From: an uncultured Verrucomicrobiae bacterium
GTDB lineage: Bacteria > Verrucomicrobiota > Verrucomicrobiia > Chthoniobacterales > Chthoniobacteraceae
Direction of reading: 5' to 3'
Length of the DNA: 64,000 nt
Assembly (NCBI GenBank): GCA_963836755.1
Contig: CAWIKF010000002.1
Span: forward strand, 640,001-704,000
Under the pieces are notes generated by a model that saw nothing but the letters and a program-made list of their open reading frames with translations, ran no database searches and had not been told where the DNA came from. A program made the translations under genes and the position numbers. Positions 1-64,000 of this stretch are shown here, in pieces (the first letter of the stretch is position 1; the number at the start of each line of letters is the position of its first letter).

Positions 1-1
1 G

Positions 2-1012
2 GATAACTCCGAGCAATCCACCGACATCTGGCTTTGGTATAGCTTCCTCCGCAGCGGGCGCGCGGACATTTTCCGTTTTGCGGAAGCAATGACGCGCCAC
101 ACCGGCGAAGTCGATGTCTATCACCTCGGGCGCTTCGCCGGCCTCGGCACTCGGCACGGCGTGGTGCCATGGGGCGACAGCTCAAAACAATTGCGCGTCA
201 GCACCGCGGAGAATCGCCGCTTTTTCTACTACCTCACCGCCGACGAACGCGTCGGCGACTTGATGCGCGACGAACTCCATGCCGACGTCAAAGCAGGCGA
301 AGTCCCCGTGGAAAGAAAAGTCGAGAAGGAGATGTCCGTCGTCAACGGCAAGCCATATCCGATGAACTTCCTCATCGGCATCGAGTGGACCTCCATTGCC
401 TCCGCGTGGCTCACCGAATGGGAGCGCACCGGCGACCTCACCTACCGCGACAGACTCGTCACCGGCATGAAAAGCATCGCCGCCCTCCCGCACGCGCTCT
501 TCTCCGGCGGCGGCGGCTACGACCCGGCCACCGGCCGGTTCTACACGCGCGACGACAAATTTTACGCCTCGCCGCTGAGCACCTCCTTCGGCGCGTTTGA
601 GGTCAACGCCGAGCTCCTCCAGCTCCTCGACGTCCCCGCCTACGCGAAAGCGTGGATCGATTATTGCAAATACTACAACGCCACGGGCGAGGAACAGCTC
701 CAGGCCATCGGCAAAAAGCTTGCGCCCCTTTACCTCACACAGGCGCACGCTCGGCTGACCGCCTACGCCGCGTGGAAGACCCACGACAAAGCTCTCGCCC
801 AGCGCGCGTGGGACGAATTCTTCTCTGGCGCCGGCGGAGGCATGAAACTTTTCACACAGCCGTATCCGTTGCATCATCTGACCGGCCCCGCCGTCGCGGA
901 ACCGATCGATGAGCTCGACGTCTCCACGAACATGACCGTCGGCTTCGGCCTCAGCGCCATCGACTGCCTCGGCCTCATCGGCGACGATCTGCCCGAAAAA
1001 CTTTCCCCCTGA
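2..1012 (+). CDS. C-terminal part of a YetA/PL26-like (exo-rhamnogalacturonan lyase family) alpha/alpha-barrel protein, 5'-truncated by the window edge
   Basis: Frame is open from nt 2 (DNSEQSTDIWLWYSFLRSGRADIFRFAEAMTRHTGEVDVYH...GLGTRHGV..WGD). I recognise this block from YetA/PcRGLX-like proteins. Stop is TGA at 1010-1012. Confidence 0.7.
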   Translation, partial: DNSEQSTDIWLWYSFLRSGRADIFRFAEAMTRHTGEVDVYHLGRFAGLGTRHGVVPWGDSSKQLRVSTAENRRFFYYLTADERVGDLMRDELHADVKAGEVPVERKVEKEMSVVNGKPYPMNFLIGIEWTSIASAWLTEWERTGDLTYRDRLVTGMKSIAALPHALFSGGGGYDPATGRFYTRDDKFYASPLSTSFGAFEVNAELLQLLDVPAYAKAWIDYCKYYNATGEEQLQAIGKKLAPLYLTQAHARLTAYAAWKTHDKALAQRAWDEFFSGAGGGMKLFTQPYPLHHLTGPAVAEPIDELDVSTNMTVGFGLSAIDCLGLIGDDLPEKLSP

Positions 1013-1032
1013 CGGCAGGTCTCCGCCCGGTT

Positions 1033-1260
1033 GCGGAACCATTCTGCAAGCGTGTGACGCGCTCCGCGAGCTCGCCGAATCATTCTGCCGATGCGCGGAG
1101 CCATTCCGCAGCGGCGCCGAAGCATTCTGCGCGTGCGGAACCATCCCGGCCGGAGCGCAGAACCATTCTGGAAGCCTGCAGAACCATTCTGGAGCAATGC
1201 GGAATCACTCTGGAAGCGTGCAGAACGCTTCGGCGCGAACGCGGAATCATTCTGGGTTAA
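1033..1260. repeat. Degenerate ~21-bp tandem array, 11 units, consensus GCRGAAYCATTCTG + 7 variable nt
   Basis: Unit starts at 1033, 1054, 1074, 1095, 1116, 1135, 1157, 1178, 1199, 1220 and 1241, read directly from the sequence. Confidence 0.85.
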
Positions 1261-1464
1261 GCCGGCGCTGGAGCCTTTCCAATGATTTCTCGACGACGCC
1301 TCATCTCAAATCTCCAGGACGCCCACGAAAAGCTCAAGCGGCAAAACATCACATTTTCAACGTAAAATAACACACGAAAAGGGATGAAAAAACTGCGAAG
1401 CCTACTAATTTCCCTGCTGCCAAACGGAACTTATCTAGGAACCAATTCATTTTATCCTCCAGCT

Positions 1465-4400
1465 ATGAAAATCCCTCGTCGCGTCCCTCTCATCCTCGCC
1501 GGCTCTATCGCCGCTTTGCTTTCTGTCCAGTCCGCGAAAGCGTTCATGCCGCAGAACACGGAGGATGATGTCCAAAACGGCAGCACCGATCTCACTGCCG
1601 CCGCCTCCTACAACAATGGAGCGCCGACCTCCACCAGCGATGTCACTTTTACTAGCGTCAACTACTCGCCCGCGGCGTTCACGGTCGGTTCTGACCTGAC
1701 CATTGGCACTCTCGACGACCTTTCTTCGACGGCACTCACCATTACCCAAGGCTTCGGCGGCACCAGCACGCTCACACTCAGTGGTGGGACGAACGCAGTG
1801 GCCCCCGCTCAATTGAATCCTCCCGGCAACGCGGGCGATCTGATTTATGTAAAAACTGGAGGCAGCCTCACCATCGGCGGTGGCTCGGGAACGTTGAATC
1901 TTGCTTTGGCCAGCGATGGCAATTTCGACATCGCGGGCACGGCGACCATCAGCGCGCCCATCACCGGCACGGGGAACTTTACGAGGACGGGATTTGGAAG
2001 TCTCACGCTTTCCGGTGGAATCAACAATACTGGAACCTTCACCAACTCGGGGACCGCGCCAGCCCTCTATCCGATTTCGGGGACGGGGTTCGGTGCTGCG
2101 CCCGCCGGGACTACCTATATCAATGGCACGGTCGGCGCCAACGTGACCGGGATCGTTCAGAACGGCACCTCAGACTTGGTTCTCGGTAACCTTGGCACGA
2201 CTTACAACGCAGGCGTCACGATTCAAAACGGCGTCGTGCTATTCGGCGCCGCCGGCAATGCGCTGGGTGCCGCTGCCAACACCATTTACCTGGGCAACGC
2301 TTCGACGACTTCCAACGCGACGATGGACTTCGCGGGCAACATCGCCGGTGGCGGCAACAACAAGTCGTTCGCCAATTCCATCACGGTCGGCTCCAAGACC
2401 GGTGAAGGCGTGAATGTCATCAGTGCTTCTGACTATGGCCTGACTCTGACTGGCGCGATTACGCTGACCGGCGGCGACCTTACCCTCGCCCCCTTTAATA
2501 CCGGCAGCAGCACCATCACGGTCACCGGCGGCATCACCGGCACAGGCAATCTCTTTGTTTCCGACGTTGCCAACAAGAACTCCAACGTCGTTACCCTCAG
2601 CGGCACCGCGATCAATAACACCGGCAAGATCACCTTTAACAACGCGCCCATCAACGGGGTGCTCGGCACCGCGGCCAACACCGGCACGAACACCGTCAGC
2701 GCCAACATCGGCGCCAACGTCACGGAAGTCATCGAGGACAGCACCAACCCGCTGACCCTCTCGGGCACGAATGCCTACACCGGGCCAACCACGATCCTGC
2801 GCGGCACGATCAATGAGACCGGAGGATCGCTCAGTTCCACGACCCTGAACGTCGGCGCGGGCACGTTCAACTACTCGAAGACGGGCGGCACGCAGAACTT
2901 CACGACCACGAACCTCACTTCCGGCGCGACCATCAACAACACGATCGCTTCGACAACGCTTAACCTCGGAACGGTGAGCCGCCCGGTCGGAACCGCCGTC
3001 GATTTCGGCATCACCGGCACGGTCAACATCGTCAACGCCAACACCGGCAACACCATCCTCGGCGGCTGGGCCACGACCGGCGGCGGCGCGAACTGGGCCG
3101 TCAGTGGTGGCAACGGGGCCACGGCCGGGCCGATTACCGCCCTGACCACCTACACCCCATCCGTGGCCGGCACCACGTCACCCGGGGCGAGCGCGGATGT
3201 CGATTTCCAGGAAAGCAACACCACTGCATATACTGATCAGACCATCAACAGCCTGAGGTTTAACACGGGGGCCAACACCGCCCTTACACTCTCGGGCGCG
3301 AACGTCATCACGACGGGCGGCATCCTCGTTACGAACCTCGGCAATTTCGCCTCGACGATCACCGGCGGGACGCTCGAAGGCTCGTCAGGCGGGGATCTGA
3401 TCGCTAATGTGTGGAACACGAGCAATTCGCTGACCATCTCGTCGGTCATTGCCAACAACACCACCGCCACCACGTTCACCAAGGCGGGTCCGGGGTTGGT
3501 GACTCTGAGCGGGCCCAACACTTACACTGGCGGCACCTACATCAGCGGCGGCACGCTCGCGGTGACCGCGGACAATAATCTCGGCGGGGCAGGCACCATC
3601 ACGCTCAACGGCGGCACCCTCCAGGATAATGCCACGAGTTTTACGCTGGCGTCCAACCATACCTTGAGCATCGGCAGCAGTGGCGGCGGCATCTCTTCCA
3701 CTAATAACGGCTTTAACAAAGCCATAATCCTCGGGACCACAAATCAATTGACCGGGAGCGGCACGCTCACTTTAAACAACACGACAAAGGCTGATAGCAG
3801 CTCACTCGTCGTGAGCGCTTCGCAGAGCGGCTTCACTGGTAACATCGTAATCAATAAGGGCCGGCTCGAATTAAACACCAACGGCGTCACCTCACCTCTG
3901 GGTAGTGGCACAATCACCATTGTCTCTGGCGCCACGCTCGGTGTTTCCATTATCTCCAACTCGAATTCCGGCAACACCATCACGAACACGATCTACGTGG
4001 CTGGGACCGGCGACAACGGCGCAATTCATAGCAAGGCGGCGGGTGGAACGACCAATACTTTTAGCGGCCCGATCATTCTCACAGGGAACGCGAGCGTCTA
4101 TGACGACGTGAATAGCACCAGTATCACGGCTTTCAGTGGTGGCATCTCCGGCCCTTACACGCTGACGCTCAGCGGGAGTGGCAGTTATCTCCTGAGTGGT
4201 GTCAATACGCAATCCGCGCTCACCCTGAACAACAACGGCGGCACGACCCAGCTCAGCGGCGGCTGGCACCCTGGGGGCGCCGAACGTCACCCTTAACTTT
4301 AGCCAGAACAGCGCCAAGCTCGACCTCAACGGCACCAATCAGACGATTGGGACGATCAACAACAACACCGCCACGATCCTCAATAACGGTAGCTCCGACA

Positions 4401-5419
4401 GCGTCATGACGATTAACGGCGGTGCCACGACCGCGACCGTCTTCAAAGATGGAACCACCAACAAGCTTGGACTCACCGTCGGAGGCGGCACGCTCGCCCT
4501 ATCCGGGGCCAGCACCTACACCGGTTCGACAACCGTCCTCGCAGGCACCCTGCAGGCCGGTGTGGCCACGGTCGGCGGAGCCACCCCGACATCGGGTGCC
4601 TTTGGCAAGAATTCAGCCGTCACCCTCAACGGCGGCGCGACGCTGGACTTGAAAGGTTTCGACGAGACCATCGGCTCGCTTTCTGACAACAGCGGTTCCG
4701 GCGGCACGGTTACCAGTTCCGTCGCCGGCACGCCCACCTTGACTGTCGGTGGCCTGAACACCGACACTTCGTTTGCCGGCATCATCCAGAACGGCTCGGC
4801 CACGTCGGTCGCCTTAACCAAGATTGGCAGCGGCACGCAGACCCTCTCCGGCGTGAACACCTACACCGGCGACACGAACATCAACGGCGGCAACCTGATC
4901 GTCTCCGGCTCGATCGCAGGCGCGGTGAATGTAAACAGCGGCGGCACCCTCGGAGCGGGGAGCGGCACCATCGGTGGCGTCACCACCGTTGAGACAAACG
5001 GCACGCTCTACCCCGGCGTAACCACCAGCACCACGCACCCATTGACCTTGAACAACAACGTCGCCTTTCAGGATGGCAGCACTTACAAGATCAACCTCGA
5101 CGGCAGCGGCAACTCAGACCTGCTCTCCATCACTGGTGGCCTCACCCTCGGCAGCAACGACACGCTGACCTTGAACTTGATTAGCGGTTCCCTCTCGGGC
5201 ACCTACACAATCGCGACTTTCACCGCCGGAGAGACCGGGACCTTTGCCAACGTCGATCCGCAAATCGCCGCCAACAGCTACCACGTTGTCTATGGACCGA
5301 CTTCCATTCAACTGGAAGCCGTGCCCGAGCCGGGCACGTGGGCGATGATGCTTGGCGGGTTTGGCACGCTGATTGTCTTCCAGCGCGGACGCCGCCGGAA
5401 GATGGCCCGCGTGAGCTAA
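1465..5419 (+). CDS. PEP-CTERM-anchored autotransporter-associated beta-strand repeat protein (about 1317 aa if one +1 insertion at ~4261 is removed)
   Basis: Signal peptide MKIPRRVPLILAGSIAALLSVQSAKA. Many LTKxGxGxLTLSGxNTYTGxT passenger repeats. C-terminal VPEPGTWAMM + TM + basic tail. ORFs 1384-4296 and 4406-5419 join seamlessly (QLSG-A-GTLGAPNVTLNFSQNSAKLDLNG) after deleting one G at 4261-4262. Confidence 0.85.
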
Positions 5420-5737
5420 AGCGAAATCACCAGCACTTAAAAAAAGTTTCGCCGCAGTGTTCTAGGACGCCACAGTCATTGATGTCATTCACAAGTTGGT
5501 AAAAATACCGGTCTTGATAAAGGAGTTCCAGTCGCTTTTCTTTGAGACTATTAGACCAAAATATAGGGGAAAAGCTGTTTCCTTTTTGAATGAAAACAAA
5601 ACTCACAAGCGCAAAAAATCACAGCCGCAAGCGTCAAATGGCACATGAAAAAAGATGAAATGGACCATTTGGCTCTCTAATTTCCATACACCGAACGCAA
5701 CCTTTTGCGCAGAGGCTTTCGTCTCTCCCTCAAAATA

Positions 5738-8159
5738 ATGAAAAGCACCCGTCGTCGCACCTCCTTAATTCTCGCAGGCTCGATCGCAGCTTTGTTCGCT
5801 GTCCACTCCGCGCAAGCCAACACCGAGGATGATGTCATCAATGGCCAGTCTGACCTGACGCTATCCACCACTTATACAGGCGGATTGCCCGGCACCACCA
5901 GCGACGTCACCTTTACATCGCAGTCATACGCCCCTGCGATGTTTACCGTTCCTTCAAATCTCAGCATCGGCACCTTGGATGATCTGGCCACAAACGCTCT
6001 GACCATTACCGGGGGCGGGAACTCCACCACCCTGACTCTCAATGGCGGTGCAAACTCCGTGTCCGGGGCCAACGCAGCGGATTTGATCTACGTCCAAACC
6101 TCCGATTTCACGATCGGGGATGCTGTTGCACCCACCATGGGCCTGGCCTTGGCTGCCTCTGGAAATTTCGACATCGCGGCGGGCACCACCACGATCAACT
6201 CGGTGATCTCCGATAGCGGCGGCGGCTTCACCAAGACGGGTGCGGGCGCGCTTGTGCTCACTGCCGCTGATACCTACACCGGCACCACGAAAATCGCCGC
6301 CGGCACTCTCACGCTCAGCGGTGGGAATGACCGTCTGCTCAACACCGGCACCGTCAACTTCACGGGCAGCAGCACGCTAAACCTCAACGGGCCCATCAGT
6401 CAGACGCTGGCAAACCTCACGGTCGCCAATGGTGTCACCGGCACCGTCACTGGGGCCACCGGCACGCTCACAGTCACCGGCGCGTCGATGAGCATCGGCG
6501 GCACCGCCACCAATACCACGCAGACGCTGGATTTATCCGGGCTGGGAACCTTTAACTACAACAACTCTGCCGGAAACTTCTATGTGGGCGGGACACTTAC
6601 CACTGGCAATGCCACCCAAACGGGCACCGTCAAGTTGGCCCCAACCAGCACGATCACCGCCTCGACCGTTGGAGTGGGCAGCATCGGCGGCGGTAACGGG
6701 AACGGGTTCTCGAGTCAGGGAACACTCACCTTGGGCACCACTGCCACGATTAACGCCGATACCATCACGCTCGGCGCCAACCTAGCCAAAGGCACGATCA
6801 ATTACGCCAGTGGCACCACCAACCCGATGCTCACGCTTCGCGGAAGCACCGGCGGCAGCAGCCGCGTCACCAACCTAGTGATCGGCCAGAGTGCGGGATT
6901 TACGAATACGGAAAGCTCTACGGTCGATCTCACCACCAACGTGACCCGGCACGAGCACCCTCGACGCGAAGATCATGACCTTGACCATCGGCAACTTTAC
7001 GCGCACAACCAACCCTTCAGCTTCTCCCACTACGAATGGCACGCTTCTGATGGGCGGCGGGACGCTCGACGCCACCACGATCATTCTTGGTCAGAACGCG
7101 GCCGGCCCCACCAGCGGCACCGCTACGACGAACGGCACCCTGACGATAGGCGCCACCTCGGCCGGCGCCGGCACCGTCAAGGTGCAGACTTTGTCTCTGG
7201 GCAATCAGAACCTCAGTGTAGCCACCAACAAGGTCACCGGGACTTTTAACCTCAATGGCGGAGCAAATCTCTACGCGGGAAGCATTGATAAAGGCACCGG
7301 CACCGGAACCGGAGCGGCCACCCGCACCTTCAACTGGAACGACGGCACGATACACAACTATGACGCCAGCACGGACCTGACGATCAACGACCTCGGCTCT
7401 ACCGGTGCCACCAGCACCTTCGCCCTGCTGGGCGCGGGGGCGCATACCTTCAATATCGACGCCAGCCGGCAGGGAACCGTCGCCCAGATCATCAGCAACG
7501 CCGGCGGCCTCACGAAAGCGGGGCTGGGTGTCCTTGCGCTTTCCGGCGCGAACACCTACGCCGGCGGCACGATGGTCATGGCCGGCACGCTGCAGGCTGG
7601 CAATGCGGGCGCGCTCGGCACAGGTGTTGTAAACATCGGCGATGCGAGTCCCAGCGGCAGTGGCAAACTTCAGGGCACTGTGGCCGCCGTCAACATCGGT
7701 GGCGACTTGAACCTCTACAGCGGCACCTTGGACATCCGGGATGTCGGGGCGGGCCAGTTCACGCTGGCTTCCAACAAGTCCTTCTTAATGAACACGGGCA
7801 CCACGTGGAACCTCAACCTCACTGACACCGCCACCTACGATCGCATCCTCGGTTCCGGCGGGAGCAGCATCTTCGACATCGAAGGAGGCACCCTCGACCT
7901 CACCGGCAGCACGCTCGCCGCAGGCAACTACACCATCCTTTCCGGTTTTGGCTTCGGCACTGGCAACTTCAGTGCGATCACCGGCTACGATATGTCCGCC
8001 TACACTGTCAGCTTTGACGATAACACCACTCCAGGTGCTGGCATCCTCACAGTCATGGCCGTTCCCGAGGCGAACACATGGGCGATGATGCTCGGCGGGT
8101 TTGGCACGCTGATTGTCTTCCAGCGCGGACGCCGCCGGAAGATGGTCCGCGTGAGCTAA
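5738..8159 (+). CDS. Second PEP-CTERM-type (VPEA variant) beta-strand repeat protein (about 806 aa if one +1 insertion at 6945-6947 is removed)
   Basis: Signal peptide MKSTRRRTSLILAGSIAALFAVHSAQA. Same N-terminal NTEDDV..G..DLT block as the upstream paralogue. Passenger repeats. Ends VPEANTWAMM + TM + RRRK. ORFs 5705-7249 and 6975-8159 join (TTNVT-GTSTLDAKIMTLTIG) after deleting one C. Confidence 0.85.
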
Positions 8160-8176
8160 AGCGAAATTAACACTAA

Positions 8177-8229
8177 AAACAAAGTTCGTTCGCCGCAGTG
8201 TTTCAAGGACGCTGCGGCGAATTTTGTTT
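8177..8229. terminator. Bidirectional rho-independent terminator between convergent genes
   Basis: Stem TTCGCCGCAGTGT / ACGCTGCGGCGAA (8189-8221), flanked by AAACAAA and TTTGTTT. Confidence 0.75.
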
Positions 8230-8243
8230 GATTCGAGCGATGC

Positions 8244-9254
8244 TTATGCCATGCGACCGTGCCCGTCGCGATAGGCCGGGTGCGCGTAATCCACGGAATG
8301 CGCGAACGCGGTCGCCCCGGAGAAACGTCCCTCCAGCTCGCTGATGCGGTCTTTGTTCATCTTGGTGAAAGTCGCGGCGATCTTCGCGTTTTCCTGCACG
8401 TCGCTGACTTTCGTGATGCCGCTGACCACTGCAGTCACGGGTGAAGAAAGGGCGTAGCCGAGCGCTTCCGCGGCGGTGATTTTACCTTCATTGACCAGCG
8501 GGCCCTTGCCGCCGCCCATTGTTTTCATCGCGAGCGGAGCGATCCCCCGCTTCACCGCCTCGGGAAGAACTTTGTCGTGGAAACCTTTGCCGTGCAGAGC
8601 GTCGAGCGGATTGATCGGCATCTGCACGGAATCGAATGGAAAACCGCGGGTGATCATGGCGAGATGCACGTCGGGATCGGAATGGCCGGTGAAGCCGATG
8701 AAGCGGACTTTGCCCTGCTTTTGCGCCTCGGTCAGCGCCTCGAGCGTTCCGCCGGGCGAGTAGGCGAGATCGACCTGCGCCATCGATTCGAGCGCGTGGA
8801 GTTGCCACAGATCGAGGTGGTCGGTGCGAAGGCGCCGCAGCGAATCCTCCAGCATCTGCATGGCGCGCGCTTTGCCGAGGTTCATGTGGTTGCTGCAAAC
8901 TTTCGTCATCAGGAAAATTTTGTCGCGCTTGCCTTCGATGAGTTTTCCCATCAGCTCCTCGGCCTTGCCGTCAAAGTATTCCCAGCAGTTGTCGAAAAAG
9001 TTGACGCCGTGCGCGAGCGCGGCATCGACGATCTTTGGCGCTTCTTCATCGCTCGCCATGCGCAACGCGTGACCGCCGAGTGCGAGCGAGGAGACGGTGA
9101 AATCATGACGACCAAACTTTCGGCGCGGCACTTGGAAATTCTCGGGATTTTTGGCGGTTTCATCCGCGCGGAGGCGGCCCGACATTAGCACTCCGGCGCT
9201 TGCGACGCCGAGTTTCTTCAGAAATTGCCTGCGGTCGTGCTCGGAGTTTTCCAT
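8244..9254 (-). CDS. Tat-exported aldo/keto reductase family protein
   Basis: Twin-arginine motif DRRQFLK. AKR motifs GVNFFDNCWEY, SLRRLRTDHLDLWQLH and GKVRFIGFTGH. Confidence 0.85.
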   Translation of the reverse strand: MENSEHDRRQFLKKLGVASAGVLMSGRLRADETAKNPENFQVPRRKFGRHDFTVSSLALGGHALRMASDEEAPKIVDAALAHGVNFFDNCWEYFDGKAEELMGKLIEGKRDKIFLMTKVCSNHMNLGKARAMQMLEDSLRRLRTDHLDLWQLHALESMAQVDLAYSPGGTLEALTEAQKQGKVRFIGFTGHSDPDVHLAMITRGFPFDSVQMPINPLDALHGKGFHDKVLPEAVKRGIAPLAMKTMGGGKGPLVNEGKITAAEALGYALSSPVTAVVSGITKVSDVQENAKIAATFTKMNKDRISELEGRFSGATAFAHSVDYAHPAYRDGHGRMA

Positions 9255-9308
9255 GGTAAAAGGAGGTTCGTAGCCGGTGCGCTTCGCGGGCGCATTGGCA
9301 GAAATCAG

Positions 9309-11435
9309 CTAGTCGGCAGAAACTTTGACGCCATCGCTCGAGGCAGTGAGCGTGTGCAATTTTCCGCCGAAGCTGACTTTGGAAAGCGTGCCGTGGAAGG
9401 GCCGCGAAGTCTGTGGGTCGACGAGCATTTGCTTGCTGTCGATGGACGGTTCGAAGCCGAAGAAAGTGTTGATGACGACGTCGGCGAAGGCGGCGCCGCT
9501 GATGCATTCTTTCATGCAGCCGCCGCGCAATGCGACGCGGACGGGCGCGTTGTAGTCCTTGATGTCGGGGCCGTAAAATTCACGCGCTTGCGCGAAAGGA
9601 CCTTCCTTTGTGACGACGGCGGTGCGGCAGTAAAAATCGAATGCATCCTTCGGGTCGCCGAGCCGCCACATCGCGCCGATCGTCAGCGGGATCCAGCCAT
9701 CGTATGCGCCCATCGGGCTGTGGTCGGGCCGATTCGAATGCTGCGCAGAGGCGTCCTGCCAGCTCATCGCGCGCATCCAATCCCGCGTAAAGAGTTCGCG
9801 TTTGACGAAGGCATTCATCTCCGACTTTTGCGTGGCATTGAGATCGTGGTCGAGCGCGTTGCCGACGTAGATGAAATCGACGCAATGCCGCAGATCGACG
9901 AGCGTGCCGTCGAGGTGGTAGGCATTCCAGACGCCGTCGCCTTTTTTATAAAGACCGAGGACTGCCGGCAAAAGGGCCGCGGCCTTCGCCTGCAGTTCTT
10001 GCGCGCGCGCCGCTTCGCCGTGAAGCGCGTGCCATTGCGCCATCTGCCGCATCATCCACACATCCTGCGCGTGGAGCGAGGCGACGCAGTTGATATATTC
10101 GGGAGCGCATTCGAGGAGGTTGCCGTTTCCGCCGTAATCGACGAGGCCGTGCGGGCCTTTCGGCAGCGTCTCCCAATCAGTCGCAAAGGCGTCCATGCGC
10201 TCGAGCACAGTCTGGTCATCCTCGAGTTTTTCGTCAAGAAACGCACGGTCGCCGGTGATGCGGAGATAGGTGTCGGCGGTTTTGAAAATCGTGCACGCGT
10301 TAAAGGAGTAGCCCATCTCCTTGTCGTAATGCTTCGCGTCAAAACCGCTCGCAGAGCCGGTGGAAGTGTGCGCGCCGCTGCGCGGATTTTGCACCAGCCA
10401 ACGGCGGAGCGTCGCCTTTAGGCCCTTCGGCTCGAGCAAAGTCCACGCGCTCGCCTGCATCGACGCATCCCAATAATATTGAATGCCGTCGCCGCGCTCG
10501 CCGCTGGTTATGAAGTCGCGCGGCGTCACGGGAAATTGCGTCCGCTCAAGGATCAGCATGGTCAGTGCGCCCATGTAGTAGTTCCGATCGAGCGCCGGGT
10601 GGTCGCTCTTGAGCACCGGCAGGTTGCCGGAAAAATGCGTGTTGCCCGGCGTGAAAGCGTCGGCCCATCGCTGCTCCCAGACATGCTGGCAAGCGTTCAT
10701 CGTCGCGTCAAAGTTCGCAGCCCATCCGGCGACTCGCTCGTCCGTCTGTGCGGCCAGCGGCGATTTTTCATCGCCAGCGACGTAACCGATCGCCGCCTTT
10801 CCGCCCGCGGGTAAATCGAGTGTCCAATTCCAGCAGACCACATCCTGCTCCGTCGTCACCGAGTCAGGTTTGCGCGACGGCCGCAGGACGGAGACGATGT
10901 TCCGCCGCTGAGTCGAATTTGCCACGCCGACGCCGTCGGGCTGCAGCACGCCCGGCACGCGCAAGGTGACAGTGACCTTTGCCGCCTTCGCGGCGGGATT
11001 GGAAACATTGACGCGGCACAGCACGCCGCGTTGCTCATTGACCATCCGCGTGTCGGATTCGATCGTAAGCCCGGCCGCATCGCGATTCCGGCGCATCGCC
11101 TTGTAGGCACACCAGCGAAACTCCGCCGCCGGATACGCCACGCCATCGACCGTCATCGTCACCAGCGGATAGCCCGGGAGCCACGGGAATGGCGCGCCCT
11201 TCACGCGCCCAAACACTCCGCCCGGATTGCAGTAAAACGAAGTCAAGTCGGGCCCGACGAGGACCATTTGATGGAAATTATGAACGTCCGGCAGATTGGC
11301 GACATCCTTCGCGGGGAGCCAGTCGCCAGCCATTTCGTCGAGCGACGGAATCGCGGGCGCATCCTTCGCCGCCGAAAGTCCAGCAGCCGTCGAAAGAGCA
11401 AGAACGAAAAGAGAAATGAAGAGGCGTTTACTCAT
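9309..11435 (-). CDS. Secreted six-hairpin (alpha/alpha)6 glycosidase-like protein (GH63/MGH1/GDE-like fold; exact family uncertain)
   Basis: Signal peptide, then an N-terminal beta domain, then YYWD, LLEC and a C-terminal AQAREF motif typical of inverting six-hairpin glycosidases. 708 aa. Confidence 0.6.
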   Translation of the reverse strand: MSKRLFISLFVLALSTAAGLSAAKDAPAIPSLDEMAGDWLPAKDVANLPDVHNFHQMVLVGPDLTSFYCNPGGVFGRVKGAPFPWLPGYPLVTMTVDGVAYPAAEFRWCAYKAMRRNRDAAGLTIESDTRMVNEQRGVLCRVNVSNPAAKAAKVTVTLRVPGVLQPDGVGVANSTQRRNIVSVLRPSRKPDSVTTEQDVVCWNWTLDLPAGGKAAIGYVAGDEKSPLAAQTDERVAGWAANFDATMNACQHVWEQRWADAFTPGNTHFSGNLPVLKSDHPALDRNYYMGALTMLILERTQFPVTPRDFITSGERGDGIQYYWDASMQASAWTLLEPKGLKATLRRWLVQNPRSGAHTSTGSASGFDAKHYDKEMGYSFNACTIFKTADTYLRITGDRAFLDEKLEDDQTVLERMDAFATDWETLPKGPHGLVDYGGNGNLLECAPEYINCVASLHAQDVWMMRQMAQWHALHGEAARAQELQAKAAALLPAVLGLYKKGDGVWNAYHLDGTLVDLRHCVDFIYVGNALDHDLNATQKSEMNAFVKRELFTRDWMRAMSWQDASAQHSNRPDHSPMGAYDGWIPLTIGAMWRLGDPKDAFDFYCRTAVVTKEGPFAQAREFYGPDIKDYNAPVRVALRGGCMKECISGAAFADVVINTFFGFEPSIDSKQMLVDPQTSRPFHGTLSKVSFGGKLHTLTASSDGVKVSAD

Positions 11436-11875
11436 TGGGGTTGGAGAGAAAGTTACTCCGCTCGACGCGTTGTCTCCAGCGGAAAAAATGGGACAACTTC
11501 TGTCTTCCTACGTCCGGTATTCACTCGTTCCCTTTGTATTCTTGCCGCATTTAGAAGAACAAAGAGCAAAGGGCGCAGCTGCTAGTATCCCGAAATGATT
11601 GCAGGAACGCGTCCCATCGTCAGACGATCGCAGGTCGCAGCCGCAGTATCACGCTGGCCCGAAATCCGGACATGACGAAGCTGCGGACGGCGGTGCGCTC
11701 CGTATAGGGATCTGGAATGTGTGTAAAGCCGGATCGGTTTTGAAAAATGATCGCAAAGAGTGAGCGAGCTAGCATCAATCCGGTCCGGGCAAATGTCCGT
11801 CGATTGCTTTGTCTCGACATTCCGCGAAACAAACTCTTAATCAAGATACTGAACGTCCCTCACGCAGATACCACC

Positions 11876-13124
11876 ATGCTAAATACGCGCGTTTCCTAAC
11901 CGACACCTTCTTTCATTGCTTGCAGCTACGCTCTGCTTTTCCTGTCTTTCGGCGAATGGCGCTGCCAACACAGTGGAATTGGCTTCGCCGAAAAATGAGG
12001 ACCATTTTGAGGTAACCAAGCCGTTATTCTTTTGGCAGACTGACCCCCAAGCCAAAAGCTACAGCTTGGTAATCGATGGCACGCCGGTAGCCGAAATTCC
12101 GGCTCAATCCATCCCCGTCATGCACTTCGGACTGACGAAGGAACTCCCTCCCGGCCCTCATCATTGGTTGGTAAAAGAAACAACGACGACTGGTTCTGAA
12201 AACAGTTCCAGCAGCTCCGCCTTCACCATTGATCCTCCTGAAACTTGGCCCCATTGGGCGATTGGCCCCTTTGAACGATATGGAAAAAATCCGGTCCTCT
12301 CGCCGCAGGGAACGACTTGGGAGTCGGTCAACACGCTCAATCCCGGCATGCTTTTCGACCAGGGAAAATTCCGCATGCTCTATCGCGCGCAAGGCAAGGC
12401 TTGGGCTTCCCGCGTGGGCTATGCGGAAAGTCCCGACGGCGTCAGCTTTGTCCCGAATCCCAACCCGGTCATCGACATTACCGATCCTGCCGAAAAGAGG
12501 TTCGGCTGTGAAGACGCTCGATTCCTAAAGTATCAAGGAACCTATTATTCCTTTTATGCCGGCCCGGGCGGTGAGGCGGAGGCTACTTCGCCTGATGGGC
12601 TTCATTGGACAAAGCTCGGACCGATCGGCGCCAAAACAAAGAACGCCGCGGTTGTCTGCAACCCCAATGGCGTCCCGGTCAAGATCAACGGTAAGTTCGC
12701 CATGTTCATTGGCGACAGTCGGTTCAACGTCTGTTATTCGGACGACTTTATCCATTGGGGCCCGCTGACTAAAATCGACATGAAGTTTCCGCATGGCTGG
12801 GGAGCTCCTTATGAGCCGTGTATTGCGATCACTGATTATTCGGCGGCGCAGCCCGATAACGTCGTGCTGTTCATTGCCGGCACCCTCAACGGTAAAGGCA
12901 AATGGTTCTATGCCATATCCGAAGTCCTCTTTTCGAAAAAAGATCTTACCACAAAAGTCGCGCAGCTCGACGACTGCATTATGAAGCCTAGTGAGCCTTA
13001 TGAAAGTGGTCAGAACAAAAACTGTCTCTGGATGCACAGCATCATCCAGCACGACCGGCAATGGTGGATGTATTATGGAGCCGGAGATCGATTTGTGGCC
13101 TTAGCGACAGCTCCTTTGAAATAG
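11876..13124 (+). CDS. Secreted GH130-like five-bladed beta-propeller glycosidase with an N-terminal Ig-like module. Start is uncertain: TTG 11916, or ATG 11876 if AAA at 11881-11883 is really AA
   Basis: WAIGPFERYGKNPVLSP, LNPG, GCEDAR, KINGKFAM, PYESGQ and YYGAGD motifs resemble GH130 beta-mannoside-active enzymes. Hydrophobic signal segment LLSLLAATLCFSCLSANGA. Confidence 0.7.
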
Positions 13125-13177
13125 CACTGGTTGTAGATGACCCAGAATGGCTTGTCGAACCTCTGGCTCTCAGTAGA

Positions 13178-16100
13178 ATGCCTGCTGTGAAAACAATTTC
13201 CCCCGTGTGGCCGGAGTTTCGAAACGCTAAAAGGTTTCTAGGCCGATTTTACCTTCCTTTTGTATTTCTGCTTTTGAGTATCTGGACTGCCTCAGGGCAG
13301 GATACTTCCGTCTCCTTACTCAGCGGTGGATCGTGGAAACTGGCGCCTCAGAGCGACGTTCCCGAGTCCGGCGAACAAATTTCAGCGAGCGGCTTCTCGA
13401 CAGCAAGTTGGTTGGCAGCTCAGGTCCCTGGAACCGTATTCGGCTCGTATGTTCTGGCGGGTAAGGAGAAGGATCCCAATTTCGGGGATAACATCTATCA
13501 GGTCGATGTGCTTAAGTATGATCGTAATTTTTGGTATCGCACCGACTTCTCCGTTCCCGAGGCCTATCAAGGCCGCCGAATCTGGTTGAACCTGGACGCC
13601 GTAAACCGGGATGCCGATGTATATGTAAATGGGAATAAAGTCGGCTCTATGCACGGATTCCTGCAACGTGGCCGCTTCGATGTCACCAGCGTGGTCAAGG
13701 TAGGCGGGAAGAATTGCCTGGCGGTGCTTGATTATGTCCCGGTCCTGTTTGGTAAGGACGATGCCGAGATGCGAACGGAGATCGCGGCGGAACAGAAGGC
13801 CAAGCCTGGTCCAGTATTCGTCAGCAAGGAGAACTATAGCAGCCCCGCCTTTATCTGCACGCGAGGATGGGATTGGATGCCGCCGGTCCCGGGGCTCGAT
13901 ATGGGTATCTACAAGGACGTCTATTTGAGCAGCACCCAAGATGTCACCCTCAACGACCCATGGATCCGAACGGAAGAACTTGGTTCCGATAGTGCGGATC
14001 TTTTTGTTCAGACGGACTTGCAGAATCTTTCTTCGGCCGATGTGCAGGGAACCTTGGACGGCGAGATCAACCCAGGAAAAATCACCTTTTCCCAACCGGT
14101 GACAGTCAAATCAGGAACGACGCAGACCGTGACCCTCACGAGCGCCACCGTCGCTGCGCTTCATATCGCCAATCCGAAGCTCTGGTGGCCGAATGGCTAC
14201 GGAGATCCCAGCCTATATGCGATTAAGCTCGCCTTCAAAACGAGCGGGGTGATTTCTGACCAGAAGACGATCAACTTCGGGATTCGAAAATACACGTATG
14301 ATACTGAGGACAAGACGCTCCACTTTTACATCAATGGTGTGCGTGTTTATCCCAAGGGCGGCAGTTGGGGAATGGCCGAATATCTCCTGCGCTGCACCGC
14401 CAAGGACTACGACACCAAGGTTCGTTTTCATCGGGAACTAAACTTCAATATCATTCGCAATTGGATGGGCATGACTCCGGACGACGCTTTCTATGCGGCG
14501 TGCGATAAGTATGGAATCATGGTCTGGGACGAGTTTTGGCTAAACTCCTTGGGGGGAAAGCCACGGGATGTCTCCGTGTTTCACGACAATTTAATCGAGA
14601 AAATAAAACAGTTCCGAAATCACGCCTGCATCCTCCTTTGGTGCGGCGACAACGAGGGCACGCCTCCCGAACCCTTGAATGGTTGGTTGCGCGACGCCGT
14701 GCAGACCTATGATGGGGGGGATCGCTATTATCAACCTCAATCCAACCGAGGAAACCTGAGCGGCAGCGGGCCATGGGGCAACCTCGATCTGAAAAACTAC
14801 TTCACCGGCGTTGGCTTGGAACGGATTAAGGGCATCCCTTACGGGAACCGAAGTGAAGTCGGCATGGCCACGGTTACGAACCTTGATAGCCTCAAAAAGT
14901 TCATGCCGGAAGCGAGTCTGTGGCCAACCAACGAAATGTGGAACAAGCATTTCTTTGGTCGCTTTGCCGGACACGCAAGTCCATCCACCTATTTCGCCGA
15001 CGTAAACCACCGCTACGGCAGAGCGAAGGGAATCGAGGATTTCTGCCGAAATGCGCAGTTGCTCAATATCGAAACGATGAAGGCAATGTTCGAGGGCTTT
15101 TTGGATCACAGTGATAAGGACTCTGCAGGTGTGATCATCTGGATGAGCATGTCCGCATATCCCTCCCTGGTTTGGCAGACCTTTGACTATTACTACGATT
15201 TAAACGGCGCTTATTGGGGCGCTAAGTCGGCCTGCGAACCTCTCCATATCTATTGGAACGAAAACGATGATCGGATTCGGGTAGTCAACACCACGGGTAA
15301 GCCGGCCGATGGATTGACGGCAGAGGCATGGATTTATAATCTGGATGGCTCCCAGAAGTATGAGCGAAAGTCCGGCCTACTTGAATCCAAGCCCAATGCA
15401 GTAGCTGATTGCTTTACACTCACCTATCCCGAGGATCTAACGCCGGTCCATTTCATTCGGCTGCGGCTCACGAATCGTTCAGGAGCGCTGGTCTCCGAGA
15501 ACTTTTATTGGCGCGGCACCCAGGATCTCAATTTCAAGGCTCTCAACTCGCTTAAAAAAGTTGCGTTGGGGTTAACCTCCCAAAGCTCACAAGAGCAGGG
15601 CGAATCGGTTGTCACGGCAACGGTCACTAATCCAGCAAACTCGCAGACAGTTGCCTTTGCCATTCGCCCGCTTCTTGTCAAACCGAGCACGGGCGGCCAA
15701 ATCCTGCCGGTGATCATCAGCGACGGCTATTTCTCGTTGTTGCCGGGGGAAAGCAAACAGATCACCTTTCGATACGATCCTGCACTGGCTGGCGGCGAAA
15801 CTCCGCAGGTGCGATTGGAGTGTTACAACAATTTCACGACCGAAAAAGTAGCTCCTATTTTGCCGGGCGACCTCGCGCAGAATAAAAAGGTGACTGCTTC
15901 CTCTGACAACCGTCAGGCAGACGGTCCGGACGCGGTGGTCGATGGTGATTTGACGACACGGTGGCTTTCCGATGGTAATACGGATCCGCAGTGGATCAGG
16001 ATTGACCTTGGATCCAGTCAGAAAATCAATCGCGTCAAACTCCTTTGGGAAAAGTCTTATGCCAAGAGCTATGCAATGCAGGTGTCCGACGATGGGCTGA

Positions 16101-16270
16101 CATGGACGGACATCTACCAGACGAGCACTGGCAAGGGGGGCACTGAAGACCTTACGAACCTCAGTGGACGCGGGCGCTACATTCGGCTCAACGCAACGGA
16201 ACGGGCCAATCGCTACGGATACTCGCTTTATGAGTTCGAAGTTTTTGGGCCGGATCAGCCACAGCATTAA
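13178..16270 (+). CDS. GH2 beta-mannosidase/exo-beta-glucosaminidase-like glycosidase with C-terminal F5/8 type C (CBM32) domain
   Basis: VPGTV, GWDW, PKLWWPNGYG, FGIR, ACDKYGIMVWDEF and WCGDNEG (acid/base NE) motifs. C-terminal AVVDGDLTTRW...WIRIDLG...GYSLYEFEVF discoidin domain. Confidence 0.85.
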   Translation: MPAVKTISPVWPEFRNAKRFLGRFYLPFVFLLLSIWTASGQDTSVSLLSGGSWKLAPQSDVPESGEQISASGFSTASWLAAQVPGTVFGSYVLAGKEKDPNFGDNIYQVDVLKYDRNFWYRTDFSVPEAYQGRRIWLNLDAVNRDADVYVNGNKVGSMHGFLQRGRFDVTSVVKVGGKNCLAVLDYVPVLFGKDDAEMRTEIAAEQKAKPGPVFVSKENYSSPAFICTRGWDWMPPVPGLDMGIYKDVYLSSTQDVTLNDPWIRTEELGSDSADLFVQTDLQNLSSADVQGTLDGEINPGKITFSQPVTVKSGTTQTVTLTSATVAALHIANPKLWWPNGYGDPSLYAIKLAFKTSGVISDQKTINFGIRKYTYDTEDKTLHFYINGVRVYPKGGSWGMAEYLLRCTAKDYDTKVRFHRELNFNIIRNWMGMTPDDAFYAACDKYGIMVWDEFWLNSLGGKPRDVSVFHDNLIEKIKQFRNHACILLWCGDNEGTPPEPLNGWLRDAVQTYDGGDRYYQPQSNRGNLSGSGPWGNLDLKNYFTGVGLERIKGIPYGNRSEVGMATVTNLDSLKKFMPEASLWPTNEMWNKHFFGRFAGHASPSTYFADVNHRYGRAKGIEDFCRNAQLLNIETMKAMFEGFLDHSDKDSAGVIIWMSMSAYPSLVWQTFDYYYDLNGAYWGAKSACEPLHIYWNENDDRIRVVNTTGKPADGLTAEAWIYNLDGSQKYERKSGLLESKPNAVADCFTLTYPEDLTPVHFIRLRLTNRSGALVSENFYWRGTQDLNFKALNSLKKVALGLTSQSSQEQGESVVTATVTNPANSQTVAFAIRPLLVKPSTGGQILPVIISDGYFSLLPGESKQITFRYDPALAGGETPQVRLECYNNFTTEKVAPILPGDLAQNKKVTASSDNRQADGPDAVVDGDLTTRWLSDGNTDPQWIRIDLGSSQKINRVKLLWEKSYAKSYAMQVSDDGLTWTDIYQTSTGKGGTEDLTNLSGRGRYIRLNATERANRYGYSLYEFEVFGPDQPQH

Positions 16271-16352
16271 CCGTATAGTTCTCGGGTGTGTTAAAAAGCA
16301 TCGGCATCCGGCGCTATGCCTGGTTCTTGTTAAGCCCGAAGAGATTTCCCTT

Positions 16353-18767
16353 ATGAAATTCCACAACACCTCGTCTCTCCTCCGCCCGTTGGCATTGAGC
16401 CTCCTGCTCGGCGGTCTTTGCTTACCCTCAACGCTTGGCGCCAAGGAGGCTGTCGATTATGTCGATCCCTTCATCGGCACCGGCCACATGGGCAAGGATT
16501 TTCCCGGCGCTACCGTCCCGTTCAGCATGGTGAAGCTCAGCCCTGATAATGGCGGGAGCATCAGTTATCGCTACGGTGGCAAGTTCATCCAAGGCTTCAG
16601 CTTCACCCACTTGGGCGGCGCGGACGGCGGTGAGCTGGGCAACGTCCTCGTGACCCCGACGACGGGTCCGCTGAACACCTTCTGGGGCGGAGGCAAACCC
16701 GGCGAGCGCTACGGTTCGAATTTTTCAAAATCGACCGAGCAAGCGAGCGCAGGATATTACGCCGTCACACTCGACGAGTATCAGGCGCGTGCCGAAATGA
16801 CCGTCGCGCCGCACAGCGGCATCCTGCGATTCACGTTCCCTGAGAACGCGCAGTCGCGCATCCAGATCGACCTCTCACACCGCAACGGCGGCACGTCGTT
16901 CCACCAGACCTGCAAAGTGGTGGATGACCACACGATCGAAGGCCAGATTGACTGCACACCGGCCGGTGGAGGCTGGCACTGCACCTACACAGCTTATTAC
17001 CACCTGGAGTTCAGCAAGCCCTTCATCAAGTCCGGCATGTGGAGCGCCACGCTGCCGCCGGATTGGATGGCCCCTGGTTTCAAAATGAGCCGGACCACCA
17101 ACACGAGCAGTGCTTCCTTTGTTGCTGCCTGCAAGGCCGCGAAGGTGACGCCGGAAGCGAAGGAAATGGAAGGCACACATATCGGTTTCTATACGGAGTT
17201 TCCGACAAAGGCCAACGACACCGTGCTCGTCAAGGGCGGCATCTCCTTCGTCAGCCTTGCAGGCGCCCGTGCGAATCTCGCCGCGGAAATTTCCGACTGG
17301 AACTTTGACAACGTCCATCAGCAGGCACGCGACGCCTGGTCAAAAGAACTGGGTCGGCTCGCAGTGGAGGGCGGCACCGAGGACAACAAGACTATTTACT
17401 ATAGTGCTCTCTACCGCGCCTTGCAGTTCCCGCAAATCGATCAGGACGTGGATGGGAATTATCGCGGCGGCGACTTCAAGCCGCATCACGCCGATGGCTT
17501 CACCAACCGGACGATCTTCAGCGGATGGGACGTTTACCGCAGTGAATTTCCTTTGCTGACATTGATCGATCCCACCGTAGTCAACGACCAGATCAACAGC
17601 ATGCTCAGCCTGGCCGAGACTAACGGCACCCACTATTACGACCGCTGGGAAATCATGGGTTACTACAGCGGGGTCATGATCGGCAATCCGGAGGTCGCGA
17701 TCATCAACGACGCCTACCAAAAGGGGATCCGCAATTTCGATATCGCCAAGGCCTATGAGGATTCGGTCAACTCGGTGCAGAAATTTGGCTACGCGCCCAC
17801 CGGCTACAATCCAGGCAACATCTCGGAGACGACCGAGTATGGGCTGGATGACTGGAACCTCGCGCAACTCGCCGCGTCACTGGGCAAGAAGGACGACGCG
17901 GCGAAATATCACCAGCTCTCCAGCTCCTATAAGCAGATCTTTGATCCCGACGTGCCTTGGACCTACGACCCCGCTGGCAAGGACGCCAAGCCGGAATGGA
18001 AAGGCTGGTTCCGCGCCAAAGACGCCAAGGGCAACTTCGTGAAGTGGACCGGCCTGCTCGAGGAGGGAACGACGCGCGAAGCGACCGTCTACCAAGCCGG
18101 CTGGACGGTCTATTACGACGTTCCCGGCATGATCGAGCTCGACGGCGGCAAGGATCTTTTCGTTGCCAAGCTGCGCGACTTCTTCGAGCGCACGCCGGAC
18201 TTCAGCACTTGGAGTCCCTACAGCGGCATCCCGCATCCATACCACGCAAGGGGCCAGGAGCCATGGTGGAACCCTTATAACAATCCGGTCAATGAACCGA
18301 CCGAGCTGATCTCCCTCTTGTTCAATCGCGCCGGCGCGCCGTGGCTGACGCAGAAATGGGTGCGCGAATCGATGAAAGTCTACCTCACCGGCCCCGAGGG
18401 CTTGCCGGGCGACGACGATTGTGGGCAGATGTCCGCTTGGTATGTCTTCGCCGCTATCGGGCTGCACCAGATCTGCGCAGGCGATCCCCGCTTTGAGATT
18501 TTCACGCCACTGTTTGACAAGGTCACGCTCACGCTCGACCCGAAATATACGAAGGGCGGCACCTTCACGATCACGACGAAGAACAACTCATCCAAAAATA
18601 TCTACATCCAGTCGGCGACCTTCAACGGCAAGCCATTCAACCGGTGCTGGCTGAACTACTCCGAGATCGCCGCAGGTGGGCAGCTCGACTTGGTGCTGGG
18701 TCCGCAGCCGAACAAAAGCTGGGGCTTGACCGCCGGTGCGCCTGGGCCTGGAAACGGCCCCATGTAA
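16353..18767 (+). CDS. GH92 alpha-mannosidase
   Basis: Signal peptide. YVDPFIGT, FPGATVPFSMVKLSPD, FSGWDVYR, NEP and GLPGDDDCGQMSAWYVF are all GH92 hallmarks. Confidence 0.92.
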   Translation: MKFHNTSSLLRPLALSLLLGGLCLPSTLGAKEAVDYVDPFIGTGHMGKDFPGATVPFSMVKLSPDNGGSISYRYGGKFIQGFSFTHLGGADGGELGNVLVTPTTGPLNTFWGGGKPGERYGSNFSKSTEQASAGYYAVTLDEYQARAEMTVAPHSGILRFTFPENAQSRIQIDLSHRNGGTSFHQTCKVVDDHTIEGQIDCTPAGGGWHCTYTAYYHLEFSKPFIKSGMWSATLPPDWMAPGFKMSRTTNTSSASFVAACKAAKVTPEAKEMEGTHIGFYTEFPTKANDTVLVKGGISFVSLAGARANLAAEISDWNFDNVHQQARDAWSKELGRLAVEGGTEDNKTIYYSALYRALQFPQIDQDVDGNYRGGDFKPHHADGFTNRTIFSGWDVYRSEFPLLTLIDPTVVNDQINSMLSLAETNGTHYYDRWEIMGYYSGVMIGNPEVAIINDAYQKGIRNFDIAKAYEDSVNSVQKFGYAPTGYNPGNISETTEYGLDDWNLAQLAASLGKKDDAAKYHQLSSSYKQIFDPDVPWTYDPAGKDAKPEWKGWFRAKDAKGNFVKWTGLLEEGTTREATVYQAGWTVYYDVPGMIELDGGKDLFVAKLRDFFERTPDFSTWSPYSGIPHPYHARGQEPWWNPYNNPVNEPTELISLLFNRAGAPWLTQKWVRESMKVYLTGPEGLPGDDDCGQMSAWYVFAAIGLHQICAGDPRFEIFTPLFDKVTLTLDPKYTKGGTFTITTKNNSSKNIYIQSATFNGKPFNRCWLNYSEIAAGGQLDLVLGPQPNKSWGLTAGAPGPGNGPM

Positions 18768-18872
18768 CCTTTAGAGTCGGTTCTATGACCGAAGGAAGGA
18801 TGCTGCAAAGATGCTGCCGATCGTCCAAAAGAAAAGCTGCGCGTGAAGCTATTCGCTTGCATAGGTAGATGG

Positions 18873-19274
18873 TTAGACTCTTTTCGAGAAGTGTGATCCA
18901 TACTTGGCTCGGCTGCGCCTCAAGTAATCGAGATGATGAGGGATGGCCATGATCTCCTCGTCGAAAATGAAACCGAGGTTGGGTATGTCCCGCTCCTTAA
19001 TGCGAAGAACCTTCCGCAGATCGAATCCGCGCCATTCGCTGAGTATCGCTTCGTATTCGTCGGGATCGATCTGAAAAGGCTGCCAGATCAATCCAGAACC
19101 CATGCCGCCGCCAGCCTTACCTGCGACCAAAACTTCGTTCAACGCTTCCCTCGACGGGACGACGGAAAAATAGAGCGCGTAGGGAATATCCAGGACGAAT
19201 CGATACAATGGATTCTTCTTCGGCCATTTCCACGGCATCAAAAACTCACTTCTCTTGTATTTGATGATTCTCAT
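18873..19274 (-). CDS. Hypothetical protein (133 aa)
   Basis: Globular-looking ORF from ATG 19274 (MRIIKYKR...). The upstream extension to 19544 looks non-coding or overlaps another ORF. Confidence 0.5.
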   Translation of the reverse strand: MRIIKYKRSEFLMPWKWPKKNPLYRFVLDIPYALYFSVVPSREALNEVLVAGKAGGGMGSGLIWQPFQIDPDEYEAILSEWRGFDLRKVLRIKERDIPNLGFIFDEEIMAIPHHLDYLRRSRAKYGSHFSKRV

Positions 19275-19308
19275 CGTCGGCGCATGGTCAGGCGTGGCGA
19301 CTGGAAGC

Positions 19309-19557
19309 TCATCGGCGTGGACTAATACTTTCTGGAAGCGTCTCTTGTAAGGAAAACGGCTTCGGGGCAAATAGATCAGGCAGAGTAGTCTCGAGTTCCA
19401 GCGTGTTAATAACGAGCGGCTCGGGCGAACGATCCCGAGTTGTCGAAATGTCGCCTCGATAACGCTGCGTCGCGTCGCGAATCGCGTTGCCGTAATCTGG
19501 GACTTGCGCAAAGGCGCCAGCCGAAACAAGGAACAGTAACGCAACGGGTCCTTTCAC
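19309..19557 (-). CDS. Possible small secreted hypothetical protein (82 aa)
   Basis: GTG start followed by a signal-like segment KGPVALLFLVSAGAFA-Q. Fills the gap between co-oriented neighbours. Confidence 0.3.
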   Translation of the reverse strand: MKGPVALLFLVSAGAFAQVPDYGNAIRDATQRYRGDISTTRDRSPEPLVINTLELETTLPDLFAPKPFSLQETLPESISPRR

Positions 19558-19601
19558 GGAGTGATGTAGTAACGCGACGTTTTGTCTAAGCGGACGACTT
19601 G

Positions 19602-20090
19602 TTAGCTGCTTTGCAATGTCGGGCTCGATTGTTTGAACACGATGCGTAGATATCCAAGTAGAGTAATCAACGCGACGGCAGCGTAGATGATTACGATCGC
19701 GAAAACGACGTAGGCGCCATACAACCATTGGTAGAACACGGTCATCGCCCACAGCCAATAGCTCGTGCCTGCGCAAAGAATAAGCTCTCCAATCGGTAGA
19801 AGCCATGCCAGACGCTTCCCCTCCGCGCGCCTGCCCACGAGCACAAACAGGAGAGGCCATCCAAATGCGACGATGGTTAGCAGACCCCGCAAGCTGAAGC
19901 TGACATCGGCGATTCCATAGTGGTATTCCGTCTGATCGTCGCTCTGTGGAAAGACGCGCTGCGAAAATCTCTTTGGATGGCTAGGTATGGTCGAAGTGCC
20001 GCTTTGCCGCGAGCACTGGCCGAGTGGCAGGAACAACGCGCACAACAGCGAGATAGCGAGAGCTAGTTTGACCCGGCGGAACGCTTGCAT
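19602..20090 (-). CDS. Hypothetical membrane protein (about 4 TM)
   Basis: 162-aa ORF with an ATG start and several hydrophobic segments. Confidence 0.6.
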   Translation of the reverse strand: MQAFRRVKLALAISLLCALFLPLGQCSRQSGTSTIPSHPKRFSQRVFPQSDDQTEYHYGIADVSFSLRGLLTIVAFGWPLLFVLVGRRAEGKRLAWLLPIGELILCAGTSYWLWAMTVFYQWLYGAYVVFAIVIIYAAVALITLLGYLRIVFKQSSPTLQSS

Positions 20091-20147
20091 GGCAGACTAA
20101 GGAACAAAGATCGCCTCCTTTGCAAGCTTGTTCGCTGCGTCGCATGC

Positions 20148-20627
20148 TCAACTACCTCGCTCGATAGGTGGAAAGATTTGTATGGCCATACGCTTAGCCA
20201 TAAAGGCGTCCTGGACCGAGACAGAAACTCCGCGGCGCGCGAGCATTGCGCATAGTTCCCTGACCACGGTGATGGGCAGGACTTTTACGTTCAAACGCTG
20301 CTTGCTCGCATCGTGACCTTGCAGGTAGAAGCGCGGGATTCCTTGTGGAGACCTGGAAGTGCGCTCCACCACGATTGCGATGCCGCCGACATCGGAAGTA
20401 GCCATGGAGAAACGGCTGAACAAGCTGCGATAAGCAATCTCCGACTCGTCGAAGCGGAACCTGACGGAGAGCGCACCGACCCAGAAGAACGATAACAGAA
20501 CTATGGCTGCCGCCAGCAGCTCCCAGCCATCGGGCTGCTTGAAGGTGCATAGGAGACCTAATCCTATGAAGAAGGCCGAGAAGATGCCGAGGATGATGAA
20601 GATCCGCGGGTCGGCTTTGCTGCTCAT
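20148..20627 (-). CDS. Hypothetical membrane protein (2 N-terminal TM plus soluble beta domain, bacterial PH-like architecture)
   Basis: 159 aa with two TM helices, then VRFRFDESEIAYRSLF. Confidence 0.55.
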   Translation of the reverse strand: MSSKADPRIFIILGIFSAFFIGLGLLCTFKQPDGWELLAAAIVLLSFFWVGALSVRFRFDESEIAYRSLFSRFSMATSDVGGIAIVVERTSRSPQGIPRFYLQGHDASKQRLNVKVLPITVVRELCAMLARRGVSVSVQDAFMAKRMAIQIFPPIERGS

Positions 20628-20720
20628 GTTGGTAAAGTTGGCGGACTTCCGAGGAGTCCTGCGAGCAGTAGGTCAGTCAGAAAAACCTTAAGTAGCAGGT
20701 GCGTGTGTCGTTTAGCCGGG

Positions 20721-21473
20721 TCATGTATTGAGCGAGCGGTCGGGTTGAAGGCCGAAGGCTTTGCGTTGGGCGGCGTTGGTGGGGTCGCGGTGGGTGAAGG
20801 CTTGGTCGGCGGCGCCTTGGAGGTCGCGGCGGAGGGGGTTGAGGGTGATGTCAACTTCCTGATGGAGCTGGGAGAGGAGTTTGGCGGAGTCCTTCTGCGC
20901 GTCGCTTTGCGCGAAGTTCGCGGTTTTGTAGGTCTCCGCGAGCTGGGCGATGACGGTGATCTCGGTGGCGCGGACGCCGGGGAGGATGTCTTTGGGCGGG
21001 GTGTTGCCGGTGCCGGGGCTTAGCTGGGCGGCGGAGTAAACGGCGGCGGTGTAGAGATCGGCGGTGCTGGCGCTGCTAAGGTTGGCGCCGACGCCGTAGG
21101 CGGCGCGTTCGGGGGCGCCGGAGGGATATTTGCGTCGCGCGCCTTTGACGATGGGATCGAGGCCGATGAGGAGGGCCAGGCGGGCTTTGGCTTCGTCGTC
21201 GGTGCTGTCCTCCGAGGCGACACGGAGGGCGCGAAGGTTATTGATGTAGCCGTCGCAGCGGCCGAGCGAAGCGGTGAGGTTGGTCTGCTTCTCGAGGGTC
21301 CATTCGCGCAGTTCGACAAGAGGCGCAACGTCGACTTTGGCGGCTTCCTGCTGGCACTTGCCGGCGAGGGTGATGTTGTCTTCGACTGCCTGATCGATAA
21401 AGCCGCGTTTGGCTCGTTTTGATGCGGGCGTCGGGGTTGGCGTGGGGTCTGGTGCTGGTGTTGAATTGCTCAT
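20721..21473 (-). CDS. Hypothetical all-alpha protein with an internal two-fold repeat (250 aa)
   Basis: Strong C-ending codon bias. The two halves end in similar motifs: LDPIVKGARRKYP..ERAAYGV and LRRDLQGAADQAF..QRKAFGL. Confidence 0.75.
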   Translation of the reverse strand: MSNSTPAPDPTPTPTPASKRAKRGFIDQAVEDNITLAGKCQQEAAKVDVAPLVELREWTLEKQTNLTASLGRCDGYINNLRALRVASEDSTDDEAKARLALLIGLDPIVKGARRKYPSGAPERAAYGVGANLSSASTADLYTAAVYSAAQLSPGTGNTPPKDILPGVRATEITVIAQLAETYKTANFAQSDAQKDSAKLLSQLHQEVDITLNPLRRDLQGAADQAFTHRDPTNAAQRKAFGLQPDRSLNT

Positions 21474-21559
21474 TTTGTTGGTTTTTTTAGTGGTTTGCGG
21501 GAGATTTTGCCGAATGGAGGCTTGAGTGATCTTTAAAGTGTCCGATTTCTGCTGGAATC

Positions 21560-21769
21560 GACCCCGGATTGGATTAAATGGATGTCCGATATCGTTTCCT
21601 GGACGTCCGATAGCCCTAAAAGGGTGCCTTTTCCCGTTTCCTCGATGTCCGTTCCGGTTTCAGCGACGCCTGTTCTGGCTTCATCGACGGCCGTTGCGGC
21701 ATAGGCGATCCCGGTTCCGGTCTCCACGATGTCGGTTCCGGCCCCATCGGCGGCCGATCCGGGGTGCGA
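21560..21769. repeat. Exactly phased 21-bp degenerate tandem array, 10 units, consensus approximately GAYGTCCGTTCCGGYTTCMTC
   Basis: Units start at 21560, 21581, 21602, 21623, 21644, 21665, 21686, 21707, 21728 and 21749 with no indels. The minus strand reads as the heptad (I/V)xETGT(D/G). Confidence 0.85.
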
Positions 21770-21950
21770 GACGGGTCGGCGAATCGCTCGCGCCGCGTGG
21801 CTGTGTCCGCTCGGGTCCGTTGGGTTGGGTGTCATCTTCGCCGCCTGCCTCGGGATGATGTGCTCTGTTTTTTCGCGGCTTGGCAAGGCTTATTTGGAGA
21901 ACTTTGACCTCGAAGAGTGGGCGCCGCTTTTGGCCGCCGCGCCTGGACGT

Positions 21951-21989
21951 AAAAAAGGCGACGCTGGTTTCCCGACGTCGCCCTTTTTT
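21951..21989 (-). terminator. Rho-independent terminator after rpsA (bidirectional)
   Basis: AAAAAA-GGCGACG...CGTCGCC-C-TTTTTT. Confidence 0.8.
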
Positions 21990-22007
21990 AATGGATGGAA
22001 GGTCCGC

Positions 22008-23690
22008 TTACTTCTGACGGCCTTCGCCGGGGCGATATTCTTCCTGCGCGACCTGGAAGGCTTGTTCGAGGCCGACCATGTCTTCGCCGGGTTTGAGGGT
22101 GTCGAACGCGGCGGCTTCGGCTTTGATGTCTTCTTCGCTGTAGTTGGCAGCTTTGATGGAGAGGCCGATGCGCCGCTCGGTCTTGTCGACTTTGATGACG
22201 CGCGCCTGGACTTCCTGGCCGACTTTGATGATGTCTTTGACTTTGGCGACGTGGTCTTCGCTGAGTTGCGAGATGTGGACGAGGCCGTCAATGTCGTCGC
22301 CCAGCTGCAGGAATGCGCCGAAGGTGGCGAGTTTGGTGACTTTGCCGGTGACGAGGTCGCCGATTTTGTAGCGCTGGTCGATGGCTTTCCACGGGTCGTC
22401 CTCGAGTTGTTTGAGGCCGAGGCTGATGCGCTGGTTCTGTTTGTCGATGTCGATGACGACGGCTTCGATTTCGTCGCCTTTTTTCAAGACTTCGTTCGGG
22501 TGGTTGATCTTGCGGGTCCAGCTGATGTCGCTGACGTGGACCATGCCGTCGATGCCTTCCTCGAGTTCGACGAAGGCGCCGTAGGCGGTCATGTTCCGGA
22601 CTTTGCCTTTGACTTGCTTGCCGATCATGTAGCGGTGCTCGATCTCGTCCCAAGGGTTGGTGTCGAGCTGACGGACGCCGAGGGAGATTTTTTGCTCTTC
22701 TTTGTTGACGCCGAGGACGACTGCTTCGACTTCCTGGCCGACGGTGAGGACGTCGGACGGGCGGGTGATGCGTTTGGTCCAGGAGAGTTCGGAGACGTGG
22801 ATAAGGCCTTCGACGCCTTCCTCGACTTCTACGAATGCGCCGTAGGGAACAAGGTTGGTGATTTTGCCTTTGATGTGGGTGCCAGTGGGGAAGCGCTCTT
22901 CGATTTTGTCCCACGGGTTTTTTTGGGTTTGCTTGAGGCCGAGGGAGACGCGCTCTTTCTCCTTGTTGATGTCGAGGACCTGCACTTCGACAACCTGTCC
23001 GACTTTGAGGAGCTCGCTGGGATGGCCGAGGCGGCCCCATGTCATGTCGGTGATGTGAAGGAGGCCGTCCATGCCATCGAGATCGACGAATGCGCCGAAG
23101 TCGGTGAGGTTTTTGACCGCGCCTGTGACGGTGCTGCCGATTTTGACGGTTTCGAGGAATTTCTGGCGCTTCTCGGAGCGTTCCTGCTCGATGAGTTCGC
23201 GGCGGGAAAGGACGACGTTTTTGCGATCGTCGTTGATTTTGACGATTTTAAAGTCGTAGGTGTTGCCGACGAATTGCTGGAGGTCTTTTGGCGGGATGAC
23301 GTCGATCTGCGAGCCGGGGAGGAAGGCCTCGACGCCAATGTTTACGGTGAGGCCGCCTTTGACGACGGCTTTGACTTTGCCTTTGATGAGGCCGTCGCCT
23401 TGGAAAACTTTTGCGATCTTTTCCCAGTTCTGTTTGTGAGCGGCGCGTTCTTTTGAGAGGCGCACCATGCCGTGATCGTCCTCGAGACGCTCGAGGAGCA
23501 CTTCTACTTCGTCGCCGACCTGGAGGTCGTCGATGTCATCAAATTCTGAGCGGGGGATGACGCCTTCGGATTTATAGCCGATGTCCACGAGGACTTCGCG
23601 CGGGCGAATCTCGAGGATATGTCCTTTTACAATGCTGCCTTCTTTGAAGTCGCGAAGACTTTTCGCGATCAACTTTTCCATTTCAATCAT
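22008..23690 (-). CDS. rpsA: 30S ribosomal protein S1
   Basis: Six S1 repeats (VDIGYKSEG, AFLPGSQID, FGAFVDL..MDGLLHITD, EGLIHVSELSW). 560 aa. Confidence 0.97.
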   Translation of the reverse strand: MIEMEKLIAKSLRDFKEGSIVKGHILEIRPREVLVDIGYKSEGVIPRSEFDDIDDLQVGDEVEVLLERLEDDHGMVRLSKERAAHKQNWEKIAKVFQGDGLIKGKVKAVVKGGLTVNIGVEAFLPGSQIDVIPPKDLQQFVGNTYDFKIVKINDDRKNVVLSRRELIEQERSEKRQKFLETVKIGSTVTGAVKNLTDFGAFVDLDGMDGLLHITDMTWGRLGHPSELLKVGQVVEVQVLDINKEKERVSLGLKQTQKNPWDKIEERFPTGTHIKGKITNLVPYGAFVEVEEGVEGLIHVSELSWTKRITRPSDVLTVGQEVEAVVLGVNKEEQKISLGVRQLDTNPWDEIEHRYMIGKQVKGKVRNMTAYGAFVELEEGIDGMVHVSDISWTRKINHPNEVLKKGDEIEAVVIDIDKQNQRISLGLKQLEDDPWKAIDQRYKIGDLVTGKVTKLATFGAFLQLGDDIDGLVHISQLSEDHVAKVKDIIKVGQEVQARVIKVDKTERRIGLSIKAANYSEEDIKAEAAAFDTLKPGEDMVGLEQAFQVAQEEYRPGEGRQK

Positions 23691-23831
23691 ATTGAATCAA
23701 TGTTCTGCCAAGCCACGGTTGCCGTTTTGCTTTCGCCCGGGCGCGGTCGTTTGATCGCGCCTAACGCGGGAGAAAGGGGTCGCACAATAGCGCAAAACTT
23801 TCGTGACACAAGTGTTTTGCTGCATTCGTGC

Positions 23832-23872
23832 AAAAAAAACGCCCGGGCCGGTTTGGCAGCCAGGGCGTTTTT
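23832..23872 (-). terminator. Rho-independent terminator after rpsR
   Basis: AAAAACGCCC...GGGCGTTTTT stem, with an A8 run on + (U-tract on -). Confidence 0.7.
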
Positions 23873-23898
23873 AAAAAAGGTGAAAGGAGCCTCGCGGC

Positions 23899-24138
23899 TT
23901 ACTTCATTAACAAGACCGACCGCGCGCGCTTGATCTCGCGGGTGATTTTGCGGTGCATGTGCGCGGGCATGCCGGTGACGCGCCGCGGGAGGATCTTTCC
24001 GCTCTCGGTGACGAAGCGGCGAAGGATGTCGGGGTTCTTGTAGTCGATCGCTTCGACGGTGATGTCGATGCGGCGGCGCGGCATCGAGCGGTTGGCGCGG
24101 CGGAACGCCGAGCGGCGCTTGGGTGTTTTCGGTTCCAT
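23899..24138 (-). CDS. rpsR: 30S ribosomal protein S18 (no zinc-binding cysteines)
   Basis: [26 protein letters not shown]...IKRAR. Confidence 0.96.
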
Positions 24139-24140
24139 GA

Positions 24141-24314
24141 TTACTTGGTTTCGCGGTGCAATGTGTGCCGGCGCAGGAACGGGTTGTATTTCTTTTTCTC
24201 AAGCCGGCCGGGCGTGTTGAGGCTCTTTTTGTTGCGCGTCGTGATGTAACGCGACGCGGGTTTGCCCTCGGCTTTCGCTTCGGTGCATTCGATGGTGATG
24301 ATGTCTCTGGCCAT
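24141..24314 (-). CDS. rpmG: 50S ribosomal protein L33 (57 aa, missing from the ORF track; single Cys)
   Basis: Manual translation gives [57 protein letters not shown]. Its ATG overlaps the dksA stop (TAATG). Confidence 0.95.
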
Positions 24315-24967
24315 TATTCTTTTGCTTCCGCTGGAGTTTCTTCTTCCTCGCCCTCAGTCGCATTGCCTTCCTCATCGGTCAATCCAAAAAGTGAGGTGAC
24401 CGGCTGGCGCGAGCGGGTGAGCTTGCGTTGTTTTTCAAGCTGCGACTGGCAATCGACGGTGTAGCGCGTGAAAGGAATCGCCTCGAGGCGTGCGTGTGGG
24501 ATCGATTTTCCTGACATCTCGCAGACGCCGTAGGTGCCGAGCTCGAGTCGCTTGAGGGCTTCGTCGATTTCGTAAAGCGCGTCCTGTTCCTGCGAAAGCA
24601 GGCTCAGCGCAAAATCGCGGTCATACGCATCGCTGCCGGCATCGGCTTGGTGCATCCCAAATGCGGATGCTTCGCTCCCCTCAGCTCGTGACCGCAATGT
24701 GTCACGCGCGACGCCGGTCATCGAATCGAGCATGCCGTCGCGCAAGGCGAGCAGGCGCTCTTGCTGCCGCTTGAAAAACGGATCTTTCAGCACGACCGGC
24801 TTTTTCGGCGTGACGACTGTGTTGTGATTATTGTGCGTATTCGTGCGCACAGGTTCCGCCTTTTTCTTTGCTGCGGGCTTCGCAGGTTTCGTCACAGCTT
24901 TCACGGGCTTGGCCGCCGCTTTCGCCGTCTTGGCCGGAGCTTTTTTGTGATTCGTCGTTTTCGCCAT
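24314..24967 (-). CDS. dksA: DksA/TraR family transcription factor with Lys/Ala-rich N-terminus
   Basis: Coiled-coil tip [48 protein letters not shown]. Start MAKTTNHKK. Confidence 0.85.
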
Positions 24968-25091
24968 AAATGTAAACTGGGGGAGCAAATGATACGCCCG
25001 GGAAAAATTGAGCGCGCATACTTAGCGGCTTTACCAAAGGCGCGCAAGGGGGAATTCCGAAATATTCTTTTCCCGTGATCCGCGCCGGATT

Positions 25092-25886
25092 TCAAGAACT
25101 GGCGCTGGAATAATGGCGTAGCGCAAAATGCCAGAACGCGCGTCCCATTCCGACGCACAACGCAGCGGCGACGCCCATTTGCAGCAGCAGCGGCACGGGC
25201 TGCTCGAATGACCGCATCAACAGCCGCGCCGGAATATTCGCAACGATGATGACCGGGATGAACCAGCTGAAGACAAATTTGAAAACGCCGCGAAACACCG
25301 CGTCCGGATAGCGAGCGATGTTAAACAAGCTGTAGTAACCGTAAATCAAACCTTGCGCTCGGACGATCCAAAACGAAACCGTCGCGAGCGCGAACATGAT
25401 CGAATAGTGAATCGCGACGCCGAGGGAGACGGCGCACAGATAGAGCAGCACCTGCAGCGCGGACGGAACAACATTGAGTTTAACGAGTGAAAACACGACG
25501 ATCGCGATGCCGACGAGGGCATTGACGACGTTGTCCAAACCAAATTGCCGCGTGGAAACCGCGAACTGCGCATCGACCGGCAGCAGCAGCATGAAATCAA
25601 GCCGACCGGTCCGCACCAACTCGGGAAGATTCGCGACATTCACATAAAAAAAAGCCTGGAAAATCTGCCCGATAAGCTGGTGCGTTCCGACGAGCAGCAC
25701 GACCTCCCATTTGGACCAGCCGCCGATTTGGTTCACATACATGAACATCACCTCGATGAAAACAATTTGTCCCACAAACCATAACAGCTCGGTGAACATC
25801 CAAAGAATGAAGTTTGCCTTGAAACTCATCTCTCGAATCACGGAATTCCGCAGCATGATCCAGTAGATTTCGAGGTAGCGTTTCAT
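25092..25886 (-). CDS. ABC-2 family (ABC2_membrane_6-type) permease
   Basis: 6 TM. GGWSKWEV, VRTGRLDFMLLLP and ARYPDAVF motifs. Confidence 0.85.
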   Translation of the reverse strand: MKRYLEIYWIMLRNSVIREMSFKANFILWMFTELLWFVGQIVFIEVMFMYVNQIGGWSKWEVVLLVGTHQLIGQIFQAFFYVNVANLPELVRTGRLDFMLLLPVDAQFAVSTRQFGLDNVVNALVGIAIVVFSLVKLNVVPSALQVLLYLCAVSLGVAIHYSIMFALATVSFWIVRAQGLIYGYYSLFNIARYPDAVFRGVFKFVFSWFIPVIIVANIPARLLMRSFEQPVPLLLQMGVAAALCVGMGRAFWHFALRHYSSASS

Positions 25887-25893
25887 CGCGCGA

Positions 25894-26712
25894 TCACCCG
25901 CCGACCGCCTGATAGCGCCGCACGCCGCGGCTCCACATCAAGCGCGCGAGACTCCACGTCAGCAGCAGCCACCCTGTTTGGATCGCAAGTCCGCTCCACA
26001 ACGAACCTGCGCGAACTTTTTCCAAAAACACCGCGATTGGGAAAAAAAGTTCGTAGGTGAAAGGCAGCCAATGCATGGCGCCTTGCATCCACGCCGGCAT
26101 GATATCGAGAGGAAAAATGTGGCCGCTCAGGAAATATTCGAACGAGTAAAGAATGAAAACAATCGTCGAGATTTCCAGGATCCAAAACGCGAGCATCGCC
26201 AGCGCGTAAGCGACAAAAAATTGAATGAAGCCCGCCATCACGAGCGAGATCGCCGCGAGCGGCCACGTGAGCGGATCGCGCGGGAGCGTGATGTAGCTGC
26301 GGAACCACCAAAAGATCAGCCCGACCGGCACGATCGTCACTAAAGTGTATAACAACCGATAGCTCAAAAAAAGACTGATCCGGTAGTGCAGATAGTTCAG
26401 CGGCTTTGTCAGAAACGCGTTCATCTGCCCGTCGCGAATATCCGCCGCGATCTGCCACTCGTCCTCGGTCGGCGTGACGAGGTTGTCGACGAGGATCGTC
26501 AGCATAAAATAAAAAATCATCGCGTTGAAATCATAGCCGGCGACGCTCGTGCTCCGTTCCTGAAAAATCGCGCGCCAGATGAAAACCGTTCCCGCGAGCG
26601 GCACGAATCCGAAGAGCGCGCGCAGCAGAAAATTCCAGCGGTAGACGAAAGTATTCTGCAGGCCGATGTCGAAAACCTTGAGATATTTTGCGAGAGCCAT
26701 TGCGTGCGGCAT
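25894..26712 (-). CDS. ABC-2 family (ABC2_membrane_6-type) permease
   Basis: YRWNF, IAADIRDGQMNAFLTKP and LSGHIFPLD motifs. Ends RRYQAVGG. Start may be 26700. Confidence 0.85.
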   Translation of the reverse strand: MPHAMALAKYLKVFDIGLQNTFVYRWNFLLRALFGFVPLAGTVFIWRAIFQERSTSVAGYDFNAMIFYFMLTILVDNLVTPTEDEWQIAADIRDGQMNAFLTKPLNYLHYRISLFLSYRLLYTLVTIVPVGLIFWWFRSYITLPRDPLTWPLAAISLVMAGFIQFFVAYALAMLAFWILEISTIVFILYSFEYFLSGHIFPLDIMPAWMQGAMHWLPFTYELFFPIAVFLEKVRAGSLWSGLAIQTGWLLLTWSLARLMWSRGVRRYQAVGG

Positions 26713-26814
26713 GACTTCCTAGCAGCCCCTAGCGAAAAGCGAAAGCGGCACGTCAGCGCGAAAGGCGGACGTCTTTTTTAACTGCGGCTCATCGAGCCGG
26801 AATCGGCGCTGTGT

Positions 26815-27036
26815 CTACGCCAGTCTGCTTTCGCCGTCGGCCGCGGGCATCCATTTCCACGTCTGCTCGCCGAGCCAGACGCAGGCGATGTCGAGCGCGT
26901 CGGGATGCTGGTTGCTCCAGATCGTGTAGTGAAATCCTGTCTCGTCCTCATATCCTTCAGGCGCGCGCTCCAGCATCACGATGAGCGCGACCATTGAAAG
27001 CGATGAAGCGAAGAAAAATCCGGCGAGTATCAACAT
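26815..27036 (-). CDS. Small single-pass membrane protein with APEGYEDETGFH motif (73 aa)
   Basis: ATG 27036, an N-terminal TM, then RAPEGYEDETGFH. Has its own sigma54-type promoter. Confidence 0.6.
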   Translation of the reverse strand: MLILAGFFFASSLSMVALIVMLERAPEGYEDETGFHYTIWSNQHPDALDIACVWLGEQTWKWMPAADGESRLA

Positions 27037-27051
27037 AATCGCGGAAAAAGG

Positions 27052-27067
27052 AGCAAAGTGCGTGCCC
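27052..27067 (-). promoter_or_regulatory. Sigma54 (-24/-12) promoter
   Basis: The minus strand reads GGGCACGCACTTTGCT. This is GG-N10-GC and matches TGGCACG-N4-TTGCW at all positions but the first. Confidence 0.7.
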
Positions 27068-27114
27068 GAAGTGCGAAAAAAGTTTCGCTTTTTAAACAAA
27101 AGGTTGGCGCGCGC

Positions 27115-28026
27115 TCACCTTGGAATTTTCGGCTCCTCATCCCGCTCTTTCCAGCGCGCCAGCGATTGCTCGTGCAGATGACGGCGATGAAAAAACCGCG
27201 GCAGCACGCCATATTTTGGGCTGAAGAGAAATGCGAGGCAGAAAATTCCGCCGAGCACCAGCACGATGCACGCGCCGGACGGAAGATTGAGCCAGTAGGA
27301 AAGAAACAGCCCAAGCGTGGAGCCGGCCATGCCGAGAATTCCGCCGCCCCAAAACATCGCGCTGAAGGAATTGGAAAAAAGATAGATCGTCGCCGCGGGC
27401 GCAGTCAGCAGGCCGAGCGCGAGAATCACTCCGACCGCTTGCAGCGACGAAATCATCGAGAGCACGAGCAATGAAAGAATGAGGTAATTGAGCTTCGTGA
27501 CCGGCACGCCCTGCGTCGCCGCGATTGCCGGCTCGAACAGCATGACCAGCAGCGGCCTTTGCAAAGCGACCAGCGTCCCGAGCGTGAGAAAACTGATCCA
27601 GTAGATCGTCCACAAATCGGAATCCGCGAGGCCGAGAATGTTGCCAAACAAGTAATGATGCAGCTCCACGTGCACGCGCGAAAAACTCAGCAGCACGATG
27701 CCGAGCGAAAATGCGACGGTGTAAAGAATGCCGAGCGACGTGTCTTCCTTCACGCGAGAGCTGCGCGAAATCAGCTCCGAGCCGAGCGCGACGAGCAGCG
27801 CCGCGATGAGTGCGCCGATGAAAAGTCCTGTCGGCGCGAGGCCGAAAAGCATCACGCCGATCGCGAGGCCTGGCAGCAGCGAATGCGAGAGCGCATCAGC
27901 CATCAGCGCGAGCCGGCGCAGCACGATGAACGCGCTCAGGAAACCATTAGTGAAGCCGATCAGCGCGCAGCCAAAAAGCGCGCGCTGCATGAATTCGTGG
28001 CGAAAAGGTTCAAGCAGCCACGTCAT
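27115..28026 (-). CDS. Metal (Zn/Mn) ABC transporter permease, ABC-3 family (ZnuB/MntB-like)
   Basis: LRRLALMADALSHSLLPG, YLFGNILG and LQAVGVIL motifs. Confidence 0.92.
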   Translation of the reverse strand: MTWLLEPFRHEFMQRALFGCALIGFTNGFLSAFIVLRRLALMADALSHSLLPGLAIGVMLFGLAPTGLFIGALIAALLVALGSELISRSSRVKEDTSLGILYTVAFSLGIVLLSFSRVHVELHHYLFGNILGLADSDLWTIYWISFLTLGTLVALQRPLLVMLFEPAIAATQGVPVTKLNYLILSLLVLSMISSLQAVGVILALGLLTAPAATIYLFSNSFSAMFWGGGILGMAGSTLGLFLSYWLNLPSGACIVLVLGGIFCLAFLFSPKYGVLPRFFHRRHLHEQSLARWKERDEEPKIPR

Positions 28027-28756
28027 GAGAAATGCCGGAAAATGCGTCGGTATCGTAAGTGCGCCTGATGTTTTCCTCGGTAAAAATTTCCTGCGTCGGG
28101 CCGAACGCGATGAGCTCGCCGTTGAGCAAAATCACTTCGTCAAAAAGATCGGGCACTGTTTTCAAATCGTGATGCGAGGCGATGACGAGATTGCCGCGCC
28201 GCGCGATGGCGCGCAACGTCTCGCGCATCATTTCCTGCCCGCCCTTGTCGAGCCCGGTGAACGGTTCATCGAGGAGAAAAACATGCGCCTCCTGCGCGAG
28301 CGCGCGCCCGAGAAAAGCGCGCTGCTGCTGCCCGCCGCTCAACGCGCTGATCTGGCGATCCGCGAGGTCGGTGAGGTGGAGCGACGCGAGCACATCGGCG
28401 ACAATGCGTTCATCATTTTCGCCAAAACGCTTCCACCATCCGAGCCGCATGAAACGCCCGAGCTCGACCACGGCGCGCACTGTGATCGGGAAATCCGAAT
28501 CCTGCGTGCTGCGTTGCGGCAGATACGCAAGATCGGTCGCCGAGCCGCCGGAATTGTGGCCGTGAAATCTGATCGAGCCGCTCTCAGCCGGCAGCAGGCC
28601 GACCATTGTTTTAAATAAAGTTGTCTTGCCCGCGCCGTTCGGGCCGAGCAGCGCGACGCAGGTGCCGCATTTCATTTCCATCGTGAGATGATGCAACGCG
28701 GGAACTCGGTTGTAGGAGACGGTCAGGTCGCGAATTTCCAGTCGATGTGCGGACAT
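28010..28756 (-). CDS. Metal ABC transporter ATP-binding subunit (ZnuC/MntA-like)
   Basis: Walker A GPNGAGKTT, AYLPQ, signature LSGGQQQR, LLDEPFTGLD and SHHDL. Confidence 0.93.
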   Translation of the reverse strand: MSAHRLEIRDLTVSYNRVPALHHLTMEMKCGTCVALLGPNGAGKTTLFKTMVGLLPAESGSIRFHGHNSGGSATDLAYLPQRSTQDSDFPITVRAVVELGRFMRLGWWKRFGENDERIVADVLASLHLTDLADRQISALSGGQQQRAFLGRALAQEAHVFLLDEPFTGLDKGGQEMMRETLRAIARRGNLVIASHHDLKTVPDLFDEVILLNGELIAFGPTQEIFTEENIRRTYDTDAFSGISHDVAA

Positions 28757-28762
28757 ATTTTT

Positions 28763-29179
28763 TCAGGGTTGAAACGTCAGCACTTCGTCCACCGGCCCGC
28801 TCGCCCAGACGACTCGCTCCAGCTTCGAGCCGTTCTCCGGCGTCACCGCGAGCTTCACTGCGCCGGGCTCGGAAGGATCTTTGAATTTTCCCTGGAGCAC
28901 GAGATCCACGCCTTCCGGTGGGAAGTCCATTTTTACATTTTCGCTCACTGGCGCGGTGCCGGCGTCGCCTTTCCAAATGACGTTGCCGAGATGCTTGACG
29001 ACAAATTGAAACGGTCCGCTTGTCGCCGTGATTTCGAGATGCAGCGAACTCTCGGCAGCGGCAGGCGCGGCCACGACTGCGGCCGCGGCGCGTCTGCTCG
29101 TGAGCTTCCGCAGCGGCACGAACATCAATGCCATGAGCGCCACGATCACCAGCAATCTGAGAAAGGGCGACCCTTGCAC
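28763..29179 (-). CDS. Hypothetical membrane-anchored periplasmic protein inside the metal ABC operon
   Basis: 138 aa with an N-terminal TM and a beta-rich domain. 6-nt gaps to both neighbours. Confidence 0.7.
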   Translation of the reverse strand: MQGSPFLRLLVIVALMALMFVPLRKLTSRRAAAAVVAAPAAAESSLHLEITATSGPFQFVVKHLGNVIWKGDAGTAPVSENVKMDFPPEGVDLVLQGKFKDPSEPGAVKLAVTPENGSKLERVVWASGPVDEVLTFQP

Positions 29180-29185
29180 AAGCCT

Positions 29186-30082
29186 CTATTTCAGCGCGTC
29201 CACGATCGTCGTCACGTTGTGCTTCATCATTCCCTCATAAGTCGACGCATCGCCGGTGCCAAGCCCATCCGCGTAAAGTGTGCCGCCGATTTTTGCGCCC
29301 GATTCCCGCGTGATTTCCTTCGTCACTTTCGGATTTTCAATGTTCTCGAAAAAGATCGCCTTCACGCCTTGTTTTCTAATCGTGTCGATGATGTCGGAAA
29401 CTTTTTTGTTCGATGGCTCATCCTCCGTGCTCACGCCTTCGATGGAGTAAATCGTAAAGCCATTTTCCCTCGCGAAATATTGGAATGCATCGTGCGAAGT
29501 CACCAGCTTCCGGCTGTCGCGCGGCAGCTCCGCCACCTTGTGTTTCACCCAGCTTCGCAACGCTTCGAGCTTCGCAATGTAGGCCGCCGCATTTTTGTCG
29601 TATTCCGCCTTGCCGGCCGGATCGAGCTTGATCAATTCATCGCGCACGACCTGCGTTGCCTTTTCCATGTTTGCGATGCTGTGCCACCAATGCGGATCCT
29701 CGATCATCCCGCCGACAACCGTAGCCTTTTCACCCTCCTCAACCTTCATTTTCAGCGACGGAAATTTGTCACCCACCTGGACGAGATCGCCTTTCGTGCC
29801 CGCGCTTTCCTTCAGTTTTGTGAGATAACCTTCCATGTGTTTGCCCGACGCGAGCACGAGCTGCGAATCGCCGACTTGTTTAAGATCCGCGGGCGTCGGC
29901 TCGTATTCATGCGGATCGACTCCGGCCCGCACGAGTCCTGTCACCTCGATCTGGTCACCGCCGACCGCCTGCGCAAGTGCCGTCAGGATTGTCGAAAAAG
30001 TCGTCACCTTGATTTTGTCCGCGGCTGAAGCCTGGCCGAGCGCGGACGCCAGAAACAAAAGCGGCAGCAGGATTTTTCTCAC
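29186..30082 (-). CDS. Metal ABC transporter substrate-binding protein (TroA/ZnuA family, His-His-His-Asp ligands)
   Basis: Signal peptide. DPHEYEP, DPHWWH, TSHDAFQY and LYADGL motifs. Confidence 0.93.
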   Translation of the reverse strand: MRKILLPLLFLASALGQASAADKIKVTTFSTILTALAQAVGGDQIEVTGLVRAGVDPHEYEPTPADLKQVGDSQLVLASGKHMEGYLTKLKESAGTKGDLVQVGDKFPSLKMKVEEGEKATVVGGMIEDPHWWHSIANMEKATQVVRDELIKLDPAGKAEYDKNAAAYIAKLEALRSWVKHKVAELPRDSRKLVTSHDAFQYFARENGFTIYSIEGVSTEDEPSNKKVSDIIDTIRKQGVKAIFFENIENPKVTKEITRESGAKIGGTLYADGLGTGDASTYEGMMKHNVTTIVDALK

Positions 30083-30112
30083 GAATCAAACGTAGAACCG
30101 TGTCGAACTAAC

Positions 30113-30126
30113 GCAAGCAAATTGCA
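30113..30126. promoter_or_regulatory. Putative Zur/Fur-family operator GCAA-N5-TTGC(A) upstream of the metal-binding protein gene
   Basis: GCAAgcaaaTTGCA lies 31-44 nt upstream of the GTG at 30082. The same motif recurs twice in the fur/peptidase divergent region. Confidence 0.6.
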
Positions 30127-30161
30127 AAAGGAAATCAACTTTCGATAAAAGTTCCGTGCCT

Positions 30162-30743
30162 TCAATGCGCTCCCTGCAAGACAACCTCCGAAAGCGCCAC
30201 GGGACTGCCTTTTGCGCCGGGATAAATCTCCACAATCTCCAGCGTCATCCGGTCGCCAGAATGCACCATGATGTCGTCAAAACTGAAGTGCTGCCAACGG
30301 CGCGTGTCGGCAAACTGCACGTAATAAAGCGGCTTGCCGTTGTAATAAAACCTCGCCTTTTTCACGCGTGCAAAATTCTTCCATGTCTCCTGCGTGTCCC
30401 AATTGCCGTCGATGACATCCAGTCCATAAAACGGCACATTGTCCTCCATTTCCGCCGGAAGTTTTTTCGGAAAAAAGAAAGTCAACTTTGCACCGATGCC
30501 GGTGGGATCCGTCCACGGCGGCGACGGTTTATCATCGTTTAACACAGTAACTTTGACAGGAGTTGTGCCTTTCGCCGGAACTGCCTGCACAGTCCATGGA
30601 AAGGCGCATTTCATCGAGCATCCGCCCATCAATTCCGGGATGACCGGAGTGCCGATCGTTGGTTTCAAAGTCGGCAGATCATCGGCGAAAACCGCCGTCG
30701 CGGTGAGCCAGATCGCGAAAAGAAAAATGTTCTGACGTTTCAT
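30162..30743 (-). CDS. Secreted beta-sandwich protein (discoidin/NADase-type glycan-binding-domain-like) with GCSxxC motif
   Basis: Signal peptide. GGCSMKC, W..N.RVKK and LEIVEIYPG..ALSEV motifs. Overlaps the ATPase stop (ATGA). Confidence 0.55.
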   Translation of the reverse strand: MKRQNIFLFAIWLTATAVFADDLPTLKPTIGTPVIPELMGGCSMKCAFPWTVQAVPAKGTTPVKVTVLNDDKPSPPWTDPTGIGAKLTFFFPKKLPAEMEDNVPFYGLDVIDGNWDTQETWKNFARVKKARFYYNGKPLYYVQFADTRRWQHFSFDDIMVHSGDRMTLEIVEIYPGAKGSPVALSEVVLQGAH

Positions 30744-32692
30744 TTTATTCCCTCGAAGCGCAGAAGACGCGCGCTGTTAAAGATCACGAAGAACGCGCCG
30801 AATTCATGCAAAAAAGCCGCAATGATTGGCGTGATGATGCCGATGCTCGACAGGACGATCGCGGCGATGATGAACAGAAATCCGTAGAGCATATTTTGGT
30901 TGATGATTCGCAGCGCCTTCTCGGAAAGCGCGAGAAAATCCGGGATCCGGCTGAGGTCGCTGGCCATGAGCGCGATGTCGGCGGTCTGGATCGCGACGTC
31001 GCTGCCGAGCGCGCCCATCGCGACACTCAAATGCCCGGCCGCCAGCGCTGGCGCGTCGTTCACGCCGTCGCCGACGACCATGACTTTGTGCCCTTCGTTC
31101 TTGAGTCGATGCACGGTTGCGAGTTTTTGCTCCGGCAAACATTCGGCGGCGAATTCACTGAAGCCGATATTTTTCGCGATGGATTCGGCGACGCTGCGGC
31201 GATCTCCCGTGAGCATGACGAACCGCGCGATGCCTTGGTTGCGCAGCGTCGCGCCGAGGTTTCGTGATTCCTCGCGAAGCGTGTCGCTGAGATAAATGAC
31301 GCCCGCAAATTCGCCGTCCACCGCGATGTGCAGCGCGCTCAGGTCGCCTGCATTTTGATTTTCGTTTTCCATTTTGACCGCGTGTTCCCGCAACCACGCG
31401 GCGCGGCCGACTAGCACTTCGCGGCGGCCAACTTTTCCCGAAACGCCGTGCCCGTGTTTTTCCTGCACGTCCGCGGCTTCGTGAAATTCCAGCGCGCGTG
31501 TGTGCGCGGCCGCGAGCACCGCGCGCGCGACGGGGTGCGTCGAATGCTGCTCGACCGCGGCAGCCAGCGAGAGGATTTCCCGGTCGGGCATTCCGTTGTG
31601 AGCGTGAATTTCCGCGACGCGCAATTCGCCCGTGGTCAGCGTGCCGGTTTTGTCAAAAACGACGGTGTCAATTTCGTTTGCCGCTTCAAAAAAGCGGACG
31701 CTTTTGACGAGGATGCCGAGTCGTGACGCGGAGGCGAGCGCGGCGACCATCGCGGACGGACCTGCCAGCACGAAGGCGCACGGGATGCTGACCACGATCA
31801 CCGAAATCGCTCGCTGCACATCGTGTGTAAAAAAAAGAACGAAGCCCGCGATGAGCAAAATGAGTGGCGAATAATAACGCGCATATTCCTCAGTCAGCCG
31901 GACGATTGGCGCGCGCGTTTGCTGTGCTTCCTCGACGATGTCTTTGACCCGTCCCAACACAGTGTTAGCACCTGTTTTCGTCACCTCCATTTCGATCAAG
32001 CCGGTGAGATTCGACGTGCCTGCGAAAATGTTCGCACCCTCGCCGACCTCGACTGGCAAAGCTTCTCCGGTGATTGTCGCCTGGTTTACGGTGGACCATC
32101 CGCTCAGCACGCATCCGTCGGCGGGAACCGTGTCGCCAGGCCGGATCCGCACCCGATCGCCGGCGCGCAGCGATTCCGCATCGACGAGTTCCTCCTCTCC
32201 GCCGCGCACGCGCCGCGCGCTCGCTCGCGCGAGATGAAGCAGGCTGTTGATGGCCGCATTTGTGCCGAGCATGCTGCGATCCTCGAGCACGTGGCCGAGC
32301 AAAAGAATCACCGCGACGATGCCGGCGGTGACGTAAAGTCCGCTCGCGAAACAGGCCAGCACCGCGAGCGTGATGAACTGGTTCATGTAAAACTCCGTGT
32401 TGTCGGCCTCGCGTGAAAACAGGCCGCGCAGCGCGTCGCGCAAAATCGGAATCGCCGCTAAAACCGCGCCAGCCATTGCCGCGGCGCTTGCCAATTCCGG
32501 TTGCTCCGGCCGCAACCAACGCAACAGCCCGCTGAGTATCAAAAAAACCGCTCCGCAAAAAACAAACAGCAGTCGAAGGCGCAAGCCGCCTTCGCTGTGA
32601 TCATGCCCGCAGCACGCGGGTCCGTGCAGATGCTCGTGATCGTGCGCAGCCTCGTCGTGATGATGATGTTCCTCGATGGCCGTGGCGTTCAT
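30740..32692 (-). CDS. Heavy-metal P1B-type ATPase with His-rich N-terminus and atypical IPC metal motif
   Basis: TGE, DKTGTLT, HP, MLTGD and GDGVNDAP motifs. TM motif VVSIPCAF. Last TM has HEFG. N-terminus EEHHHHDEAAHDHEHLHGPACCGHDH. Confidence 0.93.
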   Translation of the reverse strand: MNATAIEEHHHHDEAAHDHEHLHGPACCGHDHSEGGLRLRLLFVFCGAVFLILSGLLRWLRPEQPELASAAAMAGAVLAAIPILRDALRGLFSREADNTEFYMNQFITLAVLACFASGLYVTAGIVAVILLLGHVLEDRSMLGTNAAINSLLHLARASARRVRGGEEELVDAESLRAGDRVRIRPGDTVPADGCVLSGWSTVNQATITGEALPVEVGEGANIFAGTSNLTGLIEMEVTKTGANTVLGRVKDIVEEAQQTRAPIVRLTEEYARYYSPLILLIAGFVLFFTHDVQRAISVIVVSIPCAFVLAGPSAMVAALASASRLGILVKSVRFFEAANEIDTVVFDKTGTLTTGELRVAEIHAHNGMPDREILSLAAAVEQHSTHPVARAVLAAAHTRALEFHEAADVQEKHGHGVSGKVGRREVLVGRAAWLREHAVKMENENQNAGDLSALHIAVDGEFAGVIYLSDTLREESRNLGATLRNQGIARFVMLTGDRRSVAESIAKNIGFSEFAAECLPEQKLATVHRLKNEGHKVMVVGDGVNDAPALAAGHLSVAMGALGSDVAIQTADIALMASDLSRIPDFLALSEKALRIINQNMLYGFLFIIAAIVLSSIGIITPIIAAFLHEFGAFFVIFNSARLLRFEGIK

Positions 32693-32702
32693 GAAAGTTG
32701 CA

Positions 32703-33842
32703 TCATTCTTCGTCGTCGTTCAGCCGATTTTTTGACGGAGCTGCCGGCGTTTTATTTGATGGCAAAGGTTCGGACGGCAATGGCTCCACGCCAGTCTCAG
32801 GGCCGGGTTCCGCCGGTTCGGCTTGTTCCGCCGGCCTGGACTCGACCGTTTGCCCGATTTGCGGCGCGAGCAGCAATCGCACTTCGCCATTTGCATTCGG
32901 CATCACTGTCGTGATGCGCACCTTCGCGAGAGTGGTCTGAATCATCTCATTATAAAGGCGCGCGCGGATCAGTTGCGGATTCGCCTTGTATTCATGCAGC
33001 AGCGCGAGAAACGCCGACGCCTGCCCCTGCGCCTGCGACACCTGTTCCTGCGCGAACGTATCCGCCGCCGACTTCACGCGATACGCCTCCGCCTGCGCTT
33101 CGGGAATCATCGAAGCGTGATAGCTATTTGCCGGTTCGATCAACGTCTTTGCCTCCACTTTCGCGCTGATCACATCTTGAAAAGCGGCGGCCACCTGCGC
33201 CGGCGGATCAATCTCGCGTGTTTCGATCGCGAGCAATTGCACACCGAGGCCGAGCCGGTCGATCTCCGCCTGCGACAGCCGTTGCGTTTCGCGGCTGACG
33301 AAATCGCGGCGCGTCGTGAGCACATCATCGACCGACATTCCCGCGATCACTCTGCAAACGTTTTGATAAACAACCGCATCGAGCAGCTCATCGCGATCCG
33401 TCGCGCCAAAAACGTAGTCGGCAGCGTTCGAAACTTGATAGCGCGCGGAAAATTTTGCGCGGATGATATTTGCGTCGCCCGTCAACGTGTAAGGATCATT
33501 CACCGGATGCAGCGTCGCGTTGAATTCGAGCGACTGCGGCGACGCATTCGCCGGCTCCGCCCAATCCGCGAGAGTCCGCTCCTGCACGGTTTTCGCGTCG
33601 ATCAAAACCACTTCATCGATCGGTGCCGGCAAAGCGAAAAGCAATCCGGGCGGATGAACTTCCGGCAGCAATTTTCCAAAACGCAGCACCAATCCCGCCT
33701 GGCTCGGGCCGACCATCGTGATGCCCGATGCGAGATAAACCAGCACCAGCGCTGCCATTCCCCAGCGCAGCACGCGGATGCTCGAGCGGAGCGCCGCGAG
33801 GATCGCGTGCGCGGAAAAAAGCGCGTCTTCTTTTTGCTTCAT
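32703..33842 (-). CDS. HflK-like SPFH/band-7 protein
   Basis: N-terminal TM. GLVLRFGK..PPGLLFALPAPIDEV, LTGDANII, PPAQVAAAFQDV and a coiled-coil ending ARLYNE. Confidence 0.88.
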   Translation of the reverse strand: MKQKEDALFSAHAILAALRSSIRVLRWGMAALVLVYLASGITMVGPSQAGLVLRFGKLLPEVHPPGLLFALPAPIDEVVLIDAKTVQERTLADWAEPANASPQSLEFNATLHPVNDPYTLTGDANIIRAKFSARYQVSNAADYVFGATDRDELLDAVVYQNVCRVIAGMSVDDVLTTRRDFVSRETQRLSQAEIDRLGLGVQLLAIETREIDPPAQVAAAFQDVISAKVEAKTLIEPANSYHASMIPEAQAEAYRVKSAADTFAQEQVSQAQGQASAFLALLHEYKANPQLIRARLYNEMIQTTLAKVRITTVMPNANGEVRLLLAPQIGQTVESRPAEQAEPAEPGPETGVEPLPSEPLPSNKTPAAPSKNRLNDDEE

Positions 33843-34759
33843 GGCGCGGCTTTCGCTGGCGCGGGACCCGGCTCTGCGCCTTGCGATTTCAGCAGATCGA
33901 ACGGTTCGGAATTTGTGTCGAGCACGATCGTCGTGTTTTGGTTGACGACTTTTTTCAAAGCCTCCACGTCGCGCTGGAACTTATAAAAATCAGGATCCTG
34001 GCTGTGCGCCGCGGCGTAAATGTGCGCCGCCTCCGCCTCGGCCTTGCCGTGAGTTTCCGCGGAATATTTATTCGCCTCGGCGATGATGACGGTTTTCTCC
34101 GCATCGGTCTGCGCACGGATTGCATCGGCTTCCTGCTGGCCTTCCGCGCGATAGCTCGCGGCGAATTGCGAACGTTCCGCGCGCATCCGTTCAAAGACGT
34201 AACGCGTGTTTACTTCCGGCAGCGTGAGCCGCTGAATCCCGACTTGTTCGATCGAAATTCCAAACGAATCGCGCGCCTGCGCCGAGGTGCTCTGCGCGAT
34301 TTTGTTTTCGATTTCCGTGAGCCGCACTTCGTCCGGATTTACCGAGACAAGCTGGTTGAAATCGTAAGTGCCGAGCACCGTATTTTTGGCGCTGCTGACG
34401 AGGCCGTCGAGTTTGCTGCGTGCATTGTCGACATTGCCGATCGCTTCCAAAAACTTCCGCGGATCCACGACGCGCCATGCGACAAAAACGGGCACGATGA
34501 CATTGCGTTTGTCCTTCGTGAGCGTTTCGGAAATGCGCGTCTGGTAAAAGTTCAGGCGCGCGTCGAATCGGTTCACATTCTCGATCGGCCACGGCCATTT
34601 CAAATAAAGTCCCGGCTGCTCGATGACTCGCGCAGGGCTGCCAAATTCGGTGACGACGACTTTTTCATTCTGCCGCACTTGAAATGCGATCATGAAAAAA
34701 ATGAGCACGGCGACGACGATCAATGCGACGGCGAGGCGGACGAAAATATTGGATTTCAT
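33839..34759 (-). CDS. HflC-like SPFH/band-7 protein
   Basis: VVTEFG..PGLYLKWPWP, TLTKDKRNVIV, WRVVDP, VFERMRAER and DPDFYKFQR are HflC signatures. Confidence 0.9.
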   Translation of the reverse strand: MKSNIFVRLAVALIVVAVLIFFMIAFQVRQNEKVVVTEFGSPARVIEQPGLYLKWPWPIENVNRFDARLNFYQTRISETLTKDKRNVIVPVFVAWRVVDPRKFLEAIGNVDNARSKLDGLVSSAKNTVLGTYDFNQLVSVNPDEVRLTEIENKIAQSTSAQARDSFGISIEQVGIQRLTLPEVNTRYVFERMRAERSQFAASYRAEGQQEADAIRAQTDAEKTVIIAEANKYSAETHGKAEAEAAHIYAAAHSQDPDFYKFQRDVEALKKVVNQNTTIVLDTNSEPFDLLKSQGAEPGPAPAKAAP

Positions 34760-34774
34760 GAATTTGTTTTTTGT

Positions 34775-36589
34775 TTACGGCGGCGGCAGATCGCTTGTGT
34801 TGCGCAGGTCGAGATAAACCTGGTCATGCGCGGCGGCGGGGCCATCGAGAATAACTTTCGTCGGCTTCACGAGCGCGTCCTGCAATGTGTCGAGACGGAT
34901 GCGCGCTCGAAACAAAGCCGGGTTTTCTTCCTCCGATTTTGCAACTGCGAGGAACTGCGAAGTTTCGCCCTCCGCCTGCGCAACGCGTTGTTTCGCATCG
35001 GCATCGGCTGTCACTTTTTCCCGCGTCGCCTGCGCCTTCGCGGCGGGCATCGTGTCCGCGCGATATGCGCGCGCGATGTCGATCATGCTTTCCTTTTGTT
35101 CCTCCGCGCTGACGACTTCCTCATACGCCGGCGCGACGTCCACGGGCGGATGAATGTCTTTCATTCCGACGAACAAAATCTGCAGACCGAGGCCGAGACG
35201 ATCAACTTCACTTTGTAAAACAGTTTTTAACTGTGTGGTAATAGCGGCGCGCTCCGTGGTCATAATTGCAAAGCTGTCGCGCGAGCCGGTGATCTGGATG
35301 AGCTTTCGCTCGGCGAGGCTCGCCAGCGCTTCATCCGGGTCGTTCGTCGTTTGCAAAAAAGCCACCGGATCGGCGATGCGATAAAAGATAGGCACGTTGA
35401 TCGTGAGCAGCGATTCGCCATTGCCGACGAGCAGATTTTTTTCGCCCTCCGCATGTTTTTCCGTCCAAAGCACCGGCCCGCTCAGGTCCTTGTCGAAGCC
35501 GAGCGAAACGCTTCGCACGAGCTCGGTGGGGATGATCTGCACGTCGGCAAACGGCCGCGGCCAGGTGAAATGCAAACCCGGCTGCAGCGGGATCGGTAAA
35601 TATTTTCCGAGCAAAATTTCCACGCCGCGGCTGCCGGCGGGAACCGCTGTGAAGCAGGTGGAAAACCAGACGAGTGCGCCGGTCGCGAGCAGCATCGGCA
35701 CGGCGATTCCGCGGACGAATTCGAAGAACCAAAGCTCGCTGACTTTCGCGCCGACGAGATTTTCAAAGCTCGCGACTGCGGCGCGCCAGCCTTTGCCGTG
35801 GCCGAATCCCGCGTCGAGGAAAAGGCTCGTGCCGGCGGGCGTGCTCACATCGCGCAACGCGACGGGTTGGTAAAATCTCGCACCGAAGCGGACGAGCGTT
35901 TCGGCGGCGAGAACGATCGTCAGCGCGAGCAGCGGCCAGCCGAGAAGCGCGCCAAAATCGCGCGTCGTCATCAAGTCGATAAAGACCACCGCAGCCGTCG
36001 CGAGTGAAACCCAAAACGCGATGTGCGTGAGATGGAGCAGGCCATCAAGCGCAGCGGTTTTTAATCGCGATTGAATGGCATCGGCGAACTGCCGCAGGAA
36101 AAAAAGCATGCATCCCGAGGCGAGCGCGATGACCGCGATCATTTGTAAAACTGAGCGCTGCGCGTTGCCGAGCGCGCCGCCCGCGCTGTCGCGAAAAACC
36201 GCGAAACCGATCATCAGACCGCACACCAAAATCACCCATTGCCAGCGGCTCGCGAAGTCCGGCAGGAAAGGCGTGGCGCTCACCGTGGGATCTGAGCTGC
36301 CGATGCTCTCGCGCTTTTCGAGCTCGCGATTGTATTCGAGATTTCGCCGGTCGCGGACGGCGCTGCGGAAGAAAAAATAATGGATCGCGCCGACGATGCT
36401 GCACCACGCAAAAAAGCTGCCGATGCCCGCCAGCAAAGGATTCGGAGCGGATTGAGCGATCGTGCCGAAGCAGGCCGCCGCGACGATGAACAGCAGCGCG
36501 ATCAGTAGCGCAGCGCGTTGCAGGCGCGTGAGTTCGCTCGCGGTCAACTGCGGACCGCTTTCGATTTTTTCCAAGATTTCGCCTGGCAT
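34775..36589 (-). CDS. HflK-like SPFH protein fused to an N-terminal polytopic (about 7-8 TM) membrane domain
   Basis: About 310 aa of hydrophobic helices, then PGLHFTWPRP, YRIADP, DIHPPVDVAPAYEEVVSAE and a coiled coil. Confidence 0.85.
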   Translation of the reverse strand: MPGEILEKIESGPQLTASELTRLQRAALLIALLFIVAAACFGTIAQSAPNPLLAGIGSFFAWCSIVGAIHYFFFRSAVRDRRNLEYNRELEKRESIGSSDPTVSATPFLPDFASRWQWVILVCGLMIGFAVFRDSAGGALGNAQRSVLQMIAVIALASGCMLFFLRQFADAIQSRLKTAALDGLLHLTHIAFWVSLATAAVVFIDLMTTRDFGALLGWPLLALTIVLAAETLVRFGARFYQPVALRDVSTPAGTSLFLDAGFGHGKGWRAAVASFENLVGAKVSELWFFEFVRGIAVPMLLATGALVWFSTCFTAVPAGSRGVEILLGKYLPIPLQPGLHFTWPRPFADVQIIPTELVRSVSLGFDKDLSGPVLWTEKHAEGEKNLLVGNGESLLTINVPIFYRIADPVAFLQTTNDPDEALASLAERKLIQITGSRDSFAIMTTERAAITTQLKTVLQSEVDRLGLGLQILFVGMKDIHPPVDVAPAYEEVVSAEEQKESMIDIARAYRADTMPAAKAQATREKVTADADAKQRVAQAEGETSQFLAVAKSEEENPALFRARIRLDTLQDALVKPTKVILDGPAAAHDQVYLDLRNTSDLPPP

Positions 36590-36598
36590 GACGCGCGG

Positions 36599-38521
36599 CT
36601 ATTTATCCAAATGCTTCTCCAAAAATGCTTCCATCTTTGTGTAAAAATCGATCCGGTTTTCCGGATTTTCGAATCCGTGACCCTCGTCCATTTTCACCAT
36701 GTATTCGACAGGTCGTCCGTTCTTTTTGAGCGCGGCGACGATCTGCTCGGCCTCGGCGTGATTGACGCGCGGGTCGTTGTAGCCTTGCGCGATGAAGAGC
36801 GGCGCCTTTATTTTATCCGCCGCGAAAAGCGGGGAGCGTGAGCGCAAAAAATCCTTGTCCGTCGCGGGATTGCCGACGCGGCGATACATCACATCGCGAA
36901 AAGTTTCCCAATACGGCGGGATCGTGTTCATGAATGTGAGCAGGTTTGAAATGCCGACGTAATCGACGCCGCACGCGAAGACGTCCGGTCGAAATGCGAG
37001 TGCCGCGAGCGTGGCGTAACCGCCGTAGCTGCCGCCATAAATGCCGATCCGTTTTTTGTCGGCGATGCCGTTGGCGACGATCCAATCGACGCCGTCGATC
37101 AAGTCATCGAGCATCTTGCCGCCCCACTCGCGATCGCCCGCGTGCAGGAACTTTTTTCCATATCCAGTCGAGCCGCGGAAGTTGATTTGCAGCACAGCGA
37201 AACCGCGATTGGCGAGGAACTGAATTTCGGGATCGTAGCCCCAATCATCGCGCGCCCACGGGCCGCCGTGGACGACGAGCACTGTCGGCAGATTTTTTTC
37301 CGGCACGCCTTTTGGCAGGCTCAAGTAGCCGTGAATCGTGAGGCCGTCGCGGCTTTGAAACGAAACCGGTTTCATGTCGACGAGCTCGTCGGGTTTCAGC
37401 CACGGGCGCGGACGATAGAGAAACTTTGAGTCGCCGGTGTCGCGGTCGTAGAGATAGGTCGCGCCGGGATCGGTGGGCGAGTTGAATGCAATGATCCATT
37501 TGCGCTCGTCATCATCGCTGCTGCGAAAGAGCGGCTCGCCGTCATGGATTTTTTGGACGGTCGCAAGATCCTTCGCAAACTGCGGATCAAAGGTTTGATA
37601 GACGACCTTGTCCTTATTGTAAGCGACCGCGAGCAGCTTGTGAGTTTTGTCGCTGATCAGCACATCCTCGATGTCGTAGTGCGGATCCTGCGCGATCAAA
37701 GTTTCCTTTCCCGAATCAATCTCGAGCTTCACGAGCCGCGTCGTGTCGGCGTTGCGCGCATCGGTGAAATATAAAAAAGAACCATCCTCGCTGAATGCCT
37801 GGATCGCCGCATTTTCTTCATCGGTGTAAGTGCCGAGCACGCGGAACGGTCCGGTGCCGGAATCGCGCACGCGGATCTGCGTTTTGCCGCCTTCGATCTG
37901 CGCGGCGCATGCGCGGAGGACGCCATGCGTATCGGCATACCAGCTATCCACATCGCCGGGATTTTTTTCCAAAAGCTGCAGCTCGCCCGTGGAAATCTGC
38001 AGATGGTAAACGTCGAAATATTTCGGGTCGCGCGCGTTGAGCGTGATCAGCGCCTCATCGGGATGCTCGCGCGGAAGATCGATGATTTCTGCGCGCGCGC
38101 CTTTGTGCGGAGTCAGGTCAAGCGCGGGCTTGTCCGGCTGCGAAGGATCGGCGCGATAGAGATGGTAATTTTCATTCCCGCCCTGGTCCTGCTCGTAAAT
38201 CAAATAGCGGCCGTCGCGCGTCCACGAGAAATGAAAAATCCCGCGCTGCGTGTCGTGAGTCACCGCCTTCGCCTTTGCGAAATCATCGCCGACTTCGCAG
38301 ACGAAAACATTCATCCGATTTTTTTCCGGCGCGAGAAAAGCGTAGCGCTTCCCATCCGGCGAAAGATCGGCGCTGCTGATCTTCGGGTTGTTAAAAAAAT
38401 CGGACACCGGAATCTGCGGCGGCTTTTCCATGGCGAAGAGGAGTGACGAGAGACTGCAGACGAGAAGCGCCGCAAAAAAAATCGGACGATGACGCAAATT
38501 AAAATTTTTACAGCGAGTCAT
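36599..38521 (-). CDS. Secreted S9 family (prolyl oligopeptidase/acylaminoacyl) peptidase
   Basis: Signal peptide and beta-propeller. HGGPW, GGSYGG nucleophile, QGYNDPRV (Asp) and DEGHGF (His). Start approximate. Confidence 0.92.
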   Translation of the reverse strand: MTRCKNFNLRHRPIFFAALLVCSLSSLLFAMEKPPQIPVSDFFNNPKISSADLSPDGKRYAFLAPEKNRMNVFVCEVGDDFAKAKAVTHDTQRGIFHFSWTRDGRYLIYEQDQGGNENYHLYRADPSQPDKPALDLTPHKGARAEIIDLPREHPDEALITLNARDPKYFDVYHLQISTGELQLLEKNPGDVDSWYADTHGVLRACAAQIEGGKTQIRVRDSGTGPFRVLGTYTDEENAAIQAFSEDGSFLYFTDARNADTTRLVKLEIDSGKETLIAQDPHYDIEDVLISDKTHKLLAVAYNKDKVVYQTFDPQFAKDLATVQKIHDGEPLFRSSDDDERKWIIAFNSPTDPGATYLYDRDTGDSKFLYRPRPWLKPDELVDMKPVSFQSRDGLTIHGYLSLPKGVPEKNLPTVLVVHGGPWARDDWGYDPEIQFLANRGFAVLQINFRGSTGYGKKFLHAGDREWGGKMLDDLIDGVDWIVANGIADKKRIGIYGGSYGGYATLAALAFRPDVFACGVDYVGISNLLTFMNTIPPYWETFRDVMYRRVGNPATDKDFLRSRSPLFAADKIKAPLFIAQGYNDPRVNHAEAEQIVAALKKNGRPVEYMVKMDEGHGFENPENRIDFYTKMEAFLEKHLDK

Positions 38522-38625
38522 GAATCGGTCGGAAGAATGTGGTTTGAAGTCCATTGATGATTGGCAAGAAGCCTTTGCGACGAAGGATCGCGCGGTCTGC
38601 AAAAAGAGTCCCTGCCGGTAAAATC

Positions 38626-38640
38626 GCAAGAAGCTTGCAT
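38626..38640. promoter_or_regulatory. Putative Zur/Fur-family operator GCAA-N5-TTGCAT
   Basis: GCAAgaagcTTGCAT lies in the divergent intergenic region, about 105 nt upstream of the peptidase start. Confidence 0.5.
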
Positions 38641-38728
38641 TAATCTTCCCGCGAATGAATGTCAACTTTCGACAGGTGCCACGAAAGAAGGAGAGCATCG
38701 GAAAAAACGAGGGTGTTCAAATGTTTCG

Positions 38729-38742
38729 TGCAAGTAAATTGC
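38729..38742. promoter_or_regulatory. Putative Zur/Fur-family operator TGCAA-N5-TTGC
   Basis: TGCAAgtaaaTTGC lies about 52 nt upstream of the fur-family GTG. It differs from the 30113 box at only one of 13 positions. Confidence 0.55.
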
Positions 38743-38793
38743 GTCGCGAAAATTTCACCGTTGAGATTCCGGTAAAGTTCGAGTCAATTACAA

Positions 38794-39246
38794 GTGTCCG
38801 TGAAAAAGAAAGAAGCTGAAGCAAAACTAAACTGGGCAGTGGAGGAGTGCCGCGTGCGAGGACTGCGCCGCACGCACGCCTTGCGCGAACTGCTCCGTTA
38901 CCTTCTCAAAAATAATCGCCCGGTGAACTGGACGATCCTCAGCAATGAACCGGAAATCCGCGCTTGCTGCGATCCATCCAGCGCCTTTCGAGTCTTGGTG
39001 AAGCTCGAAGAGATCGGACTGGTGCGACGCATGGGTTCACCCGATCGCTCCTACTACTTCGTTCTCACGCTTCCGGGCGAACATCACGACTACCTGATCT
39101 GCAAAGGTTGCGGAAAGATCGATGACCTGGACATCAATTGTCCGGTCGAAGTCTTGGAAAAAAAGATCAGCCGGAAGAGTGGCTACAGCGAACTTTACCA
39201 CGAGCTAGACTTCTTTGGGATCTGCCCAAAGTGCCAGGCTGCCTGA
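38794..39246 (+). CDS. Fur family metalloregulator (Zur-like by context)
   Basis: GLRRT..., wHTH, HHDYLICKGCGKI and FFGICPKC (two CxxC). Confidence 0.9.
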   Translation: MSVKKKEAEAKLNWAVEECRVRGLRRTHALRELLRYLLKNNRPVNWTILSNEPEIRACCDPSSAFRVLVKLEEIGLVRRMGSPDRSYYFVLTLPGEHHDYLICKGCGKIDDLDINCPVEVLEKKISRKSGYSELYHELDFFGICPKCQAA

Positions 39247-39437
39247 GGAAAGCCACCGCAGGAACGGCGTTTCTCTTGGTGAAGAGTTCACCAGAGTTGG
39301 TGGTGGAGCGGGCGGTAACTTTGTCAGTCTGAAAATGTTTGCAGAGTCGCAACTCGAAAACATCACCGCCCGCGCTCACTCAACTTATTGGGACAACCCG
39401 GAAGCCAATCGCGAAGCTTCCGAGTAGGTAATGGGTT

Positions 39438-39821
39438 CTACGACGCGGGAGTTGCGGACGCTTCTTTTTTGCGTGCTGCCCAACGGGCTTTCATCGCAGC
39501 GGCCAGCTTTGCGCGGCCTTGAGGAGTAAGACCGCCTTTTTTCTTGGGAGCTTTTTTTGCTGCGGCAGGCTTTGGCGCGGACGCGGTTGCTTTGCCTTTG
39601 ATCTTAGCCCAGCGCGCCTTTGCAGCCGCGGCAATCTTTGCTCGCGAAGCCGCACTCATCTTGCTACGGCGGGCTGTCTTCTTGGCGGGGGCAGATGGAC
39701 TCGAAGTCGAATCCGACCGGCCGAGGAGTTTGTTGAGTTTGTTTTGGAGACTTTCAATCTGCTCGTGGAGGTTAACAGCTTCCTTGAGAGATTGAAGTGA
39801 TAGTGAGGTGGTATTAGCCAT
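39438..39821 (-). CDS. Small basic Lys/Ala-rich protein (candidate nucleoid-associated protein)
   Basis: N-terminal coiled coil plus two copies of RAK(I/L)AAA(A/M)KARWA. Confidence 0.75.
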   Translation of the reverse strand: MANTTSLSLQSLKEAVNLHEQIESLQNKLNKLLGRSDSTSSPSAPAKKTARRSKMSAASRAKIAAAAKARWAKIKGKATASAPKPAAAKKAPKKKGGLTPQGRAKLAAAMKARWAARKKEASATPAS

Positions 39822-39967
39822 ATCGTTGAGCTATAGCTTCTACCTAGCTCGCGTCAATACATTTGTTATAATTCATTAGCACGAGCTTTAGTTCGATTCG
39901 TGACTGAACTATGAAGGCCAGCTTGTCGAAATGAGATCTTGTGGTTAACTGCAGAGCTCTTTCGTCG

Positions 39968-40660
39968 ATGAAATACTCACGCTGGCTTTTGCTTTTGGTT
40001 TTTATGGCGAGCACCACAGCTATGGGACAAGCTCCAGCACCGATGAAAGAAGTCGACGCCAACATCTTTCAACTCGGCGACATCCGGATCGACAAGCGGG
40101 CGAGGAGCGTGACATTCCCCGGCATGATCAACATGCGGGGCGGCAGCCTTGAGTATCTACTCGTGCAAGAACAAGGGAAGACGCATGAGAGTTTACTCTC
40201 AACAAAGGTCGAGCCTTCGGAATTGCATGTGGCGATGCTGCTGCTCGGCGCGAAGGATTCCGCCGGAGATGGAAAGGGGCCTCCGGAGCAGATTGACCAA
40301 ACATTTTTAAAACATGCGCCGAAGTTGCAAGGCGCGGAGATCGAAATTCGCATCACATGGGAACTTGATGGGCGACAGACGCAGGCTCGCGCGGAGGATT
40401 TGCTTTTGCGCAAGAAGAAGCCTTTGCAGCAAGACGGAGCCTGGATCTACAACGGCTCAATCATCGTCGACGGCAAATTTCTAGCGCAGGCCGAAGGGTC
40501 GATTGTTTCCATCGTGACGGATCCCACAGCGCTTATTAATAACGAACGGCTCGGAAATGATGACGACCAGATCTGGACTCCGCGCGCTGACAAACTCCCG
40601 CCATTGAACACGCCGGTGAACATCACCTTCAAGCTTCTGTCTAAAAATACTTCGAAGTGA
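39968..40660 (+). CDS. Secreted hypothetical protein (YdjY-like domain)
   Basis: Signal peptide. LEYLLV...GKTHESLL....PSELHVAMLLLG and WIYNGS motifs. Coupled to the next gene (GTGA). Confidence 0.6.
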   Translation: MKYSRWLLLLVFMASTTAMGQAPAPMKEVDANIFQLGDIRIDKRARSVTFPGMINMRGGSLEYLLVQEQGKTHESLLSTKVEPSELHVAMLLLGAKDSAGDGKGPPEQIDQTFLKHAPKLQGAEIEIRITWELDGRQTQARAEDLLLRKKKPLQQDGAWIYNGSIIVDGKFLAQAEGSIVSIVTDPTALINNERLGNDDDQIWTPRADKLPPLNTPVNITFKLLSKNTSK

Positions 40661-41799
40661 AATTCATCGGTCTCTTCTTTTTTCTTGGTCTCGGAATCCT
40701 TTGCGCGCAAGAGCCGATTCCGCAGCGAACGGCGGATCTGTCCGTGCGCAATGAAGTTCAGCTCGCGATCGACAAAGGTCTCGATTGGTTGCGAAAGAAT
40801 CAGAATCCGGACGGTTCGTGGTCTTTGAATGAGCAACCCGCGCTGACCGCGCTTCCGTTGTCGGCATTCATGGCCGGGCCGGGCAGGGACTTTGAAAAAA
40901 GTCCGCCCGCGTTTTTGCAAAAAGGTTACCAGTTTCTGCTCAGTTCTGTGCAGCCGGATGGCGGCATCTATCGCAAGGGCCTCGCCAACTATAATACTTC
41001 GATCTCGCTCATGGCATTGCTCGCGGCGCATGACGCGAAGTTTGATCCGACAGTTCGCGCTGCGCGTGACTTCATCATCAGCCAGCAGGCGAAAGGACTT
41101 GCAGATCCTTCACTCGACGGCGGGATGGGCTACGGCTCCACCGGCAGTGCACGTCAGCATCCAGACCTTTCCAATACCGAGGCCGCGCTCGACGCTTTGT
41201 ATCACAGCAAGATTGAGACGGGCTCAGAGCTCCCGCATGCAAAGGATCTCGATTGGGCCGCGGCCATCGCCTTTATCCAGCGCTGCCAAAATCTTCCGTC
41301 TGTGAATAAGGAAAAGTGGGCGAGCAATGACCCGGAAAACAAAGGCGGCTTCGTCTATTTTCCGGGTGAGAGCGCGGCGGGCGAGATGCAGTTGCCCGAT
41401 GGGAAGAAAGCGCTGCGCTCTTATGGGAGCATGAGCTACGCGGGCCTCATGAGTTATCTTTACGCTGACTTAAAGAAAGATGATCCGCGCGTGAAGGCAG
41501 TCATGGATTGGCTGCGCGCGCATTATTCCATCGAGGAAAATCCCGGCATGGGTTCCGATGGACTCTTCTATTACTACCAAATGATGGCGAAGGCGCTTCA
41601 TGCCAGCGGCACGCGCGAAATGAAGCTCGCGAATGGCCGCGAGGTGGACTGGAGAAAAGATTTGGCGCTAAAGTTGATCGACCTGCAAAAGCCGGACGGT
41701 TCCTGGGCCAATGACAGCGGACGCTGGATGGAAAAAGATCCCGTGCTTTCGACCTCTTACGCGCTGTTGACTCTCGAGATCATCTACCGCGCATTATAA
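40657..41799 (+). CDS. Secreted prenyltransferase/squalene-oxidase (QW) repeat alpha/alpha-toroid protein
   Basis: Signal peptide. Repeats WLRKNQNPDGSW, VQPDGG, IQRCQ and LQKPDGSW. Confidence 0.8.
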   Translation: MKFIGLFFFLGLGILCAQEPIPQRTADLSVRNEVQLAIDKGLDWLRKNQNPDGSWSLNEQPALTALPLSAFMAGPGRDFEKSPPAFLQKGYQFLLSSVQPDGGIYRKGLANYNTSISLMALLAAHDAKFDPTVRAARDFIISQQAKGLADPSLDGGMGYGSTGSARQHPDLSNTEAALDALYHSKIETGSELPHAKDLDWAAAIAFIQRCQNLPSVNKEKWASNDPENKGGFVYFPGESAAGEMQLPDGKKALRSYGSMSYAGLMSYLYADLKKDDPRVKAVMDWLRAHYSIEENPGMGSDGLFYYYQMMAKALHASGTREMKLANGREVDWRKDLALKLIDLQKPDGSWANDSGRWMEKDPVLSTSYALLTLEIIYRAL

Positions 41800-41874
41800 T
41801 TGGCGCGGAAGCTTGTGTTTCGCGAGGCTGGTGCTTAGGTTTTTGGTGACGCCCCCCGAAATTCCAGAGATCCG

Positions 41875-43395
41875 ATGAGCAATCTATTCGACCCCCAGAA
41901 GCTGATCCGAAAAATCGCGAACTCGCGGTTCTTGATGATTTCCGCGCTGCTCCATGTGCTGCTAGTCCTGCTTTTTGGCGGCACCGTTCTTTTTAATAAA
42001 TACGTCGAGCCGCCGGACTTTGACGCCGGCGGTGGCGACTTCCTCACCGCCACCGACGTCGCCGAGCCTCCGCAACCGCCGGCGCAAGAAATGCCCACTC
42101 CGCCATCGTCGCTGGCGCCGCCACCCGTTTCCACGCCGACGACCGCGCTGTCCGCGATTGTCAGCATGAACTCCACCGCTCCCTCGTTCACGATGCCGGT
42201 CGCGCAAAACATCGCGCCGACGCTTTCAAATAACCTCACAGACCAGATCGCGAAGGCGCCGCCGACGAATCCTTTGGGCACCGGCCCGATGGCTTCGCTT
42301 CCAGCTGCGATGGGCGGACGCGGCACCGGACGCCGCGCTTCCGTGCTGGCGCAAAATGGGGGCAAAGTTACCAGCGAGCAGGCCGTGGTGAAAGCGCTCC
42401 GCTGGTTGCAAAAAGTGCAGAATCCCGCCGACGGCACGTGGGGCACCGGGAAATATCGCGGCGCGATGACCGGCCTCGCTACGCTCTGTTTTCTCGGCCA
42501 CGGCGAAACTCCCGCGACCTCGCGTGAATTTGGAATTGTGGTGAGCAAGTCGCTCAAGGCGATCGTCGATGAAGGCACGAAGGCAAAAGGAATTCTTAGC
42601 TTCAATGGTGCCCTCTCCAAAGGGAACGAATCAGTTTACGAGCACGCCATCGGCGCCTACGCACTGGGCGAAGCTTACACGATGACGAAGGACGAAACCA
42701 TCACGCCCGTGCTTACGCAGGCGGTCGCTTATATTACAGACGGCCAGCGCCCCGACGGCGGCTGGGCTTACAGCTACGACAAGGGTGCCGATGAGCCGAA
42801 AAAGGTGCCGAAAAGCGACACCTCCGTCAGTGGCTGGCAGGTGCAGGCCTTGAAAGCCGCGCATTTGACTGGTCTCACTTTTCCCGCGGTCGACCCAGCC
42901 CTCGACACATCGATGCGAAACTTTGACCGCGTCTTTGACCCGAAGGACGGCACCTTCGGCTACCGCAAACCGGGCGACCGTCGCAATGGCTCGCTCACCG
43001 GCGTCGGCGTCCTATGCAAACTTTTTTGGCTCGGAAAGTCGGACGCGCTCGTCCGGGACGGCCTCAAGAACATTGAAGGGCACGACGTGAAATACGACAG
43101 CGCTGACGCCAACATTTATTCCTGGTATTACGACACGCAGGCCTGTTTCCAAGCGCAAGGCCCGTCTTGGGATCGCTGGAACCGCCAGTTTCAGGACGAG
43201 CTTGTGAGCCATCAATCCCCCGACGGAAGCTGGCCCGCCACTGGCGGCAAGGAAACCGGCGGCATGAACGGCGCCGACATCAACAGCCAGATTTACCGCA
43301 CCACGCTCTGCGCCCTCATGCTTGAGGTCTACTACCGCTACCTTCCGACGAGCAAGGAATCGAATGCCGGCGCGGGAACTCCCACGGGTTTATAA
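41875..43395 (+). CDS. Membrane-anchored prenyltransferase/squalene-oxidase repeat protein with Pro-rich linker
   Basis: N-terminal TM (SALLHVLL) and Pro-rich linker. ALRWLQKVQ..DGTW, QRPDGGW, SDTSVSGW, QSPDGSW and LEVYYRYLP motifs. Confidence 0.8.
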   Translation: MSNLFDPQKLIRKIANSRFLMISALLHVLLVLLFGGTVLFNKYVEPPDFDAGGGDFLTATDVAEPPQPPAQEMPTPPSSLAPPPVSTPTTALSAIVSMNSTAPSFTMPVAQNIAPTLSNNLTDQIAKAPPTNPLGTGPMASLPAAMGGRGTGRRASVLAQNGGKVTSEQAVVKALRWLQKVQNPADGTWGTGKYRGAMTGLATLCFLGHGETPATSREFGIVVSKSLKAIVDEGTKAKGILSFNGALSKGNESVYEHAIGAYALGEAYTMTKDETITPVLTQAVAYITDGQRPDGGWAYSYDKGADEPKKVPKSDTSVSGWQVQALKAAHLTGLTFPAVDPALDTSMRNFDRVFDPKDGTFGYRKPGDRRNGSLTGVGVLCKLFWLGKSDALVRDGLKNIEGHDVKYDSADANIYSWYYDTQACFQAQGPSWDRWNRQFQDELVSHQSPDGSWPATGGKETGGMNGADINSQIYRTTLCALMLEVYYRYLPTSKESNAGAGTPTGL

Positions 43396-43439
43396 GTCGC
43401 GATTCGCTCGCGAGCCAGTTCGAGCAGTTCAGTAGTTGC

Positions 43440-44573
43440 TTACGGCGTCGATGCCGCGGCGGCTTTGCCGGCCCAGTCCCACTTTTTCAGATCGCTGCTC
43501 CACGCGATGCCGATGCTGGCAAAGTTATCGAATCCGCCGCGCGGGTCTTTTTCTTCGTAAGCCGACCCATGAAAAAACATGAGCGCCTTGCCGATTGCGG
43601 GATCTTTTCGCAAATCCAAGACGAAGCCCGCACTCAACCGTCCCTGCGCCCACGGCCAATCTTTTTGCCCTAGCGTCAGGATTCCTTCGCTCGTCCATTT
43701 CTGGAGATCGGGCGAGCGCTTCACACCGATGCCGTCGTGGGGCGAGTAGAATAAAACGTAGTCATTGTTGTCCACGATGACGCACGGGTTTTCGCCACCG
43801 GCGGCCGCGCCGGGGAGTGGAGTCCAGCTTTTCAAGTCGCGCGACCAGGACATTTTCACCTCGCCGTTTTGCTTAAAGAAGCACCACCACTTGCTGGGAT
43901 CATCTTTGTCCGCGAGGAGGAATGGATCGATCATCCGGCCCATTTTTTCGCGCGGGATATCGGAGCCCAGAACTTTCAAAAGCTCCGGCGAACCCCAATT
44001 CTCGAGGTCTTTGCTGCGCATGATCCAGACGCGGGAGTCGGCGTTGCCGAATTTTTCTCCGTGCGGGCGCGGATAGGTCTGGAGGCAGAGAACCCATTCG
44101 TCGCCGAAGCGAACCACATCGCCGGGGCTGCCGTAGTTCAGATTTCGATCGCGCGGCGTGAAAGTTTTGGGCTCGGTCCAGTGCACCAAGTCCCGACTTT
44201 TACTCCACGCGGTGTAGTCAAACGCCTTTTTGTCTGGCTCTACTTTGACTAGCTCGAAGTAAAGATAAAACCAGCCGTCATGATAAATGGCCGCCGGGTC
44301 GCGATACGCTGTTGTGGCGTCGCCTCGGAATATAATCGGCGACTTCAATGCGGAAATGCTGACCGTCGGATCCGCGGGCAGCGTCGCGGCGGGGAGGGAA
44401 ACGCCTGCAGTAAAAGTTGCCGCAATCGCCGCGAAGATGCGCGACGCGTTGAAGAAGCATTCCGGAAAGGAGCCGCGCTGGCACCCGAGCCTGTGCTCCC
44501 CGACTTTCCCAACCGACAGCTTCCCGCATGCGGCAGCTCGCCAAGGCTCCGGTATAGGTTCCAACAACGTCAT
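43440..44573 (-). CDS. Five-bladed beta-propeller glycoside hydrolase-like protein (GH43/32/117 clan); start uncertain
   Basis: YRDPAA, SRDLVHW, SKDLENW and SSDLKKW Asp-boxes, plus MIDPF and GENP. Signal-like segment IFAAIAATFTAGVSLPAA near 44440. Confidence 0.65.
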   Translation of the reverse strand: MTLLEPIPEPWRAAACGKLSVGKVGEHRLGCQRGSFPECFFNASRIFAAIAATFTAGVSLPAATLPADPTVSISALKSPIIFRGDATTAYRDPAAIYHDGWFYLYFELVKVEPDKKAFDYTAWSKSRDLVHWTEPKTFTPRDRNLNYGSPGDVVRFGDEWVLCLQTYPRPHGEKFGNADSRVWIMRSKDLENWGSPELLKVLGSDIPREKMGRMIDPFLLADKDDPSKWWCFFKQNGEVKMSWSRDLKSWTPLPGAAAGGENPCVIVDNNDYVLFYSPHDGIGVKRSPDLQKWTSEGILTLGQKDWPWAQGRLSAGFVLDLRKDPAIGKALMFFHGSAYEEKDPRGGFDNFASIGIAWSSDLKKWDWAGKAAAASTP

Positions 44574-44619
44574 CCTCCCAATGAACCTTCCGAAGCGACT
44601 ACGGTCGAGCACTTCCCGG

Positions 44620-45699
44620 CTATAGCGCCCGTCCATACTGCACCGGCCCGGTCACATCATGCCGCAAGCGCCGTGCGGCATGCAGCGGCCAATAGGGATC
44701 GCGTAAAAGTTCGCGCGCGAGAAACACGATGTCGGCCTGGCCCATGCGGATAATCTGGTCGGCCTGCTCCGCCGCCGTGATCATTCCAACCGCCGCAGTT
44801 GGAATATCCGCTTCCGTTCGCACCTGTTCCGCAAATCGCACTTGATAACCAGGTCCCGTGGGAATCTTCGCGTGCGGGACATTGCCTCCGGAGGAACAAT
44901 CAATGAGATCCACTCCGGAAGCACGAAGCCGTTTCGCGAGAGCGACCGAATCTTCCGCCGTCCAGCCGCCGTCGGTCCAGTCAGTGGCCGAGATTCGGAC
45001 AAAAAGTGGATAGCGTTCCGGCCAGGTTCTGCGCACGACTTCCACCGTTTCGCAGAGCAATCGAATCCGATTATCAAACGACCCGCCGTATCGGTCCGTG
45101 CGATGATTGCTGAGCGGCGAAAGAAACTCATGCAACAGGTAGCCATGTGCGGCGTGAATTTCGACCACCCTTCCGCCCGCCTCCAGCACGCGTCGGGCGG
45201 ATTGTTCAAAGGCAATTAAAACTCGCTTGATCCCGTCATCATCGAGCGCATGAGGGATTTGGTGCCCCTCGTCAAACGGCAGATCGCTGGGCGCATAGAT
45301 TGGAGTCCAGCCGCCTTTTGACTCGTCAGCGGGCTTGCCGCCGTTCCACGGTTCTCTGGTGCTCGCCTTTCGACCCGCATGAGCCAATTGCACGCCGGCC
45401 ACCGCTCCTTGCTTTTCAATAAAGGCAAAGATGCGCGCCAGCGGTTCAATATGCTCATCCTTCCAAATGCCGAGATCGCCCGGACTGATACGTCCCTCCG
45501 GAACAATCGCGGTCGCCTCACTGAGAACCAGACCTGCTCCCCCGACGGCGCGGCTGCCAAGATGGACGAGGTGCCAGTCATTGGCAAAGCCGTCCACGCA
45601 GGAATACTCACACATCGGCGAGACCCCAATCCGATTGCGGAAATCGACATCGCGAAGTTTGAAGGGCGCAAATAAATTGTCGGAGCCAACGGTTGCCAT
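44620..45699 (-). CDS. NADH:flavin oxidoreductase, old yellow enzyme (YqjM/NamA-like)
   Basis: RNRIGVSPMCEYS, QLAHAGRKAS, IHAAHGYLLHEFLSP and ARELLRDPYWP motifs. Confidence 0.92.
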   Translation of the reverse strand: MATVGSDNLFAPFKLRDVDFRNRIGVSPMCEYSCVDGFANDWHLVHLGSRAVGGAGLVLSEATAIVPEGRISPGDLGIWKDEHIEPLARIFAFIEKQGAVAGVQLAHAGRKASTREPWNGGKPADESKGGWTPIYAPSDLPFDEGHQIPHALDDDGIKRVLIAFEQSARRVLEAGGRVVEIHAAHGYLLHEFLSPLSNHRTDRYGGSFDNRIRLLCETVEVVRRTWPERYPLFVRISATDWTDGGWTAEDSVALAKRLRASGVDLIDCSSGGNVPHAKIPTGPGYQVRFAEQVRTEADIPTAAVGMITAAEQADQIIRMGQADIVFLARELLRDPYWPLHAARRLRHDVTGPVQYGRAL

Positions 45700-45856
45700 T
45701 GGTGAATAAACGTCCGTGCTTGGAAAGTTGGTTCCACCTACCCACACTTCATACAGCAGGTCACGAGGACACGGTTTCGCTATAATCGAAACAGGCGTGG
45801 ACCGGCATGATCGTCGCATGTGCGGCCACAATTGCCTGGATGCGGTTGAGCCGAAA

Positions 45857-45930
45857 TCGGGCCGGCGGGATTCGAACCCACGACCTCTTGAACCCCATTC
45901 AAGCGTTCTACCAAGCTGAACTACGGCCCG
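45857..45930 (-). tRNA. tRNA-Pro(GGG), CCA not encoded
   Basis: CGGGCCGTAGTTCAGCTTGGTAGAACGCTTGAAT-GGG-GTTCAAGAGGTCGTGGGTTCGAATCCCGCCGGCCCGA forms a cloverleaf. Confidence 0.95.
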
Positions 45931-45935
45931 AAAAA

Positions 45936-46009
45936 CGGAGCCTACGGGGCTCGAACCCGCAACCTCTGCCGTGACAGGGCAGCGCTCTAACCAATTGAGC
46001 TAAGGCTCC
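45936..46009 (-). tRNA. tRNA-Asp(GTC), CCA not encoded
   Basis: GGAGCCTTAGCTCAATTGGTTAGAGCGCTGCCCT-GTC-ACGGCAGAGGTTGCGGGTTCGAGCCCCGTAGGCTCCG forms a cloverleaf. Confidence 0.95.
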
Positions 46010-46109
46010 TCGAAAGAGCCGCGCACCTTACGGCGTCGCACCGGGCTCGGCAATGTTTTTCTCGCGCGATTTGCGCTTTTGCCCGCCATCGGTTAGGACG
46101 AAAAACAAC

Positions 46110-47639
46110 ATGCGCGATTTCTATGACGTGGTGATTATCGGCGGCGCTTTTTCCGGGGCGGCGACGGGGCTTTTATTGAAGCGCAAACGACCCGAGCTCC
46201 GAGTGCTCATCGTGGAGAAAAGCGCGGAGTTTGACCGCAAAGTCGGCGAATCGACCACCGAAGTTTCCTCGTGTTTTTTGACGCGCGTGCTCGGCCTTTC
46301 GACTTATCTCGGGCACGAGCAGCTCGCGAAACAAGGGCTGCGGCTTTGGTTCGCAAACGACTCCGAGCAGCCGTTTGAGGAATGCGTTGAAGTTGGCGCG
46401 CGTTACAATTCGCGGCTGCCCGGATTTCAAGTCGATCGCGCGAAACTGGATGCGCATTTGCTGGAGCTCGCCGAAGCGGAAGGATGCGAAGTCCTCCGGC
46501 CGGCGAAGGCCGTCGACATTCAGCTCAACGGCGTCGGCAAAAACCTTTTGCGGGTCAAAAAAGAGGACGAAAGTCTTTCAGTCACCGCTGGCTGGGTCGT
46601 CGATGCGAGTGGTCGCGCGGCAGTTCTCGCGCGGCAGCTTTCGCATTTCAAACCACTCGCTTCGCACCCGATCAATGCGCTCTGGGCGCGGTTCACCGGC
46701 GTGCGCGATTGGGACGGCCACGCGATGCGCGAGAAATTTCCGCGCTACGCGAGCGCCTGCCGCACCAGCCGCAGCTGGGCGACGAATCACCTCATGGGCC
46801 TCGGCTCGTGGGTCTGGATCATTCCGCTGAAGGGCGGCGATTATTCCGTCGGGCTCGTTTACGATTCGCGGCTTTTCACGCCGCCCGCCGGCGCATCGAT
46901 CGCGGAAAAATTGCGCGCGCATTTCATGGCGCATCCGGTCGGCCGCGAGATTTTGCGCGATGCGCAGCCGGTCGAGCACGACATGCGAGCTTACTCGCTG
47001 CTGCCGTATTCCTCGGAAAAGATTTTCGGCGACGGCTGGGCGATCGTCGGCGACGCCGCCGGCTTCCTCGATCCGTTTTACAGCCCCGGCCTCGACTTTT
47101 GCGCATTCACCTCGCATGGCGCGTCAAGCTTGATCCTAAGAGCTTTCGCGGGCGAAGAGCTCGCGCATGCGATGGAAAAATATAACGAGCGATTTCGTTT
47201 TTGTTTCCACTCGTGGTTCGACGCAATTTATCGCGACAAGTATTTTTACATGGGCGACGCGGAGCTGATGGCGGCCGCGTTTTTACTCGATATTTCCGGC
47301 TACCATCTCGGCCCGGTGCGGCAGGTTTATGAAAATCCCAACGAGCAGTTTGATTTTTTCCCGTTCGACGGTGTGCCGGGAAAAGTCGCTGCGAGTTTGC
47401 TGAAATTTTACAATCGCCGACTCTCCGCACTCGCGCGCCGGAAAATCGCCGCCGGTGTTTATGGCGATCGAAACAAAGAGTGGCGGCTGCTGGTTGGCGG
47501 TTTCGTGCCTGATGCGAGCATGCTGAAATTGGTGCGGCAAGGACTGCTGCGCTGGTGGCGCGCCGAGCTGCGTTGTCTGTTTTTGCGAAAGGCGGCCGCG
47601 GCGATCGAGCAGCCCATGCCGGTGACGGCGGCGACCTAA
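46110..47639 (+). CDS. Flavin-dependent halogenase-like FAD oxidoreductase
   Basis: VVIIGGAFSG Rossmann motif, KVGEST, QVDRAKLD, WVWIIP (WxWxIP) and GDAAGFLDPFYSPG. Confidence 0.75.
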   Translation: MRDFYDVVIIGGAFSGAATGLLLKRKRPELRVLIVEKSAEFDRKVGESTTEVSSCFLTRVLGLSTYLGHEQLAKQGLRLWFANDSEQPFEECVEVGARYNSRLPGFQVDRAKLDAHLLELAEAEGCEVLRPAKAVDIQLNGVGKNLLRVKKEDESLSVTAGWVVDASGRAAVLARQLSHFKPLASHPINALWARFTGVRDWDGHAMREKFPRYASACRTSRSWATNHLMGLGSWVWIIPLKGGDYSVGLVYDSRLFTPPAGASIAEKLRAHFMAHPVGREILRDAQPVEHDMRAYSLLPYSSEKIFGDGWAIVGDAAGFLDPFYSPGLDFCAFTSHGASSLILRAFAGEELAHAMEKYNERFRFCFHSWFDAIYRDKYFYMGDAELMAAAFLLDISGYHLGPVRQVYENPNEQFDFFPFDGVPGKVAASLLKFYNRRLSALARRKIAAGVYGDRNKEWRLLVGGFVPDASMLKLVRQGLLRWWRAELRCLFLRKAAAAIEQPMPVTAAT

Positions 47640-47690
47640 GCCGCGAATTTTGCATTTCCTTTTCGACGCGATTCCCGTCTGAATTGCCGC

Positions 47691-49271
47691 ATGCCCACCA
47701 CGTCTCTTTGGCCGCGATTTCAGAAACATCTTCTGCGCTATTCGGATTTGGGATTTGCGCTCGACATCAGTCGCATGCGTTTCGGCGACGACTTTTTCGC
47801 GAAAATGCAGCCGCGCGTGGAAGCTGCGCTGCAGCAAATGAAGGAACTCGAGGCCGGCGCGATCGCGAACCCGGACGAGCAGCGGATGGTCGGTCATTAC
47901 TGGCTGCGCTCGCCGGAGCTGGCGCCGAATGACAATCTGCGCGGCGAGATCGAGCGGACGCTCGCCGACATCAAAACTTTCGCCGCAGCAGTGCATGGTG
48001 GAAAAATTTCCACGCCCAGCGGAGCAAAGTTCACGGACATTTTGCTCGTCGGGATTGGCGGCTCGGCGCTCGGCCCGCAGTTCATCGCCGATGCACTCGG
48101 CACGCCGGTCGATGCGATGCAGATCCACTTTTTGGACAACACCGATCCGGACGGCTTCGACAAAGTTTTTGAAAAAATGGACTGCCTCGCGACGACGCTC
48201 GCCGTGGTGATTTCAAAATCCGGTGGCACGAAGGAAACGCGCAACGGAATGCTCGAGGCCGCCGCGCGTTTCAAAGCCGCCGGGCTCGACTTTCCGAAGC
48301 AAGCCGTGGCCGTGACCGGCGACGGAAGCGAGCTCGACAAAGTCGCGGTGAGCGAGGGCTGGCTGAAACGCTTTCCAATGTGGGATTGGGTCGGTGGCCG
48401 GACGTCGGTGATGAGCGCGGTCGGGCTGGTGCCGATGGCGTTGCAAGGGCTCGATGTGGACAAATTTCTCGCGGGCGCAGCCGCGATGGATGCGAAAACG
48501 CGCGTTAATGATCCGCAAAAGAACGCGGCGCTTCTGCTCGCGCTGATGTGGCATTTCGCCGGCAACGGACGCGGCGAGAAGGACATGGTGATTCTTCCTT
48601 ACAAAGATCGGCTCGTCCTTTTTTCAAAATATTTGCAGCAGCTCGTGATGGAGTCGCTCGGCAAAGAGCGCGACCTCGACGGCGAAGTCGTGCATCAAGG
48701 CATTGCGGTTTACGGCAATAAAGGGTCGACCGATCAGCATGCTTATGTGCAACAACTGCGCGACGGTGTGGCCAACTTTTTCGCGACCTTCATCGAGGTG
48801 CGGCGCGACCGAAACGGCGTTTCGATGGAGGTGGAGCCGGACGTGACGGCGGGCGATTATCTGCAAGGATTTTTGCGCGGGACGCGGACCGCGCTTTATG
48901 AAGGCGGCCGCGACTCGATCACGATCTCGATCGCGCAGGTCGATGCGTTCACTGTCGGGATGCTGATCGCGCTTTACGAGCGCGCGGTGGGTTTTTACGC
49001 ATCGCTCGTGAACATTAATGCATATCATCAGCCGGGCGTGGAAGCGGGGAAAAAAGCCGCGGCAAAAATTTTGCAACTGCAGCTCACGGTCGCGAAACTT
49101 TTACGCGAATCAGCGGGGAAAAATCTCTCCGTTGCGGAGATCGCGGCAGCGGCCGGCGCGGATCTGGAGGAGACGTATCACGTGTTGAATCACCTGGCGG
49201 CGAACTCGTCAAAATTCAGCTGCACTGCTGCATCCGCGCCGGCGGACGAAACGTTTTCCTACAACGCGTAA
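47691..49271 (+). CDS. pgi: Glucose-6-phosphate isomerase
   Basis: [36 protein letters not shown] and [13 protein letters not shown] motifs. Confidence 0.96.
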
Positions 49272-49972
49272 TGAATCCCAATCCCGCTTCCGACGATCCC
49301 GAAATTCCGTTTTCGCGGCTCTCGATATTCATGCGGCAGGTCGCGCATGACGTGCGCAATGGCCTGAATGCGATCGATCTCGAGGCTGCATTCATCGCGG
49401 AGCTGGTGACCGATCCCGAAGCCGCGGAGGAAGTGAAAAAGCTGCGCGCGATGGTGAGCAATGTCGCGCAAAGCTTGCAGAAGCTCACGGCGAAATTTTC
49501 GAATCCATCGCTCAACTTGATCGACATTCGCGCGAGCGATTTTGCGCAGGCGTTCCGCGAGCGGGTGGAGCAAAGTTTCGCCGAGAAAAAAGCGAACTTC
49601 CAATGGTCGGGCGGATTTAAGGAGGAGACGATCGAGATCGACTACGAAATGTTTTCTGCGGCGCTTTTGGAGCTTTTTCATAACGCAATTCACTTTCGTG
49701 AGAAAGATGCGTCGATCACTTTTCGCCTCGACGTTCGCAACGGCCAGGTTTTTTTTGAATTGGCGGAAACCAAGGCTGCACCTGCATTTGCGCTGAATGG
49801 CTGGAGTTTTGAGCCGCTCGTCTCAACGCGTCGCAGCGGCTACGGACTCGGCCTTTTTCAAGCCCGTCGCATCATCGAGGCGCACGGCGGCACGCTTGCA
49901 TTTGAGCATGTGGATGGACGGCTGCTCACCTCGGTGAAACTGCCAGTAGCCGCTCCCGTCGCGCGCGCATGA
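49271..49972 (+). CDS. Sensor-less histidine kinase-like protein (DHp + CA only)
   Basis: H-box VAHDVRNGL, N-box ELFHNA, G2 GYGLGL and IIEAHGG. No TM or PAS domain. Coupled to pgi (TAATG). Confidence 0.8.
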   Translation: MNPNPASDDPEIPFSRLSIFMRQVAHDVRNGLNAIDLEAAFIAELVTDPEAAEEVKKLRAMVSNVAQSLQKLTAKFSNPSLNLIDIRASDFAQAFRERVEQSFAEKKANFQWSGGFKEETIEIDYEMFSAALLELFHNAIHFREKDASITFRLDVRNGQVFFELAETKAAPAFALNGWSFEPLVSTRRSGYGLGLFQARRIIEAHGGTLAFEHVDGRLLTSVKLPVAAPVARA

Positions 49973-51369
49973 TGAGAAAAATCGTCGTCATCGATGACGA
50001 GCGGCCGGTGCTGATGACGCTCGACGCATTGCTCAAGCGCAAAGGTTTTGAAGTGCATCTCGCGCCGACTGCGGCAGCGGGATTGGCAACGATTGCAAAG
50101 GTGCAGCCGGATCTTGTTTTGCAGGACCTCGGGCTGCCGGATGCAGACGGACTTGAAACGCTCGCGAAGCTGAAGCAGGCGAATCCGAAGCTGGTTGTTG
50201 TTATACTTTCCGCGCACGACTCGTTAAACAACGCCATCGAGTCGATCAAGCTCGGCGCGTTTCATTTCATCAGCAAACCTTACGCGCCGGAGGAGCTGCT
50301 CAACGTGGTCTCACGCGCGCTGGAGCAGTGCGAACTGGTGCGCGAAACGGAAAATCTTCGCGCGGAAAAAGCGGTGCTTTCGCGGCGTCTCGAGGAGGTC
50401 GAGCAGCAGCTCGCGCCCGTCTTCGCCAGCCGCTCGATGCGCGAGATCGAGGTGCTGATCAAACGCCTGGCGCCGAGCGACGCGAACGTGCTCGTGACCG
50501 GCGAAAGCGGAGTCGGCAAGGAAGTGATCGCTGCGCAAATCCACCGGCAGAGTCGGCGCGCGCACGGTCCGATGGTGAAGCTGAATTGCGCGGCATTTCC
50601 GCAAAACATGATCGAGGCCGAACTTTTTGGTTATGTGAAAGGAGCATTCACCGGCGCGCTGAATGATTTTCCTGGAATGATTCACGAGGCGGCGGAGGGA
50701 ACTTTGTTTCTCGACGAGATCGCGGAGATGCCGGCGGATTTGCAGACGCGCTTTTTACGTGTTTTGCAGGAGCGCGAGTATCGTCCGCTCGGCAGCACGA
50801 AAATGGTGAAGGCAAATTTTCGCCTGATTGCCGCGACGAACAGGGATCTCGACGAAGCCTTGCGCAGCGGCCGTTTGCGGCAGGATCTGTATTATCGGCT
50901 CAAAACTTTTCACGTGGAAATTCCGCCGCTGCGCGAACGGCGCGAAGATATTCCGACGCTCGTCTCGATGTTTGCGCGTCGCTTTTCCACGCAGATGAAC
51001 AAGCCGGAACCGCAGATCACGCCCGAAGCATTTCGTTTCCTCATGGACTATTCGTGGCCCGGAAATGTGCGTGAGCTGCAGAACGCGATCGAGCACGGCA
51101 TCGTGCTTTGCGAGGATGGTTTAGTGACGGGAAAACATATGCCGCGCGAGCTCCAGCTGCCGGCGATTCTGCAGGACGCCGCCGCGCGGCCGGCAACGGG
51201 CGACACGCTCAATCTCGACGAGCGCGAAAAGCAGGCAATCTTAAAAGCGCTCGCGCAAACCCACGGCAACAAGAAAAAAGCCGCGCAGGTGCTCGGCATT
51301 CATCGGCCGACTTTGTATTCAAAAATGAAACGCTATGGGATCGAATTGCGCACGGCGGATGCAGTTTGA
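49969..51369 (+). CDS. Sigma54-dependent response regulator (NtrC/AtoC family)
   Basis: REC domain (IDDE, QDLGLP, KP), AAA+ GESGVGKE, GAFTGA, LFLDEI, WPGNVRELQN and a Fis HTH. Confidence 0.94.
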   Translation: MMRKIVVIDDERPVLMTLDALLKRKGFEVHLAPTAAAGLATIAKVQPDLVLQDLGLPDADGLETLAKLKQANPKLVVVILSAHDSLNNAIESIKLGAFHFISKPYAPEELLNVVSRALEQCELVRETENLRAEKAVLSRRLEEVEQQLAPVFASRSMREIEVLIKRLAPSDANVLVTGESGVGKEVIAAQIHRQSRRAHGPMVKLNCAAFPQNMIEAELFGYVKGAFTGALNDFPGMIHEAAEGTLFLDEIAEMPADLQTRFLRVLQEREYRPLGSTKMVKANFRLIAATNRDLDEALRSGRLRQDLYYRLKTFHVEIPPLRERREDIPTLVSMFARRFSTQMNKPEPQITPEAFRFLMDYSWPGNVRELQNAIEHGIVLCEDGLVTGKHMPRELQLPAILQDAAARPATGDTLNLDEREKQAILKALAQTHGNKKKAAQVLGIHRPTLYSKMKRYGIELRTADAV

Positions 51370-51453
51370 TGGCGTCGGATTTCACGGGTGGAAAAACTGC
51401 GCGCAAATTTTTTCCGCACGCGCGCCGCGATTTGAAATAACGTTATTTCACCA

Positions 51454-54210
51454 ATGCTCCGTCATCGTGAAAAAGTCCTCGCCCATGCAGAGCAGCAGCT
51501 CGCGCTTCAAGGCAAGGAAAGCTCGGCGGAGCTGCTCGCGCTTTACAAAAAATTTCTAAAAATCGAGAACCACCGGCTGCGGCTGAAGCATTACGCCGGC
51601 GGCGGCGGACGCGAGATTGCACAGCAGCGCGCGGAGTTGGTGGACATTGTTTTGCGGCATTTGTTTGAGGCCGCGGTCGAAAAATCCGAGACCGGAAAAA
51701 CGAAGCTGCTCGGCCTTTCGCTCGTCGCGATCGGCGGCTTCGGACGCGGCGAGCTCAACCCGTTTAGCGATGTCGACATCATGTTTTTGCACGACACGTC
51801 GATGCGGCAGATCACGCCGGAGCTCAATGAAATCATCCAGCTCATCCTCTACATGCTCTGGGATATTGGCTTCAAAGTCGGCCATTCCACGCGCTCGATC
51901 GCCGGCGTGGTGAAACAGGCGAATGCCGACATGCTTTCGAAGACGTCGCTGCTCGAATCGCGCCTGATCGCGGGCGACCAAAAACTTTTCGACGAGTTCC
52001 GCGCGGAGTTTGTGAAGCGCTGCGTGCACGGCTACGAAAAACGCTACATCGAGGAGCGCGTGCAGAACCAGGCGGAGCGCCACGCGAAGCACGGTGGCAC
52101 CGTTTACATGCAGGAGCCGAATGTGAAAAACGGCTGCGGCGGATTGCGCGATTACCAGAACCTGCTCTGGATTTCTTGTTTCAAGGAAGGCATCGCAAGC
52201 ACCGCCGAGCTGGTGGAAAAAAAATACCTGCAGGAAGGCGAACGCCGCCGGCTCGACCGCGCATATGACTTTCTCATGCGTGTGCGGACCGAGCTGCATT
52301 ATTTAAACAAACGCGCGACAGACGTGCTGAGCATGGTTTTTCAGCTGCAGGTCGCGAACAAGTTCGAATACCCGCAGAAAAACATCCTGCGCCGCAGCGA
52401 GGCTTTCATGCGCGACTACTACCGGCACGCGCGCAACATTTACTACACCACCGAGCAAATTTCCGGGCGCATGACGCAGATGGTCACCAATCACAAATCG
52501 CCCGGCATCTTCAGTTTTTTAACGGTGCGAAAAAAACCGGAGGAGCATTTCGACGGATTCCACAGCGCGGATCAACTGATGTTCCCGGACGCGCGGGACA
52601 TTTTTAACGCCGATCATTTTCGAATGATGCGACTGTTCCAGCACGCGCAATTGCGGCACCTCGAGCTCAGCCCGGAACTCGAGCAATTGATCCGGCGCCG
52701 CTTGCACCTCGTCGATCGCACCTTCCAATACGCGCGCGCTTCACGCGAAACTTTTGCGGCCATCCTTTCGCGCAAAGGCGAGGTCGGCCGCATCCTGCGC
52801 ATGATGCACCGCACCGATTTTCTGGGGCGTTACATTCCAGAATTCGGCGAGCTGACCTGCCTCGTGCAGCACGAGTTTTTTCACCGCTACACCGCCGATG
52901 AGCACACGCTCGTCTGCGTCGAAAAGCTCGACTCGGTGATCGATACGACGCAGCCGAGGCTGCAAAATTACCGCAATCTTTTTCAGAAACTCGAGGATCC
53001 CTACGTCCTTTATCTCGCGCTGCTTTTGCACGACACCGGCAAGGCATCGGGCGCGAAATACCACGCGGAGGCGAGCGCGCTTTATGCGCAAAAAGTTGCA
53101 GCGCGGCTGCAGATTTCCTCGGAGCGGCGCAAGTCGCTCATCCTTCTCGTCGACAATCACATGGTGCTTTCCAGCACCGCTCAAAGGCGGAATCTCGACG
53201 ACCCGGCGACGATCGAGGAGTTCGCCGCGGTCGTCAAAACGCAGGCAAATCTCGATGCGCTGATGTTGCTCACACTCGCGGACGGGCAGGGGATCGGTGA
53301 CGAAACATGGTCGGACTGGAAGGAAACGCTTGTGTGGCAGTTGTATCACACGACCAGCCATTATCTCGCAGACGGCGCGGCGTTTTACAGCCAGCGAAAG
53401 AACGAACGGGAGGAACTGCGGGTGGCCGTCGCGAAGAAGATGGCGCGCGATTACGAGGAGGAAATCGAGGCGCACTTTCAGTTCATGCCCGACTACTATT
53501 TTCACACGAACACTGCTGCGCAGATCGTCGCGCACCTGCGGCTCTTCCGCGAGTTCCTCGAGATGCGCTACGGTGACACTTTCGAGCCGCTGCTTCCCGC
53601 GGTGAAATGGGTGCCGCATCCCGATCAGGGCCACAGCGAGCTTTGGATTTGCTCGTGGGATCGGAAGGCGTTGCTCGCGAAAATCGCCGGGTCAATCGCG
53701 GTCGGACATCTCAACATCCTGAGTGCAGATATTTATACACGCGGTGACAGTCTGGTGTTAGATATTTTTCGCGTTTGCGACACCAAATTCCGCGCGGTCA
53801 GCGATGAAAAGGACAAGGCGCAGGTGGAAAAGCAATTGCGGATGGCGTTAAAAATCGAGGATTACGACTTTCGCCCGCTCTTGCAAAAAGCGAAGCGCAA
53901 GCCTGGTTTTCATCTCTCGCAGGAACTCGATTTCCCGACGCGTATCGTCATTGATAATGAAGCACATCCTGTCTACACGCTCGTCGACATTCAGATGCCG
54001 GACCGGCTCGGCCTGCTTTACAACTTGCTTCGCGGCTTTTCCGAAGCGCGCGTAAACATTGCACTCTCGCGCATCGCGACGGAAAAAGGCGCCGCGATCG
54101 ACAGCTTCTACGTCACGAATCGCGAAGGTCGGAAATTGCGCGACGCGCAGGGCACGGCGGCGCTGCAAGACGCGCTGCAGCAAGCTGCGGAAGCGATGTC
54201 GGCGAGCTGA
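51454..54210 (+). CDS. glnD: [Protein-PII] uridylyltransferase/uridylyl-removing enzyme
   Basis: AIGGFGRGELNPFSDVD NT domain, EPNVKNGCGGLRD, HRYTADEH...LLHDTGK HD domain and two ACT domains. Confidence 0.95.
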   Translation: MLRHREKVLAHAEQQLALQGKESSAELLALYKKFLKIENHRLRLKHYAGGGGREIAQQRAELVDIVLRHLFEAAVEKSETGKTKLLGLSLVAIGGFGRGELNPFSDVDIMFLHDTSMRQITPELNEIIQLILYMLWDIGFKVGHSTRSIAGVVKQANADMLSKTSLLESRLIAGDQKLFDEFRAEFVKRCVHGYEKRYIEERVQNQAERHAKHGGTVYMQEPNVKNGCGGLRDYQNLLWISCFKEGIASTAELVEKKYLQEGERRRLDRAYDFLMRVRTELHYLNKRATDVLSMVFQLQVANKFEYPQKNILRRSEAFMRDYYRHARNIYYTTEQISGRMTQMVTNHKSPGIFSFLTVRKKPEEHFDGFHSADQLMFPDARDIFNADHFRMMRLFQHAQLRHLELSPELEQLIRRRLHLVDRTFQYARASRETFAAILSRKGEVGRILRMMHRTDFLGRYIPEFGELTCLVQHEFFHRYTADEHTLVCVEKLDSVIDTTQPRLQNYRNLFQKLEDPYVLYLALLLHDTGKASGAKYHAEASALYAQKVAARLQISSERRKSLILLVDNHMVLSSTAQRRNLDDPATIEEFAAVVKTQANLDALMLLTLADGQGIGDETWSDWKETLVWQLYHTTSHYLADGAAFYSQRKNEREELRVAVAKKMARDYEEEIEAHFQFMPDYYFHTNTAAQIVAHLRLFREFLEMRYGDTFEPLLPAVKWVPHPDQGHSELWICSWDRKALLAKIAGSIAVGHLNILSADIYTRGDSLVLDIFRVCDTKFRAVSDEKDKAQVEKQLRMALKIEDYDFRPLLQKAKRKPGFHLSQELDFPTRIVIDNEAHPVYTLVDIQMPDRLGLLYNLLRGFSEARVNIALSRIATEKGAAIDSFYVTNREGRKLRDAQGTAALQDALQQAAEAMSAS

Positions 54211-54397
54211 GAAAGCTTTCGATTGTCTGAAAACTGCCGCGGGATCGGCCTTTTTTCTGCCGGATAGGAGGTGAAGCGTTTGGGAAAAGTTCGCACGTAA
54301 AGCCAATTTGATTTGTGCGGACGATTCCTTTTTATAATGCGCAAGCGCGATGTCTCAAATCGGAGACGCTGCGAGGTTGTGCCAATTGTTTAACATC

Positions 54398-54697
54398 ATG
54401 AAACTACGAAAAGAATTCAATCGACTCAGCGGGTTGTTCGGCGATGGCGTGGAAAAAGTGCATTGCGTCACCGATCACTTTGGCGATCGCGTGCAGGATG
54501 AAACTGCCACGATGTTGCGTCGCGCGCGCCGCGGGTTGCGTAAACAACGCGGCACGTTCGTTTCCGCCGAGGAGCTGATCGAGCAGCATCTCCAGGACAA
54601 TGCAGCGTATTATGTCTTGGCTGGCCTGCTCCTTGTCGGGCTGTTCATTTACCGCGCAATGTCCTCGGCGGAGAATGCGCCGCACCGGGATTGGTAA
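54398..54697 (+). CDS. Small hypothetical protein with C-terminal TM (ElaB/YqjD-like architecture)
   Basis: 99 aa with a helical N-part and a C-terminal hydrophobic helix. Confidence 0.5.
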   Translation: MKLRKEFNRLSGLFGDGVEKVHCVTDHFGDRVQDETATMLRRARRGLRKQRGTFVSAEELIEQHLQDNAAYYVLAGLLLVGLFIYRAMSSAENAPHRDW

Positions 54698-55525
54698 TCA
54701 GCAGCGCGCCGCGATCCAATCGACGATGTCGCTCAACACTTTGTCGCGGTCGAGATCGTTGTGGGTTTCGTGCATGCCTCCCGGGTAAAGTCGAAGCGTT
54801 TTGTCCGGCGATTTAGAACTCTCGAAAAATCGCCGAGAAGCGGCCGGCGAAGTGACGGGATCATTTTCGCCATGCAGTAAAAGTAGCGGCAGGCAAAACT
54901 CAGGTGCGCGATTTACCGCATCCGAGGCTCCATTCGAGAGTTCGAAGAACATCCGTGCTGAAATGCGGTGATGCACCAGATCGAGATCCGGCATGGATGC
55001 AAGGAATTGCTGATCCCGCGATAGTCGGTCGAGCCGCAGCTCTGTCTCCAAGGTGAATCGCGGCCAGATTTTTCCCACGCACGCCGCAAGCCGCAGCTTC
55101 CTTGGATGTGGTGCGAAGGCTAGCTCGAGCCAGGGGGATGCAGCGATCACGCCGCTCGCGATCGGTTGGTAACGGAGAGCAAAATTAATCGCAGCCTGAC
55201 CGCCGAGGCTGTGTCCATACAGGAAAGATGGGATTCCTGTTCTTGAATATTCCGCCCAGACCAAAGCCACGTCGTCCAATAGTTGCACGTAGGAATCGAT
55301 GTGGCCACGTGCGCCATTCGACCGCCCATGGCCGCGGAGATCGAACAGGCAAACGCCGAAGCCAGCATCGCAGAGCCGCTGCGCGACATGCAGATACCGC
55401 GATGAATGCTCTCCGAGTCCATGAATCGCAAGCACGTTCGCTCGCGGTGTGGATAGCGGTTCGAGCCATCGGGTGAAAAGGCGTGTTCGATCCCCCGCGA
55501 TGAGCCACCGTTCCTGCGATTTCAT
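54698..55525 (-). CDS. Alpha/beta hydrolase (lysophospholipase/monoacylglycerol lipase family)
   Basis: HGLGEHS, DLRGHGRS, GHSLGG, HGEND and GMHE motifs. Confidence 0.9.
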   Translation of the reverse strand: MKSQERWLIAGDRTRLFTRWLEPLSTPRANVLAIHGLGEHSSRYLHVAQRLCDAGFGVCLFDLRGHGRSNGARGHIDSYVQLLDDVALVWAEYSRTGIPSFLYGHSLGGQAAINFALRYQPIASGVIAASPWLELAFAPHPRKLRLAACVGKIWPRFTLETELRLDRLSRDQQFLASMPDLDLVHHRISARMFFELSNGASDAVNRAPEFCLPLLLLHGENDPVTSPAASRRFFESSKSPDKTLRLYPGGMHETHNDLDRDKVLSDIVDWIAARC

Positions 55526-55600
55526 TTCTCCACAAGCTGCGCGCCACCCATCTGCACAAAAACGATTGTTTTCATGTCAGGCATCTGGTAGGTTCGCGGC

Positions 55601-56179
55601 ATGAGTCTTCCCCAAAAGCGTTCGGCATTCACTCTCATCGAGTTGCTCACCGTGATCGCGATCATCGCTATCTTAATGGGCCTGCTCTTCCCCGCAATGA
55701 ATTCCGTCAAGGAAGCAGCCCGCAAGACGCAGGCGAAAAATGACGAAACGCAGATCGTCACTGCCATCAAGGCTTACTACACCGAATACGGAAAATATCC
55801 CACCAACGATACCACTGATACGGTTTACTCGACGAACAACAACACCGTCATCGACGTCTTGAGAAACATGACCAACGGCGTCACCGGCAACACACTCAAC
55901 CCGCGCCAGATCCTCTTCCTCGAGGCGCCCGCGGTCAAAGACCCGACCACGCCAAAGGGCGGCGTGACCAGCGCCGGCGTCTACTACGATCCGTGGGGCT
56001 ACACCTACAGCCTGGAAATGGACGCTGATTACAACAACCAAATCACCAATCCCTATGGGAGCTCAGCCAATGCAGGGCCGTCACCACTGAACACCGGCAT
56101 CATCGTTTGGTCCTACGGCAAAGACGGAAAACAGGATACGAACCTCATCGGCGGGAACGACGTAGTATCCTGGCAATAA
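55601..56179 (+). CDS. Prepilin-type N-terminal cleavage/methylation domain protein (pilin/pseudopilin)
   Basis: KRSA-FTLIELLTVIAIIAILMGLLFP, EYGKYP, DPWG and WSYGKDG motifs. Confidence 0.9.
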   Translation: MSLPQKRSAFTLIELLTVIAIIAILMGLLFPAMNSVKEAARKTQAKNDETQIVTAIKAYYTEYGKYPTNDTTDTVYSTNNNTVIDVLRNMTNGVTGNTLNPRQILFLEAPAVKDPTTPKGGVTSAGVYYDPWGYTYSLEMDADYNNQITNPYGSSANAGPSPLNTGIIVWSYGKDGKQDTNLIGGNDVVSWQ

Positions 56180-56189
56180 CCAAATCCAG

Positions 56190-56263
56190 GCGGGTGTAGT
56201 TCAATGGTAGAACGCCAGCTTCCCAAGCTGGACACGAGGGTTCGATTCCCTTCACCCGCTCCA
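56190..56263 (+). tRNA. tRNA-Gly(CCC) with encoded CCA; probable integration site
   Basis: GCGGGTGTAGTTCAATGGTAGAACGCCAGCTT-CCC-AAGCTGGACACGAGGGTTCGATTCCCTTCACCCGCTCCA. Confidence 0.96.
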
Positions 56264-56727
56264 TCCCTGATACTCAGGGACTTACGCAGATAACGAGAGC
56301 GAAAAGTGGCAAAGTGAGAACAGAAGTGAGAACGCGTCCGCCGATTTCAGGGACGTTTTTTGATGTTCGCGGATGCTCTTTGCGCGGCTTTGATCGGCAG
56401 TCAATTTCTCGCGCGCGAACCGATGCCACACCCCGGCAAGGAATCTACTCGCGCGGATGAAAAGGGGCAGGCCGCCGAAGGCGGCCCCGGTCTCTTACTC
56501 GAATCAAATTTTCGGTTCCGGCCTCGCGCTACGGTTTGCCGCGCCGCTCCCTGCGATGAAATCGCAGGCGAGTTTTTTTCCGCCCGCGCTAACGCCCTCC
56601 GGGCGTCGCGCGCGTGCGGAAAAAAACTCGCCTAGGTGCGGCCCCGTAATGCCGAATTCGTTCTGTGTTTCGAGCCGCGCCCCAAATTAGTTTTGTGTTT
56701 GGCGTGCAAAGGCCATAGCGTTCCGCT

Positions 56728-57195
56728 ATGGCCTCCGTTCGACATGTTGCCGACTATTTCATCCGGCTCGCGGACGCGACCGCAGGGGATGTAATGACGC
56801 ATCTGCGACTTCAAAAGCTCGTTTACTTTGCTCAGGCGTGGAGTCTCGCGATTCGAGACAAGTCTTTGTTTCCAAATGTCTTTCAAGCGTGGCCTCATGG
56901 CCCCGTAAGCCCGGTTCTTTGGAACATGTTTAAGCAGTATGGCTTCAATTCCATCCCCGTTTCCGCTGCGACCAGCGACCCGGCTGGCATTCCAGCCGAC
57001 GAAAAGAGTTTTTTAGATGAAGTGTGGAGGGTTTACGGCGCGTTCTCGGCCAAGCGACTTGAGGACATCACCCATTCGGAAGGGCCTTGGGTTGCGGCGC
57101 GGGGAAACCTCGCACCGGCTGCGAAGTCGAGCGCTGAAATAACGCCCGACTCAATGAAACGGTTTTACAAGTCCAAACTTGCCAAAAAAGGGTAA
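56728..57195 (+). CDS. Panacea (DUF4065/SocA/GepA) antitoxin
   Basis: THLRLQKLVYFAQAW, FQAWPHGPV and LEDITHSEGPW motifs. Confidence 0.9.
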   Translation: MASVRHVADYFIRLADATAGDVMTHLRLQKLVYFAQAWSLAIRDKSLFPNVFQAWPHGPVSPVLWNMFKQYGFNSIPVSAATSDPAGIPADEKSFLDEVWRVYGAFSAKRLEDITHSEGPWVAARGNLAPAAKSSAEITPDSMKRFYKSKLAKKG

Positions 57196-57628
57196 TTACC
57201 GAAACGCAATTCCGACTGGCAAGATCAAGTCGAAAGGCATGATTCCGCAGCCGGACGAGCCAAAAAAAGGCAGCACGAATCAGCTAAAGGTTGTGTTGTC
57301 GTTTGAATTTTTCAACGCGGCTGCGGAATGCCCTTCACTTTGGGCGGGAGACGAAATGAAGGGGCTTTTTTCGATGTTCTCGAAGGCGTGTCAAAGGACA
57401 TGGCAGCAAGTAATCGAAACCAGCGGCAAAGCGTGGGGAGGGAAAGTCGGTTTGGGTTGGACTGAATTTAAGGACGCCGACCCGTTTCCGCGTCCCCAAG
57501 AACTTTCACAAGATTTGTGCATTTCGGAAATGCGTGTTTCCGCTGCGGCGAGAATCTTCGGTAGCCGGAAGGACGAATGCTTTTACGTCATTCGTTTAGA
57601 TCGCGGACATTCAGTTTGCAAAGTGTGA
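57179..57628 (+). CDS. Putative toxin partner of Panacea (RelE-like/MAG6450-like fold suspected)
   Basis: Overlaps the antitoxin. LSFEF..., TWQQV and EMRV....RIFGSR....FYVIRLDRGH resemble the RelE-type beta sheet. Confidence 0.55.
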   Translation: MPKKGNYRNAIPTGKIKSKGMIPQPDEPKKGSTNQLKVVLSFEFFNAAAECPSLWAGDEMKGLFSMFSKACQRTWQQVIETSGKAWGGKVGLGWTEFKDADPFPRPQELSQDLCISEMRVSAAARIFGSRKDECFYVIRLDRGHSVCKV

Positions 57629-58486
57629 TATGCCGCGCGCTCCAATCCAACCGCTGCGCACAGCCCGCGCCGTTCGCGGCCCTCGTGCTCGCAAGCTCCG
57701 CGCGAGCGCCGCTCGCGTCACGGCCTCTGCTTCCCTCCAAAAGTTAGGCGCGATGCGCGTTGCGGGGAAGGAACCGCGCTCATCCTTCGCTTGCCCGCGC
57801 CCTGCCACGTCGCCGCTCAGGGCTTGCCCGCCTCCGCTCGCCTATTAGGCTCCGCGCCGTTGTGGGGTTGCGGCGCTCCGCGCCCTTCGCTTCGCTCAGG
57901 CACGCGCCAGCGCCGCCGCCTCCCCACGCTGGCCGTGCGCAATTCCGCCACCGCTGCTATGCAGCTCCCACGGCGCGCGTAGCGTCGGGCTGCCCTTCGG
58001 GCCAGCGCGGGCGTTACGTCCGCCGTCCCGCCGCGAGCGCGTTCTGCGAGCGATGCGTGTTTGCGCTCACGCCGTTCGCGAGCTTGGCGCTCCGCGCATT
58101 GTCGCCGCGTCCCGCCTCGCTTCGCTCGCCCGCGCCGCGTCCGGCTTCGGCTAACGCCTTCGCCTCGCTCTCGCCGCCGCGCGAAACCTCCCGCTCCTTT
58201 TTGCCTTCCCTTCGCGCGCGGCGTCTCGCGAATTCGCCGCCGTCCCGCCGCTCCCGCCGCCTTGCCCCGTCCACTTCGCCCGCCGCGCGCCTCCGGCGTG
58301 GAATGGCTCGCGATGCTCGCGCCCCTATCGAGCAAGGGCGCTCTCCGGCGCGGCCCTCGCAACTCCCCAGCCTCGGGAGGAACACGCTCCGCGCTTCGCT
58401 TGCCCGCTGTCGCGGATTTCCGGCCCGCAAGTGACTTTGTGCGCGCGCCTTGTTTCCCTTCCTCAATCGTTGCACGATGCGCCGCA

Positions 58487-61327
58487 ATGCCTCTTTCGTG
58501 GAATGAGATCAAACACCGCGCCATTGCCTTTTCAAAGGACTGGAAAGACGAGACGCGCGAAGACGCCGAAGCCAAATCTTTTTGGGATGCCTTCTTTAAC
58601 GTCTTCGGCGTCCAGCGCCGCACCGTGGCGAGCTTTGAAGAGCCGGTAAAAAAGCTCACGGGAGATTGGGCTTACATTGATCTTTTCTGGCCCGGCACGT
58701 TGCTCGCGGAGCACAAAAGCGCGGGCAAAGACCTTGGCAAAGCGCACGCGCAAGGCATGGAATACATTCGCGCGCTCGCCAGTAGTGGACGGGGCAAGGA
58801 ATCGCCGCGCTACCTCATCGTTTCCGATTTCCAGCGCATCGCCATTCACGATCTTGAACCGGAGCAAGACCCCGACGCGCCGCTCTTCAATCGCCTTCCG
58901 CCTTCATTCGAGTTTCCCCTTGCCGATTTTCACAAACACATCCGCCACTTTTTTTTCATCGCGGGTTACAAGCAACATAAGCTCAACCCCGAAGACCCCG
59001 CGAACGAGGAAGCAACGCAGCTCATGTGCGACTTGCACGATGCGTTGGAGGAAGGCGAATACGGCACCGACGCCACGGGCCGCGCGGGCCACGAACTAAA
59101 GCAATTCCTTGTCCGCTTGCTCTTCTGTCTCTTCGGCGAAGACAACGGCATTTTCCCGACGCGCGCCTTTCAACTCTACATCGAAGACCACACCGCCGCC
59201 GACGGCTCCGACCTTGGCCCGAAGCTAGGCCAGCTTTTCGACGTGCTCAATACCGCCGAAGATCGCCGCCAGAAAAATCTCGACCCCGACCTACTCCAAT
59301 TCGCTTACATCAATGGCGACCTATTCGCCGAGCGCCTTGCCCTTCCCGCCTTCACAAGCAAGATGCGCGGGAAGCTACTCGCTTGCGCAACATTTGAGTG
59401 GTCGCGCATTTCTCCCGCCGTTTTCGGCAGTCTCTTTCAAGCCGTCATGGAGCCGCGCGAGCGCCGCCAAATCGGTGCGCACTACACCGCCGAGCGCAAT
59501 ATCATGAAAGTTGTCCGCTCGCTTTTTCTCGATGAACTGCGCGCGGAATTTGAAGCGGCAAAGCGCGATAAATCCGGGCGCGGAAAAAGTCGCTTGATCG
59601 CGCTGCAAAAGAAACTCGCCTCGCTTCGTTTCCTAGACCCCGCGTGCGGTTGCGGCAATTTCCTTGTCATCACCTACCGCGAATTGCGCGCCCTGGAACT
59701 GGAAATCCTTCTCGCACTTCACGCCGGCCAGCAGCAAATGGGCGAAGCCGACGTTTTCAATCTCTCGCTCATTGACGTTGACCAAATGTTCGGGATTGAG
59801 ATTGAGGAATTCCCCGCGCGCATCGCCGAAGTCGCCCTTTGGCTCACCGACCACCAAGCCAACGTGCGCCTGTCCGAAGCCTTCGGCCAATTCTACAAGC
59901 GCATCCCGCTCCGCAAAAGCCCGCACATTCACGTTGCCAACGCGCTCCGGCTCGACTGGCGCACCGTGCTCGCGCCCTCGCAATGCAGCTACATTCTCGG
60001 CAACCCGCCATTCGTGGGGAAGCACTATCAAAGCACAGCGCAGCGCGCCGACATGGTTGCGTTGCTGCCGGAGTTTGGAAACGTGGGCGACCTCGATTTT
60101 GTCAGCGGATGGTATTTCAAAGCCGCCGACTACATCCAAGGCACCGAGATCAGAGTCGGCCTCGTTTCCACCAATTCCATCACGCAAGGCGAGCAAGTCA
60201 GCATCCTATGGCCCGCGCTTTTCGACCGCTTTAAGATCAAGCTTCACTTCGCGCACCGCACCTTTGCATGGGTGAGCGAAGCGCGAGGAAAAGCGCACGT
60301 CCACGTTGTCATTATCGGATTTGGCGCTGGCGACGTGCCGACGAAACGAATCACGGACTACGACACTGACGCGGAACACCCTACAATTTCAGTCGTTAGC
60401 AACATCAGCCCATATCTCACCGAAGGCTCGAATACCGTTGTCCGCAAAGAACGCAACCCCGTCGGGCCTGTGCCTGAGATGCGCTGTGGAAACAAGCCGA
60501 GCGATGGCGGTAATTTCATTCTCACAGAAGAGGAGAAAGCAGACTTCGTTAGCAATGAACCCGGTGCGGCCAAATTTCTTCGCCCCTATATCGGGGCCGA
60601 AGAATTCATCAATGGATGGCAGCGCTGGTGCCTGTGGCTCAAAGACGCCACGCCTTCAGAGTTGCGTGCCTTGCCGACGGTAATGATGCGAGTTGAAGCT
60701 ATTCGCGATTTCCGCCTCAAAAGCACGGCTGCCCCGACGCGCAAAATGGCATCAATGCCCACGCGGTTCTTTTTCGAGTCACAGCCCGCAACGGATTACA
60801 TACTTATCCCCGAAGTGTCTTCGGAGCGACGAAACTACATTCCTATTGGCTTCGTCTCGAAAGCGGTAATTTCGGCAAACACAAATTTCCTCATCCCATC
60901 AGCCGACCTTTTCCTCTTCGGCGTGCTTACTTCCGCGATGCACATGGTTTGGGTTCGCCAAATTGGCGGTCGGCTAAAATCGGATTACCGATATTCGGGC
61001 AGTCTTGTCTATAACACGTTCCCATGGCCCGAAGCCCCCACGCCCGCACAGCGCAGCGCCGTTGAGAAAGCAGCCCAGCGCGTGCTCGACGCCCGCGCAG
61101 TTTTTCCCAGCGCTTCTCTTGCCGACCTTTACGACCCGCTCGCCATGCCGCCCGCCCTTGCCGCCGCCCACTCCGCGCTCGATAAGGCCGTGGACAAATG
61201 CTATCGCAGCGAAGCCTTTGCAAGCGATCGCGCGCGAGTTGAACACCTTTTCGCCCTTTACGAAAAACTTACCGCGCCTCTCGCACCAACTGCTAAAACG
61301 CGCCGCAAAACGCGCCAAATGACTTGA
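58487..61327 (+). CDS. MmeI-like Type IIL/IIG restriction-modification enzyme (946 aa)
   Basis: MPLSWNEIK start. PD-(D/E)xK nuclease YIDLFWPGTLLAEHKS, GAHYT, FLDPACGCGNF, GNPPF and a TRD ending GGRLKSDYRYS..YNTFPWP..LADLYDP. Confidence 0.92.
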   Translation: MPLSWNEIKHRAIAFSKDWKDETREDAEAKSFWDAFFNVFGVQRRTVASFEEPVKKLTGDWAYIDLFWPGTLLAEHKSAGKDLGKAHAQGMEYIRALASSGRGKESPRYLIVSDFQRIAIHDLEPEQDPDAPLFNRLPPSFEFPLADFHKHIRHFFFIAGYKQHKLNPEDPANEEATQLMCDLHDALEEGEYGTDATGRAGHELKQFLVRLLFCLFGEDNGIFPTRAFQLYIEDHTAADGSDLGPKLGQLFDVLNTAEDRRQKNLDPDLLQFAYINGDLFAERLALPAFTSKMRGKLLACATFEWSRISPAVFGSLFQAVMEPRERRQIGAHYTAERNIMKVVRSLFLDELRAEFEAAKRDKSGRGKSRLIALQKKLASLRFLDPACGCGNFLVITYRELRALELEILLALHAGQQQMGEADVFNLSLIDVDQMFGIEIEEFPARIAEVALWLTDHQANVRLSEAFGQFYKRIPLRKSPHIHVANALRLDWRTVLAPSQCSYILGNPPFVGKHYQSTAQRADMVALLPEFGNVGDLDFVSGWYFKAADYIQGTEIRVGLVSTNSITQGEQVSILWPALFDRFKIKLHFAHRTFAWVSEARGKAHVHVVIIGFGAGDVPTKRITDYDTDAEHPTISVVSNISPYLTEGSNTVVRKERNPVGPVPEMRCGNKPSDGGNFILTEEEKADFVSNEPGAAKFLRPYIGAEEFINGWQRWCLWLKDATPSELRALPTVMMRVEAIRDFRLKSTAAPTRKMASMPTRFFFESQPATDYILIPEVSSERRNYIPIGFVSKAVISANTNFLIPSADLFLFGVLTSAMHMVWVRQIGGRLKSDYRYSGSLVYNTFPWPEAPTPAQRSAVEKAAQRVLDARAVFPSASLADLYDPLAMPPALAAAHSALDKAVDKCYRSEAFASDRARVEHLFALYEKLTAPLAPTAKTRRKTRQMT

Positions 61328-61345
61328 TTTCTAAGTGGATTGCCT

Positions 61346-61440
61346 TTGTCTCTCGTCTCATCCCCTAAAGGGGTAATGAGACACGAGACACTCTCATCCT
61401 TTGTCTCTTGAGATTTGTGTGAGACAAAGAATGAGACAAC
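61346..61440. repeat. Cluster of seven GAGAC/GTCTC direct and inverted repeats; putative replication origin of the element
   Basis: GTCTC at 61348, 61355 and 61403. GAGAC at 61378, 61385, 61421 and 61433. Includes the palindrome GTCTCAT-CCCC-TAAA-GGGG-TA-ATGAGAC. Lies immediately downstream of the helicase gene. Confidence 0.65.
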
Positions 61441-61455
61441 CGGAATTTCTATTTG

Positions 61456-62526
61456 TCACCGGGGGAAACATCGCTTGGATTCTTCATCGTAGCGGATGAG
61501 TCCTTTGCTGATAGCATCGTCCACAACTCGATTGCCTTGCGCCCGGCTTACTTTGGTTTGTGCTTCCGCCTTTTTCACCAAGTCTGCTTTTGAGTTTCCC
61601 GTTTCATCCACTAGCGCGGCCATTTGCTCTGCCGTGCATTTCTTTTTTGGCTTTCCGGCAATCGCATCCTTCCATGCGTCAAAATTGAAATCGCGAACAA
61701 CTTCATAAATCATCGTCCCGGAATTCAGCCGCACCGCGAACGGCGGGAACTCGCGCCCGTTGGAATTCTTACCACAACTCACAACCAAGGTTTCATTGTC
61801 AGTCTCAGAACCGGGCGCGAGATTGATTTGCGCGCGCGTCAACGCGAGCAACACCTTTGAGTTCCGGCCAAAGGAACTACGGTCAAAGCCAGTTGCCTTT
61901 GCAGCTCCCGCGCGTCCCGTGAGGGAATGATGAAGCACAACAAGGGCGCGGTTGGCGTTTCCCTGTTTCACTATTTGCGCGAGCTTTAGGCACACCCAGC
62001 GCATGTCTGCATCACTGTTCAAATCGCCTAGCGAAAAAGCGTTCAATGGGTCGAAGACGACAATATCCGGCTGGAATTTTTTAATCGCGGCGCGAATTCG
62101 ACCTTCCGAAGACTCGATATTTACAAGCGAGTCCTCATCCGTTTCGAGTGTGTGTATGAGCAGCTTGTCGTCAATTTCGGGCCAACGATTCCCCGCCCAT
62201 TGCTTCAATTTTTCAAAGTCAGAACGCAACCGGCGATTACTGTTTTCCGTTTGAATGATGAGCCACTTTCGCGGTCGCCCATGCGTCGGTAAGCTAATGA
62301 AAGCTACGCCGAGAATCTGGCAAGCTGCTAACTGCAAAAGTAGTCGAGACTTCCCGATGCCGCCTTGCCCGCAAATCGTGAACAGTTGAGTCTCGGCAAG
62401 CAATCGGTCGCCGAGAATCATGTCAGAATCGCCGAAGCTCATCGCCAAGATTTCGCTCGGCTTGCGCAAGGTAAATTCGCACGGCGCGTCCTGAGCCTTC
62501 GGCGTTTCCTCTGCCTCACGTTTCAT
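61456..62526 (-). CDS. RepA-like AAA (AAA_25/RecA-fold) replicative helicase with C-terminal wHTH
   Basis: Walker A GQGGIGKS, QTEN, Walker B IVVFDP, LVVLHH and GKNS. Confidence 0.8.
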   Translation of the reverse strand: MKREAEETPKAQDAPCEFTLRKPSEILAMSFGDSDMILGDRLLAETQLFTICGQGGIGKSRLLLQLAACQILGVAFISLPTHGRPRKWLIIQTENSNRRLRSDFEKLKQWAGNRWPEIDDKLLIHTLETDEDSLVNIESSEGRIRAAIKKFQPDIVVFDPLNAFSLGDLNSDADMRWVCLKLAQIVKQGNANRALVVLHHSLTGRAGAAKATGFDRSSFGRNSKVLLALTRAQINLAPGSETDNETLVVSCGKNSNGREFPPFAVRLNSGTMIYEVVRDFNFDAWKDAIAGKPKKKCTAEQMAALVDETGNSKADLVKKAEAQTKVSRAQGNRVVDDAISKGLIRYDEESKRCFPR

Positions 62527-62538
62527 AACTGCGCCGAT

Positions 62539-62856
62539 TTAATTCTCCCCGCCTTCCGCGTTGCGGTGTAGATAGTCGAGCAGGCTTTGCAGATGAATCA
62601 GCCGCGCGCCTTTGACAGCGCCGGGCTTGCGCAAACAAACTGACTTTACCGGCGGCTTGAACTCGTTCGTCGCGTTAGGCGTGATGAGTTCATACAATTT
62701 CGCGCGGCTCAGTCCCGTGAAAGGTTCCAGCCCGCCTTTAGGTGGCCGAATAAATTCCGGGCGCGTAGGCTCCGCAGCGTTTGCCGATGCTGCGATGATC
62801 GGGGCCACGGTAGTTTGAGCATGGCCGCTCTTGGTGTCTTTAGTGGTGCGTGACAT
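62539..62856 (-). CDS. AlpA/excisionase-like small DNA-binding protein
   Basis: FTGLSRAKLYELI HTH, then KSVCL....GARLIHLQSLLDYL. Confidence 0.7.
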   Translation of the reverse strand: MSRTTKDTKSGHAQTTVAPIIAASANAAEPTRPEFIRPPKGGLEPFTGLSRAKLYELITPNATNEFKPPVKSVCLRKPGAVKGARLIHLQSLLDYLHRNAEGGEN

Positions 62857-62900
62857 GCCCGGATAATCGCACGGGCACTTTTTGCGTTGCGGAGACTACC

Positions 62901-62970
62901 GAAAAGCTAAAGGCAGAGTTGGAAAAGCTATTTGCATCACTGGAAAAGCCAATCGGCACTTACGGAAAGC
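62901..62970. promoter_or_regulatory. Four GAAAAGC direct repeats with exact 21-bp spacing upstream of the alpA-like gene
   Basis: GAAAAGC at 62901, 62922 and 62943; GGAAAGC at 62964. Confidence 0.6.
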
Positions 62971-63020
62971 CGAATTCATTTTTGCGACTTAGAACCCGCA
63001 CCAAGAATTTTTTTCGACTA

Positions 63021-63617
63021 TTATTGCCCCTTCCTAGGTCGCCCGCCTTTTCTGCCTTTCTCGTATGCCTGAAAACGTCGCATCAAAACCACATGCGAAG
63101 CGATGGCCTGTTTCAAGTCGATCAAACGGTGTTGGCCGAATCCGGTTTGTCGATCCTCGGCTATTCGCGTGGAAATCCACGCTTCATTCGCGGCTTGCTT
63201 GGCGTCCACCGGCGGAGCTTGTAATGTGCTGACTTGCTCGTGGGTAAGCTCATGAGGCATCCCTATAGCAACAAGACGAGAATTGGCGGTAAGATAGGAT
63301 CGATAAAGCCTGACGGCCTCCGTCTCTGTTTTCTTGCCAGTGATATAAAAGAGCCCTTTACGAAATGGCAGATGCTTCGGCGATTCTTCCGATAACTTTT
63401 CCGCTTTTTGGCGCGCGCGAAGCATAATCATTCTTCCCTCAATCGTTTTACTCACAGCGTCGAGAAAGTTAATCGCACGATCCGCCGCCGCTTTATCGCT
63501 ACTGCTTCCATCTACAAAGTGCGCGGCTATAGTAGCAACCAATTCCAAAGAGTAGCGAAACTTCGGCTCATCAGTCGTCTCCGCCGGTTTGCCCGGATTG
63601 GCTGGAATCTTTGCCAT
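63021..63617 (-). CDS. Hypothetical protein with C-terminal AT-hook-like KGGRPRK motif
   Basis: 198-aa ORF starting 3 nt after the integrase stop. Ends GRKGGRPRKGQ. Confidence 0.65.
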   Translation of the reverse strand: MAKIPANPGKPAETTDEPKFRYSLELVATIAAHFVDGSSSDKAAADRAINFLDAVSKTIEGRMIMLRARQKAEKLSEESPKHLPFRKGLFYITGKKTETEAVRLYRSYLTANSRLVAIGMPHELTHEQVSTLQAPPVDAKQAANEAWISTRIAEDRQTGFGQHRLIDLKQAIASHVVLMRRFQAYEKGRKGGRPRKGQ

Positions 63618-63620
63618 AGG

Positions 63621-64000
63621 TTAAGCCGCCTTCCTTTTCCGCTGAATGCCGGGAATCACAGCGACCGCCGCGCGGAGCGGTTCAAGCTCCAAGTGCGTGT
63701 AACCTTTGTTCATATCCGCCGACGTGTGGCCCATGACTTTCATGCGGACTTCCTGAGAGACGCCCGCGTTCGCCATTGCCGTGTTGCAGCTATGCCGCAA
63801 GCTGTGAAAACTCAGCGCGCGCACCGTGCGCCCTTTGCCGCCCTTGCTCGCCGCGTGCAAAACTTCGCCGACAACGCCCGCCCGCGCCATGATGCGCGCG
63901 AACGTCATCGAAAGGCCACTCCGCCCGCCTGTGCCACGGCCCGCGAGCTTCGCGAACACGAACGCCTTGCCGCTGTCCGGCGCGGGCAATTCGAGCAAGT
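63621..64000 (-). CDS. Tyrosine recombinase/integrase, C-terminal catalytic part (5' end outside the window)
   Basis: SFHSLRH (H-x-x-R), MGH and the catalytic Tyr in NKGYTH. Confidence 0.92.
   Translation of the reverse strand, partial: LLELPAPDSGKAFVFAKLAGRGTGGRSGLSMTFARIMARAGVVGEVLHAASKGGKGRTVRALSFHSLRHSCNTAMANAGVSQEVRMKVMGHTSADMNKGYTHLELEPLRAAVAVIPGIQRKRKAA

Follow-up and report, generated by a model that had tools for sequence, protein, structure and literature searches.

A variant hmtA-type cassette of SPFH proteins and a P1B ATPase next to a Znu-type importer in a Verrucomicrobiota genome

The window analyzed here is a stretch of 64,000 nucleotides from an uncultured Verrucomicrobiae bacterium. 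It encodes a variant of the known hmtA-type cassette, which consists of genes for a polytopic HflK-like protein (K1), HflC, a second HflK-like protein (K2) and a P1B ATPase. This four-gene cassette is conserved across the phylum and Proteobacteria. In the window, the cassette operon and an adjacent zinc importer appear to share one repressor. The features are listed by position.

27115..28026, minus strand: ZnuB-type ABC-3 permease (PF00950, E 2e-65)
28010..28756, minus strand: ZnuC-type ABC ATPase (PF00005; best NCBIfam models MntA/AztA, under cut-off)
28763..29179, minus strand: membrane-anchored 138-aa protein outside all named families (unmatched in Pfam and NCBIfam)
29186..30082, minus strand: ZnuA/AztC/TroA-type metal-binding protein (PF01297, E 8.5e-80; best NCBIfam model AztC, under cut-off)
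30109..30129 (core 30113-30125), no strand: operator-like palindrome directly upstream of znuA (22.9 bits)
30162..30743, minus strand: secreted discoidin-like (NADase-type glycan-binding) domain protein (PF25302, NF047619)
30740..32692, minus strand: HmtA-clade P1B ATPase (TIGR01525, 547 bits; motifs, tree and model)
32703..33842, minus strand: K2, cassette-clade SPFH protein resembling HflK (TIGR01933, 175 bits, above cut-off)
33839..34759, minus strand: cassette-clade SPFH protein resembling HflC (TIGR01932, 172 bits, above cut-off)
34775..36589, minus strand: K1, with a six-helix membrane domain, an anchor helix and an HflK-like SPFH domain (PF01145 at 316-508)
36599..38521 (probable start), minus strand: S9 serine peptidase, probably secreted (PF00326, E 4.7e-57)
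38622..38642, no strand: operator-like palindrome between the Fur gene and the operon (21.0 bits, matrix trained on relatives only)
38726..38746, no strand: weaker copy of the operator-like palindrome GCAA-N5-TTGC (pattern match; under the 13-bit list)
38794..39246, plus strand: divergent Fur-family repressor (PF01475, E 5.5e-10)

The genes are present where the initial annotation had placed them, and they match the families assigned there (Pfam, NCBIfam). Its observation that ftsH and hflX are absent from the window is also correct; ftsH is on contig C1 and hflX at C2:878537. According to the ORF coordinates, the genes are tightly spaced (S9 to K1, 9 nt; K1 to HflC, 15 nt; K2 to ATPase, 10 nt), with 4-nt overlaps at HflC/K2 and at the ATPase/discoidin gene pair. 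The S9 reading frame opens at 38698, and the start is probably near 38521, which agrees with a signal-like hydrophobic stretch. There are no Rfam matches at gathering score in 24000-42000. The core had been called undescribed, a label that fails because the hmtA locus, its counterpart, is already published. The proposal of a single ten-gene machine is not upheld because none of 145 other loci has an S9 gene adjoining the cassette and, outside close kin, only a minority has Znu genes there.

Linkage of the SPFH genes to the ATPase gene exceeds chance. A neighbourhood survey of this phylum, plasmids and Proteobacteria supports its conservation across phyla. For the phylum, the 150 matches listed were narrowed by hand to 40 loci, with family spread and long open frames as the criteria. 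SPFH genes are next to the ATPase gene in 27 of the 28 fetched loci with an ATPase match of at least 413 bits; of the 12 weaker P1B matches, nine have no SPFH genes alongside and three are fusions. The cassette was found in all four plasmid loci opened. Of 80 proteobacterial genome loci, 73 have the gene order intact; contig ends, split genes or an ORF-calling overlap interrupt it in the other seven. Among 201 genomes of the order, K1 occurs in 10, the ATPase (at least 549 bits) in 10, and both in nine; in the two mismatched genomes, the partner is at a contig edge. The three ATPase-SPFH fusions are followed by HflC and K2 genes and retain the W-x3-H and HPP motifs of K1. Their ATPases belong to a different, related pump lineage in the ATPase tree.

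The neighbours of the cassette vary. With the queries used, metal-uptake genes flank it in 14 of 29 own-clade loci, in 2 of 32 other loci of the phylum and in 11 of 84 proteobacterial loci. Outside close kin, Znu genes adjoin the cassette in a minority of loci only; the link is lineage-specific, and the Znu importer was rejected as a fixed cassette part (145-locus survey). The S9 peptidase was rejected as a machine part as well; orthologs with 72-74% sequence identity are located elsewhere in two genomes (G351, G421), so it is a local passenger. The discoidin-like protein is an accessory in close kin only; three of the 29 own-clade loci have its gene, which in them precedes K1. Single loci have a Ni/Co importer or FeoB as a neighbour, and amidase_3-type enzymes adjoin the cassette in seven own-clade loci. 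A conserved client enzyme accompanying the cassette was not found in the 29 own-clade, 32 other phylum and 84 proteobacterial loci.

The closest described counterpart is the Pseudomonas hmtA locus, PA2439-PA2434 (PaFlo5, PaFlo6, PaFlo7, PA2436, HmtA, PA2434), which has the same order of a long HflK-like protein, HflC, an HflK-like protein and a P1B ATPase. The comparison to PAO1 was made via the layout and clade of a Pseudomonas paraeruginosa locus (L234) together with the published gene order. Sequence identities to that locus are 38.9% for the ATPase (594 aa), 36.6% for HflC and 24.9% for K1. Shared features are the ATPase clade, the W-x3-H and HPP motifs of K1, a His-rich pump without an HMA domain, and a zinc-starvation context. 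The window differs in lacking PA2436- and PA2434-like genes at the corresponding positions, in having a Znu-type importer directly after the cassette, and in its own Fur-family gene and other operator. The hmtA pump has CPC and His-Asn, but the window pump has IPC and His-Glu, which makes it less likely that the substrate is that of HmtA and does not affect cassette homology.

In Pseudomonas, PA2434-2439 are upregulated 5.6-14.4-fold in a znuA mutant (PMC4542158), and the PA2439 promoter is bound by Zur in a zinc-dependent manner (PMC8531726). In one study, hmtA mRNA was low throughout, without zinc repression (PMC8531726). As cited in a review, cells overexpressing HmtA had increased Cu and Zn contents and were hypersensitive (PMC10393844). 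Import by HmtA is based on overexpression, and the review considers confirmation necessary (PMC10393844). HmtA has also served as an importer control (PMC11923076). In zinc papers, PA2437-39 are labelled as FtsH modulators (PMC9431628, PMC11761036), and the word ATPase is absent from the main text of a 2026 SPFH paper (PMC13086221). The scaffold-pump link is therefore unexamined in the searchable literature. Hfl and HmtA are not mentioned in the main text of the Burkholderia cenocepacia and P. aeruginosa cobalt papers, the supplements of which could list them, and the best 120 homologs listed for the Burkholderia pump include none from P. aeruginosa. Studies of HmtA appear to have left its partners out.

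The ATPase carries the marks of a P1B pump (DKTGT, TGE, HP, GDGxND, xPC in M4, and MA/MB plus six helices), and its predicted structure (pLDDT 87.7) has an ordinary P1B fold. Motif inspection revealed a His-rich N-terminus without an HMA domain, on the cytoplasmic side, with IPC in M4 and His-Glu (HEFG) in M6. E137, C305, N600 and H629 are invariant in the pump alignment. A set of 37 ATPases (35 linked and two unlinked) forms one clade that includes the Pseudomonas pumps (SH-aLRT 99), with a support of 83 for the sister grouping. This is a quick tree without bootstrap, built from 50 of 101 aligned rows, with L234 as the proxy species for P. aeruginosa; L008, L009, L010, the KdpB-like L045 copy and the split L177 were left out. 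One genome (G289) has two ATPases of the clade without an SPFH neighbour. The pump subclade of the window has a swapped metal site, as judged from its residues: IPC-type plus His-Glu is found in 30 of 30 members, whereas the 52 other pumps mostly have CPC and never His-Glu. The result for HmtA may therefore not carry over. Members of the P1B fold are exporters for the most part. In P1B-2 pumps, M5 contains Lys and M6 contains Asp; in P1B-4 pumps, M6 contains His-Glu-Gly. Passages of one paper give CPC in M4 for P1B-2 and SPC in M4 for P1B-4 (PMC13460109). Membership in P1B-2 (ZntA/CadA) is ruled out by IPC, the absent M5 Lys and His-Glu in M6. P1B-4 is ruled out by IPC plus HEFG and by the pump not grouping with the SPC pump L054. 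A His-Glu-Gly motif is present in one unlinked SPC pump, and the P1B-4 resemblance of the window pump looks convergent.

K1 has seven hydrophobic segments. Among 51 sequences, W375, H379 and H480 are invariant, within the motifs Trp-x3-His and His-Pro-Pro. In the K1 model (pLDDT 77.7), the C-terminal half has HflK/C cage chains as its best structural match (Foldseek E 7.5e-16; Z 17.1). The best non-SPFH match of the membrane domain is human ZnT3 (Z 12.4, rmsd 4.7, 215 aligned), a score within the range common to helical bundles. The membrane domain is weakly CDF-like: a CDF profile matches one K1 subgroup only (probability 18.6, E 0.0013) and not the K1 of the window, PF01545 is matched by 1 of 51 members (E 0.0063), and no His or Asp in the membrane helices is invariant among the 51 sequences. 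An Atlas search with the N-terminal domain returned no usable match. Like the E. coli HflK/HflC cage around FtsH (PDB 7vhq, 9cz2, 7wi3), the trio has the SPFH fold and long helices. Unlike it, the trio comprises three subunits, of which K1 carries a six-helix membrane domain, and there is no hflX/ftsH linkage, the fixed partner gene being the pump. The clades are also separate: eight canonical HflK/HflC pairs form their own clades (support 1.0 and 0.995), the window proteins are outside both, and the cassette K2 clade has a support of 0.993.

The importer resembles ZnuABC/AztABC/TroA-type systems under Zur in its binding protein, ATPase, ABC-3 permease and upstream putative operator. The ligand set of the binding protein is His, His, His, Asp (motifs DPH, DPH, SHD, YAD). 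Of the four importer genes originally counted, three encode ABC components; the fourth codes for the 138-aa protein, which those systems lack. It occupies the same place in four close kin, and an Atlas search gave only clusters of Verrucomicrobiota hypothetical proteins. All importer equivalog models score under cut-off, and the family therefore leaves Zn versus Mn unsettled.

The Fur-family protein has two CxxC motifs and is probably a local zinc-uptake regulator. NCBIfam Fur/Zur/PerR models are all far under cut-off (Zur model, 29 bits versus 167). It is 31-34% identical to seven cassette-linked Fur proteins in kin and 21-24% identical to the other two Fur proteins of its genome. The 79-nt gap between the discoidin gene and znuA contains its own operator-like palindrome, which is at the same position in four other loci (L058, L060, L137, L064). 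The top intergenic matches in the genome precede znuA, the cassette operon and a distant TonB receptor operon; several high-scoring matches are intragenic, so the matrix is not clean. The putative operator is kept in close kin, where it also precedes COG0523. With a matrix from the own-genome sites, it was found in 6 of 29 own-clade loci versus 0.8 in shuffles. We infer the pairing of this repressor with these operators.

The common operator and the adjoining uptake genes point to the metal-starvation role that had been suggested; the Pseudomonas counterpart is induced upon zinc depletion. As a tentative first choice, we interpret the locus as a zinc-starvation module. When zinc drops, the repressor would leave its GCAA-N5-TTGC operators, turning on the cassette together with the Znu-type importer and the distant TonB receptor. 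K1, HflC and K2 would form an HflK/C-type SPFH ring that faces the periplasm and has the co-encoded pump, not FtsH, as its client. The six-helix domain of K1 probably serves as the adaptor in the membrane, and metal is probably handed over at the two invariant histidines that K1 has in the periplasm. The pump would most likely carry zinc into the cell, giving a second import path in addition to Znu; cobalt is possible because of the IPC/His-Glu site. We infer ring assembly, scaffold-pump contact, metal and transport direction; starvation induction, Zur binding and an import-like phenotype come from published work on Pseudomonas. The cage may physically enclose the pump; complex prediction of ATPase 30-650 with K1 14-358 gave 0.07 and 0.09 (mark 0.32), which counts neither for nor against contact. 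A more elaborate picture, which we consider improbable, is that the trio is a periplasmic antechamber: a transport-dead, CDF-derived domain would dock the ATPase, a ring of invariant K1 histidines would hold metal at the outer mouth, and the SPFH cage, as a true transport subunit, would determine in which direction and how selectively a P-type pump works. The IPC/His-Glu clade would then be a second, retuned version.

Next to a high-affinity importer, a second importer looks redundant, which speaks against the favoured module. Redundancy is avoided if the starvation-controlled pump exports cytoplasmic zinc into the SPFH chamber for the metallation of enzymes in the periplasm or the membrane, with Znu stripping the periplasm. 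This has a lower but appreciable probability. The ordinary P1B architecture with its four invariant residues, the cytoplasmic His-rich N-terminus, the invariant histidines that K1 carries in its periplasmic SPFH domain and the adjoining amidase_3-type enzymes are in its favour. It conflicts with the overexpression phenotype of HmtA (cited in PMC10393844), with the use of HmtA as an importer control (PMC11923076) and with the lack of a conserved client enzyme. A safety valve, co-expressed with importers and expelling off-target Co, Cu, Cd or Fe that comes in during zinc starvation, is unlikely. Its SPFH ring would cluster and stabilize pumps, as in mycobacterial PacL-Ctp effluxosomes, where, in passages of one paper, operon-encoded membrane scaffolds do so (PMC13460109). 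PacL proteins differ in being small, single-helix, cytoplasmic DUF1490 proteins serving metal export under excess, and we claim likeness without homology. The non-cysteine xPC with His-Glu recalls P1B-4 exporters (SPC: passages of PMC13460109), and Ni/Co importer and FeoB genes are occasional neighbours, but the window pump is apart from the SPC pump in the tree, and the HmtA phenotype is sensitivity, not resistance (cited in PMC10393844).

Slightly less likely still is a role of the trio as an HflK/C specific to starvation, caging the zinc protease FtsH and tuning membrane proteolysis, the pump being merely co-regulated. Annotation in print takes this view (PMC9431628, PMC11761036), and HflC and K2 pass NCBIfam cut-offs. 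The window genome has one FtsH and canonical hflKC was not found in it; the trio could therefore also serve its FtsH. However, the distinct cassette clades co-exist with canonical hflK-hflC in G357, G413 and G378, 139 of the order's 201 genomes lack any HflC match, cassette or canonical, and there is no FtsH match in 12 loci checked, eight of them canonical hflKC loci. In addition, paFlo5-7 deletion lacks the tobramycin, swimming and pyocyanin phenotypes of hflKC loss (PMC13086221), and ATPase-SPFH fusions exist.

New features of this locus and its relatives are a pump subclade with a swapped metal site, a palindromic putative operator common to three operons, the invariant W-x3-H/HPP motifs and weakly CDF-like membrane domain of K1, and the ATPase-SPFH fusions in a related lineage. 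They bear on the roles of bacterial SPFH proteins beyond HflK/C and on whether a P1B ATPase can import metal. Cross-phylum co-inheritance, the fusions and defined residues (H379 and H480 in K1; C305, H629 and E630 in the pump) make the scaffold-pump idea directly testable. The putative operator provides a first candidate zinc regulon for this soil-type lineage of Verrucomicrobiota.

Position and family of the genes in the initial annotation were confirmed, for the ten on the minus strand as well as for the divergent Fur-family one. As it had noted, neither ftsH nor hflX lies in the window: the only FtsH is encoded on another contig, and hflX is located about 175 kb past the window. The host genome (3.18 Mb, completeness 96%) has four SPFH genes, the trio (K1, HflC and K2) and one elsewhere. 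Named K1 homologues are from Chthoniobacterales and other Verrucomicrobiota. The surroundings also contain the following genes:

window 25092-26712 (-): ABC-2 family permease gene pair (PF06182), immediately 3' of znuB; no neighbouring ATPase gene was seen, and the pair was not found by the cassette in kin
window 39438-39821 (-): 127-aa Lys/Ala-rich protein without Pfam match, adjoining the Fur gene
window 39941-43395 (+): 239-aa protein without Pfam match, then two secreted-looking proteins, each a weak match to squalene-hopene cyclase C-terminal models; the 380-aa protein has a homologue that also adjoins the cassette in loci L058, L060 and L137

The conserved unit consists of four genes: K1, HflC, K2 and the P1B ATPase (the pump). 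When the window ATPase was searched against 301 genomes of the phylum, the highest scores stood out clearly as a group, and 40 loci were hand-picked from the 150 matches listed. SPFH genes adjoin the ATPase in 27 of the 28 fetched loci with at least 413 bits (all three in 26; one is cut by a contig end). The 12 fetched loci below 413 bits comprise nine without an SPFH neighbour and three ATPase-SPFH fusions. The same gene order is found in all four plasmid loci opened (Paraburkholderia, Klebsiella, Rhizobium, Burkholderia) and in 73 of the 80 loci from proteobacterial genomes; contig-end cuts, split genes or mis-ordering by an overlapping ORF call account for the remaining seven. The SPFH-ATPase linkage reported for the window is kept across phyla. 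Among 201 Chthoniobacterales genomes, K1 occurs in 10 and an ATPase of at least 549 bits in 10, with nine common to both; the mismatches are G378, whose ATPase is truncated by a contig edge, and G386, where K2 adjoins the ATPase at a contig end. Genome G289 has two cassette-clade pumps without an SPFH gene in the fetched flanking DNA (L042:7657-10881 and L043:8610-10583), and in three proteobacterial genomes (L177, L198, L235) cassette genes are broken into two ORFs.

The machine had been considered a candidate undescribed one, but its gene layout and pump clade correspond to the published Pseudomonas aeruginosa hmtA locus. In a znuA mutant, PA2434-PA2439, which include three HflK/C-family genes and hmtA, are reported to be up 5.6- to 14.4-fold (PMC4542158); zinc depletion also raises the protein levels, though not always significantly (PMC11761036). 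Zur is reported to bind the PA2439 promoter only with zinc; despite this binding, hmtA mRNA was low throughout and unrepressed (PMC8531726). Overexpression is the basis on which HmtA is called a Zn/Cu importer, and confirmation has been asked for (PMC8456098, PMC10393844, PMC11923076). In a study from 2026 the trio is named PaFlo5-7 and the operon is noted in a few distant bacteria; the word "ATPase" is absent from its main text (PMC13086221). A proposal of the trio as the pump's partner was not found in the titles and consulted passages of the papers that literature searches of open-licence PMC and bioRxiv listed. The P. paraeruginosa locus L234 has the published layout (long K, C, K, short ORF, ATPase, 181-aa gene), and its ATPase is 38.9% identical to that of the window across 594 aa. 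The cassette itself is a known locus.

Other neighbours vary. The S9 peptidase, one of the six tightly coupled genes, is a passenger: it adjoins the cassette in none of 145 other loci, and its orthologues are located elsewhere in the two closest genomes having one. The proposed linkage to znuABC holds in part: the full run K1-C-K2-ATPase-znuA-small gene-znuC-znuB is kept in L058, L060, L136 and L137, but a metal-uptake marker flanks only 14 of 29 loci of the window's pump subclade (own-clade loci), 2 of 32 others from the phylum and 11 of 84 proteobacterial loci, counts that may miss distant homologues. N-acetylmuramoyl-L-alanine amidase genes recur in own-clade metal-uptake neighbourhoods (L059, L063, L064, L066, L071, L073, L136). 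Many other members of the phylum have the cassette in an ABC-2-type operon. In eleven loci from other lineages of it (L020, L021, L023-L026, L031, L034, L036, L038, L040), it is followed by an ABC ATPase of ~390 aa, accompanied by proteins of ~475 and ~540 aa without Pfam match and at times preceded by an ABC-2-like permease.

A quick IQ-TREE analysis covering 50 of the 101 aligned pumps places 35 linked pumps and two unlinked ones in a single clade (SH-aLRT 99), in which the window's subclade is sister to the proteobacterial one (support 83). Across 51 linked pumps, P304, C305, N600, H629, E137 and Y274 do not vary. All 30 window-subclade pumps have a non-cysteine xPC (IPC 23, LPC 3, MPC 3, VPC 1) and His-Glu in membrane helix M6, which is found in 0 of 52 other linked pumps, where CPC prevails (48 of 52); because the 30 are kin, this metal-site swap counts as one event. 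By its M4 motif (class motifs as described in PMC13460109) and its M5 and M6 residues, the window pump's metal site belongs to neither P1B-2 nor P1B-4.

Three pumps are fused, ~20 residues past M6, to an SPFH domain bearing K1's marks (W375, H379, H480), with HflC and K2 genes following; their metal site is CPC plus His-Gln:

L049:8140-11109: ATPase-SPFH fusion
L051:5854-10818: ATPase-SPFH fusion
L053:8440-11451: ATPase-SPFH fusion

Since these belong to a neighbouring pump lineage in the tree, they amount to an analogy backed by common ancestry rather than to proof. The marks are kept in 51 of 51 K1 sequences, as far as Pseudomonas, from loci pre-selected by patterns including these motifs; two more divergent K1 members and canonical HflK lack them. 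The six-helix N-terminal domain of K1 shows no more than a weak resemblance to CDF zinc transporters.

The palindrome GCAA-N5-TTGC (a putative operator) occurs at 30113, 38626 and 38730, with matching positions in close kin. A matrix trained on nine sites of relatives gave 10 genomic matches of at least 16 bits (0-4 in three shuffles). Several are within genes; among the intergenic ones are the sites ahead of znuA and of the operon, as well as a tandem pair (C2:936484/936528), 5' of what is probably the regulon's outer-membrane arm:

C2:936484-942500 of the window's genome (G000; L150:4485-10491): TonB-dependent receptor, exbB, exbD, tonB, DUF318-type permease, TIGR03943 subunit

This receptor and the two-permease pair adjoin the cassette in kin. 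A second matrix, from five own-genome sites, had matches in six of the 29 own-clade loci (0.8 in shuffles), 3 of 32 others from the phylum (1.0) and 1 of 40 proteobacterial loci taken from 84 (1.0); four of the six own-clade loci had supplied training sites for the first matrix, and the two tests therefore do not count as independent. The window's Fur-family protein resembles the regulators linked to the cassette in kin more than it does the other two Fur proteins of its genome, and from its targets we infer that it may be Zur. A 16.9-bit operator-like match lies within the start of the last gene of a Bufferin-like MNIO peptide-maturation cluster (C2:622680-625250; L154:5682-8251; BufB model above cut-off).

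We consider it likely that the pump is the trio's client and, jointly, that the window copy is derepressed by metal starvation. That the trio is instead an FtsH cage appears improbable. The window's genome, with its one FtsH, has only cassette-kind HflK/HflC (HflC search, 201 genomes of the order), as this alternative would have it. However, the trio's proteins form clades apart from canonical HflK and HflC, both kinds coexist in G357, G413 and G378, and PaFlo5-7 deletion is reported to lack hflKC phenotypes (PMC13086221). Canonical-type HflC (at least 210 bits) occurs in 52 of the 201 genomes (51 leaving out G450), and eight loci checked are two-gene hflK-hflC.

With the pump as client and under starvation control, its direction allows three readings. 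A safety valve is unlikely, and outward delivery to the periplasm is somewhat less so, though doubtful. Tentatively, the pump would transport inward, backing up the Znu importer. The window copy differs from the known locus by its retuned pump and its visible candidate regulon.
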